Positions 1 through 64,000 of a stretch of DNA of 64,000 nt are shown piece by piece. The stretch is from positions 1-64,000 of the forward strand of contig CAUYUJ010000243.1 in NCBI GenBank assembly GCA_963575745.1, read 5' to 3'. The stretch's first letter is position 1. The number at the start of each line of letters is the position of its first letter. The notes under the pieces were generated by a model, which saw nothing but the letters and a program-made list of their open reading frames with translations, had not been told where the DNA came from and made no database searches. This DNA is from Prorocentrum cordatum (taxonomy: Eukaryota). Position numbers and translations under genes: made by a program.

Positions 1-900
1 TAACTTCCGACGAGCTTAAAGGAGTCGACCACGCGTAAGGGCCGTTCCGCCAGAGTGAGCTGGGTAACGGCTGTGTGAAGCTCGTCGGTGAGCGCCCACC
101 CCGCCACTTTGCCAGGATGAATGCGTTGACCAGAAAATCGATCAAACTTGGCGGTTTCATCAAGAGATTTCTGCAACTCAGGCGCGGTATGGGTAGTGGA
201 GTTGCTGTCGTCCACGAAGGTAGTGCTAAGTGATCGCGGAACGTATCGATGCTGTCTCTTGGTCCACACACACATGAGCAGCTTAATGTCGTCCAGGGAC
301 CAAGAGCTTCCCTGGAGGTGCCCGTTAGTCCTGGCCAGTTCCTTAGAGTACGCACCGTTCATGCGGATGAAGCGTTTGTGGCGCCTGTAGAAGTTTCTGC
401 GGACAGTAACGATGTCTTGGGGACACCCCGCGTGAAGCGCAAGGTTAAGACAGATGTCCGTGATGAGGTAGTCGAAACACTTCTGTCGGTCCAGGGCAGC
501 TCCAGCTAAGGGAAGGAGTAAGGCCCTGGCGTGTTCGATGCGCAGGGCAAGAGAGGTGCTGACGTCCCCAATGGTAGCTTTGGGGACAGCGCCAAAACTC
601 GTGGCGTGGGTCCATCCTTTCCGCCAGTCCGTGAGGCTGCGGTAAGCTGGCGCTTCCCACGCATACATCCAAACGGAAAGCACCGAGAGAAGTAGTTGGT
701 CCGTTGGGAGTTCGCCTCGGCCTTTTCGGAGGCACGGGTTTGGCACGTGGAGGAGGGGCTCTGGGATGGTGCCAGTGCGTTGCATAGCGCGTAGGACGCT
801 GGCGAAGAGGCGAAGAATGTCGTCGGGTAACTCCTTAGCCTCCTTAGTAGTCCAGCCGTCCAGTCCCCCCGCGCGGCGCGGTGAACGGGTGCGAATGAAG
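1..900 (-). pseudogene. Non-LTR reverse transcriptase domain, frameshifted and truncated by the window edge
   Basis: Manual translation gives AGGLDGWTTKEAKELP, CLRKGRGELPTDQLLLSVLSVW, RTNGHLQGSSWS, TTFVDDS (FVDD at 207-218) and FSGQRIHPGK. A stop and a frameshift occur near 506. Confidence 0.9.
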
Positions 901-2029
901 TGGATGAGTTGGTCGTCAGTAAGGTGGAAAAGGGGTAGCTGGTGCTGGCGTAGGCAGCTCCTGTCGGTACTCGTCGTAGAAGTCGGCCCACGTCGGCATG
1001 GCTTCGGCGTCATGTCCCGCACGTGCACGGTACCTGCCCAAGATGGGCTCCCAGGTGTCGACCATGAGCTTCAGCATGTCCTTGGTGTTAGCAACAATGG
1101 CGTTGGCAGGGAGGATGTCGGGGACTTGCGCAGGTGGTGGTTCACGAGTGTGGTCTTTGTCGCTGTCCGTGTCGGGCGAACTACCGTCGCTGGGGCTGAA
1201 GCCGCCAGCTTCGGTGTCAGCGTCGCTGTCGTCCGTGCTAGCTTCGTCAGGTTTAAAGGCGTTGGTGTCGCAGTGGAGTTGCGTATCGTCAGGTGTGGTA
1301 GGCGTGCGAAGATACGCCGTGGGCGAGCTGTCAGCAGCCCGTGCGTATATGGCCGCCTTTCGCCCGCTTGGCTCACGGACGCCCTCAGCCCATATCCTGA
1401 TGCGTTCAGCTTTGGCACGGTTCGCGCGTCGCGCCAGCTCCAAGTCGAGGTGTTGGATCAAAACGTCAAGGTGCTCTCCGTGAGGCACTGGCTCGTCGGG
1501 GGTCCAGGCCTCGGGGACGTCTAGGAGAACCGTGGGGCGTAGCTTGTGGCATAAGAGGCGGGCCGCGGTCCACGTGCAGTCGATGCGCTGCGCGAGGTAC
1601 GGCGGGATAGCACGGCAATCCAAATGATGTGCTGTCCGATGAAACGGAGCTCACAGAGTTGCCGATGGAGCTTGCGCAGTCGGTTCATGTGTATCGTGGA
1701 AGCTCCGTAGGTGGGGAAGGCGCGGGGGACAACTGGTCGATCTTCGAACGTGGGCGTGAGCCCGTGCATGGTGGGGGGCTTCTGTTTTGGGTGGTCGGGC
1801 GGTGGAGGTGGCAGGTCGCGCAGACGGGTGAGATGGCACTCATGACTGGCCTCGTTAGCCAGGGCGAACATGCGCTCCACGTCGTCGCGTGTGTCGGCCT
1901 GTTCCATGCGGTCCTGATATCGCCCAGCGACGAGGGTCCCTAGTGCCTGCAGCTCGTGACCCTCATGAGCTCCATCGTCGGGAGGGTAGGGCGTGGGGGG
2001 CAAGAAGACGTCGGGCCGTATGGTCGAGG

Positions 2030-2870
2030 CGACTGAGGTCAAGCGTGACCTGCAGGCCAACATGAGACTTCGCTGGCAAGTCGCGAAGGTAACAGAAGTC
2101 GGCGACAAGGGATCGCGCCGCTTGGTTGGCAATGATATAATCGATGCGCGAAGTACGGGGGCACTTGGTGACGCGGTCCCAGTCAGGGATATTGCCGTAT
2201 GTGTGCATGGTGTGGTCTGGTGTGCCCTCAGCAACGTTGAACCATCCGTGCTGCAACATGTGCAGAAGGTGTGGGTTGTCGTCAATGTTCGTATTGGCGT
2301 CCATGCAGATGAAGTAGGGGGCTGCGCCGACCCTCGCGGCGGCGCAGTCAGCGAGCCGAAAAAGAGCTGTGCTGTCTCCTCCAGCAATCCCGTAGAGGCT
2401 CGCTATGTAGATCCCCGCGGGCCCGTGGTTGTTTCGTCGCCGCCTGCGGCGGTGTTGAGTGCAGAGCGGGAGAAAAACCTCGTGCCATCTTTTCTTGGCC
2501 TTGAGGGCGACGATACAGGGCGCATTGTCGTCGACAGTGAAGTCGACAATGGCATCCTTAGAGAGGATGGCGACCCCTCCCGAGGCGCCAGTGTTGCCCA
2601 CGACGGTGTGGTCTGTGACGCCGTGGGCAGCTCTGCGCTGGGCTCGCGCCAGATCTAGGTCAGGTCCAAGACTGGCGTGGTATCCTCCGTGGAGTGGATT
2701 GGCGGCGCTGGTAGCGATGGCTTGCCTAGTCGGCTTGGCATGTCGGGTCTCCTGCAGTGCTATGACTGCGGCGTTGTGGTCGACACCAAGGGCGGTGATG
2801 GTTGGCCAATTCGCTGAGAGACTGGTGATGTAAGGCTGACGAGGTGTATGGAGCGACCTGGCCCGTCTCC
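2030..2870 (-). pseudogene. APE-like (exonuclease/endonuclease/phosphatase) domain of the LINE
   Basis: Motifs VIALQETRH, SGGVAILSK, IASLYG, FICMDAN, TSRIDYIIAN and KSHVGLQVTL match the conserved APE blocks (QE, GGV, xDxN, RIDY, xH). Confidence 0.88.
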
Positions 2871-3088
2871 ATCGGTGGAACTGGGGTTTGCACGCCCCGC
2901 GCGGTGAAGGTCAGCCTGACCCTCGCCCAGGTAGGAGGCTTGGCCACAGTAGGAGCTCATGGCGTTCCTATGGATTAGCTTGACCGGGGCTGAAGCCGCC
3001 GCCAGGCCAGAAGTATAGGCGGGACACGGTCGGCACTGCGCCAGGGGGGGTTCATAAACGTCAGTGAAAATGTCACGAAAAATCCTCC

Positions 3089-5130
3089 TCACTCCAGTAC
3101 TGTAGGGGACGAGGGGAGGAGAGGTGAGACGGCAGCAGAGGGAGAAGGAGGCGACTCCTCGATCCGTCCTGCCGAACACAGAAACACAAGCGAACCAGCG
3201 GCGGCGGCTAGGCGCGGCGGCGGCACAACGCACGCGCATGTACTGCGCACGCGACACCGCTGGTCCCTCCTGCGGTGGCGCGCCCGCCCCGTCAGTATCT
3301 TGATGAGCAGCATCTGTGGAACGGCTCCAGCAGCACGGTCGGAGGCCTGGCGCTGGGCCTCGTCCATGCCCGCTGCCGTGAGGCCCACGTTGCGGACAGG
3401 GCTGATTCCCCGCGGGGCCGCCGCTGCCGCGGCAGCAGCTGAGGTGGCGGGGGCTCCGCCCCGACTCTGAGGTGAGAGCGGTGAGCCACCGCCGAAACCC
3501 GCAACAAGGTTCTTGACACGGTACTTGTTCTTGAACGGGTCGAAGGTTGGCGCCTCGTCGATGGGGACGATCACGCGGGTGGGCAGCGGCGGCTCGTGGT
3601 CCGTGGACGGCGTCGGCACGAGGTCGACCTGGCCAGGTTCGATGACGCTGGCTCCGAAGCGTGGCACCACTTCGGGGGCTCGGCCATCAGCCTGAGTCTC
3701 GCGAGGCGGCGAGCTCTTGGAGCTCCCTGGGGCCTTGCGTGAACTGTGGCGGCTGCAGGTCCTGCTGCGCGGGACGCGCCCGCCCGTGTGGCGGTCGCGT
3801 GGCGAGGTCGCCTGGGCATTAGCGCGCTCGGAATCCGCCCTGCTCGGGGATCGGATCGGCGCCGCGCAGGGTGATGGGCTGGGCTGGCGAGAGGCGCTTA
3901 TGCCGCCCTCCTCCGTGGCTGTGGCCTGGTCGGGGTCGACAGCGTCGGGGCGGGGGCTGACGTGGTGGGCGCTTCCCTCGCTGTGCCGCGGGGAGGCGCT
4001 GTGATGCGCCTGGATGTGCGTGAGGACGAGCGGGGTAAGCGGCTGCCTCTCCCGCTCAGGTGGGGCAGGTTTGGCCTGGGCAGGGCGCAGTGCTGCAGCC
4101 ACGTTTGGCGGGGGCGTGTGCTGGCGCGGTTGCCAAGCGCGCACGTTCGCATCACGCCATCCTTCGGGGCGCCCAGCCCTGCCACGGTTTGTTGCAGCCC
4201 CCTGGGCTGAAGCCGCAGGGGTTATCACTGCGGGCTGGTTGCTGGAGGTGCCATTATGTCGGCCTGAGTAAAGGCCCCAGGCGCGCGTGGACCCTGGCAC
4301 TGGCGAGGTGGCCCTTGGGAGGGCCTGCACGGGTGCACGCGGGTAGCCGATGACCGCTGGGTGTACCCTGGCGTGGGGGGCGTGGCCGTAGCTGGAGGCG
4401 GCTACTCCAGCAGCCGCGGGCCTGGCACCTATGGGGCCACGGTAGTAGGCGGCAACCCCGTCGTAGGCCGTGTTACCGCCTGTCGGGACTCGCGCGGGGG
4501 AGCGGAAGCGTGGCGTGCCGTGCTGTCCTGCGTCACGTTGGTCCCGCTGCTGGATGCGCTGCTGGTGCTGTTGGCGACGCTGCCAGTCGGCTCTCGAGAG
4601 GGGACGGGTGTCGGGGAGGATGGTGGCCACGTCGGGCCGCTGCCAGCCCCGATAGACGTGCTCGAAGGCGTGGTCAGGGTAGGTCCCCCCTACGGGTGAG
4701 TATCGCCGCACATGCTCAATGTAGTCGATGTTCTGCGGCTCGGAGATCGCCGTGATGTTGACGGCTCGCTGGTGCGCTGGTCCATAGAGGCAGAAACTAC
4801 CTCGGTTGCTGCGGTCGTGGTTTAGCTCGGCTTCGGTCGTGGCACGGCTCACCATGGCGTCGCAGAGTCGCATGTCGTAGTCGAGGGCTTGAGGCCCAGG
4901 ACCACCCTCGGCGTCCCAGTACAGTACCACATCTCGCCAGCGGGTGCGGGTGGTGTGGATGCGCTCGGCGATCGACTCGCAGACGGTCCTGACCGTGACA
5001 CGATCCCTGTACATCTTGGTGATGGCTAGGGAGTAGGGTCGGCGGACCGTCTTGTTGAAGGTGAATTCCTCCTTGAGGGCCTGGTGGGGACTGAAGAGCA
5101 CGTAGCCTTCCCTCCAGAGCGGTTGGTCGG
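3089..5130 (-). CDS. Hypothetical LINE-internal ORF (~670 aa, mostly low complexity); probably the frameshifted continuation of ORF 9906-5026
   Basis: Long open frame overlapping the end of the 1626-aa ORF. The N-terminal ~150 aa look globular; the rest is Pro/Ala/Arg-rich. Confidence 0.5.
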
Positions 5131-8100
5131 GGGAAGGTTCTTCGGGAATCCAGGTGGCCGCCTTGTGCCGTCAGGCAGTCCCTGCCTGGGGACGCGCCGC
5201 GGCTGCGGAGGGAGGTACCATTGACCCTGGTAGCCTGCTTGCCCTGGTTGTGGAGGTTCCCCCCCGGGGCCTGAAGGCGCTCGGGGGGGTTCCTTAAGGT
5301 CGTGGAGGGCTGGCGCGTTGCCGAATTGGCGGGCAAGGATGTGCGGCGGCATCCCTGTGGCACGGACGTCGAGCAGGTTGTGTGGCCTGGGGGGATGGAG
5401 GCACCTGCTGGACAGGCAGCATGTGTCGGAGTCCCTGTTGTTGGTGCTGTATGCACACGTCCAACTGTTGCACGAGTAGTCCGTTGACCAGTCCATGAGT
5501 GTACGCAGTCCGCTGCGGCCGCAGTCTGGGCATGTTGGTTGGCCCGAGGTGCCGAGCTGCGTGTTGCGGCGGGCGGCACAGTACTGACAGCATTGGAATC
5601 GACACTGCAGGCAAGACCAGCGTCCTGGTAAAGGCGGGAGCGCATGCTCATTTGTGCCTGGGTCGTCTGGGTGGGGTCTCGGGCGATCCCACAAGGGCCA
5701 GACGTCAGCAAACCAGGATTGGCCTGTAGTGCGGACAACCTCGGCGGGAAGGCGTGCGTCCTCGGCGTGGCCCCTGATCCACTGGGGCCCCATGTCCGCT
5801 GGTACCATGACGGTGCGCCAGGTGTCGTCCGCTTTGACGTGGACTTGGGTCGGTGCCCAGAGCTTAGTAGTGGTGTCGCCGTGGTCGTGGTGGAGGATGA
5901 CCCAGCCGTCCCGCCCATCCACCGCAGAGTCAATAACGCGGTGGCCCATGACTGTCGTCCCCCACGGTAAGTAAGCTCCATCGTGGTGATCACCAGGGTC
6001 GAGCCAGACCTCGATGCCAGGGGCATTGACACGGGACCGCACATCACGGACATGGTAGGCGAGGACGTGGTAGGCAGTCGGCTCCTCTTCCGTCACAATG
6101 TGCTCCCACGTCTCGATGCCACTGTTGTCTGAGGTGGAGTTCCCGTCACTCTGTCGTGACGAGCGAGAGGCAGATCGTCGTGGACGAGCACGGCCTCGGG
6201 CGAGGGCGGCGGCCGCGCTGATGAGGGAAGGCGTACGGCGTTCGTCGGCTCCAGATGTCGTCGATGAGCGGTCTGGACTGTGCGCCAGGGCTGTGCCTAA
6301 CCTGTACGTGCGTGGTGGGCCCGACGCGGCCCCAGGGCTGGAGCCGCTGGGGCGCGACCCGCGTGCGTCAGGGTGCCCCCGCACGGGGACAGCTTGCAAG
6401 CCAGTGTACACCAGGTCGATGAGTGGTTTCGGGTCCAACTGGAGCATGTGAAGCGAGACACGTGGGCGGGGCTGGTTAGGGTCATCCCTGGTGGCTGCTT
6501 CCGTGTCGTAGTGCTGTTTGGCCCATACTCGCGCTGCCTCTGGCGAGTATAGCGCCTGCGGTGGTGGCCATGCTGCCGCGATGGCTGGTCTGCGCCTGTT
6601 GCTAGCTTCCTGGTCGTGAGCTTCAGCCGCCTCACGGAGATCAGGATGATCGTAACCAGCGATGTGGAGGGCGTGCGCGCAGTCGCCCATGCCATAGGCG
6701 TGTGGAAGGGCACGGCACCTGGAAGCAGCTTCTGTGGGGGCACACCAGTCCATGCGGATGAGGAGGCTCAGGACCCGAGGGTAAATGAGGCGCGCTCCGT
6801 GGGCCTCCCCTTTCACGTAGTTGTGCCTGTTTTCCCCGCGCGGTGGTTGGGAGGCCTCGCACATCCAGAGTGCGATGGGTCCCCACGCGAGGGTGTCGTC
6901 TTCAAGACTGTAAGGCGGGTGTGGCGGCATTGCGTACCACGCGGCCAGCGAAGGGTGCACGCTCGCGTACGTGCGGCCAACGTTGGTGCCAGTTCGGCCC
7001 TTCGCTTCACGGCGGGGACCTGGCAAGAGGTGCCCTCCACTGGCAGCAAGACGGGCCGCAAGGTCGCCGCGGGTCCCATGCCAGAAGACAGTGGGCGCGT
7101 CGGTGGTGGGTTGGCGGAGGTCCCACGTGAGGTATGGGAAGATTGTCTCGCCTGAGTTCCCGCCCGAGTCTTCCAGCACCCAAGTGAGGCGGTTCGGTGG
7201 CCTCTGCATGATGTCCGTCCACGGCCCCAGCGCTTGGAGTGTTGGATCATGAGTAAATCGAGGATGGTCGTGGAGTCGCAGAGCGTCTTTGATGTCCTCT
7301 GTAGACACGCCACTGTTGCCTAGCGCAAAACCGTTTTGATACAGGGCATTAAGTATGCTCTTCGGCGGCACGGGGACCGCTGGGTCGCGCTGGATGGTGT
7401 TGCGTAAGTTGCGTGTCGGTGGCTTGAGGGCAGTGTAAGGCATACCAGGGCCTGAAGGCGCCTGGGGCCTGTCGGGTGATGCATAGCGTGCTCGCCGTCG
7501 TGGTGGTTGGGTGTCCGCGTCGGGGGAGGAACCACGGGCGTCAACATGTCGGAAGATAGACCACGGGCTATCGTGGGTGCGCTCACGCGTTTCCCTTGCC
7601 TCGGTGTCGCTGCCGTGTGCTGTGGCATCCTCGTTAGTCGGTAGGTTACCGAATGTCGCTCCGCTCTTGGAGCCGTCTCGTGGAGACGGGCTGGTCGATC
7701 TTGGTGTGACAGACGAAGCTCGCGACACGGCGGCAGTGACTTCGACGATGGCGGCGGTGGTGGCGGTAGTGACATCGGCGACTGCGGCGGCAACTGCTGC
7801 GGCGTAGTGTTCCTGTAGCAGCGGATGTCGGAGTGCGTGCACATGCTGGTCGTCGTGTTCGTCGGCGAGCGTGCACGGCATTTTGTATGTGGCCTCGTCC
7901 CGCGGCCTCCTGCTCGGTTGGCAACAGCGGAGGCACCACTGGGCTGTGGATGAGTCCAGGGCCCGCGCACAGATGCGGGCTCCTACGTGTCCAACAGCTC
8001 CCTGGGCAAGAAGTTTGGCACCGACGAGTAGAAGCCCACACACGACTCCACCTGTGGCAATAGCCCCTAGCTTGCCGCTGGCCCATTTCAGGACACCCCC

Positions 8101-9906
8101 GAGGCCGACCCCGACTGCAGTGGCTCCGCCCGAGACGCTATCTCTGAGTTTGACGCTGGTCCATTTGAGAGTGGCCCACAATGTGGACGTGACATTGTAT
8201 GTCGTTTTGCGTCGGGATGTGGTGGACACCGATGGGACTGGTGCCGTCGCTTTGCGTCGTCGTCGTTGTCGGTAGCTGGGGTCTCGGCTCGGTGTCGGCA
8301 AGTACCCATCGATCTGGTCCTTGTACGGCATTGCTATCGCGATGGCGTACGTGGCCACAAAGAGGCAGATGAGGCAGCCACAATGTCGTGATGCCGCTGC
8401 GCTGTGCTGGGGCTCGTGGGAACCGCTGGCATCTGGGTACTCATCATCGATGGGGTCGTTGTCGATGTCGGCCTGCCAGTGGCCAATGACACTGGGGTTG
8501 GGGTCAGTCACGTTGTCACGGTGTACGGAGGTGAAGGGCGTGGTGCTGCCACCTGCGGTCTGGGGATGTCCAGGTCTAGCCAGTGGTGCAGCGGGGCTGA
8601 AGCCGCCACTGCACTGGCTGGCATGAGCTGGCGATGCAGTGGAATGGCTTGTCGCGTCAGCGGCAGTGACGCCTTCAGCGTCGTTGAGCTGTGCGCTGGG
8701 GTCGGCCTGAGCTGAGTTGTGGGGCGGACTGCTGTGCAACGAGGTGTGCCCAAAGTAGGGTTCACTGTCGCGGTCACGCTGGGCCGAGTCGCCTGGTGGT
8801 GTCGTGCCGTCTCGATCCTGGGTATCGATGCCGTCCTGGCTATCGTCCGACGCGTGGAACGAGTCCATGGATATGTTGCCGATATCGCTGGCCGCGATGT
8901 GCTGTAGCAGCCATGATACGGGATCATCTGCGGCCTGATCGGTGCCGTCCATCGGCGCCGCGGCGAGCTCCGCCTCGACGAGCGGCAGCATGTCTGGCGG
9001 TTGGTGCAGAATCACGTCGGCGAGGTACGCCATGGCGTCTTGGTCGGGTGGAGGGAGGCCTCTTGGCAGCAGAGCATGGGCCCGTGAGAGGTATGGCGGC
9101 AAAGGTGCCGTGAAAGCCTCAGGACCGACGAGCGTGGCACGAGCGCCCTGGTATTCCAGAAGGAGGCCAAAGTAGCGGGTGGCGTACTCGCGGCTGCTCT
9201 GGATACGAGTGAGGTTGCGGTTGATGCGCTGCCTGTCGGGGCCCGCTCTGTGCCAGATGTCCTCGCACATGTCGACCGCAGTGCGCTGACGCAGGGTGTC
9301 GGTAGTGTCCTCGGACTCCTCCTGGAAGAGGTGATCGTACTGTGGCAGATGAAGCGTCGCCAGGATGTACGGGACGCAGTCCTCGAGCCATGCCCAGAAC
9401 ATGTCCTGGTTGTCCTCACCTGGTGCCCACGCCCCCGCACACGGTATGAGCCGGGCGCGGATCGTCATCAGGTGCCAGAAAGCAGGGTCCTCCTCGGGTT
9501 CGCCCCTATCACACAGGGGAGTGGTGAGACCCGTAGGGCAATAGCGGGGCACAACAGCGGGGCTGAAGCCGCCACTGTGTGCCTGGCCTATGCCGCACGG
9601 ACCCGCGGCAACGGTGCCGTTCACGATCGAGTCCAAAATGGTGCAGTGATCGTACTTGTAGATGCTGTCATCGTAGAGGTAGAAAAGGGTCCCACGTTCA
9701 GCGTGTCGCAGGAGAATCTCACCTCCATGCTGGGGCGCACCGCCTGAAGACGGGTGTGCTCCAGCGAGCGAGGGGAGGGCCAGGCTGCAGGCAAGGCGCC
9801 ACATGATGGCGAGGCCTGGCGGGCGGCGCGAGCGATGAGCCAAAAGCTGCATGTCAGCACGCATCCTCAGATACCCCTGCATGCTCATGTACATTGCAAC
9901 AAACAC
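5026..9906 (-). CDS. 1626-aa multidomain ORF: signal-like N-terminus, hydrophobic segments, ADP-ribosyltransferase (PARP-like) domain, Cys-rich Zn-binding cluster
   Basis: TVFWHGT (HGT at 7072-7080)...GRTYASVHPSLAAWYA...ALWMCE...NYV...IYPRVLSLL. Cys cluster WSCLQCRFQCCQYC..CPDC..CNSWTC..CCLSSRC at ~5390-5620. Hydrophobic runs CLICLFVATYAIAIAM and GGVVCGLLLVGAKLL. Confidence 0.7.
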   Translation of the reverse strand: MFVAMYMSMQGYLRMRADMQLLAHRSRRPPGLAIMWRLACSLALPSLAGAHPSSGGAPQHGGEILLRHAERGTLFYLYDDSIYKYDHCTILDSIVNGTVAAGPCGIGQAHSGGFSPAVVPRYCPTGLTTPLCDRGEPEEDPAFWHLMTIRARLIPCAGAWAPGEDNQDMFWAWLEDCVPYILATLHLPQYDHLFQEESEDTTDTLRQRTAVDMCEDIWHRAGPDRQRINRNLTRIQSSREYATRYFGLLLEYQGARATLVGPEAFTAPLPPYLSRAHALLPRGLPPPDQDAMAYLADVILHQPPDMLPLVEAELAAAPMDGTDQAADDPVSWLLQHIAASDIGNISMDSFHASDDSQDGIDTQDRDGTTPPGDSAQRDRDSEPYFGHTSLHSSPPHNSAQADPSAQLNDAEGVTAADATSHSTASPAHASQCSGGFSPAAPLARPGHPQTAGGSTTPFTSVHRDNVTDPNPSVIGHWQADIDNDPIDDEYPDASGSHEPQHSAAASRHCGCLICLFVATYAIAIAMPYKDQIDGYLPTPSRDPSYRQRRRRKATAPVPSVSTTSRRKTTYNVTSTLWATLKWTSVKLRDSVSGGATAVGVGLGGVLKWASGKLGAIATGGVVCGLLLVGAKLLAQGAVGHVGARICARALDSSTAQWCLRCCQPSRRPRDEATYKMPCTLADEHDDQHVHALRHPLLQEHYAAAVAAAVADVTTATTAAIVEVTAAVSRASSVTPRSTSPSPRDGSKSGATFGNLPTNEDATAHGSDTEARETRERTHDSPWSIFRHVDARGSSPDADTQPPRRRARYASPDRPQAPSGPGMPYTALKPPTRNLRNTIQRDPAVPVPPKSILNALYQNGFALGNSGVSTEDIKDALRLHDHPRFTHDPTLQALGPWTDIMQRPPNRLTWVLEDSGGNSGETIFPYLTWDLRQPTTDAPTVFWHGTRGDLAARLAASGGHLLPGPRREAKGRTGTNVGRTYASVHPSLAAWYAMPPHPPYSLEDDTLAWGPIALWMCEASQPPRGENRHNYVKGEAHGARLIYPRVLSLLIRMDWCAPTEAASRCRALPHAYGMGDCAHALHIAGYDHPDLREAAEAHDQEASNRRRPAIAAAWPPPQALYSPEAARVWAKQHYDTEAATRDDPNQPRPRVSLHMLQLDPKPLIDLVYTGLQAVPVRGHPDARGSRPSGSSPGAASGPPRTYRLGTALAHSPDRSSTTSGADERRTPSLISAAAALARGRARPRRSASRSSRQSDGNSTSDNSGIETWEHIVTEEEPTAYHVLAYHVRDVRSRVNAPGIEVWLDPGDHHDGAYLPWGTTVMGHRVIDSAVDGRDGWVILHHDHGDTTTKLWAPTQVHVKADDTWRTVMVPADMGPQWIRGHAEDARLPAEVVRTTGQSWFADVWPLWDRPRPHPDDPGTNEHALPPLPGRWSCLQCRFQCCQYCAARRNTQLGTSGQPTCPDCGRSGLRTLMDWSTDYSCNSWTCAYSTNNRDSDTCCLSSRCLHPPRPHNLLDVRATGMPPHILARQFGNAPALHDLKEPPRAPSGPGGEPPQPGQAGYQGQWYLPPQPRRVPRQGLPDGTRRPPGFPKNLPPTNRSGGKATCSSVPTRPSRRNSPSTRRSADPTP

Positions 9907-10065
9907 ACCCCCAGCAAGATGACAGGTGTCCCTACACCAGATAGCTTGCTCGTGCTGCTGCCAAAACTGACATGATATGACAAGAAAGAGATACGACGCG
10001 AAGAGAGAAGAGATGCCTCTGAAGGCGCTTCCTCGGAGGGCTGAGGCAGGCTCTCTGAGGCACCT

Positions 10066-12636
10066 TCAATAGGGTTCCTGAGTGGCCCGACCCTTGTCTT
10101 TGCCTTTGTCAGCCCCTGGGGGCCCCGTCCCTGGGGTGACCTGGCCTGGTTGGTCAATCCACCCGCAGACAGCCACGGGGTCGGCAACTGATGCAGCTTC
10201 CTCCTTTTTTGTTTCGAGGGTGGCCACCTGAGGCAGGTGGATGGTGCCCCCCGTGAGGTGCCCGAGGAGGGCCTGGATGTCGCCACGCAGTGCAGCAGCT
10301 TCGGTAGTTGCCGTCTGTTGCTGAGTGACGACGGTGGCGAGCCCTCGTTCCAAGCCTGAAACGTGCTCCGTGAGTGTGGCCTGGGATGAGAGAACGCCCG
10401 CAAGCTGAACCTGCATGTTATCCACCGTGTTGGCAAGCAGCTCGTGCTGTTGTTCCATGTGTTGGATGCGGGTCGTGGCGGCATCTGACAGTTTAGGGGC
10501 CGTTGCGAAGCGTTCGCCGAGGGTGTTCAGTTCGCGAGATGCCACGCTGAATTCATCCCCTGATGAGAGGATCTCAACGTCGTCAGCGTCGCCTGGTACC
10601 TCGGCGGCTGTGGCAGCGTCCCCTTCCGTGTGGCCCCCGCCTTCAGCCGCCACCGTGCCAAGTTGCGGGTCATGACCACCTGGTCCTTGGACGGCCGTCT
10701 GCTCGGCAGCTCCATCCGTGCCGTGCGGGGGTGCAGAGGAGCTGCGGCCTGGGGCGCCGTGTGATCTTGCGTGCGGCGTGGCGTCGCGTTTCCCACTGGA
10801 GGATCGGTGGCGCTTGGCTAGAGGCTCCTCCTTGGGGATCGGGAGCGGTGCGACGCCCTTGCCTTTGGGCGTGGCAGTCATGAGGTCATGGAGGTAAGGG
10901 CTCTGGGCCGCTTTGGTTAGGAGTGTGCCCGTGGCGGGGCTGAAGCCGCCACCACGGGCTGGCGGCGTCACAGGCTCTGTGATAGTGGTAGGGGTGACAA
11001 TGGTAACGTTGTCCCTCTTCGGCACCACCTCAGCCAACGGGGCCTCGGTGATGCTCCACGGGATGGGGCACCCTGCGACCTGTACCGTATATGTGGGTGG
11101 GGGACGATGGGCGCGCACTAAGGCAAACTGAGCCGAAGTGGCTGGGTCCCAGGCGGTGTGGTAGACCTCACAGTCCCATTTGACGGACGGGCCCGTGAGA
11201 GTCTTAGCAAGCTGGGTCAGCGTGGCGTGGCGTGCCGCAATGCCAGTGATGCGGTATCGCGTCTTGGCGAGGGTGGCTTCACAGCCACGGATGCTGACGG
11301 CAGCAGCCTTGGCGGCGTCTGACCCTCGTGCAACACGGATCCCCAATAAGCCTGACTTGCCGTGCCTGACGACTCCTAGGGCCTTGAAGTCCACCGACTT
11401 CTGGAACGCATCTGCCATCGTGATGGGCTGGTCCTCAGGGAACCACACGGTCTGGTACTTGTCTGCAGTGGGCTCGTCTGCACCTACGTTGCTGAGGTCG
11501 TAGGTGGCGCCGAGTTGCCCTGAACCCGCCAAGACCTTGTCAACCGCTTGAAGACTGACGCCGAAGGTGGCAGCCAGGGACCTCTTTCCGACGCCCGATC
11601 CGTACCTGCCTAGGCTTTTGCAGGGTTCGAGGATGGTGACGGCTTTAAAGTTGCCGTGGAAGAGGGCCTTGAAGGTGTCCTGGAGCTGACTATCGAGCTC
11701 CTGGCGGCGAGCGTCTTTCTTGGACTCCCTGTGCTTTTGGTTTTGGCGCGCCTTGTCCTGTGGAGCGGAGTCCCCTCGGAAAGGACCCTTGGCGCGTGGA
11801 CCACCGTTCACGGGGGCACCTCCCGAGAACTGATCCTCGAAAGCCTGATGCATGGAGGGGACTGCGGCGATGGCTTCGGTTTCATGTATGGTCACCCGAA
11901 TCCAGCATACGTGGTCGGCAGGATCGATGGTGGCGACGGCTACTTTTTCCGTGCAGGCGACTTCCTTGGTGCCCAGCTGGTACACGGTCACGGGGACGTG
12001 CGTGTGGACCACTTTGGGCGCCTTGGGGTGACGCTTCAGCACGGGGACGGCGAGCTCGGTACCGACGTAGTTATCGTTTTTTGGGCCCATGACAGCAATC
12101 GCAAGCTGACCCGTGGTACGCTTACCCTGCTCGAGGTGGTGCTGCAGCAGCCGTTCACCGCTCTCGTAGTCGTGGAGGCTGATACTGGGCTTGTACGTCT
12201 TGCCGTCGTCAAGTGATGTGGGTTCGGCCAGGACTGGGACCTTCCAGAAGGCCGGGTCCAAGGCAATGAATTGGGCGTCCGCAGCCTGAAGACGTGCGGA
12301 CGCAGCTGGTGGGTGTGATGTGTCACCACCAATGCGCTTAGGCTTGCTGCGCTGGTGGTGATCCAGCGTGTAGCTGATCTGGTTGGCGGCACACATGCGG
12401 ATCAAGGCACTGCCGAGCTTCTTGGTGTTGGTCTTGTGCATGTCGTACGTGGCCTGCAGCTCGTCCGCGTTCAGCTCGGCGAGCCCGTTGTATGCGGCCG
12501 TGGGGCGGTCAGACCCCGCTTGCTTGAAAGCTGCAATGCAGTCCTGCTTGCGTTGGAGGAGGGACCCTTCAGCTGCAGGACGTGAGCTCGGCGGCTGCTT
12601 GGAAGAGCGACGGCGCTCCGGCTTGCCGGGGGCCAT
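10066..12636 (-). CDS. ORF1-like protein of the LINE (856 aa; globular middle, coiled-coil-like C-terminal part)
   Basis: Uninterrupted ATG-started ORF ~150 bp from the element's 5' end. Heptad-like stretch TRIQHMEQQHELLANTVDNMQVQLAGVL...LRGDIQALL. ORF1 role is inferred from position. Confidence 0.65.
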   Translation of the reverse strand: MAPGKPERRRSSKQPPSSRPAAEGSLLQRKQDCIAAFKQAGSDRPTAAYNGLAELNADELQATYDMHKTNTKKLGSALIRMCAANQISYTLDHHQRSKPKRIGGDTSHPPAASARLQAADAQFIALDPAFWKVPVLAEPTSLDDGKTYKPSISLHDYESGERLLQHHLEQGKRTTGQLAIAVMGPKNDNYVGTELAVPVLKRHPKAPKVVHTHVPVTVYQLGTKEVACTEKVAVATIDPADHVCWIRVTIHETEAIAAVPSMHQAFEDQFSGGAPVNGGPRAKGPFRGDSAPQDKARQNQKHRESKKDARRQELDSQLQDTFKALFHGNFKAVTILEPCKSLGRYGSGVGKRSLAATFGVSLQAVDKVLAGSGQLGATYDLSNVGADEPTADKYQTVWFPEDQPITMADAFQKSVDFKALGVVRHGKSGLLGIRVARGSDAAKAAAVSIRGCEATLAKTRYRITGIAARHATLTQLAKTLTGPSVKWDCEVYHTAWDPATSAQFALVRAHRPPPTYTVQVAGCPIPWSITEAPLAEVVPKRDNVTIVTPTTITEPVTPPARGGGFSPATGTLLTKAAQSPYLHDLMTATPKGKGVAPLPIPKEEPLAKRHRSSSGKRDATPHARSHGAPGRSSSAPPHGTDGAAEQTAVQGPGGHDPQLGTVAAEGGGHTEGDAATAAEVPGDADDVEILSSGDEFSVASRELNTLGERFATAPKLSDAATTRIQHMEQQHELLANTVDNMQVQLAGVLSSQATLTEHVSGLERGLATVVTQQQTATTEAAALRGDIQALLGHLTGGTIHLPQVATLETKKEEAASVADPVAVCGWIDQPGQVTPGTGPPGADKGKDKGRATQEPY

Positions 12637-12790
12637 TGCGGCGGGCGCTCTGGTGGGGAGAGAGGTGACGCGAATCAGTAGGGTCCTGCTGGGACCCCTC
12701 CGGTCTCGCGAGGCCTGGGAGTCTGACTCCGAGGCGGGGCGCTTCGCGTCGCGGCTGCGGTCTGAGTGCAGGGCACTCTCGAGCCGAGAC

Positions 12791-12859
<69 letters not shown>

Positions 12860-12877
12860 GAGAGAGAGAGAGAGAGC

Positions 12878-12913
<36 letters not shown>

Positions 12914-12938
12914 GCGAGAGAGAGAGAGAGAGAGTGAG

Positions 12939-12984
<46 letters not shown>

Positions 12985-13085
12985 CGAGAGGAGAGAGCGA
13001 CAGAGAGCGAGAGAGAGCAAGAGAGAGCGAGAGAGCGAAAGAGAGAGAGAGAGAGAGATATAGAGAGAGAGAGAGAGAGAGAGAT

Positions 13086-13137
<52 letters not shown>

Positions 13138-13151
13138 CGAGAGAGGGGGGG

Positions 13152-13182
<31 letters not shown>

Positions 13183-13234
13183 GAGAGTGAGAGAGAAGAG
13201 AAGAGAGAGAGGAGTGAGAGAGAGGGATGAGATT

Positions 13235-13290
<56 letters not shown>

Positions 13291-13303
13291 GGTGAGAGAG
13301 GGG

Positions 13304-13360
<57 letters not shown>

Positions 13361-13363
13361 GAG

Positions 13364-13397
<34 letters not shown>

Positions 13398-13400
13398 CGA
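12791..13400. repeat. (GA)n microsatellite, imperfect, ~600 bp, followed by (GGA)n
   Basis: Directly visible. Confidence 0.98.
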
Positions 13401-13506
13401 GGTGGAGGGGGGCGAGGAGGGGGGCCAGCGGGAGGAGGAGGAGGAGGAGGGGGAGGGGGAGGGGGAGAAGGAGGAGGGAGAGAAGGGGGAAGGGTGTCAC
13501 TGCCAC

Positions 13507-14389
13507 CTGGTCAATGCCGACACCCGCCCGGCACGTTCTTGCGCCAGGCCAGTCGCATTTTCCAGCACGCACCCCCATGATCCTCCGCAGCGCATCAATA
13601 TAATAATCCACTGGGCGATTCTGACGAAGACAAAGGATCGGTCATCCGCAAAACCTGAGTGCGCTCCAGTCCCCGCCCATGGCGGGCACGGTGGCCCTGT
13701 GACCAGAAGGTCTACTGGGCGCTCCAGGTTCTCGAAGGGCATCTGAGCGAGGTCGCCCGCCTGGGGGGGTTGGGGCGCGCGTCGGGAGAATGCAGGCAGC
13801 GCCCCGCAATTCCGGATAAGAGTGAGGACGCGGGTGGGCGAGCGCGGCGCCTGCGAACCATTTGCGACCCACCCGCTTCGCGACCCGCCCGCGACCCATC
13901 GGCCCCGCGAGGGGCCCGAAAGCCCGCGGGGGCCCCAGAAGCAAAAGGGAGGAGGGATGGTACATTTTCGGTCGGAGGGAAGGGCCCAACACGTGGCCCC
14001 ATGACGGTTCCAAGAGGCCCCCAGGACGGATCCTTCAGCCACCCACCCAGGGACATTGGAAGACCGTTCAGCCCCTCATTCTGATAACCGAACCATTTTT
14101 TTTTGGGGGGGGCACGGCCAGGCACCTCCCGGCCAAGGTGGAGCTCGCCCTCGATCGAAAACTGTCTGAGCCAGCTTCCGCACCCCTCCTCCAGATCCCA
14201 GCAATTGTTGTAACTGCTGGGGATGCCCAGCGCCTCTAAACACACGCCGCACCCGTTGATTCCGACGCAGGGGCTTGCGACGCGGAGGCGCCTGCCCAAA
14301 TTCGGTACCCAGCCAGCGAGGCCGCGAAGATCCCACGGCCTAGGTGTGGCCGCGGCTTCTCCCTCGGCTTGTCGCCTCCAGTCCGCCAT
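13507..14389 (-). CDS. C5-cytosine DNA methyltransferase (Dcm/DNMT-like), N-terminal half; exons 14389-14126 and 13760-~13507
   Basis: Motif I-like LRVASPCVGING, then CWD. A GT..AG|G intron at 14125-13761 joins HLGRE|AGDL in frame. Motif IV VDLLVTGPPCPPW (Cys codon 13686-13688), DDRS, motif VI-like VLENATG. Motifs VIII-X are not found in the window. Confidence 0.85.
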
Positions 14390-14842
14390 TGATGCCCGCC
14401 GAGCCGGGCCAGTCGGACTCTTGGGCAGCACGGCCACTGAGGTGATGGGGGCGAGCCTCCCGTCGAATCGTTCGGGCCCCATCCACGCAGCGCTCCTCGG
14501 ATCACCGCTCGAAGTCGCGAGCCGCTCAGCCTTTGGAGGGCCGAGCGTCTCCGAATGGGGAAGCACGAATTGGCCGCAGGGCGTGGGGGCCGAACGACTC
14601 GGAGAGGGTTCCGAACGACGTGCGAGGCGAAGTAGGGCTTCTCGGGACCTCAAGGGGGCCACGACGCGGCTCCTACAGGACCGTTGATGGTGTTGATGTT
14701 GCTTGGTTTGCTGTTCTGGGGGGGGTGCGCCCCCCCTGAGAGGCGTAAAAACATTTGTTGTTTTGACCTCGCTCACCTCCCTCTCTCCAGAAAGCGGAGT
14801 CACCGCCACGCAGGTGGCCGATCAGAGGCGCTGAAGGGGGAG

Positions 14843-15050
14843 GTACGGTGCAGGTACGGTGTAGGTACGGTGTAGGTACGGTGTAGGTACGGTGTAGGTA
14901 CGGTGTAGGTACGGGGTAGGTACGGGGGAGGTACGGTGTAGGTACGGGGTAGGTACGGTGTAGGTACGGTGTAGGTACGGTGTAGGTACGGGGTAGGTAC
15001 GGGGGAGGTACGGTGTAGGTACGGGGGAGGTACGGGGGAGGTACGGGGGA
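14843..15050. repeat. 11-bp tandem repeat (GTACGGTGTAG / GTACGGGGGAG)n
   Basis: About 18 units directly visible. Confidence 0.95.
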
Positions 15051-15592
15051 GGTGTGGGGGAGGTTTTTTTTTTGGGACAGTGCTTTGGATTTCCACCCCG
15101 AATCTTACATAGAATTTTTGAAACACCCCAAGAATCCACCATGATTTTGTTTCCGCGGTCGGCGGGCGGCGATGCGGAGGCGAGGGAGCGGTGCTAGCCG
15201 ATCATGAGGAGGAGGAGGAGGAGGAGGAGGAGGAGGAGGCCCTCCCCCTCCCCAATCCCGCCCGCACCTCCCTGGCGGACAAGAGCACCAACACCGTCGG
15301 GCTCCAGAAACTGGCTTTCGCCACGCCGCCGAGCGAAGGGAAGTGTTGGGAGGTACTGAAGAGGGGGTGGGCTTCGCCCCTCCGGGGAGAGGAGGAGGAG
15401 GAGTAGGAGTAGGAGGAGGAGGAGGAGGAGGAGGAGGAGGAGGAGGAGGAGGAGGATCTTCCAGGCTAGCTGGCTACAGCGCGGGGGCAACGCCACCCGC
15501 CGCGTTTCTTCCTCAGGGCGCGCGCGAGCTATGACCACCGCGCATAGCTCTAGAAGCCTAGAGGTCCAAGACAGTTTCAATCGTCAGTCGCC

Positions 15593-16746
15593 TCAGTCAG
15601 CCTTGTGCTCCTCCACGAGGCTCAAGATGCGGGCAGCGATCGCCTCCGCGCGCTCGATCGTCTCGTCGACGGTGTTCGTCAGCTCGGCCATATCGTTCTT
15701 GGAGACCTGGCTGCAAGCCTTGATCTTCTCAACGTTGCCCTGCAGGGAGGTCATCTCGGCCTCAACCTTGGTGAGCTTCGTGAAGAAGTGGCCCGGGACG
15801 GCACCCGCAGCGTCGGGCGCTTTACCTCTCGCCAGGGCCTCTGCGACGTTCACCTTGCACTGCCCGATCCTCTGCTTGAGCGACTCGAGCTTCTTCTTCA
15901 CGGGCCCAGTGAGGGCTTTCTTCGCCGAGGCCTTGCCCCCGTCGCCGTCGACCTCCTTCTTTTTGGGCGCCTTCTTCGACTTGATGTCCACCTCGGCCTT
16001 GCGCTTGCGGATGCTGTCGCGGACGCGCCCGTTCTCCTGCGCGTCTTTGTGCTCTGGGATCTGCGGCATGTCGACGCCGCGCACGGCGCAGTGAATCATC
16101 TTGGCGTTTTTTTTGTATAAAAAATGTTCTCCCACTGAGTTGGCTTGTTCTTGTACTTCTCTTCCGCCTCGTCGTAGTCAATGCACGCGCCGCCCTGCGC
16201 GGTCTTCACGACGACCCGAGTAGTCTCAGCCTGCTGGACGGTCTCTTGGATCGTCTTCATGAGGTCGGCGCCGAAAGCGGCGCGCGCGTCGCGCATGAAA
16301 CCAACGCGCTCGTCGGGAGTCAGGATGTCGAGCTCGCTGGCCGCGCCGAGGCGCTGGATGCGGCTCTTCAAGCGGTTGCAACTCGTGCACCGAAACTGGC
16401 CCCTGCCATTCTGCACGCGGCTGCACTGCCCCTGAGGGGCGTCCAACTTGCACGAGCAGCAGGTCTGGATGCCGAGCGACGGGTGCTCGGTCAGTGCCTT
16501 GCTGGAAAACGAAAATAGGCAGGGCCTTCGATGATGGGCTGCCCATCAGGTTTTCACGTGCCAGGCTACTGTGGTCTCTCCTCCTCCTCCTCCTCCTCCT
16601 CCTCCTCCTCCTCCACATGTTCCTTTCGCGCCTCGTGGCTCTTCCATCCCCCCATCCCCCGCGTCCTCTCACGTTGACTGCCCGGCCACCTCAACGGCCG
16701 CCTGCACCGCCCTGCCGCCCGACGATACCTGCTCCACGCCCGCCAT
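15593..16746 (-). pseudogene. Hypothetical protein with N-terminal CxxC...CxxC Zn ribbon, Lys-rich NLS-like patch and helical C-terminus; frameshift in an A/T homopolymer near 16110
   Basis: Predicted exon 16746-16690 (MAGVEQ..AVE), GT..AG|G intron 16689-16498, then exon ALTEH..CCSCKLD..FRCTSCNRLKSRI..EEKYKNKPTQWENI. The frame then switches to NAKMIHCAVRGVD..RKRKAEVDIKSKKAPKKK. Confidence 0.6.
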
Positions 16747-17097
16747 CTCTGCTGTCGCTGCCGCCGCCGGTGGGACTGCTGTGAGATCGCAGCTGGGCTT
16801 GCCAATCCACGTCGCGGCGAAGCCTGCGACCTTGAGCCTAGAAGCTCTCGCAGGGCCTGCAAGAGGGCTCCACGTGGGGTAGGCTGTGCGAAGGCAATGG
16901 ATGAACCCTAAGTTGCGTGAGACCTCCTGGGGCCCTCTTGGGGGCTTGTTGGAGCGAACAGCCAGCATGCTCAAACAGGCTCCCCCTGCGCCCTCCTGGG
17001 GCCCTCGTGGGGGCAAGTCGCGCGACCTCCTCTTAGGGCATTATAAGGGAGGGCCCCCTAGGATGCCCTCTGGGGCCCTATTCGCGCCCACCAGGGC

Positions 17098-17375
17098 CCC
17101 GCCGTTGCCGCGCCGTTGCCATGCCGTTGCCATGCCGTTCCCATGCAGTCGCCATGCCGTTGCCATGCCGTTGCCGCGCCGTTGCTATGCCGCTGGCGTG
17201 CCGTTGCCATGCCGTAGCCATGCCGTAGCCATGCCGTTGCTACGCCGTAGCCATGCTGTAGCCATGCCGTCGCCATGCCGTTGCCATGCCGTTGCCATGC
17301 CGTTGCCATGCCGTTGCTATGCCGTTGCCATGCCGTTGCCATGCCGTCGCCATTCCGTTGCCATGCCTTTGCCAC
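17098..17375. repeat. 11-bp tandem repeat (GCCGTTGCCAT)n
   Basis: About 24 slightly diverged units directly visible. Confidence 0.95.
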
Positions 17376-17429
17376 GCCGATGCCAGCCCCAGATCTTTAT
17401 AAAACTAAGAACCCCAAGAGGTCCCCAGG

Positions 17430-17805
17430 AGGGCTCCAAGATGGTTCCGAGGGTGACGAAAAACAAGATCCCGCGGCATCTTGCTCTCTGTCCATTTCGG
17501 CCCCCCCCTGGAGCCGCCTTGGGGGCCTCTCGGGGCCGCCTTGGGGCCCTCTTGGAGGCCTCCTAGGGCTCCAAGGTGCTCCCAAGAGTGACGAAAAGCA
17601 AGATGCCGCGGCATCTTGCTCTCTGTCCATCTCGGGCCCCCCCTGGAGCCGTCTTGGAGGCCTCATGGGGTCTCCGTGGGGCCCTCTTGGAGGCCTCCTG
17701 GGGCCCCCTTGGGGCCCCAAGAGAAGAGGGCCCCAGGAAGGCTCCAAGATGGTTCCAAGAGTGACGAAAAGCAAGATGCCGCGGCATCTTGCTCTTTGTT
17801 CATCC
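17430..17805. repeat. Three diverged copies of a unit containing CCAAGAGTGACGAAAAGCAAGATGCCGCGGCATCTTGCTCT (palindromic core AGCAAGATGCCGCGGCATCTTGCT)
   Basis: Copies start at about 17432, 17567 and 17740. Confidence 0.85.
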
Positions 17806-18042
17806 AAGCAGTGCTTGCTTGCATTTAGGGAGCAGCAAGAGTGGTCCCGAGAGAGCCACAATAACGTTTCGTGAGGCTCCCGGGGGGGCCCGAAGGGGTT
17901 CCGAAAGCGCCCCAAGATGACACTTTGAGGATTGCCGCAGGACTGCGAAGCCTGCCCTTGCAGGAGAACTCTTCAGTAGGACCTGTTTTTCCAGAGCGCG
18001 GAAGCGCGGCGCGAGCGCCTACTGAATTGATCCGTGCGTGGG

Positions 18043-19014
18043 CTAGCCGCGCGGGGCAGCACGGGCGCACCGTGCTTCGTGACAGTGGCCGGCTCTGTAT
18101 GCCCAGGCACGCCAAACGGCCGCTTCGGCGCGATCAACCATGTCAGGGGAGAACTGCAAGGCCCCGCCAGGCCGCCGCGTGACGGCCCAGCTGTCCCAGT
18201 GCCCGAACCATGGCCAGGATGGGTCGAACTCTGCAGATCGCGGGAAAAGCGGGTCGCCGTCCAGTGCCATCTGGAGCCGCCTGCGATTCGCCTCCAGCCG
18301 CGCGCACGCGTCGGCTTCTCCTGCAAGCTGCACTCTAGCGGGTTCTCCAGCATGCGGGCGGTCAGCGTCGACGGTATCGACGTCCATGAACGTGGGAGTG
18401 ATGTCGGCTGGCTCTGCCAATGTGCCAATCTCGCACGATCGATCTCCAGCCGCATGTACATCAGAGGCGCACTCCGCGCCGTTGGGGGCTGGCTCTGCCA
18501 ATGTGCCAATCTCGCATGGTCCATCTCCAGCCGCATGTACATCATGATCAGAGGTGCACTCCGCGCCGTTGTCGGCTGGCTCTGCCAATGTGCCAATCTC
18601 GCATGGTCCATCTCCAGCCGCATGTGCATCATGATCAGAGGTGCACTCCGCGCCGATGTCGGCCGGCTCTGCCAATGGGCCAGTCTCGCCCGAACCATGT
18701 CCAGCAGCGCGTAGATCGGGAAGGCTGCCGCCGCGCAGTACCAGGCACGCTAGCTCGTGCGCCTGCTGGAGCCGCTCCTTCGGGCCTCGCACCGTTAGTG
18801 TTCGACGTGGCCTGCCCCTCACGCTCTCTTTGCAACCAGTCGCCAGGGGTATCTGCCTTACTCCATCCGCGAAGATGGTGCCCGATTCTAGAACGAATGG
18901 GCCCAGGAAGCCGTCGCTGCTCTCCTGCTGGGAGGACCCCATTCTTGAGCAAGAACGGCAACGGAATCGATTCCCGCATGGGGGTCTTGCCAGGCGGCGA
19001 AGCCTGCCCGGCAC
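18043..19014 (-). CDS. Hypothetical protein with a degenerate KH-like domain followed by an ~29-aa internal repeat
   Basis: GVRQIPLATGCKESVRGRPRRTLTVRGPKERLQQAHELA resembles the KH helix-TG-strand-strand-G-helix pattern, but the GxxG loop is not intact. EIGTLAEPADNGAECTSDHDVHAAGDGPC occurs ~3.5 times at 18400-18680. Confidence 0.45.
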   Translation of the reverse strand: MPGRLRRLARPPCGNRFRCRSCSRMGSSQQESSDGFLGPFVLESGTIFADGVRQIPLATGCKESVRGRPRRTLTVRGPKERLQQAHELACLVLRGGSLPDLRAAGHGSGETGPLAEPADIGAECTSDHDAHAAGDGPCEIGTLAEPADNGAECTSDHDVHAAGDGPCEIGTLAEPAPNGAECASDVHAAGDRSCEIGTLAEPADITPTFMDVDTVDADRPHAGEPARVQLAGEADACARLEANRRRLQMALDGDPLFPRSAEFDPSWPWFGHWDSWAVTRRPGGALQFSPDMVDRAEAAVWRAWAYRAGHCHEARCARAAPRG

Positions 19015-19429
19015 GACCCCTCAACGGGAGGGCAGGGCGGCCTAAGGCGGCCAGGGCGGCTGGGGGAGGCAGGCGGAGGCAGGAGGTTGAGGCGCAAGGA
19101 GAAGGAGAACGAGGAAAAGGAATCAGGGCGAGGAGGAGAAGGCAGGAGAAGGCAGGAGGAGGAGGAGGACGACGACGAGGCAGGATGATACTATCAGACT
19201 AACTTCGGAGATGCTCATGCGAGATCCTACGGTCTGAGTAGATTGCTGACTATAGCTGGGATTCTATCGGGGCCACTCGGGGCTTAGCTGGGATCCGATC
19301 GGGGCCTCTTGTGGTTCTTCTCTCAGGCCGTCTTGGGGTCATTTCGAAGTCCCTGGGCCTCCCGCGGGGGGTGGGGCAGGGACGAGCCCTCCTGCTGCGT
19401 TTTCGCTCCTCCTGCCCCTGCGATTCTCC

Positions 19430-19930
19430 CCCCTCTTCCTCCTCCTTCCCCCTCGCCCTCCTCCCTTTCCCTACCCTGTTTTTGTCTAGCGCACTGGCAG
19501 GCAGGGGTGGATCGCGCCTTGAGTCTTGACCCACGGCACTGCTGACAGGACGCTCGCCAACTGAAACGCGCACCGAGATCCCGAATTAGCATAACATCCA
19601 TCGCCTCACGGAGACAACACCGAGAGCTCAACTGCACCCCCCCCCCCTCGTCAAAAAAAAAAAAAAAAAACGAGGTCCCGAATTGGCATAAAGTCCATTG
19701 CCTCTCGGAGACAACGCCGAGAGCTCAACTGCGCCCCCCCCTCCCTCGCCCTCGTCCTTTTCCCTGCCCTGTTTTGTCTAGCGCACTGGCAAGCAGGGGT
19801 GGATCGCGCCTTGAGTCTTGACCCACGGCACGGCGGATAGGACGCTCGCCAACTGAAAAACGCACCGAGATCCCGAATTAGCATATCATCCATTGCCTCT
19901 CGGAGGCAACACCGAGAGCTCAACTGCAAA
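19430..19930. repeat. Direct repeats 3' of the transposase: two ~190-bp copies plus a third ~60-bp sub-copy
   Basis: CCCTGTTTTGTCTAGCGCACTGGCA..GGATCGCGCCTTGAGTCTTGACCCACGGCAC at ~19474 and ~19766. CCCGAATT.GCAT..GAGAGCTCAACTGC at ~19580, ~19677 and ~19871. Confidence 0.9.
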
Positions 19931-22171
19931 CATATGTGCACCCGATACGATTACCCTATAGAAACAGATTGCACGCCCGATATAAATGCGACCATTGTGG
20001 CCCACGGCCAAGACGTCCCCCGCAGTGAGATTACCGATGACGGATCGGACTGATGAGCATGTCATTGCTGTCGGGGCCGCGCCCGGGTACACTGCTAAGA
20101 CGGCTGGTGGCGTAGTCAGCCTCTGAAGCCCTGTGGCGCAGTACTCTGGCATCAAGAACTTCTCGTCTTCAAAAAACGTGAAGGAATGCCGCGGGATTCG
20201 TCGAACCAGCATGGCTTGACCAGCCGCGTCATTTACGAGGTATTTTGCAACAGCCTTGATCTCTTTATGTTTCCTCTCCGTGGCAAACCACGAGAGATTT
20301 ACTTTCTCGGCCTCGATTTGGTCAAATACGTGGTAGAGCTGGTGCACTTTGGGTTTGATAATTGCCAGCCCGTACAACCGAATGAGTCCGCCCGCCGAGG
20401 GCGGCCGTAGCGGGCCGTTGCATTTTCAACACTCGTTGGATATACGTTCGCGCAGGAAAGCGGCGACGGTTGCCCGCCTGGCAGCATCCAGGCCCTCTCC
20501 CTCCCCCGCGCAGGACGGTTGCGACAGTTGCGCGCTTGGTAGCACCCGGGGCTTCGGGCTTCTGTTGTAAAGGATTTCGGGGGCGTCGGTGGATCGCGCC
20601 AGCGTCGCTAGCTTCACGGTGGTGCTGCACCGCCACGCTTCTGAGGCGGCCCACGTGGCTCACAGCGCCGTCCCCGAGGCCTGACGGAATACCGAACATC
20701 CTTCCTCCGCCTCTCCATCCCCTCCTTCTCCTGCCCCCCACCCCCCACTCCCTCCCCCTCTTCCGATTCGCCCCTGGGGCGAATGTGGCGGGCGACTTGG
20801 GGGAGGAGGAAGCCATGATACATGGGGGGTCGTTTCCCTGCAGGCGGCCGAGCAATTGGACTATCTCGCGCAGCAGCTGCAAGCAACCGCGCTCGGCCAC
20901 GAGCAGCCCCATGGGGGCCAGCAGGGTGTCCGAGAACAGGGTCGCCACCTCAACAACCATTAACGTATCGCTTGCAAAGCCTTTCAAGTGCCCACCATTT
21001 TCTGCCAAATGATACTTGAACCACTCCTTGCCCAGGCAAGCCGTTTTGGATGGCCATGCCACCGATCTCTGAAAAGCGTCCAAGTCAGATATGTCAAACA
21101 CTGGTTTGGCATTGCCATCTTTTATTGCCAGCACTCTGTGAAAAAACGAGTTCAGGTGGTATTGCCCAACCCCTCCCGATGCACAGAGCACGTGCATCCA
21201 GTCTTCGTACATGTGCCGCATTGGCTTCACGTGCGCTCTCATCGATGCGTCGAAAATGAGTCCGTGAGGGTCGTATGTTATCCCAGTCGTCTGTTGAAGG
21301 TTTGCGAAATGCGTCTTCAACGAGACGGGCTGTGCCGCGATTATTCTGTCCACTAGATTTTGAAACGACTCGTCGGTATGCATGTCAAACTGGCCAGGAA
21401 CGGCGGTGCAGACGTCCTTGAAGTAGTCGCCCTCCCGTAATCCGCTCACCTCCTGACAACGTTTTGGCACTTGATGCAGGTCCTCGTGCCAGCAGCACTC
21501 CTCAGATTAAACGCATCGGCGTGGGCCTTGTAATCCTGCACGAGGCACAAGAGAACAGCTCTGAACGGCAAGTGCCCAGGGCCGCGCGGTAGCAACAGTC
21601 CATTGCCCAAGTTGTGCGGGCCCACAAACATCCATTTCAGAGTTCGCTTCGCGATCGCAGAAAGCCCCCCAGCGATGTTTTCTTGCATCGTCATAAGTAT
21701 GAACGTCAATGGGAACCACCCTGATTGCCGTGATCGGTACCAGTGTGGAAAACAACTCAGCGTCCAATAAATACATTGAAAGCTCCCCTTGTGATCGTGT
21801 CGGTTAGGGTTCCCTGTGACGCACTCGTCTGTACACAAGACGGCGGACTCGAAATCCGCGCCGATGCCCTGCGCGCAGTTGTCCAGGAACCATGCGAATG
21901 TTGGGAACACCGAGCAGAGGCAGAACAGTAGAGCCGAAGGGCTCACGTAGGTGAATGTGTATTCACCTCCGTTATCCAAGGGAATCGTCTCTTCACTCAC
22001 GAGGTCGCCGACTTGCGTCCACAAGTCTGTCGCGGCCACAAGCTCCTGTCTCATGCGATGTCGCGCGACATTATCGCTCGGCTCCGCCTCGCCAGCAAGG
22101 CGGGCCGCAGCCCGCGCCGAGGCGGGCAGCCGGGCTCCAACAACGCGGGATTTCTTACTTGGTGGTTCCAT
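19886..22171 (-). pseudogene. Intron-containing DNA transposase, CMC (EnSpm/CACTA)/Plavaka-like; frameshift near 21450
   Basis: Motifs LCTDECVTGN, LVQDYKAHADAFNLRSAAGTRTCIKC, YEDWMH, LKGFASDTL and KPKVHQLYH..LSWFATERKHK follow the D..D-CxxC..DxMH..PKxHxxxH..FxxER pattern. An in-frame GC..AG|G intron lies at 20848-20681; a second intron is likely at ~20610-20390. Confidence 0.75.
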
Positions 22172-22203
22172 ATCGAACAACACGCGAGGCTCCAACCTTG
22201 CTT

Positions 22204-22219
22204 CATGAGCCAAAACGGC
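22204..22219 (-). other. Probable relic spliced leader upstream of the transposase
   Basis: GCCGTTTTGGCTCATG matches the SL 3' part GCCATTTTGGCTCAAG at 14/16 positions, ~30 nt upstream of MEPPSKKSR. Confidence 0.55.
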
Positions 22220-22706
22220 CATCGTGGTGGAGGGCGGCGAAGCCTGCCTTTGAGGAGGGAAGAAGAGGCAGGATGAGGAGGATCACTGATATCAAGGAGG
22301 ATCGTTCAAATATGAAGGGCCGCGGGGAGCACGGGGCGCACGAAAGAAGCGACAGCTGCGAGCCTGGCGGCACCGACCCCCCCCGCCCCCCCGCGCAGGA
22401 CAGCGGCAACAGTTGCGCGTCGAGTGAAACTCTTGGCCAATGTTATACATTAAGTGGGCGTCCAGTGGGTGCATTGTACAAATACGTGGATCTACATTAT
22501 ATATGGACCCCGAGGATGTCGCGACACCCTTCGCGCCTAGGGCCCTGGGACAGTTAGCAAGAGGGCAAATTTCATGAGTTTTATGTGCTTGATGTTCCTG
22601 TGACTATACCCGCGCGAAACAGATAGGTTTCAGTTGCGAACAGTTGAGGTTCAGTTGTAGGTGTTCTGTATGTGAGTTGCATCCACTTGTGTAAGTGTCG
22701 CGGAAC

Positions 22707-25700
22707 TCAGATACAAGCGCCCAAGTTCCCCCGCCCACGCAGTTCCCCCTCGATCCCCGGTGAAGGACTTCCTGGCTGACCTTCCCCCGGCCCCTCCTCC
22801 CGCAGTGTGCCGGCGGCAGTTTGGGCGGCGTGGAAGTAGCCACCCAGCATCTCCCCCTCCTCCGAAGTGGCGCTCTGGCTTCCCGCTCCGTCCCTTCCCG
22901 CCTCGAGTGGCGCGTCGGGGACCGGGTTGTCCCCGCCAGCCCGGGCGGCCGCCTCGTTCGGCGCATCCAAGGCCTCCCGGGTAGGGGGAATCAGGTAGCG
23001 GATCTCGCTCTCTTCGTCGGCCAGGCAGGTGTGGTTCTCGTTCAGCACGAAGCCTCCCGGCGGCGCACTCGCCGAGCGAGGCTGCCGGGCTCGGCCTCCG
23101 GTGGCCCCTTCCCTCCCACGCGAAGGGGGGGGCTCCAGCGACGCCTGCCTCGCGGCCGGCCCCGCCTCGTCTTCTTCCGGGTGGGGGCTCAAGGCGGCGC
23201 CCCACTCCAGGGGGTCCACCGGCGGGCTTGATGCTGCCGCCTCCTCCCCCACAGGGAGGGCCTCCTCCGCGTCCACCTCCTGCGCTCCTCCGCTCGTGCG
23301 CGGGTAGGCGCAAAGAAGAGCGCGGCCGAGGAGGGGGGAGGGGCCCTCGGCGGGTGGCTCCCGATTGGCGTTCGGAGGGGGGCGCAGGAACGCGCCGGGC
23401 CCGAGGGGGGGTTCTTCCCACCCACGCCCGCCCCTCGGACGCACGGACCCGGGCCCGGGGAGGGCCCCCCCGCCCCGAGACTGGCAGGGTCCGATCCTCC
23501 CCCGACGAAGGCGCGGGGCAACGATCCGATGGTAGTACTCCGCGGGGTCCTCGACGACGAACGTGCGGGGGATCTTCACGCGGGCTCTCCCGCGCACATC
23601 CGGGGCTGTGGCATAGGCCGTCAGCTCCGGCAGCGCGGTTGGGTGGGAGCCAATCTCGGCCTCCACGGACCGGGGCTCGTCCCGCATCTTCGCCCACCAG
23701 TGCCACGTGAGCTCCTCCCAGACCTCCATCAAGTCGGCGAGGGACAGATACTCCGGCCGGTCTTGATGTTCGCGCAGCAAGAACCGTAAGGCGGTGGTCC
23801 TGGGCAGTGAGTGCTCCTGCCCATAAGTCAGGGCGAACACCCGGATCTGCGTCTGGGCGGCCTCCGCCCACGTGCCAAGGTCTGCGGGGGCCGGCAAGGG
23901 GGGCTCCCTCCTGCGTCCTTCCGCGGCGACGAGGGGCCCGGCGTCCGCGCCCCTTGCGACCGCGAAGTCGGCCACCGTGAGGGCGTTCGGGTCGGCGGGT
24001 CCCGCCTTAGGGGCACCCATCAGGCAGGCCGCCAAACCATGCGCAATCCGGTTGCTGAGCGGGAGGGGCCAGCCGACCCCCTCCAGCAAGGCGAGGGCCC
24101 CCCGGCCATGCCCGCGCAGGGTCAAATAGAGCTCCCGCCCAAGATGGGCAGGCCCCACGGCCACCTGGAAGGCGCCGCATCCCCGCGCGAGGTGGCATAC
24201 CCTCCGCGAGGCCCCTTGGAGGTACATGAGGTTCCCCCCCCCGTCCTCTCCCCTCGCGGGGGGACGGTGCGCCCGCAGGAGCGCGGGAACGGAGGAACCC
24301 TTCCGCTTCCTTTCTCCGGGGACGACGGCCTGAGCCGATTCGGCGGGGGTCCCCTCCACCAGCTGGAGGGCGCGGGGGCTCTCCCCCCGCCTCCATGGGG
24401 GCGTGGGGCGGGGGTCCTGGGGCTTCAGCGGCAGCTTGGGGGAGGCCCCCCGCGGTCGGAGGGCGAGGGCCCGCGCCGCGCCCCCTGCCCTTCCCCATAA
24501 GTCAAGTTGGGCAGTGACCTCCTACAGCCGGGGACGCACCGAGTGGAGGAGGAGCGGATTCTCCAGGTGCTCCCGGGCCTGCTCCAGAATCGCGGTCCGC
24601 ACTCGGTGTGGCTTCCGGCCCACGGCTGCCGCCACCTCCAGCATCTTCGCCCCCGTCGGCTTGCCTGGGGCACCCGCCTGGAGGTGCCTCCCCAGCTCCG
24701 TGCTGTTCGGCTCCATCACCAGCGTTCCCCCCGCTCGGCGCCCCGGGGCGTGGCCCCTCCCCAACCTCAGCAGCTCTTCCTTGCTTGAGGGCGTGTGTAG
24801 CAGGCGGGCGATGCGACCGCCTCGAGGGGGCGGGGAGGCAGATCTTCCCTCCGCGCGCAGGATGGAGCGCGGCTCCCCAAGGGCGTTGTGCAGCGCTTCC
24901 CCTCCCCGAGCTTGCTGCCCGGGAGGGGTAACCCGCGCGTGGGGGTGGGGAGGGCACCTACAGGTCAGGAACTTCGCCCACTGCAGCAGGTCGGCCAGCG
25001 TACAGGGCTTCCCCCCGCCCTCACTTGCTTCCCCCAGCTGGGCATAGGTGGCCTCCGTGATTTCCTGGGCGTCAAATGCGGGGCGGGAGGCGTTGAGGCG
25101 CCCCTCGGAAGAGAGGCTCCAGGGCCCCACCGCCCACAGCGGGAACGCCCGCTCAACCTCCACTCCTGGCATCCAAATCCCCGCCCAGTCCTTCTTCCCT
25201 CCTCTCCCCCGCGCCTCTCCCCGCCCTATCCCTCGGGCAGTAGTGCAAGGGCGGGCGCCTTCCCCGGTGTCGGCGGGCTCGTAGAGGCGGATCAAGTACT
25301 TCCGTCCGACCGTATCCTCCGCCTGGGCGGGGATGGTCGGAGGTGGCGTAGCCCTCCCCTCATTCACGGTCGCGGGGGCCTCCCCATCACCCTCGGGGGG
25401 GCCTTCAGACATGAGTGCGCCCGGGACGCCGTGCGTCAGCTGGTGGCAGCCAGGTCCCACCGGCACGCCAGGGGCGGCCGCGGGGTTAGGGGGCACCTCA
25501 CTGGAGGCGGCCGGCTCCGCAGGCGGGGGGGGAGGAGGCCCCCCGGTTGCCCCCAGTGCGGGCCTCCCCTCCGCAGGGCCCGCAGTGGGGACCGCGGAGG
25601 GCTCAGTGTCCGGCCCGGCATCACTTAGGCGCGCTGGGTCAAGGGGGGACTTGCTAGCATCCGCCCTTCCCTCCCCCTCTCGAGCAGGCTGCGGAGAGGG

Positions 25701-27822
25701 GTTCGCGCGCTTGAGGCAGAGGCGCTTCCCACCGAACCCGGGTTCCCCGATGTGCCAGCAGCCTGGCTCCGAGCACTGGAGGCTCAGGCGGAGGTTGTGG
25801 TACTCCAGGCCGTGGTAGCGGCACAGGCAGGCCATCGGTGCCCCTCCCCCGTTGCGCGGCCATCCCCGGGCGTCGGACGCGGGCCCGTCCTCGATGAGCA
25901 AAGGGGTGGGCTTAGGTCCCCTCCGATCCTCGCAAGTGCCATGCTTCTGGAGGCAACAGTACCCTCCCTTCGCCCACTGCTTCGGCCATGCAGGGTTCCC
26001 AGTCGTCTTCCTCCTGCTGAGGTCCTCGGGGGTTCGCGGTGACCTGGCGCGGCCCCGGCCGGTGCAGGCGGGCCCCCCTCCGGCAACAGCAACAACCCCG
26101 GGCCAGGAAGGAATGGGCGACGCGCTGGACCCCACCCCAGAATGCCCTCCAGGGGGTGCGGAGGCCGGCCAGGAAGGGGCTTCCCAGGTCCCTGTCCTCG
26201 GCGAGGTCGAGGATGGCCTTGGCGTCGACCGCGGTATATTTCCGGAGGTGCATGGCGAAACCGTCCACGCTGGAACAGCTGTCCACGGGTCCCGCCCTGC
26301 AGAGGTGGACCACCTTGGTGTCCGCACCCTCCAGGCGGCGTCGGAGGTCAGGGTCCGTGCAGTCATGCACCCGGGCGTACGGGAAGCCCTGGCCCGCCCG
26401 CTTCTCCTTCCGGATGGGGTCGCCGTACTGCCCTCGATCCAGGCGTGCCCGCTGGCCCCCGACTTCAGCCGCGAGGTGGTTGGGCAGCCTCGGGGGCTGG
26501 TCGCTCCTCCCACGGATGACGCCCTTGAAAAAGTCGTCGTCCACGGGTTGGGCATCGGGCCCCCTCCAGTCGAGGTCGAGGAGGAACCGGCGGTTGTCCT
26601 CCACCCGGGTGCAGAAGTCGCGGAAGGTGGGGGGGCGCCTCAGACGGCGGTAGAACCAGAAAAAAGGGCGGGCCAAGTGGTCGAGGAGGAGAACCAGAAA
26701 GCAGATTCCCATGGCGCCCAGGTAGAAGGAGCCCAGCACGTACACTCCTACCTTAAAGCTCACCCACCTTTCCCCCGCAAAAACGGTCAGGCCGGCATCT
26801 AGCCATCCGTAGGGCCACGCGATGAGGCGGAAGAAGAAGTTGGGGCTTGGGACGCTCCGGACCTCCAGCACCACTTCCCGGCGGCGGCCGGCAAACCAGT
26901 GGTTCTCCCACCAGAGGGTCGCGCCCGCCCCCTCCTGCTCCTCCTCCGCGGGGGTGGGAGAGGCCCACTTCAGCCACTCCACGAACTCCTCCGCGGGGAT
27001 TTGCTTGGACCAGGGTTGCCAGTCCCCCGGCTGCGGAGCGGGGGAGGTGTGCCCCCCGCGGAGGGCCGTGTGCGGCGGGGGGACGGTTCCCGAGCCTGGC
27101 CCCGCAGGTGCGGGTGGTTCGGCGGGGGCGGAGAAGCTCCGCCAGAACGGGGTCGGCGTCCCACCTGGGGTGTTCTTCGGCGGGGTCGGCGAGGGCGTCC
27201 TCACTTCGGCGGGGCCCACCGCCGGCGTGGCAGACGGGGGGGCTGGCGCGCGGGCCCCCCCAAGGGAGTCGCCCCGGCGTCCGGGCGGCACGTCCACGCT
27301 TGTGGGGCTGGCCTGCGGCGATGCCGGGGCGAACGCGAACGACGCGAGTTCCCCCCAGAGGGGGGTAGGCGTGCCACCCGGGGTGCTGCCTTGGGCCGAG
27401 CCTCCCGCCCTGGCGGATCCCCCCGGGATGGGGGAGAGGATGGGAGTCAAAGTAGGGGCGGCGAGGTTGGAGGTGGTGGGGAAGTCCCCTCCCTCCCCGA
27501 GAGATAGCTCGGGGTGGTTCTCGGCCTGGGCGGCGGCCGGGTCTGGGGCTGCGGGGGCGCCCAGCCCAAGGGCCCCCTGTCGAGGGGGAGACTGCTCCTT
27601 GGGGTCACCACCCGGATAATGCTCTAGTGGATCAGGTGGGGCGTCATCCAGCCCGCAGGTGATAGGGTCCCGTGATAGCCAAACGGGGTGCCCGTATCCC
27701 CTCCGCGCCCCGTAGGGCGGGTGGGCCCCTGCGGCGAGACGGCCCACTCCACAGAGGGCCGAGGCGGCCGCAACCAGCGGAACCGCCAGCCAAGCCAGGC
27801 CAAACATGAGTTGAGGGGGCAC
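22707..27822 (-). mobile_element. Decayed, frameshifted polyprotein (ORFs 27822-25912, 26555-24522, 24359-22707); probably ORF1/gag-like part of a retroelement, family unassigned
   Basis: Three end-to-end, intronless minus-strand ORFs over 5 kb. They contain a signal-like N-terminus, a TM-like stretch, Cys/His clusters (CLCRYH..CSEPGC) and a helical block WAEAAQTQIRVFALTYGQEH..VWEELTWHWW. No RT or recombinase motif was seen, so the TE call is inference. Confidence 0.4.
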
Positions 27823-28597
27823 CCCCTCCGCAAAAAGCGCTGCTTAGCCTAAACAGCTGCGGGAGCAGGGGGGGGGAGGGGCGACAGAGCACTACGGCCA
27901 GGGGGGATAAAATCGTTTAGGCGCATGCCAAACGAGACCATTAGAGCATTGTTGGGCAAGGCTATGGGCGAGCCAGGACGCTTCGCCACCGCTTGAACCT
28001 CGACGTTTCCGGCACGCGGCCCCCCGACGCTCCGACCCTCTAACCGGGACCGGCGCCCGCCCCTGCCCCGCGTTTTGCGGACGACCCCGGGGCCCGGCGA
28101 AGGCCCCTGGCAGGCCGAACGCGAAGAACAGCCGCCACCTCGAAGTTTCACGAGCTGAGGTTCGGTCGTTCGGTCGGGCCCCCCAGGGGGAAGAAAAAAA
28201 AAAAAAAAAAAAAAAAAAAACGCATCGCTTACACACCATAGTTTTCCATATATTTCGGAATTTTCCCCCTGTACAAAGGACAAGCAAGCCGGACTTGCAA
28301 CCGAGGAGCAATGACATGGGAGGACCGGCATAATGTTAGCTTCGTGATCAACAAATCCGCGGGGGCGCGCGCGTCAAAAAATGGTTTCCTTGCTCGGGCG
28401 GGTCGCGGGGCGGCGCCTGCCAGATTAGGAAACAACGGCGGCGGCGCCTGTGATTAGCGCCGACGCCCGGGCGCCAGCGAGCACGCGACAGAAACGTCAT
28501 GCAGGTTGCCAACATCCGCGGCGCGGTGGCTCCCCGAGCTCTCCGGGCCCTGGCGCGCGCGATTCAAAAAAATGTCGCGCCCCGCGGGGTGGCGCCT

Positions 28598-28870
28598 CGA
28601 GGAGGAGGGGGAGGAGGAGGAGGAGGAGGAGGAGGAGGAGGAGAGGAGGAAGAGGAGGAGGAGGAGGAGGAGGAGGAGGGGGAGATGGAGGGAGGAGGAG
28701 GAGGAGGAGGAGGAGGAGGAGGAGGAGGAGGAGGAGGGGGAGGAGGAGGAGGGGGGAGGGGGAGGAGGAGGAGGAGGAGGAGGAGGAGGAGGAGGAGGAG
28801 GAGGAGGAGGGGAGAAGGAGGAGGAGGAGGAGGAGGAGGAGGGAGGCGGAGGAGGAGGAGGAGGAGAAGG
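28598..28870. repeat. (GGA)n microsatellite
   Basis: Directly visible. Confidence 0.97.
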
Positions 28871-28958
28871 AACGCTTTGGAACGTTTTGGCAAGCAGCGT
28901 CGTGCAACGAGGCGGGCAGGGCAGAGAGGGAGAGAACAGCAAGCAGGGGCGCAAGTGC

Positions 28959-31900
28959 CTAAGGCACCCCCTTTAATCGGAATCGCTGCTCGGGTCGGCA
29001 GGGAGAGGGACGAGAGGAACCTCGTCCACCGAAACAGGCAAAGCCTTCCCGACACCCTGAGTCACAGACAACTCCGACATGGGATCTCGCGCTCGACCTC
29101 GCTGATCGGACGCAGCAGAAAACCGCGCGTGCCAGGACACTCGCCTCGGACGGGCCTGCGTAGCTCGGGTACAAACCTCGACGAATTCTGGCCAGGCTTT
29201 CAATGCCCTTGCGAGAGGGCGCTTTGCATTCAAGCGCCAACTGGCGCCCGTCCGAAGTCGACGTGCGGCCACACAACTGACAAAAGAACAGACAATGCAA
29301 ATCCCAAAACGCAAGATTGTGGGATGGATGCAAGACCGCTCCAGACACCGCGACGGGCCCAGGGACCACCGCGAAAACGTCCGAGGGGAAGAAGTCCACC
29401 CCAACAGCAGGGATGCATGGCGCCTTGGAGACCTCTAAGAGGTGTTCCTTATCACACAGCACCTCGCAACTCCTGCATCGAAACGCGTTGCCAAAAGTCA
29501 CGAACTTGTGCGGAGAGACGCGAAGCGCCCGATCCAACTTCGAACCCTGCCTCGCTCTCTTCAAGGGCGCCACAGCTGGGCGGGCCTTCCTGGGGTCGGC
29601 CGCTGACGAGTCTATCTGGGCGCGACGCGCTCTCCTTCTAATCAGGGCGGTCTGAGCATCCCAAAAATCAGTTCGAGGGTCCGTGCGGGCCGAAAGGAGC
29701 CAAGAACGCTCCGCGGCCTCTGAGGCCGCGCGGTCCGCAAGTTGATTTCCATATCCGAGGAAAACCTGGTGGGCCGATAGGCCCTCAGCCTCCGTGTCTA
29801 AGTGGGAAGCCGTCAACTCCAAGGTTACTAAACTTTCACCTCGTGAAGCAAGAGCGGTCTTAATTCGGAGCCACAAGTCCCAATTCCGCCCGCCCACCGC
29901 TCTAACCCGACCCCGCCCCCAACCAGTAATCAAGGGAAAGTGGTCCGTGACATAATGAACGGGGCCAGTAGTGCCCTCAAGGCACAAGGCGAAAGCCAAC
30001 AATTCAGAGCGGGGGGCCGTTTGGGTTCTTCCCACTAAAATTCCAGCAACGCCCCCGACCACTTCCCGCGTCGACGTCCCTGGGGTTCTCCTGACAGAAA
30101 CCACAGCCGCGCCACAACGTCGGCGCCGAGGGTCGGAGGAGAACCGTCCTCCAGAGCCGTCACCAAAAGCGACCAGAGGGTCCGGACCGAGCGAGGACAG
30201 GTCGGTCAGGGACGTCGAGCCGAGAGATTCTAAACCCTCCGCTTCGGGTGGGTCCACAAACTCAGGGTGAGTATGGTTGGTCAGGGGAACACCTCTAAGC
30301 CACAAGGCAGGATTCATATCGCAATTAACGAGTGCTTGAGACACAAGGGGAGCGGACAAGGAATAATCCCCATGATCCTTATTACATTCACACTCCCAGA
30401 CCCTGTGCCTCAGGGCCCCAGCCGCCTTCAGACACCTGGAGCATCGCTGCTGCTCCTCCGCGCCCGTCGGGAACTGGCGCACACGAGGCCACTGCGCCCC
30501 AGCAGCCACACATAGTGTCTGGCCAGCCTGGTCGTAGTCCCCGATCTGCGAGAACTTCACGAACTCTCGGCGAGCCCAATAAAGATCAGCCCCTCCAGCG
30601 AGGTCCTCAGCTCCCTCATGCTCCGAAGCTCGAGACCACGACTGAGCATGAAAAACAAGCATAACTTCTTCAATCACACCTCCAACGTCCATCTCATCAC
30701 CAGAAAAACCATCCAAATATGACGCGGGGATCTTCCACTCAGCAAATCCTCCATGCTCTGGGCGCCACCAGGAAGTAGCTGAGGATGGCTTCCAGCCAGC
30801 ACCGAGCAACGTGGCGATCACTGCAGACACTGGCCCCCTGACCAATCCCCAGCGCCCTGCATGTCCCGCAACCTCCACGCGGCGAAGAACTTTCGGCCAG
30901 GATGCCTCAATCCTCTGATGAAATTCAGGGTGAAGGCGCCGGACCGTAAGATGCTCCGCCAGTAGCTGTCGCCTCAGCTCCAAAGCGGGATCTTTTTGAC
31001 CATGCAATATGGCTAACGTACTGGTCAAGCACCTGCCCTTCAACGGCCCGCCCCTGCAGTAGCCGCCTGCCGTCGAAGGCGAAGGAGCTGATATGGTGCA
31101 AGCCCGTGGATTTGGTGTCCGTATGCCGCCTGCGGCAGCGCTCCAGTCTTCCACAGGCCCTGCGAAACCTTGCGGAGCCGCGCATGCCGCCGAAAACGCA
31201 GAAGGCGTGCAGCTCGACGAGCAGCGTTGGTAATGCGCTGGCCAGATTTGCGAACAGTCCTTCGTCCGCCCCTTGCGGCATCAACGCCCGGGTCCACAGC
31301 CTCCAAACAATACTGCGCAGGAGTCGCCTTGCGACGGAGCTGCTTGGCCAACTTCTTGCCCGGGCGGGTCACGTTAGAGATAAGCGCCGTCTTAGTAGAA
31401 ACCACCAGACGCATAGTGTCCAAACCCTGCTTGGAATCAGTGGCAGCAGCAACCATGCGAGTCTTTACTGTAACCTGAGGTCCTTCTGAGCGCAACACGG
31501 TGTCATCAATGAATGTCCAAAAGGTCGTGAAATCGGCTCTGGCCTGAGCACGCTGCAGCAGCGGGCGCAGGAAGAGCTTGGCCGACCTCACCCCATGAGG
31601 GGAGCCCGCCACCAGCGAGCGAGTCGGCAGGATGGCGTCGGATGCTCCCTTCTGGCCTCGAAGAAAGCGGGGCCCAGCACATAGCTGCACTTCCAAGCAT
31701 ACTACAATGGGCAGGTACCCCAGCTGCTGCGCGGCGCAGCCCAAGAGCACCCACGACAGCGAATCATGAAACTTCTCAAAGTCCAGCAACAGCGTGGCCA
31801 CCGTGATGTCAAGGACCGCCGCCGTCTCGTCGAGTAGAGCCCTCAGAAGAGCGGCGCGTACGGCGCTGCTGCCTGCAATAGCAATGTCCCAGTGCGCCTC

Positions 31901-32950
31901 CAAAGACTCAGTCCACTCTGAGGTAGCACCATAGCGCAGTCGGCTCCAAATCTTCGCGGATTCAGCCAGGAGCCCAATGACCCTCTCCCCTCCTTTGGGA
32001 TTGGGAAGAAGAGCGCAGATTGTGCTAAGCAGCTGCGCTGGCCAAACTCCTTCATATTCGACCTGGTTAAGCAACTCTAAAAACTCGACCCGACCTTGAG
32101 GAGGGGCCCTTTAAAAAATCACGAGGGGTGAGAGCATCGACGCCTGAGGCTTTCGCAGGAAGCTTGGCAACCACACGCTCCAAATATTCCAACTCCAATG
32201 GAGGCAAAGGATCTCGCCAAGACTCGCCATGCAACTGCTGAAGCATATGAGCGATGGCCTCAGCATCGTCAACTGCATCGGTCCACAAGGCACGCCAATC
32301 TTTACGCTTTTCGCCCATGAACTCAGAAGGTTCAGAAATGGCCGGCCCCTGACAATAACTCTCATGCACCACGTGCTGAGGGTCACGCGCCATTGCGCGA
32401 AGACGCCCAGGATGTTGCCGCCACTGCTCAAGGGCCCATTTGGTAAACCGGCGCTTGCCCTTGGTGAGAGCTCGCGCCTGCGCCCTATGAGCCAGTCTCT
32501 CCGTCAAATGTGACCAGTCATCAAGCTCATCATGATTGGCCGAAGGTATGGTGGTTGACCAGCAAAGCCAACGGTCGCGCTCCTCCTGACCAGATGTGCC
32601 AGAATATTCAGAAGTATCTGCTGACTGAAAATGAGCAACATGTCGCTGAAGTTGCTGAAAACAATCGGATAGCTGCTGGGGGTCTCGCCCATGCTTAGCC
32701 AGCAACACCGCCCTTAATACCAGAGTATGCACAATGCCCCACTGCTCGCCCACAGGGTCGGAGAGATGAGCCCGCCCTGGAGCAGCCTGCGACAACTGCC
32801 ACTTAAGCTGGGGGCCTGCACCCCGCAGAGTTTCAAAGTCCTCCTGATGGTGAATACGGAAACCCATTTCCATCATGGCAATCCAGGTGCTGTACTTTCT
32901 GGTGAGCTGCGAAGATCCCATTGCATTAATATCCCCAAGGGAAATGCTGC
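28959..32950 (-). mobile_element. 5'-truncated LINE: RT + RNase H + C-terminal Cys/His Zn fingers, frameshifted (ORFs 32921-32067, 32074-31040, 31154-28959)
   Basis: RT: KASGVDAL, LPNPKGGERVIGLL, LLDFEKFHDSL, SLVAGSP, TFIDD (31502-31513). RNase H: AFGDGSG, QTAPRSEL, YVTDH, NWDLW, GNQLADRAA. C-terminus: CRSC..HPSH..FCQLCG. No APE domain upstream. Confidence 0.92.
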
Positions 32951-34866
32951 TTCAGCGTGCGTCTGCTGATCTCCCCGAGCGTCGGCGCAACAATAGGGGG
33001 CCTGAGGGCCACACTTCTTCAGGAAGGAAGAAGGAAACTGAATCAGCTTCAGCTGCCGTGGTCGCAGCCTCTTTGTGAAGTATGTCAAATTCAGCTTGAA
33101 GGTCCTCTGGAAGCTTCGCTCTGCATTCTGGCGCGGAAGAAACGGACTGTCCGCTTGGCCTGCCCCTTTTGGAACCGTCTTCGGCGTCTCCTCGGCCTTC
33201 TTGGGCGCCTTCAGGGCCGTCTTGAAGCCCTCTTGGGCCGCCTGTGGCTTCTCTTGCGTGATCTCGTGGGCCGTTTGACGGCTGTCTCGGGGGGCATCTT
33301 CAGCCGTCTCGGAAGGAGACAAATTGTACATGTTGGAACTGCACGCTTTCCATCGGGATTTGACGATGTTCCTCTCCCGTGGCCCTCCCTTAGCGGCCGT
33401 CTAGAGTGCGAGGCGCGTCGTGGGGGGCTTTTTGGGGCCTCTCGGGGGCCTCTTGGGGGCCTATTGCGAGTTCTTGAGGGCATCTTGGGGCGGAAGGTTC
33501 GACTTGTTGATTTGCCCCCCCCTCTTGGAGCCGTCTTGGGGCTCTCCTTGATCGTTCTGGGCGCCTCCTGGCCCGTCTTGGAGACCTCCTGGTCCACCCG
33601 GCGGATCTTCGGCAGGTCTTTTGCCGCCGTGTGGAGGCAGACTGTCAGGCCTCTTGGGCCGTCTTGGAGCATCGGAAAACAGAACCATCACATGCACTGA
33701 ACGTGTGCGATTTTACTATTTGAGTTAAACGACTTTCCCCTCCCCGAAGCCTCCCCGAGCAGCCGTCTAGCGTGCGAGGCGCGGCTCGGGGCGCTTTTGG
33801 GGGACCTCTGGGGCGTTTTTCGGAAACCTCTGGAAGGCAAATCGGGCGAATATGCGAACAAAAAAATACATCCTAAAGGAATTGCCAGATTTTTGGCCCC
33901 TGGGGCTCCCTCAGGGGGCGTTCTGGAGGCCTCTTGGGGCGCCTTGACGCTTCTTGGACTGGCTTGGGGTGTCTTGGGGGCCTCCGCGAACCTCTGAGGG
34001 GCCTCTTGGGGACTTCCTTGGGGGCCTCTCCAGCGCAAGCGCGGCAAAATCCATTCGGAGCCATCGTCCGAGACCCCCGCTGGGAGCGGTCTTGGTGGCC
34101 TCTTGGGGGTTTGGGCGCTTCTTGGGACGTCTTGGAACTTTCTTGGGGACCTCTGGGGCCGTCTTGGGCGCTGTGAAGGCGAATCAGGGGAATATTCACA
34201 GAAGTCTTCGGTTTCCGAAGGGGATGGGACGATTGTTGCTCCTCGGGGCTCCCTCTTTGGGCATGCCTCGGGGGCCCTCTTGGGGCGGGGGGTTCGAAAT
34301 GTCAGATGGATTTCCCCATCTTGGGTTCCTCTCTTTTTTCTTTCCAGCCGAGGGCTGCGAATATCGCGTGTCTGTACGCGCTTAGCGATCCGCGACAATT
34401 TGCACAGAAGCTCACAAGGAAAGAAGGAAAAAACATGGTCGAGCTCGAAAACTTGATGAAGTTCGGCCAGACTGCGTCCAAATTGCGCGCAGCACGAAAT
34501 CGCCACTGTCGAACTACTGCGTTGAGCGGCAAATGCCGACAAAGCCATGCAACACGGTCAACTGCGCCATACGGAACTGGGCTGCCCCCACTTAAGCGGG
34601 CAACCCTCTAATGCCACTTGCGCCTGCGACCCTACTGGGTGAATTAATCTGTAAACTACCCAGAAGCACCTTAAATACGCTGGGCCAGAAGTAATACGAC
34701 CTCTTGGTCGAAGAATGTGCACATAGATGGGGATGCTTCACTTACTGTAAGTCAACACAACCTCACGCATACATGAGTTCAAACCTTAACAATTCTTCGA
34801 TTGAAGGCTTCGAACTGGGTAAAGATCCCGAATGTCGCTCCACCTGCAGCTCTGCCGTCAACTCGA

Positions 34867-36098
34867 TCACGAGACTGTCGTCTTCGTCGCGAGCACGAGG
34901 AAGTTCACTGGATCGTTCGAGGTGGAAACCGCATCGACGAACCCCAGCTTCTGCAACTCCTCACCAACATTAAGAGCATAATACTCGCCGTCTTTGCACC
35001 GCGGCTCCGTCACTTGGAAGGCCCAGCGGCGGAATGGTGGCAGCTCCAGCAGCCTCATCGGGTCGACATCCAACACCGCAATCACCCCACCTGGCGCGAG
35101 CACCCGGCATGCTTCCCTGAGAGCCTCGACGCTGACCTCGCGAGGAAGTGCAAGAGGAAGTTGAACGTCACCACGTCAAACAGTCCACTCTCAAACCCTG
35201 TGGCCTCCGCGAGGCCGTGGGTAAACTCCAGATTTGGGTACGTGCTCTTTGCCGTGGCCAGATAGTAAGGGCCCAGGTCGAGCCCCGTGGCCCGAACGCT
35301 CGGAAACGTGTCCGCCATCTGCCGCGTCGAGAAGCCGCCGCTGCAGCCTACGTCGAGGAGCCTCGTGGGCGGCGGTGCCGAAACTGCTTCCGCCACGCCC
35401 TGTGCCTGCCGCCGCCTGTCCGCGATTGCCGCGCGAGCGGAGCCGCGGAACCTCTCCTGTGCCTCCTCCCACGTCGTCTCGGCCTGGTAATAGCCGAGGC
35501 GCATCGATTGCGTGGCGGCCTCCAGCTCGCGCGCGGCCTTCCAGCTGAGGTTGCCGTCGTCGTAGCCGTGGAAAGGCTGGGTGTAGTAGGCCGGGCACTG
35601 CAGGTCGGGATCGCGCACCTGCTCGAACAGGCGGTCCAGCTCCGCCTGGCGACTGCTCATCAGCTGCACGCTCTCAGCCCACTGGATACCGCGATCCTCC
35701 GCTCGCTTGATGAACCAGCTGCGCGCTGCGTCCTTCGCGATTGAGGAGAGGAGCTCCCAGGGCTTAACGTCGAGCTTCAGGCCAACATCTTGTGCCATCT
35801 GCACCACTTTCCCAGGATTCGCCTCGGACCGGTCCGTGGCGTTCGCCATGGCATGCGCCTCCATCTCCGCGCGGGGTGCCAGTCGCATGCGCGTTCGCCG
35901 CGTGCGCGGCCGCGCGATGCTGGCGGCGGCGCGCGCCGCCGCACCGAGCAGCACCGCGGGCGCGGCCGGCGGCTTCTCGCGGTGGGCGCCATGCGCAGCG
36001 GCCTGCGCGGGGGGCGGCCCTGCGCGCTGCGACCGCGCCAGGGCAGACGGCCGCGCGGCGGCGAACGCCGCGGACGCGGGGGAGCCAAAGGCCGCCAT
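34867..36098 (-). pseudogene. Frameshifted copy of the SAM-dependent methyltransferase retrogene
   Basis: 1232 nt versus 1236 nt in the intact copy; net 4-nt deletion near 35145 (LLHELP lost). Substitutions include Y>C, W>R and C>R. Confidence 0.93.
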
Positions 36099-36198
36099 CC
36101 GCGGCGGGAGTTGGCCGGCAAGGAGGCAGCGCGGCGAAGGGGGGGGGCCGGGTCGAGCGGGAAGGACGGCGGGGGTCTCCCGGGCCAGGTAGCGCGAA

Positions 36199-36235
36199 CT
36201 GGAGCCAAAATGGCTCGAGCCAAAATGGCTACGGA
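36199..36235 (-). other. Spliced leader (1 mismatch) plus relic SL, copy 1
   Basis: TCCGTAGCCATTTTGGCTCGAG (36235-36214) followed by CCATTTTGGCTCCAG (36213-36199). Confidence 0.93.
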
Positions 36236-36729
36236 CCCCATCTTGGGTTCCTCTTGGGCCCCTTTGGGGACCCGTTTGGGCTGTCTTGGGCGTTCCTTGG
36301 AGCGTCTTGGGGCCCTCTTGGGCCGTCTTGGGGCCCTCTGGAGCACCTCTTCGGCGGTCTTGGGACGGTCTCGGGAGCCTCTGAGGTCGTCAAGAACGGT
36401 ACGACAGCGAAAACAATCAATATGCTTGCAGCGGCCTGTGGGCGTCTCGGGTCTCTCTTGGAGCGTCTTCGGGCTCTCTTGGCGCTTTCTGGTGGCGCCT
36501 TGTGGGCCTCTGGGGCCGCCCAAGCGCCTGCATACCCACATTTGTGGTAGAGGTCGCGGCCCCAGGGGCCCTGGCCCTGGTCCGCCACTATATGTATACA
36601 AGTGTGAAGAGAGAGGGAGGGAGAGGGAGAGGGGGAGAGGGCAAGCTAGGTGCGCGCGCGTCATATCTGACGTCCTACCCCTCCCTCCCATCCCTTACCA
36701 TGGCGCTGATTTTTTCTATCCGCGGACTA

Positions 36730-37185
36730 GTGGGTGGTGGTGCGCGTGCGTGCGTGCGTGCGTGTGTGCGTGGTTGTGGTGGTGATGGTGGTGGTGGTGC
36801 TGGTGGTGGTGGTGGTGGTGGTGGTGGTGGTGGTGGTGGTGGTGGTGGTGTGTGGTGTGTGGTGTGTGGTGTGTGGTGTTGAGGTGGTTGTGTGTGGTGT
36901 GTGTGGTGTGGTGTGTGTGGTGGTTGGTGGTGTGTGGTGGTGGTGGTGGTGGTGGTGGTTGGTGGTGGTGGTGGTGGTGGTGGTGGTGGTGGTGGTGGTG
37001 GTGGTGGTGGTGGTGGTGGTGTGTGGTGTGGTGGTGGTGGTGGTGGTGTTTGGTGGTGGTGTGTGGTGGTGGTGTGTGGTGGTGGTGGTGGTGGTGGTGG
37101 TGGTGGTGGTGGTGGTGGTGGGGTGGTGAGTGGTGGTGTGGTGGTGGTGGTGTGTTGTGGTGTGTGTGCGTGTGTGCGCGTGTGC
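36730..37185. repeat. (GGT)n/(GT)n compound microsatellite
   Basis: Directly visible. Confidence 0.97.
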
Positions 37186-37198
37186 TGTGGCATGGCAC

Positions 37199-37370
37199 GG
37201 GAAATGACGCCAGCGCTGCAGCGGGAGCACGAGTCGAAACGGGCGGAAGCGCGGAAATGAGGCCAACGGTGCAGCGGGAGCACGATTCAGAACGAGCGGA
37301 AGCACGGAAATGAGGCCAGCGCTGCAGCGGGAGCACGATTCGGAACGAGCGGGGCCCGAAAATGAGGCTG
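37199..37370. repeat. ~54-bp minisatellite, ~3 copies (GGAAATGAGGCCAGCGCTGCAGCGGGAGCACGATTC..)
   Basis: Directly visible. Confidence 0.8.
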
Positions 37371-37673
37371 GCGCCTCGGCGAGAGCAGCATTTGGAAAAC
37401 AAATGCAGGAGAAAACCCAACTCCCGGGAATCCTGTGTGTAAAAAAGCAGGACGAAGGGGGGGGGTCGGCTACTTTCAGGCCGCCATCGGGGGAAGAGGG
37501 AGAGTAGTATTCATATTAAGTAATTGTAGAGAGGAAGAGAGAGAAAGAGAGAGAGAGACACGAAAAAAAGGACCTGAGAGAGTTGCTGCAGAGGGGGGAT
37601 GAGGGAATGGGAACAGGTATGGAGGGCAGGGCCGAGGGAACGAGGGTTACGAGGTGGCGGAGTGCAGCGCGGT

Positions 37674-37707
<34 letters not shown>

Positions 37708-39735
37708 GGGGGGGGGTGCAGGAAAGGGGGCGACGGGGCAGGGATGAGGGAGCGAAGGGCGCGAGGGACGCGAGTAGACACGCAAGGGGGAGAGGAGGAC
37801 GGGGGGGGAAGCATGCATGGTCGAGGGCAGTAAAGCAAGCGAGTGGGCGAGTGTTTTCACACTGCCGCCAAGAGGCTTCGCCGGGACCCCACACAGCGTC
37901 CAAGATGCAAAAGTCCCCACCTGGCGCCCAAGAAACCCACGACGCCTCAACCGTGGACTCCTCCCCTCGGGAATTGACAAAAACCCTTTTAGCAAAACAT
38001 GGTTTAGTGAAAACGACCTCGGGCCCAAACCTGGCGGGCGCAAACCTGGGAAATGACAGGCCCGGCGCCATGTGGAAAACCGAAAACGGACAATTCAACA
38101 ATCGACGTGTCTGGAAGGGGGGTTCTGTCCACCCCCGATCCCCGCCTCGTCAGGGGGGTCGGCGGACTGGCGCAAACCTCCTGAATAACTATATATGAAG
38201 CGAACGGGCGCGCAGGAGGGGAGGGCGGCACCACCATCGGCGCGATGCGACGGCGTGCTCGGCAACGCGATACTTCGATCGGGCATGCCCCCCTACGGGC
38301 GGATTTTGGACGACGAATATAAAACAGCCAAACAATATCCAAAACCGGTCAAGAAATAGTAGAAAACTCCCCCCCCCCATACGATTATTTGACTACTTTC
38401 GAAGATTCCTCCTGTAGAAGGACACGCCCGACTTAAGGGCGCAGGCCTCTTGGGCCGTCCTGGAGCATCGGAAAACAGAACCATCACATGTACTGAACGT
38501 GTGCGATTTTACTATTGGAATTAAACGACATTCCCCTCCCCGAACCCTCCCCAAGCAGCCGTCTAGCGTGCGAGGCGCGGCTTGGGACGCTTTTGGGGGA
38601 CCTCTGGGGCGTTTTTCGGAAACCTCTGGGGCCGTCTTGGACGCTGGGAAGGCGAATCTGGCGAATATGCGAACATAAAATACTGCCTAAAGGAATTGTG
38701 CGATTTTTGGCCCTTGGGGCTCCCTCAGGGGGCGTTCTGGAGGCCTCTTGGGGCGCCTTGACGCTTCTTGGACTGTCTTGGGGTCTCTTGGGGGTCTCCG
38801 GAAACCTCTGAGGGGCCTCTTGGGGACTTCCTTGAGCTTCCTGGGGGCCTCTCCAGCGCAAGCGCGGCAAAATCCATTCGGAGCCTTCGTCCGAGACCCC
38901 CGCTGGGAGCGGTCTTGGTGGCCTCTTGGGGGTTTGGGCGCTTCTTGGGACGTCTTGGAACTCTCTTGGGGACCTCTGGGGCCGTCTTGGACGCTGTGAA
39001 GGCGAATCAGGGGAATATTCACAGAATTCTTCGTTTTCCGAAGGGGATGGGACGATTTTTGCTCCTCGGGGCTCCCTCTTTCGGCATCTTGCGGGCCTAT
39101 TGGGGCCTCTTGGGGGCTTCTTGGGGGCCTCTTGCGGGCCTCGGGGGTCCTCTTGGGGCGGGGGGCTCGAAATGTCAGTTGGATTTCCCCATCTTGGGTT
39201 CCTCTCTCTTTTTCTTGTTCCAGCCGAGGGCTGCGAATATCGCGTGTCTGTACGCGCTTAGCGATCCGCGACAATTTGTACAGAAGCTCACCAAAAAAAC
39301 CATGGTCGAGCTCGAAAACTTGATGAAGTTCGGCCAGACTGCGTCCAAATTGCGCGCAGCGCGAAATCGTCACTGTCGAACTACTGCGTTGAGCGGCAAA
39401 TGCCGACAAAACCATGCAACACGGTCAACTGTGTCATACGGAACTGGGCTGCCCCCACTTACGCGGGCAACCCTCTAATGTCACTTGCGCGTGCGACCCT
39501 ACTGGGTGTATTAAAATCTGTAAACTACCCAGAAGCACATTAAATACGCTGGGCCAGAAGTAATACGACCTCTTGGTCGAAGAATGTGTACATGAATGAG
39601 GATGCTTCACTTACTGTAAGTCAACACAACCTCACGCAGACATGAGCTCAAACCTTAGCAATTCTTCGATTGAAGGCTTCGAACTGGGTAAAGATCCCGA
39701 ATGCCGTTCCACCTGCAGCTCTGCCGTCGGCTCGA

Positions 39736-40971
39736 TCACGAGACTTTCGTCTTCGTCGCGAGCACGAGGGAGTTCACTGGATCGTTCGAGGTGGAAACCA
39801 CATCGACGAACCCCAGCTTCTGCAACTCCTCACCAACATTAAGAGCATAATACTCGCCGTCTTTGCACCACGGCTCCGTCACTTGGAAGGCCCAGCGGCG
39901 GAATGGTGGCAGCTCCAGCAGCCTCATCGGGTCGACATCCAACACCGCAATCACCCCACCTGGCGCGAGCACCCGGTATGCTTCCCTGAGAGCCTCGATG
40001 CTGACCTCGCGAGGTAGCTCGTGTAATAGGAAGTTGAACGTCACCACGTCAAACAGTCCACTCTCAAACCCTGTGGCCTCCGCGAGGCCGTGGGTAAACT
40101 CCAGATCTGGGTACGTGCTCTTTGCCGTGGCCAGATAGTAAGGGCTCAGGTCGAGCCCCGTGGCCCGAACGCCCGGAAACGTGTCCGCCATCTGCCGCGT
40201 CGAGAAGCCGCCGCTGCAGCCTACGTCGAGGAGCCTCGTGGGCGGCGGTGCCGAAACTGCTTCCGCCACGCCCTGTGCCTGGCGCCACCTGTCCGCGATT
40301 GCCACGCGAGCGGAGCCGCGGAACCTCTCCTGTGCCTCCTCCCACGTCGTCTCGGCCTGGTAATAACCGAGGCACATCGATTGCGCGGCGGCCTCCAGCT
40401 CGTGCGCGGCCTTCCAGCTGAGGTTGCCGTCGTCGTAGCCGTGGAAAGGCTGGGTGTAGTAGGCCGGGTACTGCAGCTCGGGATCGCGCACCTGCTCGAA
40501 CAGGCGGTCCAGCTCCGCCTGGCGACTGCTCATCAGCTGCACGCTCTCAGTCCACTGGATACCGCGATCCTCCGCTCGCTTGATGAACCAGCTGCGCGCT
40601 GCGTCCTTCGCGATTGAGGAGAGGAACTCCCAGGGCTTAACGTCGAGCTTCAGGCCAACATCTTGTGCCATCTGCACCACTTTCCCAGGATTCGCCTCGG
40701 ACCGGTCCGCGGCGTTCGCCATGGCATGCGCCTCCATCTCCGCGCGGGGTGCCAGTCGCATGCGCGTTCGCCGCGTGCGCGGCCGCGCGATGCTGGCGGC
40801 GGCGCACGCCGCCGCACCGAGCAGCACCGCGGGCGCGGCCGGCGGCTTCTCGCGGTGGGCGCCCCGCGCGGCGGCCTGCGCGGGGGGCGGCCCTGCGCGC
40901 TGCGACCGCGCCAGGGCAGACGGCCGCGCGGCGGCGAACGCCGCGGACGCGGGGGAGCCAAAGGCCGCCAT
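39736..40971 (-). CDS. Class I SAM-dependent methyltransferase (411 aa, intronless), probably plastid-targeted
   Basis: Motif I LLDVGCSGG, GLDLSPYYL, HGLAEATGF, FDVVTFNFLLHELP and EAYRVLAPGG. The N-terminal YPAYYTQPFHGYDDGNLSW block is one I recall from cyanobacterial/algal homologues. An Ala/Ser/Arg-rich leader has a hydrophobic stretch followed by an Arg cluster. Confidence 0.92.
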   Translation of the reverse strand: MAAFGSPASAAFAAARPSALARSQRAGPPPAQAAARGAHREKPPAAPAVLLGAAACAAASIARPRTRRTRMRLAPRAEMEAHAMANAADRSEANPGKVVQMAQDVGLKLDVKPWEFLSSIAKDAARSWFIKRAEDRGIQWTESVQLMSSRQAELDRLFEQVRDPELQYPAYYTQPFHGYDDGNLSWKAAHELEAAAQSMCLGYYQAETTWEEAQERFRGSARVAIADRWRQAQGVAEAVSAPPPTRLLDVGCSGGFSTRQMADTFPGVRATGLDLSPYYLATAKSTYPDLEFTHGLAEATGFESGLFDVVTFNFLLHELPREVSIEALREAYRVLAPGGVIAVLDVDPMRLLELPPFRRWAFQVTEPWCKDGEYYALNVGEELQKLGFVDVVSTSNDPVNSLVLATKTKVS

Positions 40972-41072
40972 CCGCGGCGGGAGTTGGCCGGCAAGGAGGC
41001 AGCGCGGCGAAGGGGGGGGGGCTGGGTCGAGCGGGAAGGACGGCAGGGGTCTCCCGGGCCAGGTAGCGCGAA

Positions 41073-41109
41073 CTGGAGCCAAAATGGCTTGAGCCAAAAT
41101 GGCTACGGA
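41073..41109 (-). other. Complete dinoflagellate spliced leader plus relic SL, copy 2
   Basis: TCCGTAGCCATTTTGGCTCAAG (41109-41088, exact) followed by CCATTTTGGCTCCAG (41087-41073), ~100 nt upstream of the ATG. Confidence 0.97.
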
Positions 41110-41462
41110 CCCCATCTTGGGTTCCTCTTGGGCCCCTTTGGGGGCCCGTTTGGGCCGTCTTGGGCGCTTCTTGGACCGTCTTGGGGCCCTCTTGGGCCGT
41201 CTTGGGGCCCTCTGGAACACCTCTTCGGCGGTATTGGGACGGTCTTTGGAGCCTCTGAGGTCGTCAAGAACGGTACGACAACGAAAACAATCAATATGCT
41301 TGCAGCGGCCTGTGGGCGTCTCGGGTCTCACTTGGAGCGTCTTCGGGCTCTCTTGGCGCTTTCTGGTGGCGCCTTGTGGGCCTCTGGGGCCGCCCAAGCG
41401 CATGCATACCCACATTTGTGGTAGAGGTCGCGGCCCCAGGGGCCCTGGCCCTGGTCCGCCAT

Positions 41463-41530
<68 letters not shown>

Positions 41531-42461
41531 CGCAGGACGTCTGGCGGCACTTACGTCTGCAGAGAGCATCCCACCACTCGTCAGCTTTACACGTGGCCGA
41601 CACCTCAAGGCACTTGGGGACAAATGTGTTGCCGACGCCCTCCAGGCGACTCCACAATAAAACATTATCCTGGCGAAGGACCCAACCATATGCAGTTGTG
41701 AGTATCGCAATTGTGAGTATCTTCTTCGGTGGCGCTCCCTATGGGGCCACGAACCGCATGAGGGGTGTGCCGAAATGTGGCGGGGTACACAACGCAAAGG
41801 AATACGATAGATCTGATGACGAAAGAAAGAACGCGGGTGAGTCAGAGCGCGAGGGAATCTGAGTATGAATGGGTCTGCGCGCGAATGAATATATTTGCAT
41901 GAATGCGATCATGGAAACGCCTAGTGTAAGTGTATATGAATGTGAATGGTTCGAGCATGCCTGTCCGAACACACGTGACACTGGGCGTGGCCGCCGCAGG
42001 CAGCTTCCGCGGGAACCCCGACGGCAGCGTCCGCACGTCGCGACGCCCATGTCGGCACGCCTCTTGCGAGGATCGCGCCCGCTTTCGGCTCTTCTTTTCC
42101 TTCCTCTTTGCCCGCGCACTCCAAAATCCAAGGCTGCGGGCGCAGCGCAGCGCGGAGTCCCCGCGACGCGCGCTGGTCGCCCCGGGCGGGGCCCCAGCGA
42201 CGCGCGCGGGTCGTCCGCTGCGCGAAGCAGAGAGAGCTGACTAGCTAACTGGCTGGCTGATAGCGGGCAAGTCTCTGACCGCTGGGCAGAGCGACGACGG
42301 GCGAACGAGGCGCCGGGCCCCCCGCAGCACGGAGTTCCCGCGACGCGCGCTGGTCGCCCCGAGAGGGTCCCAGCGACGCGCGCGGGTCGTCCGCGGCGCG
42401 AGGCCAAACAATTAGTCGGGCAGTCGAGAGAAGGCGCAGCTCGGGGGAGACGCTCCTCAGG

Positions 42462-42945
42462 TCAGGCCTCGCGGATGAACTCGGTGAAGCCGAGCTCCCT
42501 GGCGAGGGCCGTCGCTTCCCTCCTGCACCGCTTCGTGCGCGCAGCAAACTGCTCCAGCTGCTTCTGCAAGCCCTGCGGCGGCCCTGCCAGGAAGAACTCG
42601 ATGCGCGGCGCCCGCATGAGCAGGAGGTCCTCGTGGCGCGTGGCGCGCGAGAGCAGCACGTAGAGCTCCAGCCACCAGTCGTCGTCCTCCTTCTTGCCGT
42701 TCCCTACCTCGTGGCGGCCGCAATCCAGGATCACGCCTGGGCGACGTCGACCGAGGGAGCAGCGCGCCGGGCAGCCGACGGCCCAGGGCGAGAGTCCACA
42801 GGACCGAGAGATGGTCTGGCCGCGGACTGCTCGCGCCCCGGAGGTCTGGCCGCCCCCGGAGCGCCGTTCCCCCGCCCCGTCGCCTTCGCGCATGGTGCGC
42901 CCCTGGCACGCCACCGTGGTGATGACCCTGCCGTGCGAGAAATGC
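42462..42945 (-). pseudogene. C-terminal fragment of a PIF1-like SF1 helicase (motifs V and VI), with one intron
   Basis: VITTVACQGRTMRE|GVILD...LYVLLSRATRHEDLLL. In-frame GC..AG|G intron at 42883-42737. The 5' part is replaced by the 90-bp array. Confidence 0.85.
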
Positions 42946-42960
42946 GGGGGGGGGGGGCCG

Positions 42961-44750
42961 AAATGGGTGGGGGTGACGCATGCGGGCGGCGGCACTGAGG
43001 CCTTCGGTGGAGCTCCCTATGGAGCCACGAAACGTGTGAGGGGTGTGCCGAAATGGGTGTGGGTGACGCATGCGGCCGCGGGCACTGGGGCCTTCGGTGG
43101 AGCTCCCTATGGAGCCTCGAAACGTGTGAGGGGTGTGCCGAAATGGGTGTGGGTGACGCATGCGGCCGCGGGCACTGGGGCCTTCGGTGGAGCTCCCTAT
43201 GGAGCCACGAAACGTGTGAGGGGTGTGCCGAAATGGGTGTGGGTGACGCATGCGGCCGCGGGCACTGGGGCCTTCGGTGGAGCTCCCTATGGAGCCACGA
43301 AACGTGTGAGGGGTGTGCCGAAATGGGTGTGGGTGACGCATGCGGCCGCGGGCACTGGGGCCTTCGGTGGAGCTCCCTATGGAGCCACGAAACGTGTGAG
43401 GGGTGTGCCGAAATGGGTGTGGGTGACGCATGCGGCCGCGGGCACTGGGGCCTTCGGTGGAGCTCCCTATGGAGCCACGAAACGTGTGAGGGGTGTGCCG
43501 AAATGGGTGTGGGTGACGCATGCGGCCGCGGGCACTGGGGCCTTCGGTGGAGCTCCCTATGGAGCCACGAAACGTGTGAGGGGTGTGCCGAAATGGGTGT
43601 GGGTGACGCATGCGGCCGCGGCACTGGGGCCTTCGGTGGAGCTCCCTATGGAGCCACGAAACGTGTGAGGGGTGTGCCGAAATGGGTGTGGGGGACGCAT
43701 GCGGCCGCGGGCACTGGGGCCTTCGGTGGAGCTCCCTATGGAGCCACGAAACGTGTGAGGGGTGTGCCGAAATGGGTGTGGGTGACGCATGCGGCCGCGG
43801 GCACTGGGGCCTTCGGTGGAGCTCCCTATGGAGCCACGAAACGTGTGAGGGGTGTGCCGAAATGGGTGTGGGTGACGCATGCGGCCGCGGCCACTGGGGC
43901 CTTCGGTGGAGCTCCCTATGGAGCCACGAAACGTGTGAGGGGTGTGCCGAAATGGGTGTGGGTGACGCATGCGGCCGCGGGCACTGGGGCCTTCGGTGGA
44001 GCTCCCTATGGAGCCACGAAACGTGTGAGGGGTGTGCCGAAATGGGTGTGGGTGACGCATGCGGCCGCGGGCACTGGGGCCTTCGGTGGAGCTCCCTATG
44101 GAGCCACGAAACGTGTGAGGGGTGTGCCGAAATGGGTGTGGGTGACGCATGCGGGCGCGGGCACTGGGGCCTTCGGTGGAGCTCCCTATGGAGCCACGAA
44201 ACGTGTGAGGGGTGTGCCGAAATGGGTGTGGGTGACGCATGCGGGCGCGGGCACTGGGGCCTTCGGTGGAGCTCCCTATGGAGCCACGAAACGTGTGAGG
44301 GGTGTGCCGAAATGGGTGTGGTGACGCATGCGGCCGCGGGCACTGGGGCCTTCGGTGGAGCTCCCTATGGAGCCACGAAACGTGTGAGGGGTGTGCCGAA
44401 ATGGGTGTGCGGCCGCGGGCACTGGGGCCTTCGGTGGAGCTCCCTATGGAGCCACGAAACGTGTGAGGGGTGTGCCGAAATGGGTGTGGGTGACGCATGC
44501 GGCGCGGGCACTGGGGCCTTCGGTGGAGCTCCCTATGGAGCCACGAAACGTGTGAGGGGTGTGCCGAAATGGGTGTGGGTGACGCATGCGGCGCGGGCAC
44601 TGGGGCCTTCGGTGGAGCTCCCTATGGAGCCACGAAACGTGTGAGGGGTGTGCCGAAATGGGTGTGGGTGACGCATGCGGCGCGGGCACTGGGGCCTTCG
44701 GTGGAGCTCCCTATGGAGCCACGAAACGTGTGAGGGGTGTGCCGAATGGG
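42961..44750. repeat. 90-bp tandem array, ~20 nearly identical units
   Basis: Unit AAATGGGTGTGGGTGACGCATGCGGCCGCGGGCACTGGGGCCTTCGGTGGAGCTCCCTATGGAGCCACGAAACGTGTGAGGGGTGTGCCG. Confidence 0.98.
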
Positions 44751-44870
<120 letters not shown>

Positions 44871-46085
44871 GGAGGGGGGAGGAGGCAGCGGGAGGAAGGA
44901 AGGAAGGAAGGAAGGAAGGAAGGAAGGAGAACGCGGGGCACCGTCTCTTCAAAACGAGGACCCAACACCACAGGATGGTTGGGAACTTACGTTGGACACA
45001 ACCACTATCCGTACGTCTAGAAACGGATCAGCCGCAAGACGACGGTGGTCAAATACGCCACATGCAATATGGAGACAAATATTATCAAAGGACGCCCTGC
45101 GGGAAAGCCATACAACGTGTCAATATACTGAATTGCTCAGTGGAATGTACTGAAGCATTCGTTGAACCAGCATCCAGAAGTGTAAACCAATAGCTCAGAG
45201 AAAGATACGCTCAGCTGCCAGTCCTGAACCTTCGCTCGGGAAGCAACGCCAAGCGCATCGCGACCGGCCGCCAGGCATCCCGAGGATACAAATCCCACCA
45301 GCCGTCTGTGAGGAGGTTGTTTCGAGAGACCTCTCCTCCAACCCCCTCCTTCCCTCTCGGGGAGGGGTGTACCTCTCGTTTGCCCGCACGCCAGAAGATC
45401 CCACCCACCCAACCTGGCTAGCGAAGCCTCCTGGGGGCCTCCCGAAAGCGGCTCGAGGGCCAGGCCCAGTTGGAAGTTTCCCGAGGGCTTCTGGGGACCT
45501 CTGGACATCCTCTGTCGGGCCTCTCGCGGCCATCCTGGTGCTGGCCAGTTGTGAAGTGTACCACGATTGAATGTTACAGTTGGAAGGCTTGGGACCGTCC
45601 TGGGTTTCTCCGGGGCTGTATTGGGCATCGCTTGGGTCGCTTCTGGGGCCCTGTTGGGCCGTCTTGGGAACACTTTGGGGCTCTCTTGCGCCCCGAAGAC
45701 CGGGAAGGCGAGCACGGTCACTGAGTGTCGCTAAACCGATCCCCATCCCCAGCGGCGTGGCCTGGGCCCCACCGGCCAATTTACCCCCTAGATGGGGATA
45801 TAGGTCGTTCCCGTCGGGTTTCGAGGGGTGTATCCCCAACTGGGGTGTTAATTTGGCGGGGGTCTCGAAAGGGATGGGATGGGGATGGGAATCGGTTAAA
45901 CGATACTGAGTAACGTCACCTGCCCAAGGCGGGATCCATCCCACCACCGGCGCAGTCGCCCGCGGAGACTCGAGGGGGCCCGTCCGCCTCGTCAAGGGGA
46001 ACACCGTCCTGAGAGGGTTGAAGGGGCCCTGGGAGACACACAAATAAATAAACACAAATAACAAGATTCCCCATATTGTCCCATA

Positions 46086-47313
46086 TTACCCAACCATCCT
46101 GTGGTGTTGGGTCCTTGGTTTGAGGAGACGGTGCCCCGCGCTCCTCTCCTCTCCCCCTCGTCTCCTTCTCCCCCTCCTCCTTCCTCCTCCCTCCCCCCCT
46201 CCTTGCCTCTGCCTTCCGCATGTCCATGCCTACACACCCCTCACGCGTTTCGTGACCCCATAGGGAGCTCAACCGAATACCCCAATGGCGGTGTCCACAT
46301 GCGTCCGCGCCACCCATTTCGGCGAACCCCTCACGCGTTTCGTCGCCCCATAGAGAGCTCCACCGAAGGCCCCAGTGGCGGTGTCCACAGGCGTCCGCGC
46401 CACCCATTTCGGCGCACCCCTCACACGTTCCGTGGCCCATAGGGAGCTCCACCGAAGGCCCCAGCGGCGGTGTCCACACGCGTCCGCGCCATTCCTTCCG
46501 GCGCACCCCTCACACGTTTCGTGGCCCCATCGAGAGCTCCACCGAAGGCCCCAGTGGCGGTGTCCACATGCGTCCGCGCCATCCATTTCGGCGCACCCCT
46601 CACACGTTCCGTGGCCCATAGGGAGCTCCACCGAAGGCCCCAATGGCGGTGTCCACATGCGTCCGCGCCAGCAATCTCGGCGCACCACTCACACGTTTCG
46701 TGGCCCATCTGGAGCTCCACCGAAGGCCCCAGTGGCGGTGTCCACATGCGTCCGCACCACCCAATTCGGCGCACCCCTCACACGTTTCGTGGCTCCACCG
46801 AAGGCCCCAGTGGCCGGTGTCCACATGCGTCCGCCCAATCCATTTCGTCACACCCCTAACACGAGTCGAGCACCCATAGAGAGCTCCACCAAAGCCCCAG
46901 TGGTGGTGTCCACACTACGTCCGCACCATGCATTTCGGCGCACCCCTCACACGTTCCGTGGCCACAGAGAGAGCTCCACCGAAGGCCCCAGTGGCGGTGT
47001 CCACATGCGTCCGCGCCACACATTTCGGCGCACCCCTCACACGATTCCTGGCCCCATACAAAGCTCCACCGAAGGCCCCCACGACGGTGTCCACATGCGT
47101 CTGCGCCACCCATTTCGGCGCACCCCTCACATGTTTCGTGGCCCCACATGGAGCTCCACCGAAGGCCCAAACGGCGGTGTCCACATGTGTCCGCGCCACC
47201 AATTTCAGCGCGCCCCTCACACGTTTCGTGACCCCATACAGAGCTCCACCGATGATTGTATTCACAACTGCAGTACTCTCAACTGCATATGGTTGGTTCC
47301 TTCGCCAGGCTAA
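46086..47313 (+). mobile_element. Non-autonomous HINE-like element (element B), same family as A, opposite orientation, ~11 diverged ~90-bp units
   Basis: Starts TTACCCAACCATCCTGTGGTGTTGGGTCC and ends ATGGTTGGT-TCCTTCGCCAGGC-TAA. It splits a dispersed repeat whose uninterrupted form is at ~47895-48045. Confidence 0.75.
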
Positions 47314-47894
47314 TTTCTGGGCTATTGACTTCCCCCCAATCCCAACATTTTCTCATATTTTCTGGGAAATCGACAATTCATGGTGTCTGTGTTTTTTCCC
47401 TCCTGAAGGGTGTTGGGGGGGATTTCAAGGATTTCCGCCATCACGCAGTGATATGCAGGCATGCACGCTCAGGATTCGTGGTGCAGACCGCGGGCTAATT
47501 AACCTGTCGCGGTACTCGCGTCGGGCCTTGGTGATCAGATGTGGGCGGCCTGGGAGTCCCAGGCCCCTGAGCTGGGCCTGGCCGAAGAAACCACAGGAGC
47601 CGCACAACCACACACCAAGGAACCAAGGAATTGGTGAAACCGCAAGGCGTCGGTGGGGTGCGCCCAACCGCCCGCCAGGTGTAAAATTCGCCCCGGGGGA
47701 ACTTGGGTGTTAGAGGGCTGTGCTTGGCCCAAAACGGCTCCAAGATAGGCTCCAAGCTTGCACCTGGATGGCCCAGGGCGGCCCCAGGCGTGCACCAAGG
47801 CGGCCAGAGGTGCGGCCCGGGAGCCTCCTGGGGATGCCCGAAAGGCCGAACTGCTCCAACAACCTCAAGATGCTCCAATAACGTATGAAGACGC

Positions 47895-48045
47895 CCTGGG
47901 GCACACAAATAAATAGGCACAAATCCCAGGATTCCCAACATTTTTCCACATGTTCTGGGTTTTCGTCTCCCCCCCAATTCACACATTTTCCATATTTTCC
48001 CCGGGGTCGACGATTACTTGTGCTTGTGTTTTTCCCCTCCTGAAT
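47895..48045. repeat. Dispersed repeat; related pieces at 46028-46087 + 47314-47407, ~54834-54885 and ~55590-55658
   Basis: Shared CACACAAATAAA..ACAAATCCCAGG and CATATTTTC..GG..TCGA..ATT..TGTG..GTGTTT..CCCTCCTGA. Confidence 0.75.
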
Positions 48046-48299
48046 GTGTGCCTTTTCGTTGCGCAAGGGGCTCCCGCGCAGGCGCGGGTGGCGGCCGCAG
48101 CGCCGCCGGCAGCGGCAGCGGAGCCAGCGGCACCAGCTCCGAGGGCTCAGGGGGCGGCGGGCGCTCCACCCCAGGGCGCGGCGCCCCCGGCCGGCGCGGA
48201 GGAGCTCTACGAGATCCTCCGGCTTGCGGGCTGGGGGAGCTCCACAGTGGAGCACCTGCTGGGCGGCGGGACCTACCTGGTCCGGCGCGGGCAAGGCAA

Positions 48300-49613
48300 G
48301 GCTGGCCACGCCTGAGGGCGGCGGGCTGGCGCCACTACGCCCCCCCAGACCAGGCCAGCGAGCCGCCGAGCTCGGACGGCGCTGACAGCGATGGCGCCGA
48401 CCTCCAGGCGGCGTACGACGCCCTGGACGTCTGGGCCGTCACCAAGCTCGGCTCGGCGCGAGCCTGGGCGGACGCCGACGAAGCGGGCCACGGCGACGCC
48501 GCGGAGCCTGCTGGACCCAGCGCGGGGCAGCCGGCCGCTGCCTCACCAGCAACAGGCTCGGCTGCAGCCGCCCCGGGCGCGGCTAGCTCACGCGGCGCCG
48601 CGGCGAGCGCTTCCCCCGGCGGGGAGGCGGCCCGCGGCGAGCTGAGCGGCGAGGCGGCGCGCGCGCCAGCTGCGCGACAAGCAGCGGCTGCCCCCCGCGC
48701 CGCGAGCGGACGAGCGGCGAGCGCCCCCCCTGCGGGAGCGGCCCGCCCCGCTGCGGCGGCGGCTGCGGCGAGCTTCGCGGCGAGCGCCCCAGGGGCGGCC
48801 CGCGGAGCCGCCGACTCGGGAGCGGACGGCAGCTGGGACGGCCCCGCGGCCGGCGCCGCGGCGAGCGCTTCCGCGACGGAAGCGGCCCGCGGCGCCGCGA
48901 GCGCGGACACCGCTCCCGAGGGCGCGGCGAGCGCCCCCAGGGCGAGGGCGGCCCGCAGCCGCGGCGCCGCGGACGCGGCTGCCGCCCCCGAGGGCGCGGG
49001 CGCGGCGAGCGCCCCCGGCGCTGCCAGGGCGGCCCTCGGCCCCGCTGGGCGAGGGCGGCTCGGAGGGTTTCCTGCCCGCCCGGAGAGCCGCGCCGAGGCG
49101 GCCTGGACGCCAGCCGCCGCAGCCACGGGCCGCGGCCGGCAGCGCTTGGCCCGGGAGGCCACCCGCCGGGTTGCGGCTGGCGCAGGCGGCGCCGGGCGCC
49201 TGGGCGAGGAGGCGGCGGCCGGCGCCGGCGGCGCAGCGGCGGCGCGCGCCGCCACGCCGCCCGCGAACGCCTCCCCGCCGCGGGGGAGGGCGGCCGGCGC
49301 TGGCGCTGGCACGGACTCCGCGGAGAGCGGCGACGAGGCCGCCCTCGAGCTCGCCTACGCGGAACTGCGGGACGCGGCGCGCGCCCGCGTGCGCGAGGGA
49401 GGCTGGGCGATGGCGCGGGAAGTTGCGTCATTGCTGCAGGTCTCCCTGCGGGGCCTCAGCTTCCGCGAGGCCACGGCTCGGCTCGCGGAGGCGGCTGGGG
49501 CGCTCGCCAGGCACGAGCTGGCGGCCGCCGTTGCGCGCGGGCGCATGCTGCAGGCTGCCGCCGCTGGGGCCGCGGCGGCCCCGCTGGCCGCTGGGCCAGC
49601 CGCGGCGGCCTAG
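48300..49613 (+). CDS. Possible Ala-rich low-complexity protein of unknown function
   Basis: Open frame with internal AASA repeats, bounded by two similar acidic-helical blocks (DSDGADLQAAYDAL and ESGDEAALELAYAEL). Extreme GC content makes the open frame weak evidence. Confidence 0.3.
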   Translation, partial: GWPRLRAAGWRHYAPPDQASEPPSSDGADSDGADLQAAYDALDVWAVTKLGSARAWADADEAGHGDAAEPAGPSAGQPAAASPATGSAAAAPGAASSRGAAASASPGGEAARGELSGEAARAPAARQAAAAPRAASGRAASAPPAGAARPAAAAAAASFAASAPGAARGAADSGADGSWDGPAAGAAASASATEAARGAASADTAPEGAASAPRARAARSRGAADAAAAPEGAGAASAPGAARAALGPAGRGRLGGFPARPESRAEAAWTPAAAATGRGRQRLAREATRRVAAGAGGAGRLGEEAAAGAGGAAAARAATPPANASPPRGRAAGAGAGTDSAESGDEAALELAYAELRDAARARVREGGWAMAREVASLLQVSLRGLSFREATARLAEAAGALARHELAAAVARGRMLQAAAAGAAAAPLAAGPAAAA

Positions 49614-52600
49614 GGCTGTCTGGCGCGGCGCGCCGCCAGCGGCCTGGCGCGGCCGGGCAGCCGCTGGGCTGCTGAGCGGAGCCGGGCGCGGCTCCTGCGG
49701 CCCTCCCCGCCCCTCCCTCCCTCCCCCTTTTGCTTTCCCCCTTTCCCCCTAAGTCGCCACGGGGCGCACCCCTCTTCGGCTGGTAAAAAAAAGTGTGCCT
49801 TTTCGTTGTGTGGCTTCCGATGGCCCTCTAGGGCCTCAGGATGGCTACAAAATCCGCCCAACAGGGCAGGGCTCGGAACGCAGCCAGGAAGGTTACGAGA
49901 TTGCACCAGAAGAGCTCCTCCTCCTATTCCTCCTCCTCCTCCTCCTCCTCCTCCTCCTCCTCCTCCTCCTCCTCCTCCTCCCCCTCCCCCTCCTTCCTCC
50001 TCCTCCTCCTCCTGCTCCTCCTCCTCCTCCTCCTCCTCCCCCTCCTCCCAGGAAGGGCCACAAACTTACGCGAAACAAAAAAAACGAGAGCGCCCCCCCG
50101 GGCGCCCCGCTCCGAGAGGGCGCCCCTGTCGGGTTCCCGCGCCGGGGCTCCAGCCTTGGCCCCCTGCTTCCCGGACCCCCGACGCCGTGATGTTTCAATA
50201 GCGTTGCCCCCCAGGGGGCCTCGACCCTGACCTTCCAGGAGGGCAAAAAAATAGCACGCGACTTAAAAACCTATCCCAGAGCTATTCTACGTCTTGGTTT
50301 TAGGCTGTTTCGTTCAGTTTTTTACGTTTTTAGGTCTCCAGTGCTAAAAAATAGCTCTCTGGAAGGTCAGGGGACCCGTTCCCCGGGACCACATTTCCAC
50401 CCCCGGACCGTTTTAGGACGTTCCCGGGGGCCGACAAGAGCGAAGCACCTTCCGTTGTGATTTTGTTCAGGACTTGATGGGGTCTGGGATCTGTGCTCGA
50501 TGTCCTCCAAAATGGTCCAACAGAGTACACGGCATGCCCCCAGGCCCCCTGGGAGGGCCCCGAGAGAGCCCCTGCGCGGCCCCCGAGACGCCCCAGCACC
50601 ACATCCCCAGCTCCCCGCTGGCCTCCGCGACGGCACCAGGGCGGCTTCAGGGAGCCCCAGTGCCCACGAACTCAGGGCAACTGCGCATGTACTATGACTG
50701 CGCGGTCGTCTCCCTCAATGCACCCGTTCCGCTCCCAAGCGCTATCCTCCAAGGAAATGGCGATCCTGTGAAAACAGACTCCGCCGCCCACAGACCCGTG
50801 CCAAACATGCCGAAGTGTGGCCAGGGCAGCTGTTGCTTCAACCTGGCGGCTGCCATAACATTCTTTCCTCTACAGGGGGTCGGCAGTTCGAATGGCTTAC
50901 GCATGCCTAATGAGTCCGCACACCCACTGGGCTGAGGGTCGGGTGTGACTCAACCCCGAGGGCTCCTTCCAGGGCTTGAGCCCTCCTTCTCCCCCCATCC
51001 GCCATTCCGCTGCCCAGCTTTGCGCCATCCCCTTTCTGGAGCCCAGGGCAGCCCAACGACGGCGTGCAAGACGAGGTCGCACCCCACATCGTTCCCCCAA
51101 ACCCTTTCGAAATCGGTGCTTGCTCCATGCTGGCTCCTCCTGGGTCTCCTCGGCCTCCAAGTACGGAATTGGACGCCCGAAATGGGTACGGAAAACATGG
51201 GCACAATGCCCAACAACAAATGTTGTCCCGAACCAATAGCGGCCGCTGTTGGGCAGGCGGCCTTCTGTCTCAAATGGACACAGGCCGCGGCGGCGCGGAC
51301 AGCGAATCCTGTTCAAAGAGAGCAGAAACTGTTGCTGGGCATTGTACCAATTCTTTCCGTACCCATTTCGTTCGTGCCGAACGGACATCTCGACCACGCG
51401 GGGCACCTTATCCGGCCCGACTACGCCGAGAACCCGGGATCCTCACGCGCAGTTATGGCACAACCCTTCACAGCTTCAAGCTGCTCGCCCCGCCGCGCGT
51501 CGCCGAGGGACCTGATTTTTATCGGCACCTCGGGCTCGACCGAGGAATCTCAAAATATGGAAGTTTCTCCGCCATTCTGGATGGAATCTGAGACCATTCA
51601 GGATGGAAGCTTCTCCGCCACTTTGGATGGAAACTTCCCCGCCATTCTGGACGGGATCTGGGGCCATCTGGTCGGTGGTTCTGGGTCCCACTGGGGCCCC
51701 TTGGGGGGCAAAGCCGGCCGCAGCGCGGGCCTGAATGTACGTAATGGAACTCGGGCTGGCCTCGCGCCGCGCGCTGGGGGTGTTGCCAGGCCGCCGCGGG
51801 GGAACACCGGGCCGCTTCCCAGCCATCTCTCGCCTCGTCTCGCCTCCGACTGCGGGCAGGCAGCGAGGTTCCAGAGAGCCCCCCTCTGCAACTGGTCCGG
51901 TGTCCCTAAGGGCTTGTCGACTTTTCGCCGATCGACTTGTGGGGAGCGAGCCAGAAAAATCCATGTAAATGCAAATAAATCGAGGTTAATCCAAATAAAT
52001 CCCGGCAAATCGAAACAAATCCGGGTAAATCCAAAGATCTCCGAGGAAAGGTGAAGCAACTCGCGGCCGCTCCAGCGCGAGTCGAAGGACGGCAGAAGTC
52101 GTTAAGCCTTTAACGACGGTGGTACTGATAACGGGCCCGACGGTCAGCCGATGACCTGACGGTCGGTCGGTCTCACGGCACACCTGACGGTCCAATCGGA
52201 GATGGAATGGGGCGGAGCAAACAGCGTGGGGAGGGGTACAAAGACACGGTTGGTCGGAGTGTATTCATCCCGTCTTGGGGTTCATCTTCGGCCCTTCCAG
52301 CGAAAGCCAGGATGGGCGGGCAGTGAACGAGAAACGTGAGGGAAATGGATGGGGGGAACGGCTCAGGAGGAAACATCGACCCGGAATCAGCGGTGTGTCG
52401 CCGACCGATCGGCGGTAGGCCCCTGACACCGAGACAGCTCGTTGTCATGCGGGGTGGGTCATCGGGCCCCTATCGGCGATTAGTGGGCGATGAAGTGTCG
52501 ATGCCTTCCCCCTCTTGAGAATACCCCCCCTGATGTTGCCCCCGAGAGCGTCTTGACCCAAGCCTACCCTAGAAGTGCAGGCGCCACTCTGGGGGACAAG

Positions 52601-54977
52601 TCCTGCGGAGGTCGCGGCCCATGCGTTGGGCGAACGCGTGAGGGATGGCGACGACGACGACCACCCCCCCCCCCCTCTTCTCGCTCTCTGACCTCCCTCC
52701 CCTCCTCTCCCCCTTCTTCCCTCACCCTCCAGCCTCCGCCATCTTCTGGATGAGGTCGTTCCCGCAGGTGTGGATCACCACCAATGTCTCGGGCGTCCCA
52801 GCCATACGCAGGGGCAAGGGGGAGGTGGATCGGAAGGGAGAGGGTGTGAGGAAGACCACGATAATGAGGGAGGGTGACAAGGAGGGAGGATCCGGCCGAG
52901 GTGGATCACCACAGGGAGGAAAGAGCAAGAGCGATACTATCACCCGCACTCTGGGCGTGAGAACGCTTTCTCTTGGAGCCCCGGTCTCCCTCCTCGGGGA
53001 GGGGCGCGCAAATGCCGTGTATTAATACATTCCCTTCCCCACCCTCGACCGGCCGCGACCCAGAACCCATGCGCCCGCCCACCACTCTGGACCAAGAACA
53101 TGTACAGCGTAGGCGTGGCGTCAGACGCCAGTCCGTGAGCGGGCACCGCGCGGTCATATTACGTAGATATTTCACGTGGACGGCGGGGACGGGATCACAT
53201 CTGTCCGCTGCGCGACCACCTACGACGACTTCCGGGCACCTTGGGCCCTTCGGGCCCCTTGGGCACCGTTTGCGCGCGTGGCGCACCTGGCACGTGAGGC
53301 GCACCTCGCAAACACGGGGCGCCTGGCGTCTGGATTGGTTCCCAATGGCTATCTATCTGATGGCGGCGTCTGCCCATCAATTTCGCCCAACCGATTCCCC
53401 ATACAGGCCCAAACGTCCACAAAAGCCCCGAATAGCGCTGAAAAGGCGCCCCAAGACAGCCCCACAACACAAATCTTCTGACACCGATGGGGGAACCGCA
53501 ATTAAAGCTACCCTCTTCTTAAGCCAATGAACGCCAAGATGAACTCTAGAGTGCCGTCAGTGCCTCAAACTGGCCCCCAGACAGCCCCAAAAAGGTCCAA
53601 TAATGCCTCGCATCCTGCGCGGCGCGACTCACGCCCTACAATAATGTAGAACTCGATGTGCCGAATCTGACTACATGCTAGAAAGGGCGAGGGTGGCCAA
53701 AGCTGGAAGTCTTGTAGGCCTGGGTGCTAGTTGTGAGCTTCAGGGGGCTGGGCCTGGGTGCTAGGCTTACCTGAAGCACAGGAATCCAAGCAACACCATC
53801 TCCATCCCCTTCCCCCTCAATCCTTTCTCCGTGCAAGTGACTCCTCCCTGTCGCGCCCATGACGCGTTGGAGGGGCGGGCTGGGAGCTTCGACTGAGACT
53901 TCAACACAAGTTATAAAATCCTGAAGCTTGATAGTTACAACAGTTTGAAATATGAAGGATATTTTGTTTGCAAACTGTAGCTCTTGGTTTAGCACCACGC
54001 ATAGTCGGTTTCAAAAGGTTGCAACAATGTAAAGGATGGGGAACGGTTACTTTGCGAAACAAGTAACGTTTGCCCTAACACTGCGCACAATCGACTTGAC
54101 TGTTTGCGGCGATCTCAAACACGGAGAGCGGCTTGTGTTCACAATGTCTGTGTCGCTTTAGTGCCGCGCGAATTTGTTCAAACAGTTTGTAACATGTTCA
54201 AAGATGCAGGGCGGTTCCTGCTCGATATGTGGCACTCGCACTAGGGCCGCGAACATTCGTCTTGAATGTTTGCAGCAATTTCGAGGATTCGTGTCAGGCG
54301 GGGTCTTCTGGCACAGTTCGGGGTGATAAGAACGCCACAGTCACGTTGACTCGCGGTCTTGACATGCCAGGAATTGCGTTCTGAATAGCTTTAGGATTGC
54401 CAGGACGACTCAGTTACCTCGATTCGCGCCACTGATGTCCCCAAAATTGTGCTTTGGCACGAGTGAGCATTGTCAGACGAATGTCTCCAAATGCGGCACT
54501 TCCCGCAATGAGCATCGAGTCTTGTAGGGATCTGTGAGGAGGCAAATCAGCGGGAGGGTGTACTGCAACATCGCTGATGCGCGTCGGGCTTACACTGGTC
54601 CTCGCCCTTCTCCTCCTGAGAGGCAACGATGGCGGGGAACGGGCTCGGGCGGGGAACATCGGCCTGAAAGCGGTGCTGCATCACGTCGTCGGCGATGGCC
54701 CCCGATGGCGAGTCCGCACGGCCCAGGGCGGGGCGTGCTGTTGGGGCCCATAATTACCAGCGACGCCTGTGCAATTCGGGGTCGACACATCCCACCCTGA
54801 GCCTCTACCCCCGGCCAATGTAAATAAAGGGGCCCAGGGACACACAACTAAAAGCTACAAATCCCAGGGTCCCCCATATTTTCTGATACCCGTACGACCG
54901 AAGGAGGTTGGGGGGGGATTGAGATCAAATGCCCACCCTGACTGACCCCTTGCCTGTCACCTTGATCCCATCTCTCT

Positions 54978-55112
54978 CTTGGATAAGATGAGATAAGATG
55001 GATTGGATTGGACAAGATAAAATGTATTGGATTGGATAAGATGGATTAGATACGATAAGATGAATTGGATTGGACAAGATGGATTGGATAAGATAAGCTG
55101 GATTGGATAAGA
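54978..55112. repeat. Degenerate 5-bp-period repeat (GGATT/GGATA/AGAT.)
   Basis: Directly visible. Confidence 0.85.
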
Positions 55113-55174
55113 AAGCCCGCCGCAGGCGACGAAACAAATGAATTATGCAATTAGCGACATGCGTTAGCGCCGGG

Positions 55175-55445
55175 AAGCCCGGGACACCCGGGACACCCCA
55201 GACACCGCCCGGCCCAACTGCAGGGACACCTCACGGCCACCGGCGGACCGGAAACAGACTTTCGCTCATACTGACACCCGGGACACCCGGGACACCGCCC
55301 AGCCCAACTGGGACACCTCCTGGCCACCGGCGGACGGGAAACGAACTTTCGCTCATGCTGACACCCGGGACACCCGGTACACCGCCCGGCCCAACCGGGA
55401 CACCTCCCAGCCACCGGCGGACGGGAACGGACTTTCGCTCAAACT
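55175..55445. repeat. ~87-bp tandem repeat x3 with internal GGGACACCC sub-repeats
   Basis: GACACCCGGGACACC..GGCCCAAC..GGCCACCGGCGGAC..ACTTTCGCTCA repeated three times. Confidence 0.9.
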
Positions 55446-58400
55446 TCGGCCTCACTACAGGAGGATCACGCGCAGCTTCGCCTCGCCCGCACGCACGGCA
55501 CGAACACGAAGCCGAAACCGATTTCCCGGTGGGGGGTCTCCGTTTCACTGCGATCTCAACCCCCAACCTCCGATTCTTCCCCCCACTTCCCATATGTTCC
55601 CATATTTTCCTGGGAGTCGAGGAATTCATTGTGTCTTTGTGTTTCTCTCCCTCCTGAGAATGATCCTGGTCGTCTGGCTTCCGGATCAAACCTCAAGTCT
55701 CCGGACCGACCGTTCCGGACGATCCGACCAGCCCCAGACGCCCCTCGGCCAGGTGCCGCTGCTGGAGAGCACCCCGAGGCTGGACTTCAAACCGCCTACC
55801 TTTAACGTTGCCCCTAACCTCTTCCTCCTCCTCTTCCTCCCCCTCCTCCTTCTCCTCCTCTTGGGTGTGGGCGAACTCCAATGTCTAACTCTGAGACAGC
55901 AGCAGCAGCGCAGCTGCCAAGAGATAGCCAGACGAGGCAATCTCTTATCATGAATGCCGCTCGCACATCAGGACCATGCTCTGACACTTGAGTGTCCATT
56001 GCTTGAAGACCTGCGGTGCGCGCACGACATGGACACAGTGAGGCGGAGGAGTTCCTCTTCCTCTTTCCTGGCTCCCTCGTGGCCTCCCTGGGTCGAATGT
56101 TGCTAGAAGTGCCCCTGGCCCAAGGTGCCCCCAGGACTTCCGAGGAGCCCCCCGCGGCCTCCAGAGCACCCTTGATGAGGCCCAAATGGCCCCAGGAAGG
56201 TCCAAAATAGAGCCAAAAACTGGGAGCAACTTTTGGCCAGGAGCACCATTAGCAACCCCCGACCTTCGAATCGGAAGAACGAGGAGAGAGAACAAATTGG
56301 TGAGCCTTCATGGGAGCCCCTGTGAACCTCCGCGGCCCTATGATAAACGTGATTTCGTCCAGGTTTCGTTTAGATTTCGACCACATTTCGTCCACCAGAA
56401 TTCGCCCAGAGTTCGTCGAGAATTCGTCCAGATGCCGACCAGGTCCGACCCAGGGGCTCCAACGCGGAGCGAAAAGCTGGGGGCACATTTGGCCAGAGGC
56501 ACCATTGGGCCTTGGGGCCTATGGCCGGGAGCCTCGCAGCCGTAGGCCGTGGGAGGGGTGAGGTCGCGCGCGTGGGGACCGGGCCGCCCCTCGGAGGCTC
56601 AAAGATGGGGTCCCGAGGAGAAATGGGGTCCCCTCCATCCCCGCTCTCCCCCCCTGCTCGGGGGGTCCCATCGAGGCCGTATCTGGGAGTGTTGCCCGTG
56701 CGCAACCCGAAGCCTCACCGAGGAGGACGAGGTGCCTCAAACAACGTAAATCCACCCTTTGATCCCATCCTATCCTTTCTGCACGATGACGTGTAATTCC
56801 AATATGGGGGACGATTAACACAACATTGTTTCCGAAATGTCGGCTTCCACTTCGCTTCGCCTCCGTCTGGCCCGTCGACTGTTCAGGCGCGTAGCCAACG
56901 AGGGCGGGAAGGAACGATCCAAAAGCAGTCTCTAGGCCAGGGACCCGATTCTCGAATCATCCATCACCCTGGGCGCCACCGCATGAACACGACCCCCAAG
57001 TAACTTCCTGATCACCCTCCTGCAGTGCGGACGAGGTGCCTCACACAGTGCGAGATCCACCCATGGATCCCGTCCTGTCCCAACTTTGAACCACCGAGCC
57101 CGGGCGGAGGGGCCTCCGCCTTCAGCAGTCCGCCGGCGGCCTTCGGCACCTGCGGGAGAGGCCGCGGGCGGCGCTCTGGGGGGGGGAGGAGCTGACCAGC
57201 CTCGATCTCAACTTGAGACAATCAAGCCAGAAGATGAAAAGAATATTCGAGGAGATCGGTTACAGAATCGGTTTGCCCCAAAATCAACAGGTTCGTCGAA
57301 TCTGAAACACCGACTCGAGCTATAGGATCAGTATCGGGCTGATGTGTCGTTCCTTGCGGGACCCGTTGTGCCAAGCTGACTACTGATGATGTGCATGCTA
57401 AGGAATGGAACAACACTGTTCCAACATGTGCCAGAAGTTACAGTGGAAAAGACCATCCCAACCATCCCTACCTTAGCCTGGATTTCCAGGTTTGGGAATA
57501 CACATCCTCTAAACTGACAAGCCCACACGCGATGACAACCTCAGGGACGTGCCCTCCCAGGCTGAAGGATTCATTAATCTTGGCGTCCAATTCAGGTGTT
57601 GCCAACGACATCGGAGACTTGTTTAACCATCCAGAGAGCGCCCAGTGGCAGGGTGGGGAGGGAACGACGACGAAGGACGACACGACGGGGCCGCGCGGGG
57701 GGGGAAGGGAGAGGGGAGGGGGAGGGGAGGCGCGCGCGCGGCCCGCGCGCGCACGCCAATGACATCGGACACGGGTACGTATGCTCCAGGCTGGTACGAA
57801 GCAGGGCGGGATCCTGCCTCCCTCGCCCCTCCCTCTCTGAACGTGAACGTCGAGCAGAACACTCCGATGTTTCGTACTCTGCGACTCCAATGCTCTGCCC
57901 AGCAGCCCCTGCGCTGAGGCCCACAACGGGTTCGGCTGCTCACGCTCCAGCGACCAAGGCGGTAAGCGCCAACCTAAACCTCAATTCTTGTGCCTAACTT
58001 CGCGCATCGTCTCCTGCGATGCGCGACGCACCGTTACCTTCGCGCCCTCGCGCCTCGCGCCGACGCCCTGGAGAAGGGCAGCTCTCCAGCCAAGCCCCGA
58101 CGCGGGAACCGCGACTATCTTTGGGCCCCTGGGGGTGACCTAGCTTCACGTCCCTCGTGCCTCCCAGCCTTCTCTGTCTCTCCTCCTGCATCTCACCTCT
58201 CCTCCTCCCTCCTCAACTCGTCCCTCGCTCCTAACCCAAGCCACCACCACCACCTCGTCCCTCCCCCCTCCGCTCCTCCTTCTCCTCCTCCTCCTCCTCC
58301 TCCTTCTCGTCCACCCCCTCCTCCTCCTCCTCCTCTTCCTCCTTCTTCTCCTCCTGTTTCGCCCCCGCCTCTCCCCGCAGGCAGGGCCGCGTCCCGCAGC

Positions 58401-59889
58401 CGAGCTGGGGTCGGTGCGGGGGTGCTGCAACTCGGGAAGGGCCTCCTCCGGCCTCTTCTCCCTTCGCCCCGCAGCTGCGCCCTGCGGTGGCACCAGGGCC
58501 GTGCTGGGACGGGCGGGGCCCCATCGGAGGTGAACGGGAGCTCTCGCGCAGCCCGTCCCCACTCTGCGTCACTGGTGTCCGCCCAGCACGAAAGGCCGCG
58601 GGCCCCCTTCCCCCTGGAGGAGCTGTAGTTCTATCCTGCTGCACTTTGAAATATTGCTTGTTCCCTCGTACATGGTGCGACTCTACTGCGCGTCACTGAC
58701 TCCGAGAACAACCCCATGCTGGCAAAGACCCCGTATCAGACACTGGTAAGCTGTCGTTGCCGAGCAATCTCAAGCGACAGCTCTGAGGCTGCTTCATTGC
58801 ACGAGTCGTGTTCGTGACCTGCTGAAGATGCACCATTCTCTAAATCACGCCCGTATAGGAAAAAGAAAAGCGAGCATAAACATCAGCGTTCGGACGTCCG
58901 CGCGAGTGTCTCGACTCTCCGCTGGCCCTCGCCTCCCTGGCGCGCAGAGCGCACCAAGGGCGGCACCAGGAGGGGCCCAGCGCTCAGCCTCTGATCCAAC
59001 ATGCTTTGCCTCGCCCAACATGCTGGCCATCGCGCTCTCGAACTCGTCCCTGCCGTTCGCTATGCTACCGAACTGGTCGGATACCGTGGGCTCCGCCGTA
59101 CGGCTGTGCACTTCCGTGTTCGGCGTCCGCTGAAGCATGCAGCCGATGCGGCTCTGGCAGTCCATGGAGCTGCTGGACAGAAGATCGTGCGATGTCGCAA
59201 CTTTTTAGCACATGCGCCGCGCGCTACCCGCGTGGTACTTCAATTCCAATGTTTGCTTCGCATGTCGGGCAATGTGTTTGTTTGTGGCTCCCACCTCCTC
59301 AGAACAACACGTTTGACCGTAGGTATCACCACGAACGCCTTGTTCATGTAATATGATATCTGCCGTTGCGCTACTACGCCGCCTATGTTCGGCGGCATGC
59401 TAAGGGGGTTGGGGGGAAATGAGAAGGAGACGGCCTTCTCAGAAGGCGGCGGTGCTTCTACGTATCAGAAGGACTCTGGCCTTCTGACCTGCGTTCTGTG
59501 CCTTCGTGGAAGGCGTAGGAAACTTGTCAGAAGGCCGGGGGATTTCCGAGCCTTCTGAGCAGGCCCGCCCCTCCTCACTCCCCCCCGGGCTCGCCGCCGA
59601 TACGTGAACCGGACGCATGTCTTTGCCAATATCACGTCCACCTCAGTGGCGAGATTGCTTGCGTGGCCATACACTAAAAAAGGTGCCACGCGTGAATCGT
59701 TGATCTTTCCTTGGCCAGTGACACAAGATTGCCGCAAAAGGGAGGCGGATCGAGGCAGGAAGCGGAGGGACGACAATGGGAGAGAAGGAAAGAATCTATA
59801 ACCTAGCAGGCGCGAAGCCAGACCACACTTATGAGAAACATATAAACAGCGACGGCAACAACGGAAACGACAAAAACGGTGGCGGTGAC

Positions 59890-62800
59890 CTCTCCCTCCT
59901 CCTCCTCCTCCTCCTCCTCCTCCTCCTCCTCCTTGGAGCTCAGTGCTAGTGGCAATGATGCCTCCTCCTCCTCCTCCTCCTCCTCCTCCTCCTCCTCCTC
60001 CTCCTCCTCCTCCTCCTTGGGGGGCGGCGGGGCCCGCCCTGGGGTCCATCAGGGCGCGCTGCCCCTGGCGCACGAGGTCGGAGGCCAGGGAGCCTGGCGC
60101 CAGCGGCCCCCCCGCTCGGGCGTCGCTTCATCGGGGCGGGTGGGGGGCGGCGCTTTGGGGGGGACGAGAGGTGCACTTCCCGGGCCCCGAAGGGCCCCCT
60201 TTGGAGCCCTTTGTGGGCCCCCACGGGGGCCCCGCTGGGGACCCTGAGGGGCCCCGTTGCTGCAGCCCTCGCCGCTCCCCCATTGCGCGACGCGGTATCG
60301 GGGGCGACCAAGGGGGGAGGGGGGGCTCGCGAGGCACGGCCCGAGGCATGCGCGCGGACAGGGGAGGAGGGGGGGCAGGGGACTCACCGAAGTAAAGAGG
60401 GGGGGGGCATGAGATCTGGGGAGGTATCGTGGCTCCGGGCCATGATGCCCGCCCTCACCCTAAGTCGTCACCACCCACTTGGCCGCCCACGGAGGGAGCC
60501 TGGGCATCAACACGTGGTGGGGGGCCCGCAGGGTGGCAGGAGCGGCTGGCAGGAGGAGGAAGAGGGGCTGTGAGGAGCTAGTATTGGGGAGCAGGAGGAG
60601 GAGGAGGCAGAGGGGGAGGAGGAGGAGGCAGAGGAGGAGGAGGAGGAGGAGGAGGAGGAGGAGGAGGAGGAGGAGCAGGAGGAGGAGGACGAGAACAAGG
60701 ACGAGGAAGGAGGAGGACGCGGAAGGAGGGTCTAGGAGGGAATCGGATGAAGGAGGGGTCAGAAGGGGCCAGGAGGCACGAGGAGGGTGGAGGGGCTAGA
60801 GGGGGCTACGAGGGAGGAAGGACCTGGACGGGCGTTAGGGGAGTTTGGCCATGTTTCAGATGTCGTCAGCATATCTGATCGCGGGCTCCGGGCCCACGCC
60901 CCCCCCCCAGATGGGATGGGTCCTAGGGTCCTCGGTCCCCCCCCCTCCCCAGATGGGATAGGGGGAGAGGAGGAGGAGGAGGAGGAGGAGGAGGAGGAGG
61001 AGGAGGAGGAGGAGAAGGAGGAGAAGGAGGAGGAGGACGACGACGACGGCGATGACGACGACGTCGTCGACGACGACGACGACGCCACCGACAACGACGA
61101 CGACGACAACGACGACGACGACAACGACGACGACGTCGACGGCACCACCAGCGGCGGCGGCGATGAGGTCGAGCACCGGAGCTGTCAACATGACGCCAAT
61201 CCCAGCCACGCGCCGCACCCACACCGCACCCACAGGGGGGGAGGGAGGGGGGGGAGGACCATGGCGTCACCCCGCACACACCCACAGCAACACACCACAC
61301 CCACACCACATCCACAGGGGGGAGGGGGGAGCCACCACGCCACGCCCACGCCCACAGGGAGGGGGGGCATCGCGGCGGGGGGGGGGGGGGGCGATGGCAT
61401 TAGCATTGGGGGGGGGGGATACCCTCCACCATATATCGGTGGCCGGCAAAAGGGTAGCCGATGATATCCATAGGTTCCGGGATGGACGGAAAGGATAGGA
61501 TGAGGAAGAGGAGGAAGAGGAGGACAGGAGGAGGAGGAGGAAGAGCAGGAGTAGGAGCAGGAGGACTGAGGAGGAGAGAGAAGATGGGAGAAAGGGAAAT
61601 GAGAAGGATGAATGATGAGGAGGAGAGAAGGGATGAGCCACGAGGAGGGATGCGGATGAAAGATGACGATGAGGAGGGAGGGGGGATGAAGGAGGGGGAG
61701 GAAGAAGACGAGGGCGAGACAGAGGGAGCCTCACCCTCTCCTCATCTTTGCCATCCTTCTCTGGCTCCCCCTACCTGGACATTATCTCTCCTGCGTCGTC
61801 TCCGCAGTCTTCTCTCCTGCTCTCTCCCTCAACCCCCCCTTCCCCGGTGTTCCCCGCTTCCCTTTCCATCCCGCTCCCTCGTAAAGTCGGGGCTGATTGG
61901 AGAGGACACGCAAGGGAACACAAGACCCTTCAGAGGGCCACACTGCCGTAGGAATGCAGGAGGCATGGGGCGCGCACACACACAGGACAAAAGGAACAAG
62001 GGTACCCTTGGAATCCGCAGGGTCGAACTACTCATCAGCCTCGACTGCACGCTCTGCTCCTCCGTCTTACCTTCGAATACCCTCGGCAGCCTAGCCAAGT
62101 ACCGAACGGATTGCACGGGAGCCTCAGGGCCTCCTTCAATGGGGCTTGACATGTCGACTCGCTCCACCGGGCAGCACTGCACGAGGAAGTCAAGCAGGAG
62201 CCGCAGCCGCCTAAGTCTGCAAAAGAGCAACAATGCTCCTCGTGCACCCTGCTACCTCCTCATTCCTCCCCTTTATTGCCCCCTCCCCTCCTGCACGGTT
62301 TTCCCTCCCCACAGGCCTTGCGATGGTCTCGGCCACATGGCGTCGGCCGTGGCCAGGAAAGCTCGCGGTAGCTAAACGCCGCGGCCAGGCCCGAGGAGAA
62401 ACAAGAGGAGGAACAGGAGGAGGAGGAGGAGCAGGAGGAGGAGGAGGGAGGAGGAGGAGGAGGAGGGAGGAGGAGGAGGAGGAGGAGGAGGAGGAAGGAG
62501 AAGGAGGAGGGGGAGGAGCAGGAGGAGCGAGAGGAGGAGGAGGAGGAGGAGGAGGAGGAGGAGGAGGAGGAAGGAGAAGGAGGAGGGGGAGGAGGAGGGG
62601 TAGGTGGAGGAGGAGGAGGAGGAGGAGGAGCAGGAGGAGCAGGAGAAGCAGGAGGAGGAGGACGAGGAGGACGAGGAGGAGGACGCTCCTCTTGGCGCTC
62701 TCGTGGGAGCCCCTTGGGGCCCACGGCAGCGGGGAACCGACCGGGCGGCCGCCAGCCCGCCTGCATCTGGTCCGCCTGCGCCTGCCGGGCCCCCGCCCCT

Positions 62801-64000
62801 CGAGGCCTGCCCAGGCGTCCTGCGACCGCTGCAAATGTGAGCAGGGACCGACCGTCCCGGCATTTCTATCGGCCTGACACGAAATATTCTTAGAACCCAG
62901 AGATGTGCTAAGAACGCTGTCCTTAGAATATAAAGCCGACGTGTTAAAAGAAGGAAGTCCCAACCAGAAATGTTATAAAAATATTTCGTGGAAGCCACAG
63001 AAGGCTCTTATCAGTGTTTGGTGGGCCTATAGGCACGCCAGGAGGCTTCGCAACTGCTTGACAGATGCCCTCACCCCTGCGAAGCCAAAAAATCCCTCCG
63101 CCGCCGCCGCCTCCGGCTCCTGCCTCCTCCGCCTCCTCCTCCTCCTCCTCCTCCTCCTCCTCCTCCCACCCCGCTTGACGTTGCGCCAACTTGAATCCTC
63201 TGTTTGTAGCGTTCTCCTCCTCCTCCTCCTCCTCCTCCTCCTCCTCCTCCTCCTCCTCCTCTTCCCCCTGCCTCCTCATCTTCCCTCCCGCCGCCTGCTC
63301 CTCCATCCTCAACCGCCGGCTCCCGAAAGTTGGACTCCTCGTCCTCGCACCCCCTCGCTTCTGACAGGAGGAGGTATGGTAGGGGGAGGAGGAAGGGGAG
63401 GGGGAAGGGGAGGGGGAGGAGCCATCAGGGCTCCTCCCCCATCCCGCTCTCCCCCCCTACTCGGGGGGGCCTGTCGAGGCCAGCAGGGGCTACCTGGGGA
63501 GCCCCTCTGTGTGCAATCCGAAACCTTACCGAGAAGGAGGAGGAGGAGGAGGAGGAGGAGGAGGAGGAGGAGGAGGAGGAGGAGGGGGGGGGGTCCCTCA
63601 TCCCTGGAGGAGGAGGAGGAGGAGGAGGAGGAGGAGGAGGAGGAGGAGAAGGGGGGAGGGAGTAGGAGAAGGAAGAGGAGTGGCAGCATCCCGGGAACAT
63701 TCTGATGACGCCATCGAGTCGCATCGAGGAACAGGAGGAGGCAAGCCGCCCCCGCGACGCGTTGAGGCCCCAGGCGCCCGCTTGGGCAAAGTTGAAGGTC
63801 TGCGCCGAGAGCCTCCGGCCCAACACCTCGCAACGGCCGGCCGCGGCCCTCTCCCGCTGCTCCGTGTGCCCTCGCCCTCGCCCTCCTCGTGGTCGTCGTC
63901 GTCCTCGTAGTCGTCGTCGTCGTCGTCCTCGTCCTCGTCCGCGTGGTCGTCCTCGTCCTCGTTCTCGTCCTCGTCCTGATCCTCGTCCTCGTCCTCGTCG
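59890..64000. repeat. Region dense in (CCT)n/(GGA)n/(GAC)n triplet tracts
   Basis: Tracts at ~59895-60015, 60590-60720, 60965-61140, 62400-62685, 63120-63260, 63530-63650 and 63890-64000. Confidence 0.9.

What the first reader, a model, noticed from the sequence alone, without database searches (positions are those of the whole stretch)
6760..7100. LINE retrotransposon carrying an ADP-ribosyltransferase (PARP-like) domain
Seen: inside the 1626-aa ORF, between ORF1 and APE-RT, is FWHGT..LAASGGHLLPG..GRTYASVHPSLAAWYA..ALWMCE..HNYV..IYPRVLSLL. Established: HGT, G-x-Y-x-S, A-x-x-Y-A and a C-terminal YP strand are hallmarks of H-Y-E-class (PARP/diphtheria-toxin-like) NAD+-using ART folds; LINE ORF2 normally has APE, RT and optionally RNase H or a Zn finger. 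Inference: this element encodes its own ART. The usual catalytic Glu appears to be Asn (NYV), so it may be a mono-ART or act on nucleic acid. Possible roles are marking the TPRT nick, recruiting repair, or countering silencing. I do not know of this architecture being described.
Basis: partly seen in the sequence, partly recalled or inferred. Interest (0 to 1): 0.8.

Follow-up and report, generated by a model that had tools for sequence, protein, structure and literature searches.

The report
LINE retrotransposon with PARP-like domain
A highly repeated jumping gene (a LINE) of a planktonic eukaryote carries, inside its giant main protein, a conserved domain predicted to fold like the catalytic part of PARP enzymes, an accessory part for which I found no description in LINEs.

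Summary
They are conserved in about 20 relatives from metagenomes: His 13 of 14, first Tyr 13 of 13, second Tyr 14 of 15. An AlphaFold model built on those relatives (pLDDT 74) matches PARP catalytic domains first in three structure searches. Foldseek gave E 7e-5. A Foldseek-independent search of 48,161 chains put PARP-family chains in all top 16 places. The best Z was 7.1, to PARP10. Pfam PARP stays below threshold (best relative 19.6 against 26.7 bits).

The ORF belongs to an APE-plus-RT LINE that runs off the window start. The whole stretch 1 to about 12,790 has contig depth hundreds of times the flank in two organism runs. This copy is broken: it lacks 16 bases near 5151 and has five 1-base indels. 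Other copies carry indels of the sign that would join the pieces. One comparison gives pN/pS 0.09.

No conserved acidic residue sits at the expected catalytic-Glu position, so the domain looks like the H-Y-hydrophobic mono-ART PARPs or could be inactive. Enzyme activity is untested. I rate it a new variant of a known kind.

The parts
12792..13401 (.). (AG)n microsatellite that abuts the 5' end of the element; it is flank, not element
   Evidence: Tandem Repeats Finder, period 2, 308 copies. Contig depth falls from thousands to 0-270 beyond about 12,816.
10066..12636 (-). ORF1-like ORF, 856 aa (P0002)
   Evidence: ORF list and translation. No Pfam family. Same high depth as the rest of the element.
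5026..9906 (-). 1626-aa ORF (P0001). It is the 5' part of what is one giant ORF2 in other copies.
   Evidence: Relatives. pN/pS 0.088 against L001 over residues 622-1095.
6517..7365 (-). Modelled PARP-like region, P0001 residues 848-1130
   Evidence: AlphaFold2 on alignment A2: pLDDT 74.4, pTM 0.74. PARP catalytic domains are the top matches.
6760..7086 (-). ART core from FWHGT to IYPRVLSLL. H943 is at 7078-7080, Y980 at 6967-6969, Y991 at 6934-6936, E1017 at 6856-6858 and N1029 at 6820-6822.
   Evidence: Coordinates; column conservation.
5146..5152 (-). Site where this copy lacks 16 bases that other copies have. The gap splits P0001 from the next frame.
   Evidence: Loose ends at 5146 and 5151 in runs X1, X2 and X9. 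Relative P0004 reads both parts in one frame.
3089..5101 (-). 670-aa frame (P0003) that continues ORF2. It has a conserved N-terminal part and then a low-complexity stretch.
   Evidence: P0004 aligns across the junction.
1966..2910 (-). Apurinic-like endonuclease (APE) domain
   Evidence: Pfam Exo_endo_phos, E 3e-7, 30.9 bits, cut-off 24.5.
3..1070 (-). Reverse transcriptase, partial; it runs off the window start
   Evidence: RVT_1 E 0.025, 14.7 bits, profile positions 70-192. RT-like motifs are seen in the translation.

Best explanation
The stretch encodes a PARP-like ADP-ribosyltransferase-fold domain that is an integral, selected part of the giant ORF2 of a high-copy APE-type LINE in a planktonic eukaryote. 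Shown: the domain is a conserved protein family, its predicted fold is that of PARP catalytic domains, and the His and two Tyr of the nicotinamide pocket are kept. It shares the repeat unit with ORF1, APE and RT. Inferred: the domain binds NAD+ and acts as a mono-ADP-ribosyltransferase of the H-Y-hydrophobic kind, like PARP10, 14, 15 and 16. It would work in cis on the element's own particle or at the nicked target during target-primed reverse transcription. That would supply the ADP-ribose signal for which human L1 relies on host PARP1/PARP2. I put the fold and its integration into the LINE at about 0.85 each, and real transferase activity at about 0.45.
For: Family and conservation: 30 relatives and 12 by profile search. 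Key columns: H943 13 of 14, Y980 13 of 13, Y991 14 of 15. Fold: model pLDDT 74.4. The listed Foldseek PDB rows are all PARP ART domains, the best being PARP4 8swy_A at E 7.2e-5, probability 1.00. In VIA-align over 48,161 chains the top 16 are all PARP-family, with PARP10 3hkv_A at Z 6.6, rmsd 4.6, 135 aligned; other ART folds follow. The second look gives PARP10 9rls_A Z 7.1, rmsd 3.8, 134 aligned. Sequence: PF00644 appears in 3 of 21 relatives, best E 7.1e-4, covering the His-Tyr part of the profile (positions 50-102 of 199). ESM Atlas: PARP clusters score 0.87 for the window's domain and 0.95 for relative P0034, where 16 of 30 hits are PARP clusters. Selection: against L001, 39 synonymous and 10 non-synonymous codon differences, pN/pS 0.088; for the ART core 10 and 4, 0.13. 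LINE context: APE, RT. Summed contig depth is about 4,400-14,800 over 1-12,816, including the domain, against 0-271 beyond it in runs X1 and X2; no listed joint skips the domain. Other copies carry 1-base indels of the needed sign at all five frame switches (928, 1628, 1995, 2830/2832, 3315) and 16 extra bases at 5151. P0034 (38% identical) keeps the domain together with the downstream parts, and P0004 bridges into the next frame. Host PARP1/PARP2 promote L1 retrotransposition (passages read in review PMC10760644).
Against: Pfam PARP is below its gathering score everywhere; the window's own domain gives no hit. Profile searches of PDB sequences found nothing. Structural Z values of 6.6-7.1 lie in the range the tool calls middling, and Foldseek TM-scores are only 0.28-0.31. 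The case therefore rests on the uniformity of the hit list, not on score height. The model rests on 21 mostly fragmentary sequences; the single-sequence model failed (pLDDT 36). No conserved acidic residue is at the expected third catalytic position: columns 1028-1030 vary. Inactive PARP-like domains (PARP13, TASOR, RCD1, SRO1) score within 1 to 2 Z of the best hits. At frame switch 928 only 2-4% of the depth in X1 and X2 carries the frame-joining indel. No long contig of another copy links the domain physically to APE-RT.
Confidence: 0.6

Rival explanations
1. The domain has a PARP-like fold but is catalytically dead. Like the pseudo-PARP domains of TASOR, PARP13/ZAP or plant RCD1/SRO1, it would serve as a binding module, for example to bind ADP-ribose, NAD+ or a host factor, or to mimic or block a host PARP-like restriction factor.
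For: No conserved Glu, Asp or Gln at the expected third position; columns 1028-1030 vary. Pfam is sub-threshold. PARP13 4x52_A scores Z 6.4, SRO1 5.7, RCD1 5.6 and TASOR 4.8, close to the active PARPs.
Against: His 13 of 14 and both Tyr (13 of 13, 14 of 15) are kept under purifying selection. From my recall, known pseudo-PARPs have lost these residues. Active mono-ART PARPs also lack the Glu (recalled).
Confidence: 0.3
2. The PARP-like match is an artefact of a shallow-alignment model, and the domain has some other or a new fold.
For: Z is under 8, TM-scores are about 0.3, rmsd is 3.8-4.6 A, and there are no sequence hits to PDB. The single-sequence model is poor.
Against: Four kinds of evidence point to PARP: Foldseek, the Foldseek-independent VIA-align search, sub-threshold Pfam PARP on the His-Tyr segment in relatives, and ESM features for two members that are 38% identical. 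The His to Tyr to Tyr order and the 11-residue Tyr-Tyr spacing fit the family (spacing recalled).
Confidence: 0.08
3. The ORF with the domain is a host gene or a different element that merely lies next to a decayed LINE, or the domain is a one-off capture in this copy.
For: In this copy the ORF is in a different frame from APE and RT, and those are broken by frameshifts. No long contig shows the linkage elsewhere.
Against: Depth is uniformly high from ORF1 through the domain to RT and drops at the 5' boundary. Other copies carry the indels and the 16 bases that join the frames. P0004 reads across the P0001/P0003 junction. No listed joint skips the domain.
Confidence: 0.04

Closest known systems
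Catalytic (ART) domain of mono-ADP-ribosylating PARPs: PARP10, PARP14, PARP15, PARP16 (Pfam PF00644)
   Same: Best structural matches: PARP10 Z 7.1, PARP16 6.9, PARP15 6.8. His on the first strand, Tyr on the next, a second Tyr 11 residues on, and a Tyr-Pro at the start of the last strand. No Glu at the third position (family feature recalled).
   Different: About 12-15% identity. Below the Pfam gathering score. Embedded in a retrotransposon ORF2 rather than a cellular protein. Has its own conserved motifs (PGPRRE, CEA, HxA[RK]LIYPR, GDC).
PARP1/PARP2/PARP3/PARP4 catalytic domains (H-Y-E poly- or mono-ARTs activated by DNA breaks)
   Same: Foldseek's best hits: PARP4 E 7.2e-5, PARP2 5.9e-4. 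Z 6.0-6.5. Functional link: host PARP1/2 promote L1 retrotransposition (PMC10760644, passages).
   Different: No helical regulatory domain was recognised. No conserved catalytic Glu. No WGR or zinc-finger DNA-break sensors were detected by Pfam.
APE-type non-LTR retrotransposons (LINEs such as L1) with accessory ORF2 domains
   Same: ORF1, then ORF2 with APE before RT, on one strand. High copy number, with broken copies.
   Different: ORF2 is well over 3,000 aa, with about 2,300 aa ahead of the APE. That part includes the PARP-like domain, two hydrophobic stretches and a Cys-rich stretch. Five literature searches found no LINE with an ART domain. Known accessory domains (RNase H, PHD, esterase) are recalled.
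Pseudo-PARP domains of TASOR (HUSH) and PARP13/ZAP, host factors that act against L1
   Same: PARP-like fold without the Glu. Structural matches Z 4.8 and 6.4. Both concern LINE control; I saw only the search listing of PMC4441479 for ZAP, and the TASOR link is recalled.
   Different: Here His and both Tyr are retained, and the domain is encoded by the element, not by the host.

Membership tests
PARP/ARTD catalytic domain (H-Y-E clade of the ART superfamily, PF00644) | ART fold (split beta-sheet core) | tested here: met
   Model pLDDT 74.4. Listed Foldseek rows are all PARP ART domains, best E 7.2e-5. The VIA-align top 16 of 48,161 chains are all PARP-family, Z 5.5-6.6. Best after re-alignment: Z 7.1, rmsd 3.8, 134 aligned. 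This is a predicted model, not a solved structure.
PARP/ARTD catalytic domain (H-Y-E clade of the ART superfamily, PF00644) | Score at or above the Pfam PF00644 gathering cut-off (26.7 bits) | tested here: not met
   The window's domain gives no hit. The best relative, P0034, scores 19.6 bits, E 7.1e-4; P0012 scores 16.9 bits; P0025 scores 10.6 bits.
PARP/ARTD catalytic domain (H-Y-E clade of the ART superfamily, PF00644) | His of the H-G-[ST] strand | tested here: met
   H943 in 13 of 14 covering rows (one Gln); G944 in 13 of 14.
PARP/ARTD catalytic domain (H-Y-E clade of the ART superfamily, PF00644) | Two Tyr of the nicotinamide pocket | tested here: met
   Y980 in 13 of 13 and Y991 in 14 of 15. 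That they line the pocket is inferred from motif order, not from a superposition.
PARP/ARTD catalytic domain (H-Y-E clade of the ART superfamily, PF00644) | Catalytic Glu on the strand before the last strand | tested here: inconclusive
   Columns 1028-1030 hold no acidic residue in 16 rows. E1025 is in 7 of 16 rows. E1017 is in 16 of 17 rows but sits on the preceding strand. The tools gave no residue-level superposition.
PARP/ARTD catalytic domain (H-Y-E clade of the ART superfamily, PF00644) | NAD+-dependent ADP-ribose transfer | not testable with these tools
   Needs a biochemical assay.
APE-type non-LTR retrotransposon (LINE) | Apurinic-like endonuclease domain | tested here: met
   Exo_endo_phos 30.9 bits, cut-off 24.5, at 1966-2910 on the minus strand.
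APE-type non-LTR retrotransposon (LINE) | Reverse transcriptase downstream of the APE | tested here: inconclusive
   RVT_1 scores 14.7 bits, cut-off 29.6, E 0.025. RT-like motifs (KCFD-type, QG, FVDD) are seen by eye in the frame 3-1070. The domain is cut by the window start and by a frameshift.
APE-type non-LTR retrotransposon (LINE) | Dispersed, multi-copy | tested here: met
   67,911 contigs (X1) and 5,267 contigs (X2) lie on window 1-16000. Summed depth is thousands over 1-12,816 against 0-271 beyond. There are many variant letters and indels. The tool warns that depth is not a copy number.
APE-type non-LTR retrotransposon (LINE) | 3' end (poly(A) or repeat tail) and target-site duplications | not testable with these tools
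   The 3' end lies outside the window and no genome is held.
Pseudo-PARP domains (TASOR, PARP13, RCD1/SRO) | Loss of the NAD+-pocket His and Tyr (definition recalled) | tested here: not met
   His and both Tyr are retained.
Tpt1/KptA RNA 2'-phosphotransferase | Closest structural similarity to Tpt1/KptA | tested here: inconclusive
   Chains titled tRNA 2'-phosphotransferase score Z 3.4-3.5; entry 9ld3_A (Z 5.2) I did not identify. These are lower than the PARPs but are listed.

The most novel reading that the evidence does not exclude
A LINE has taken the PARP step of retrotransposition in-house. Its ORF2 carries an active mono-ADP-ribosyltransferase that marks the nicked target DNA, the element's own protein or host repair or silencing factors during target-primed reverse transcription. 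The element would then recruit repair, or escape restriction, without waiting for host PARP1/2.
Probability: 0.3. Interest if true: 0.85.

Novelty: new variant of a known kind. Interest (0 to 1): 0.68.

Why it matters
LINEs are usually thought to bring only a nucleic-acid-binding ORF1, an endonuclease and a reverse transcriptase, and to borrow everything else from the host. In human cells host PARP1/PARP2 and RPA promote L1 integration (review PMC10760644, passages). PARP-like host proteins are among the factors that restrain L1.

An element that encodes its own PARP-like domain, kept under purifying selection in a family with hundreds-fold excess depth, would be a natural experiment. It could show what ADP-ribosylation does during target-primed reverse transcription. 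It would add a new enzyme class to the repertoire of retrotransposon accessory domains. The domain is intact in this copy, so it can be expressed and assayed directly.

Tried and rejected
- Sequence searches of PDB chains found nothing for PARP or anything else: phmmer with the domain and profiles of A2 and A4. The RT and APE frames also had no PDB sequence hits.
- Pfam on the 1626-aa ORF, ORF1 and P0003 gave no family. NCBIfam on A4 gave nothing relevant.
- The single-sequence AlphaFold model was unusable (pLDDT 35.8).
- Longer proteins holding the domain were not found: region search and profile search with lengths 'longer'. Both are weak negatives by the tool's own words.
With A3 and with the single protein it found none. 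Viral contigs found none. Genome contigs found only the 1,423-base contig L001, and its MAG holds no further piece.
- PF00644 in that MAG and in 14 control genomes gave nothing, so I could not build a PARP profile for a residue-level hhalign.
- Phage collection tblastn gave no match.
- No whole genome is held, and no earlier findings exist.
- No RNA holder is listed among the sequencing runs, so nothing can be said about expression.
- My first idea was that the conserved Glu of 'CEA' (E1017) is the catalytic Glu. I set it aside: by strand order it sits on the strand before the expected one (secondary structure; PARP topology recalled).
- One literature query was rejected for syntax and I did not repeat it.
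Full report
**What is at the coordinates.**
- The window is GC-rich (about 0.56-0.79 in 2-kb windows). No whole genome is held for it.
- On the minus strand, an ORF of 1626 aa (P0001) runs from 9906 to 5026.
FWHGT begins at residue 941 (window 7084-7086). IYPRVLSLL is residues 1041-1049 (6760-6786).
- Upstream on the same strand is an 856-aa ORF (10066-12636, P0002).
- Downstream there are further open frames:
  - 3089-5101 (P0003, 670 aa);
  - 2763-3686;
  - 1966-2910, which holds an Exo_endo_phos (APE) domain at 30.9 bits against a cut-off of 24.5;
  - 1524-2402 and 919-1650;
  - 3-1070, which has a sub-threshold RVT_1 match (E 0.025, profile positions 70-192). By eye it shows RT-like motifs: a KCFD-type motif, QG and FVDD (motif patterns recalled).
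- So this is an APE-type LINE whose 3' end lies beyond the window start.
- P0001 itself has no Pfam family.

**The element is one repeat unit, and this copy is broken.**
- Contigs of four public runs were laid on window 1-16000.
- In the two best holders, runs of coded organisms A and B, 67,911 and 5,267 contig pieces lie on it.
- The summed depth is about 4,400-14,800 in every bin from 1 to 12,816. The bins over the domain (6409-7476) read about 7,700-10,600.
- The depth is 0 over the (AG)n array at 12792-13401, which the tool skipped as a repeat. It is 0-271 beyond that.
- The tool warns that such depth is not a copy number. The contrast still shows that ORF1, P0001 with the domain, P0003, APE and RT belong to one highly repeated unit, with its 5' edge near 12,790.
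- None of the four listed joints skips the domain.
- The listed insertions and deletions in other copies fall at each of the five places where the window's open frames switch: 928, 1628, 1995, 2830/2832 and 3315. Each has the sign needed to join the two frames (my arithmetic from the frame phases).
- Their share of the depth varies widely, from 2-4% at 928 in X1 and X2 to 100% in X9 at some sites. Window-like broken variants are therefore themselves common.
- Some of these sites lie in homopolymer runs and others do not.
- At 5146-5151, loose ends in X1, X2 and X9 show that other copies have 16 more bases. That shifts P0001's frame into P0003's.
- A 580-aa metagenome relative (P0004, 58% identical) reads the end of P0001 and the start of P0003 in one frame.
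- Intact copies therefore most likely have one ORF2 of well over 3,000 aa, with the domain about 1,300 aa upstream of the APE.

**The domain is a conserved, selected protein family.**
- phmmer of residues 840-1626 against 1.84 billion representatives gave 30 hits, 18 of them at E up to 1e-10.
- The ten I looked up are single-member or small clusters. Nine come from ENA metagenome contigs alone; the tenth, P0031's cluster, also has NCBI members. Nine of the ten contigs are 682-5,309 bases long; P0031's is 16,356. P0031 is a weak hit (E 3.6e-5) and looks unrelated.
- A profile search added a 98%-identical fragment filed under a Myxococcales MAG. It also added two short EukProt fragments labelled Pyramimonas sp., 93% and 85% identical. 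That is the only hint of the organism and it is weak. One ESM cluster points instead to haptophyte PARPs.
- In the 21-row alignment A2 (29-98% identity to the window) the covered rows keep:
  - W942 11 of 14, H943 13 of 14, G944 13 of 14, R946 14 of 14;
  - the PGPRRE stretch, with G963 and R966 at 14 of 14;
  - Y980 13 of 13, A988 15 of 15, Y991 14 of 15;
  - E1017 16 of 17, V1031 13 of 16, H1036 14 of 16;
  - L1040 16 of 17, P1043 15 of 16, D1075 16 of 16.
- The MAG contig L001 (1,423 bases) is 96.5% identical to window 8043-6621, without gaps. Of 50 differences, 39 are at third codon positions. There are 39 synonymous and 10 non-synonymous codon differences, giving pN/pS 0.088.
- For residues 905-1055 alone the counts are 10 and 4, giving 0.13, with a one-sided binomial p of 3e-4. 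This is one pair only.
- Of the 13 best-supported variant places that one search lists inside P0001, 10 are third positions (my count).

**The fold.**
- A single-sequence model failed (pLDDT 35.8).
- With A2 as the alignment, the 283-residue model (residues 848-1130) has pLDDT 74.4 and pTM 0.74. The strands that carry the motifs score 73-89.
- In Foldseek against the PDB, every listed row (ranks 1-47) is a PARP ART domain: PARP4, 2, 10, 1 and 3. The best is E 7.2e-5 at probability 1.00. Ten matches have E up to 0.001. TM-scores are low (0.22-0.36).
- VIA-align against 48,161 representative chains does not use Foldseek. Its top 16 are all PARP-family: PARP10 Z 6.6, then PARP16, 4, 13, 1, 3, 15, 2, wheat SRO1, tankyrases and RCD1.
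- Most of the next 15 rows are other ART-superfamily folds: an exotoxin-A-like toxin, the TASOR pseudo-PARP, diphtheria-, pertussis- and cholix-type toxins and Arr. tRNA 2'-phosphotransferases appear lower, at Z 3.4-3.5.
- Re-aligning Foldseek's best 1000 chains gives PARP10 9rls_A at Z 7.1, rmsd 3.8 A, 134 of 189 residues aligned. 360 chains reach Z 5 or more.
- These Z values are in the range the tool calls middling. The weight lies in the uniform identity of the hits and in their agreement with the other lines.
- Pfam PARP matches three relatives below threshold, on the His-to-Tyr segment: P0034 at E 7.1e-4, residues 127-182, on profile positions 50-102 of 199.
- ESM Atlas look-alikes are PARP clusters. 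They score 0.87 for the window's domain, which is only a lead. They score 0.95 for the 38%-identical P0034, where 16 of 30 hits are PARP clusters.

**The active site.**
- The order His (H-G-T-R), Tyr (R-T-Y-A-S), Tyr (A-A-W-Y-A) and a Tyr-Pro at the start of the last strand fits PARP catalytic domains (family motifs recalled).
- The aligned ranges end at PARP10 residue 1007-1008 opposite model 207-208, and at PARP1 1011 opposite model 210.
- Counting back from those ends, and allowing for the longer loop here, the Glu/Ile position of PARP1/PARP10 (residue numbers recalled) falls at about residues 1028-1031.
- This is arithmetic on ranges, not a superposition. Those columns vary and are never acidic in 16 rows. 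Asn is present in 3 of 16.
- L001 has Val where the window has Tyr 1030.
- The nearly invariant E1017 ('CEA') sits on the preceding strand. E1025 is kept only in the closer relatives (7 of 16).
- The domain is therefore best described as H-Y-variable. That is the state of the active mono-ART PARPs (recalled), but it is also compatible with an inactive domain.

**Mechanism.**
- Shown: a PARP-like fold with the pocket His and Tyr residues kept, under purifying selection, inside the ORF2 of a proliferating LINE.
- Inferred: it binds NAD+ and transfers single ADP-ribose units. It would act on the element's own protein, on host factors or on nucleic-acid ends at the nick made by the APE.
- Host PARP1/PARP2 together with RPA promote human L1 retrotransposition. 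They are proposed to protect the new cDNA (review PMC10760644, passages only).
- A built-in PARP-like domain could provide that signal in cis.
- The alternative is a non-catalytic binding or decoy module.

**Novelty.**
- Five full-text searches found no paper describing an ART or PARP domain encoded by a non-LTR retrotransposon.
- In one candidate, PMC3417536, the 12 of 13 passages shown that mention ARTs, PARPs and retroelements do not link them.
- The library lacks most subscription journals and Repbase reports, so this is not proof of absence.
- I rate the finding a new variant of a known kind: a LINE with a new accessory domain.

**Limits.**
- The organism is unknown.
- The 3' end of the element is outside the window.
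- No long copy from elsewhere could be fetched.
- The model rests on a shallow alignment of fragments.
- No activity data exist.

Noticed in passing
window 8323-8382 and 7981-8067 (minus strand; P0001 residues 509-528 and 614-642): Two strongly hydrophobic stretches (Kyte-Doolittle mean about 2.0-2.1 over 19 residues). The relative P0043 has similar stretches in the matching region, by eye. They could be membrane helices inside a LINE ORF2, which would be unusual.
   Followed up: partly
window 5518-5613 (minus strand; P0001 residues 1432-1463): A Cys-rich stretch with paired CxxC motifs, also present in relative P0004. It looks like a zinc finger but has no Pfam match.
   Followed up: no
L001 (1-1423), equal to window 8043-6621: A 1,423-base contig filed in a Myxococcales MAG is 96.5% identical to this eukaryotic repeat. 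It is most likely a mis-binned contig. The MAG holds no other piece of the element.
   Followed up: yes
window 5146-5152: This copy lacks 16 bases that contigs of other copies carry, apparently between two short direct repeats (loose ends). The gap splits the giant ORF2.
   Followed up: yes
window 35085-36389 and 39739-41550 (minus strand): Two ORFs with class I methyltransferase domains (Methyltransf_25 and Methyltransf_11, E 2.6e-11 and 2e-17). They may be paralogous host genes.
   Followed up: no
window 48001-50000: A GC spike to 0.786 with long open frames on both strands.
   Followed up: no
window 14836-15064 and 12792-13401: An 11-base tandem array of about 20 copies, and a 610-base (AG)n array that abuts the element's 5' end.
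   Followed up: no
window 5026-9906: Parts of this stretch occur in 20 public runs of 15 studies, including marine, estuary, freshwater and urban metagenomes. The host or the element family therefore appears to be widespread.
   Followed up: partly
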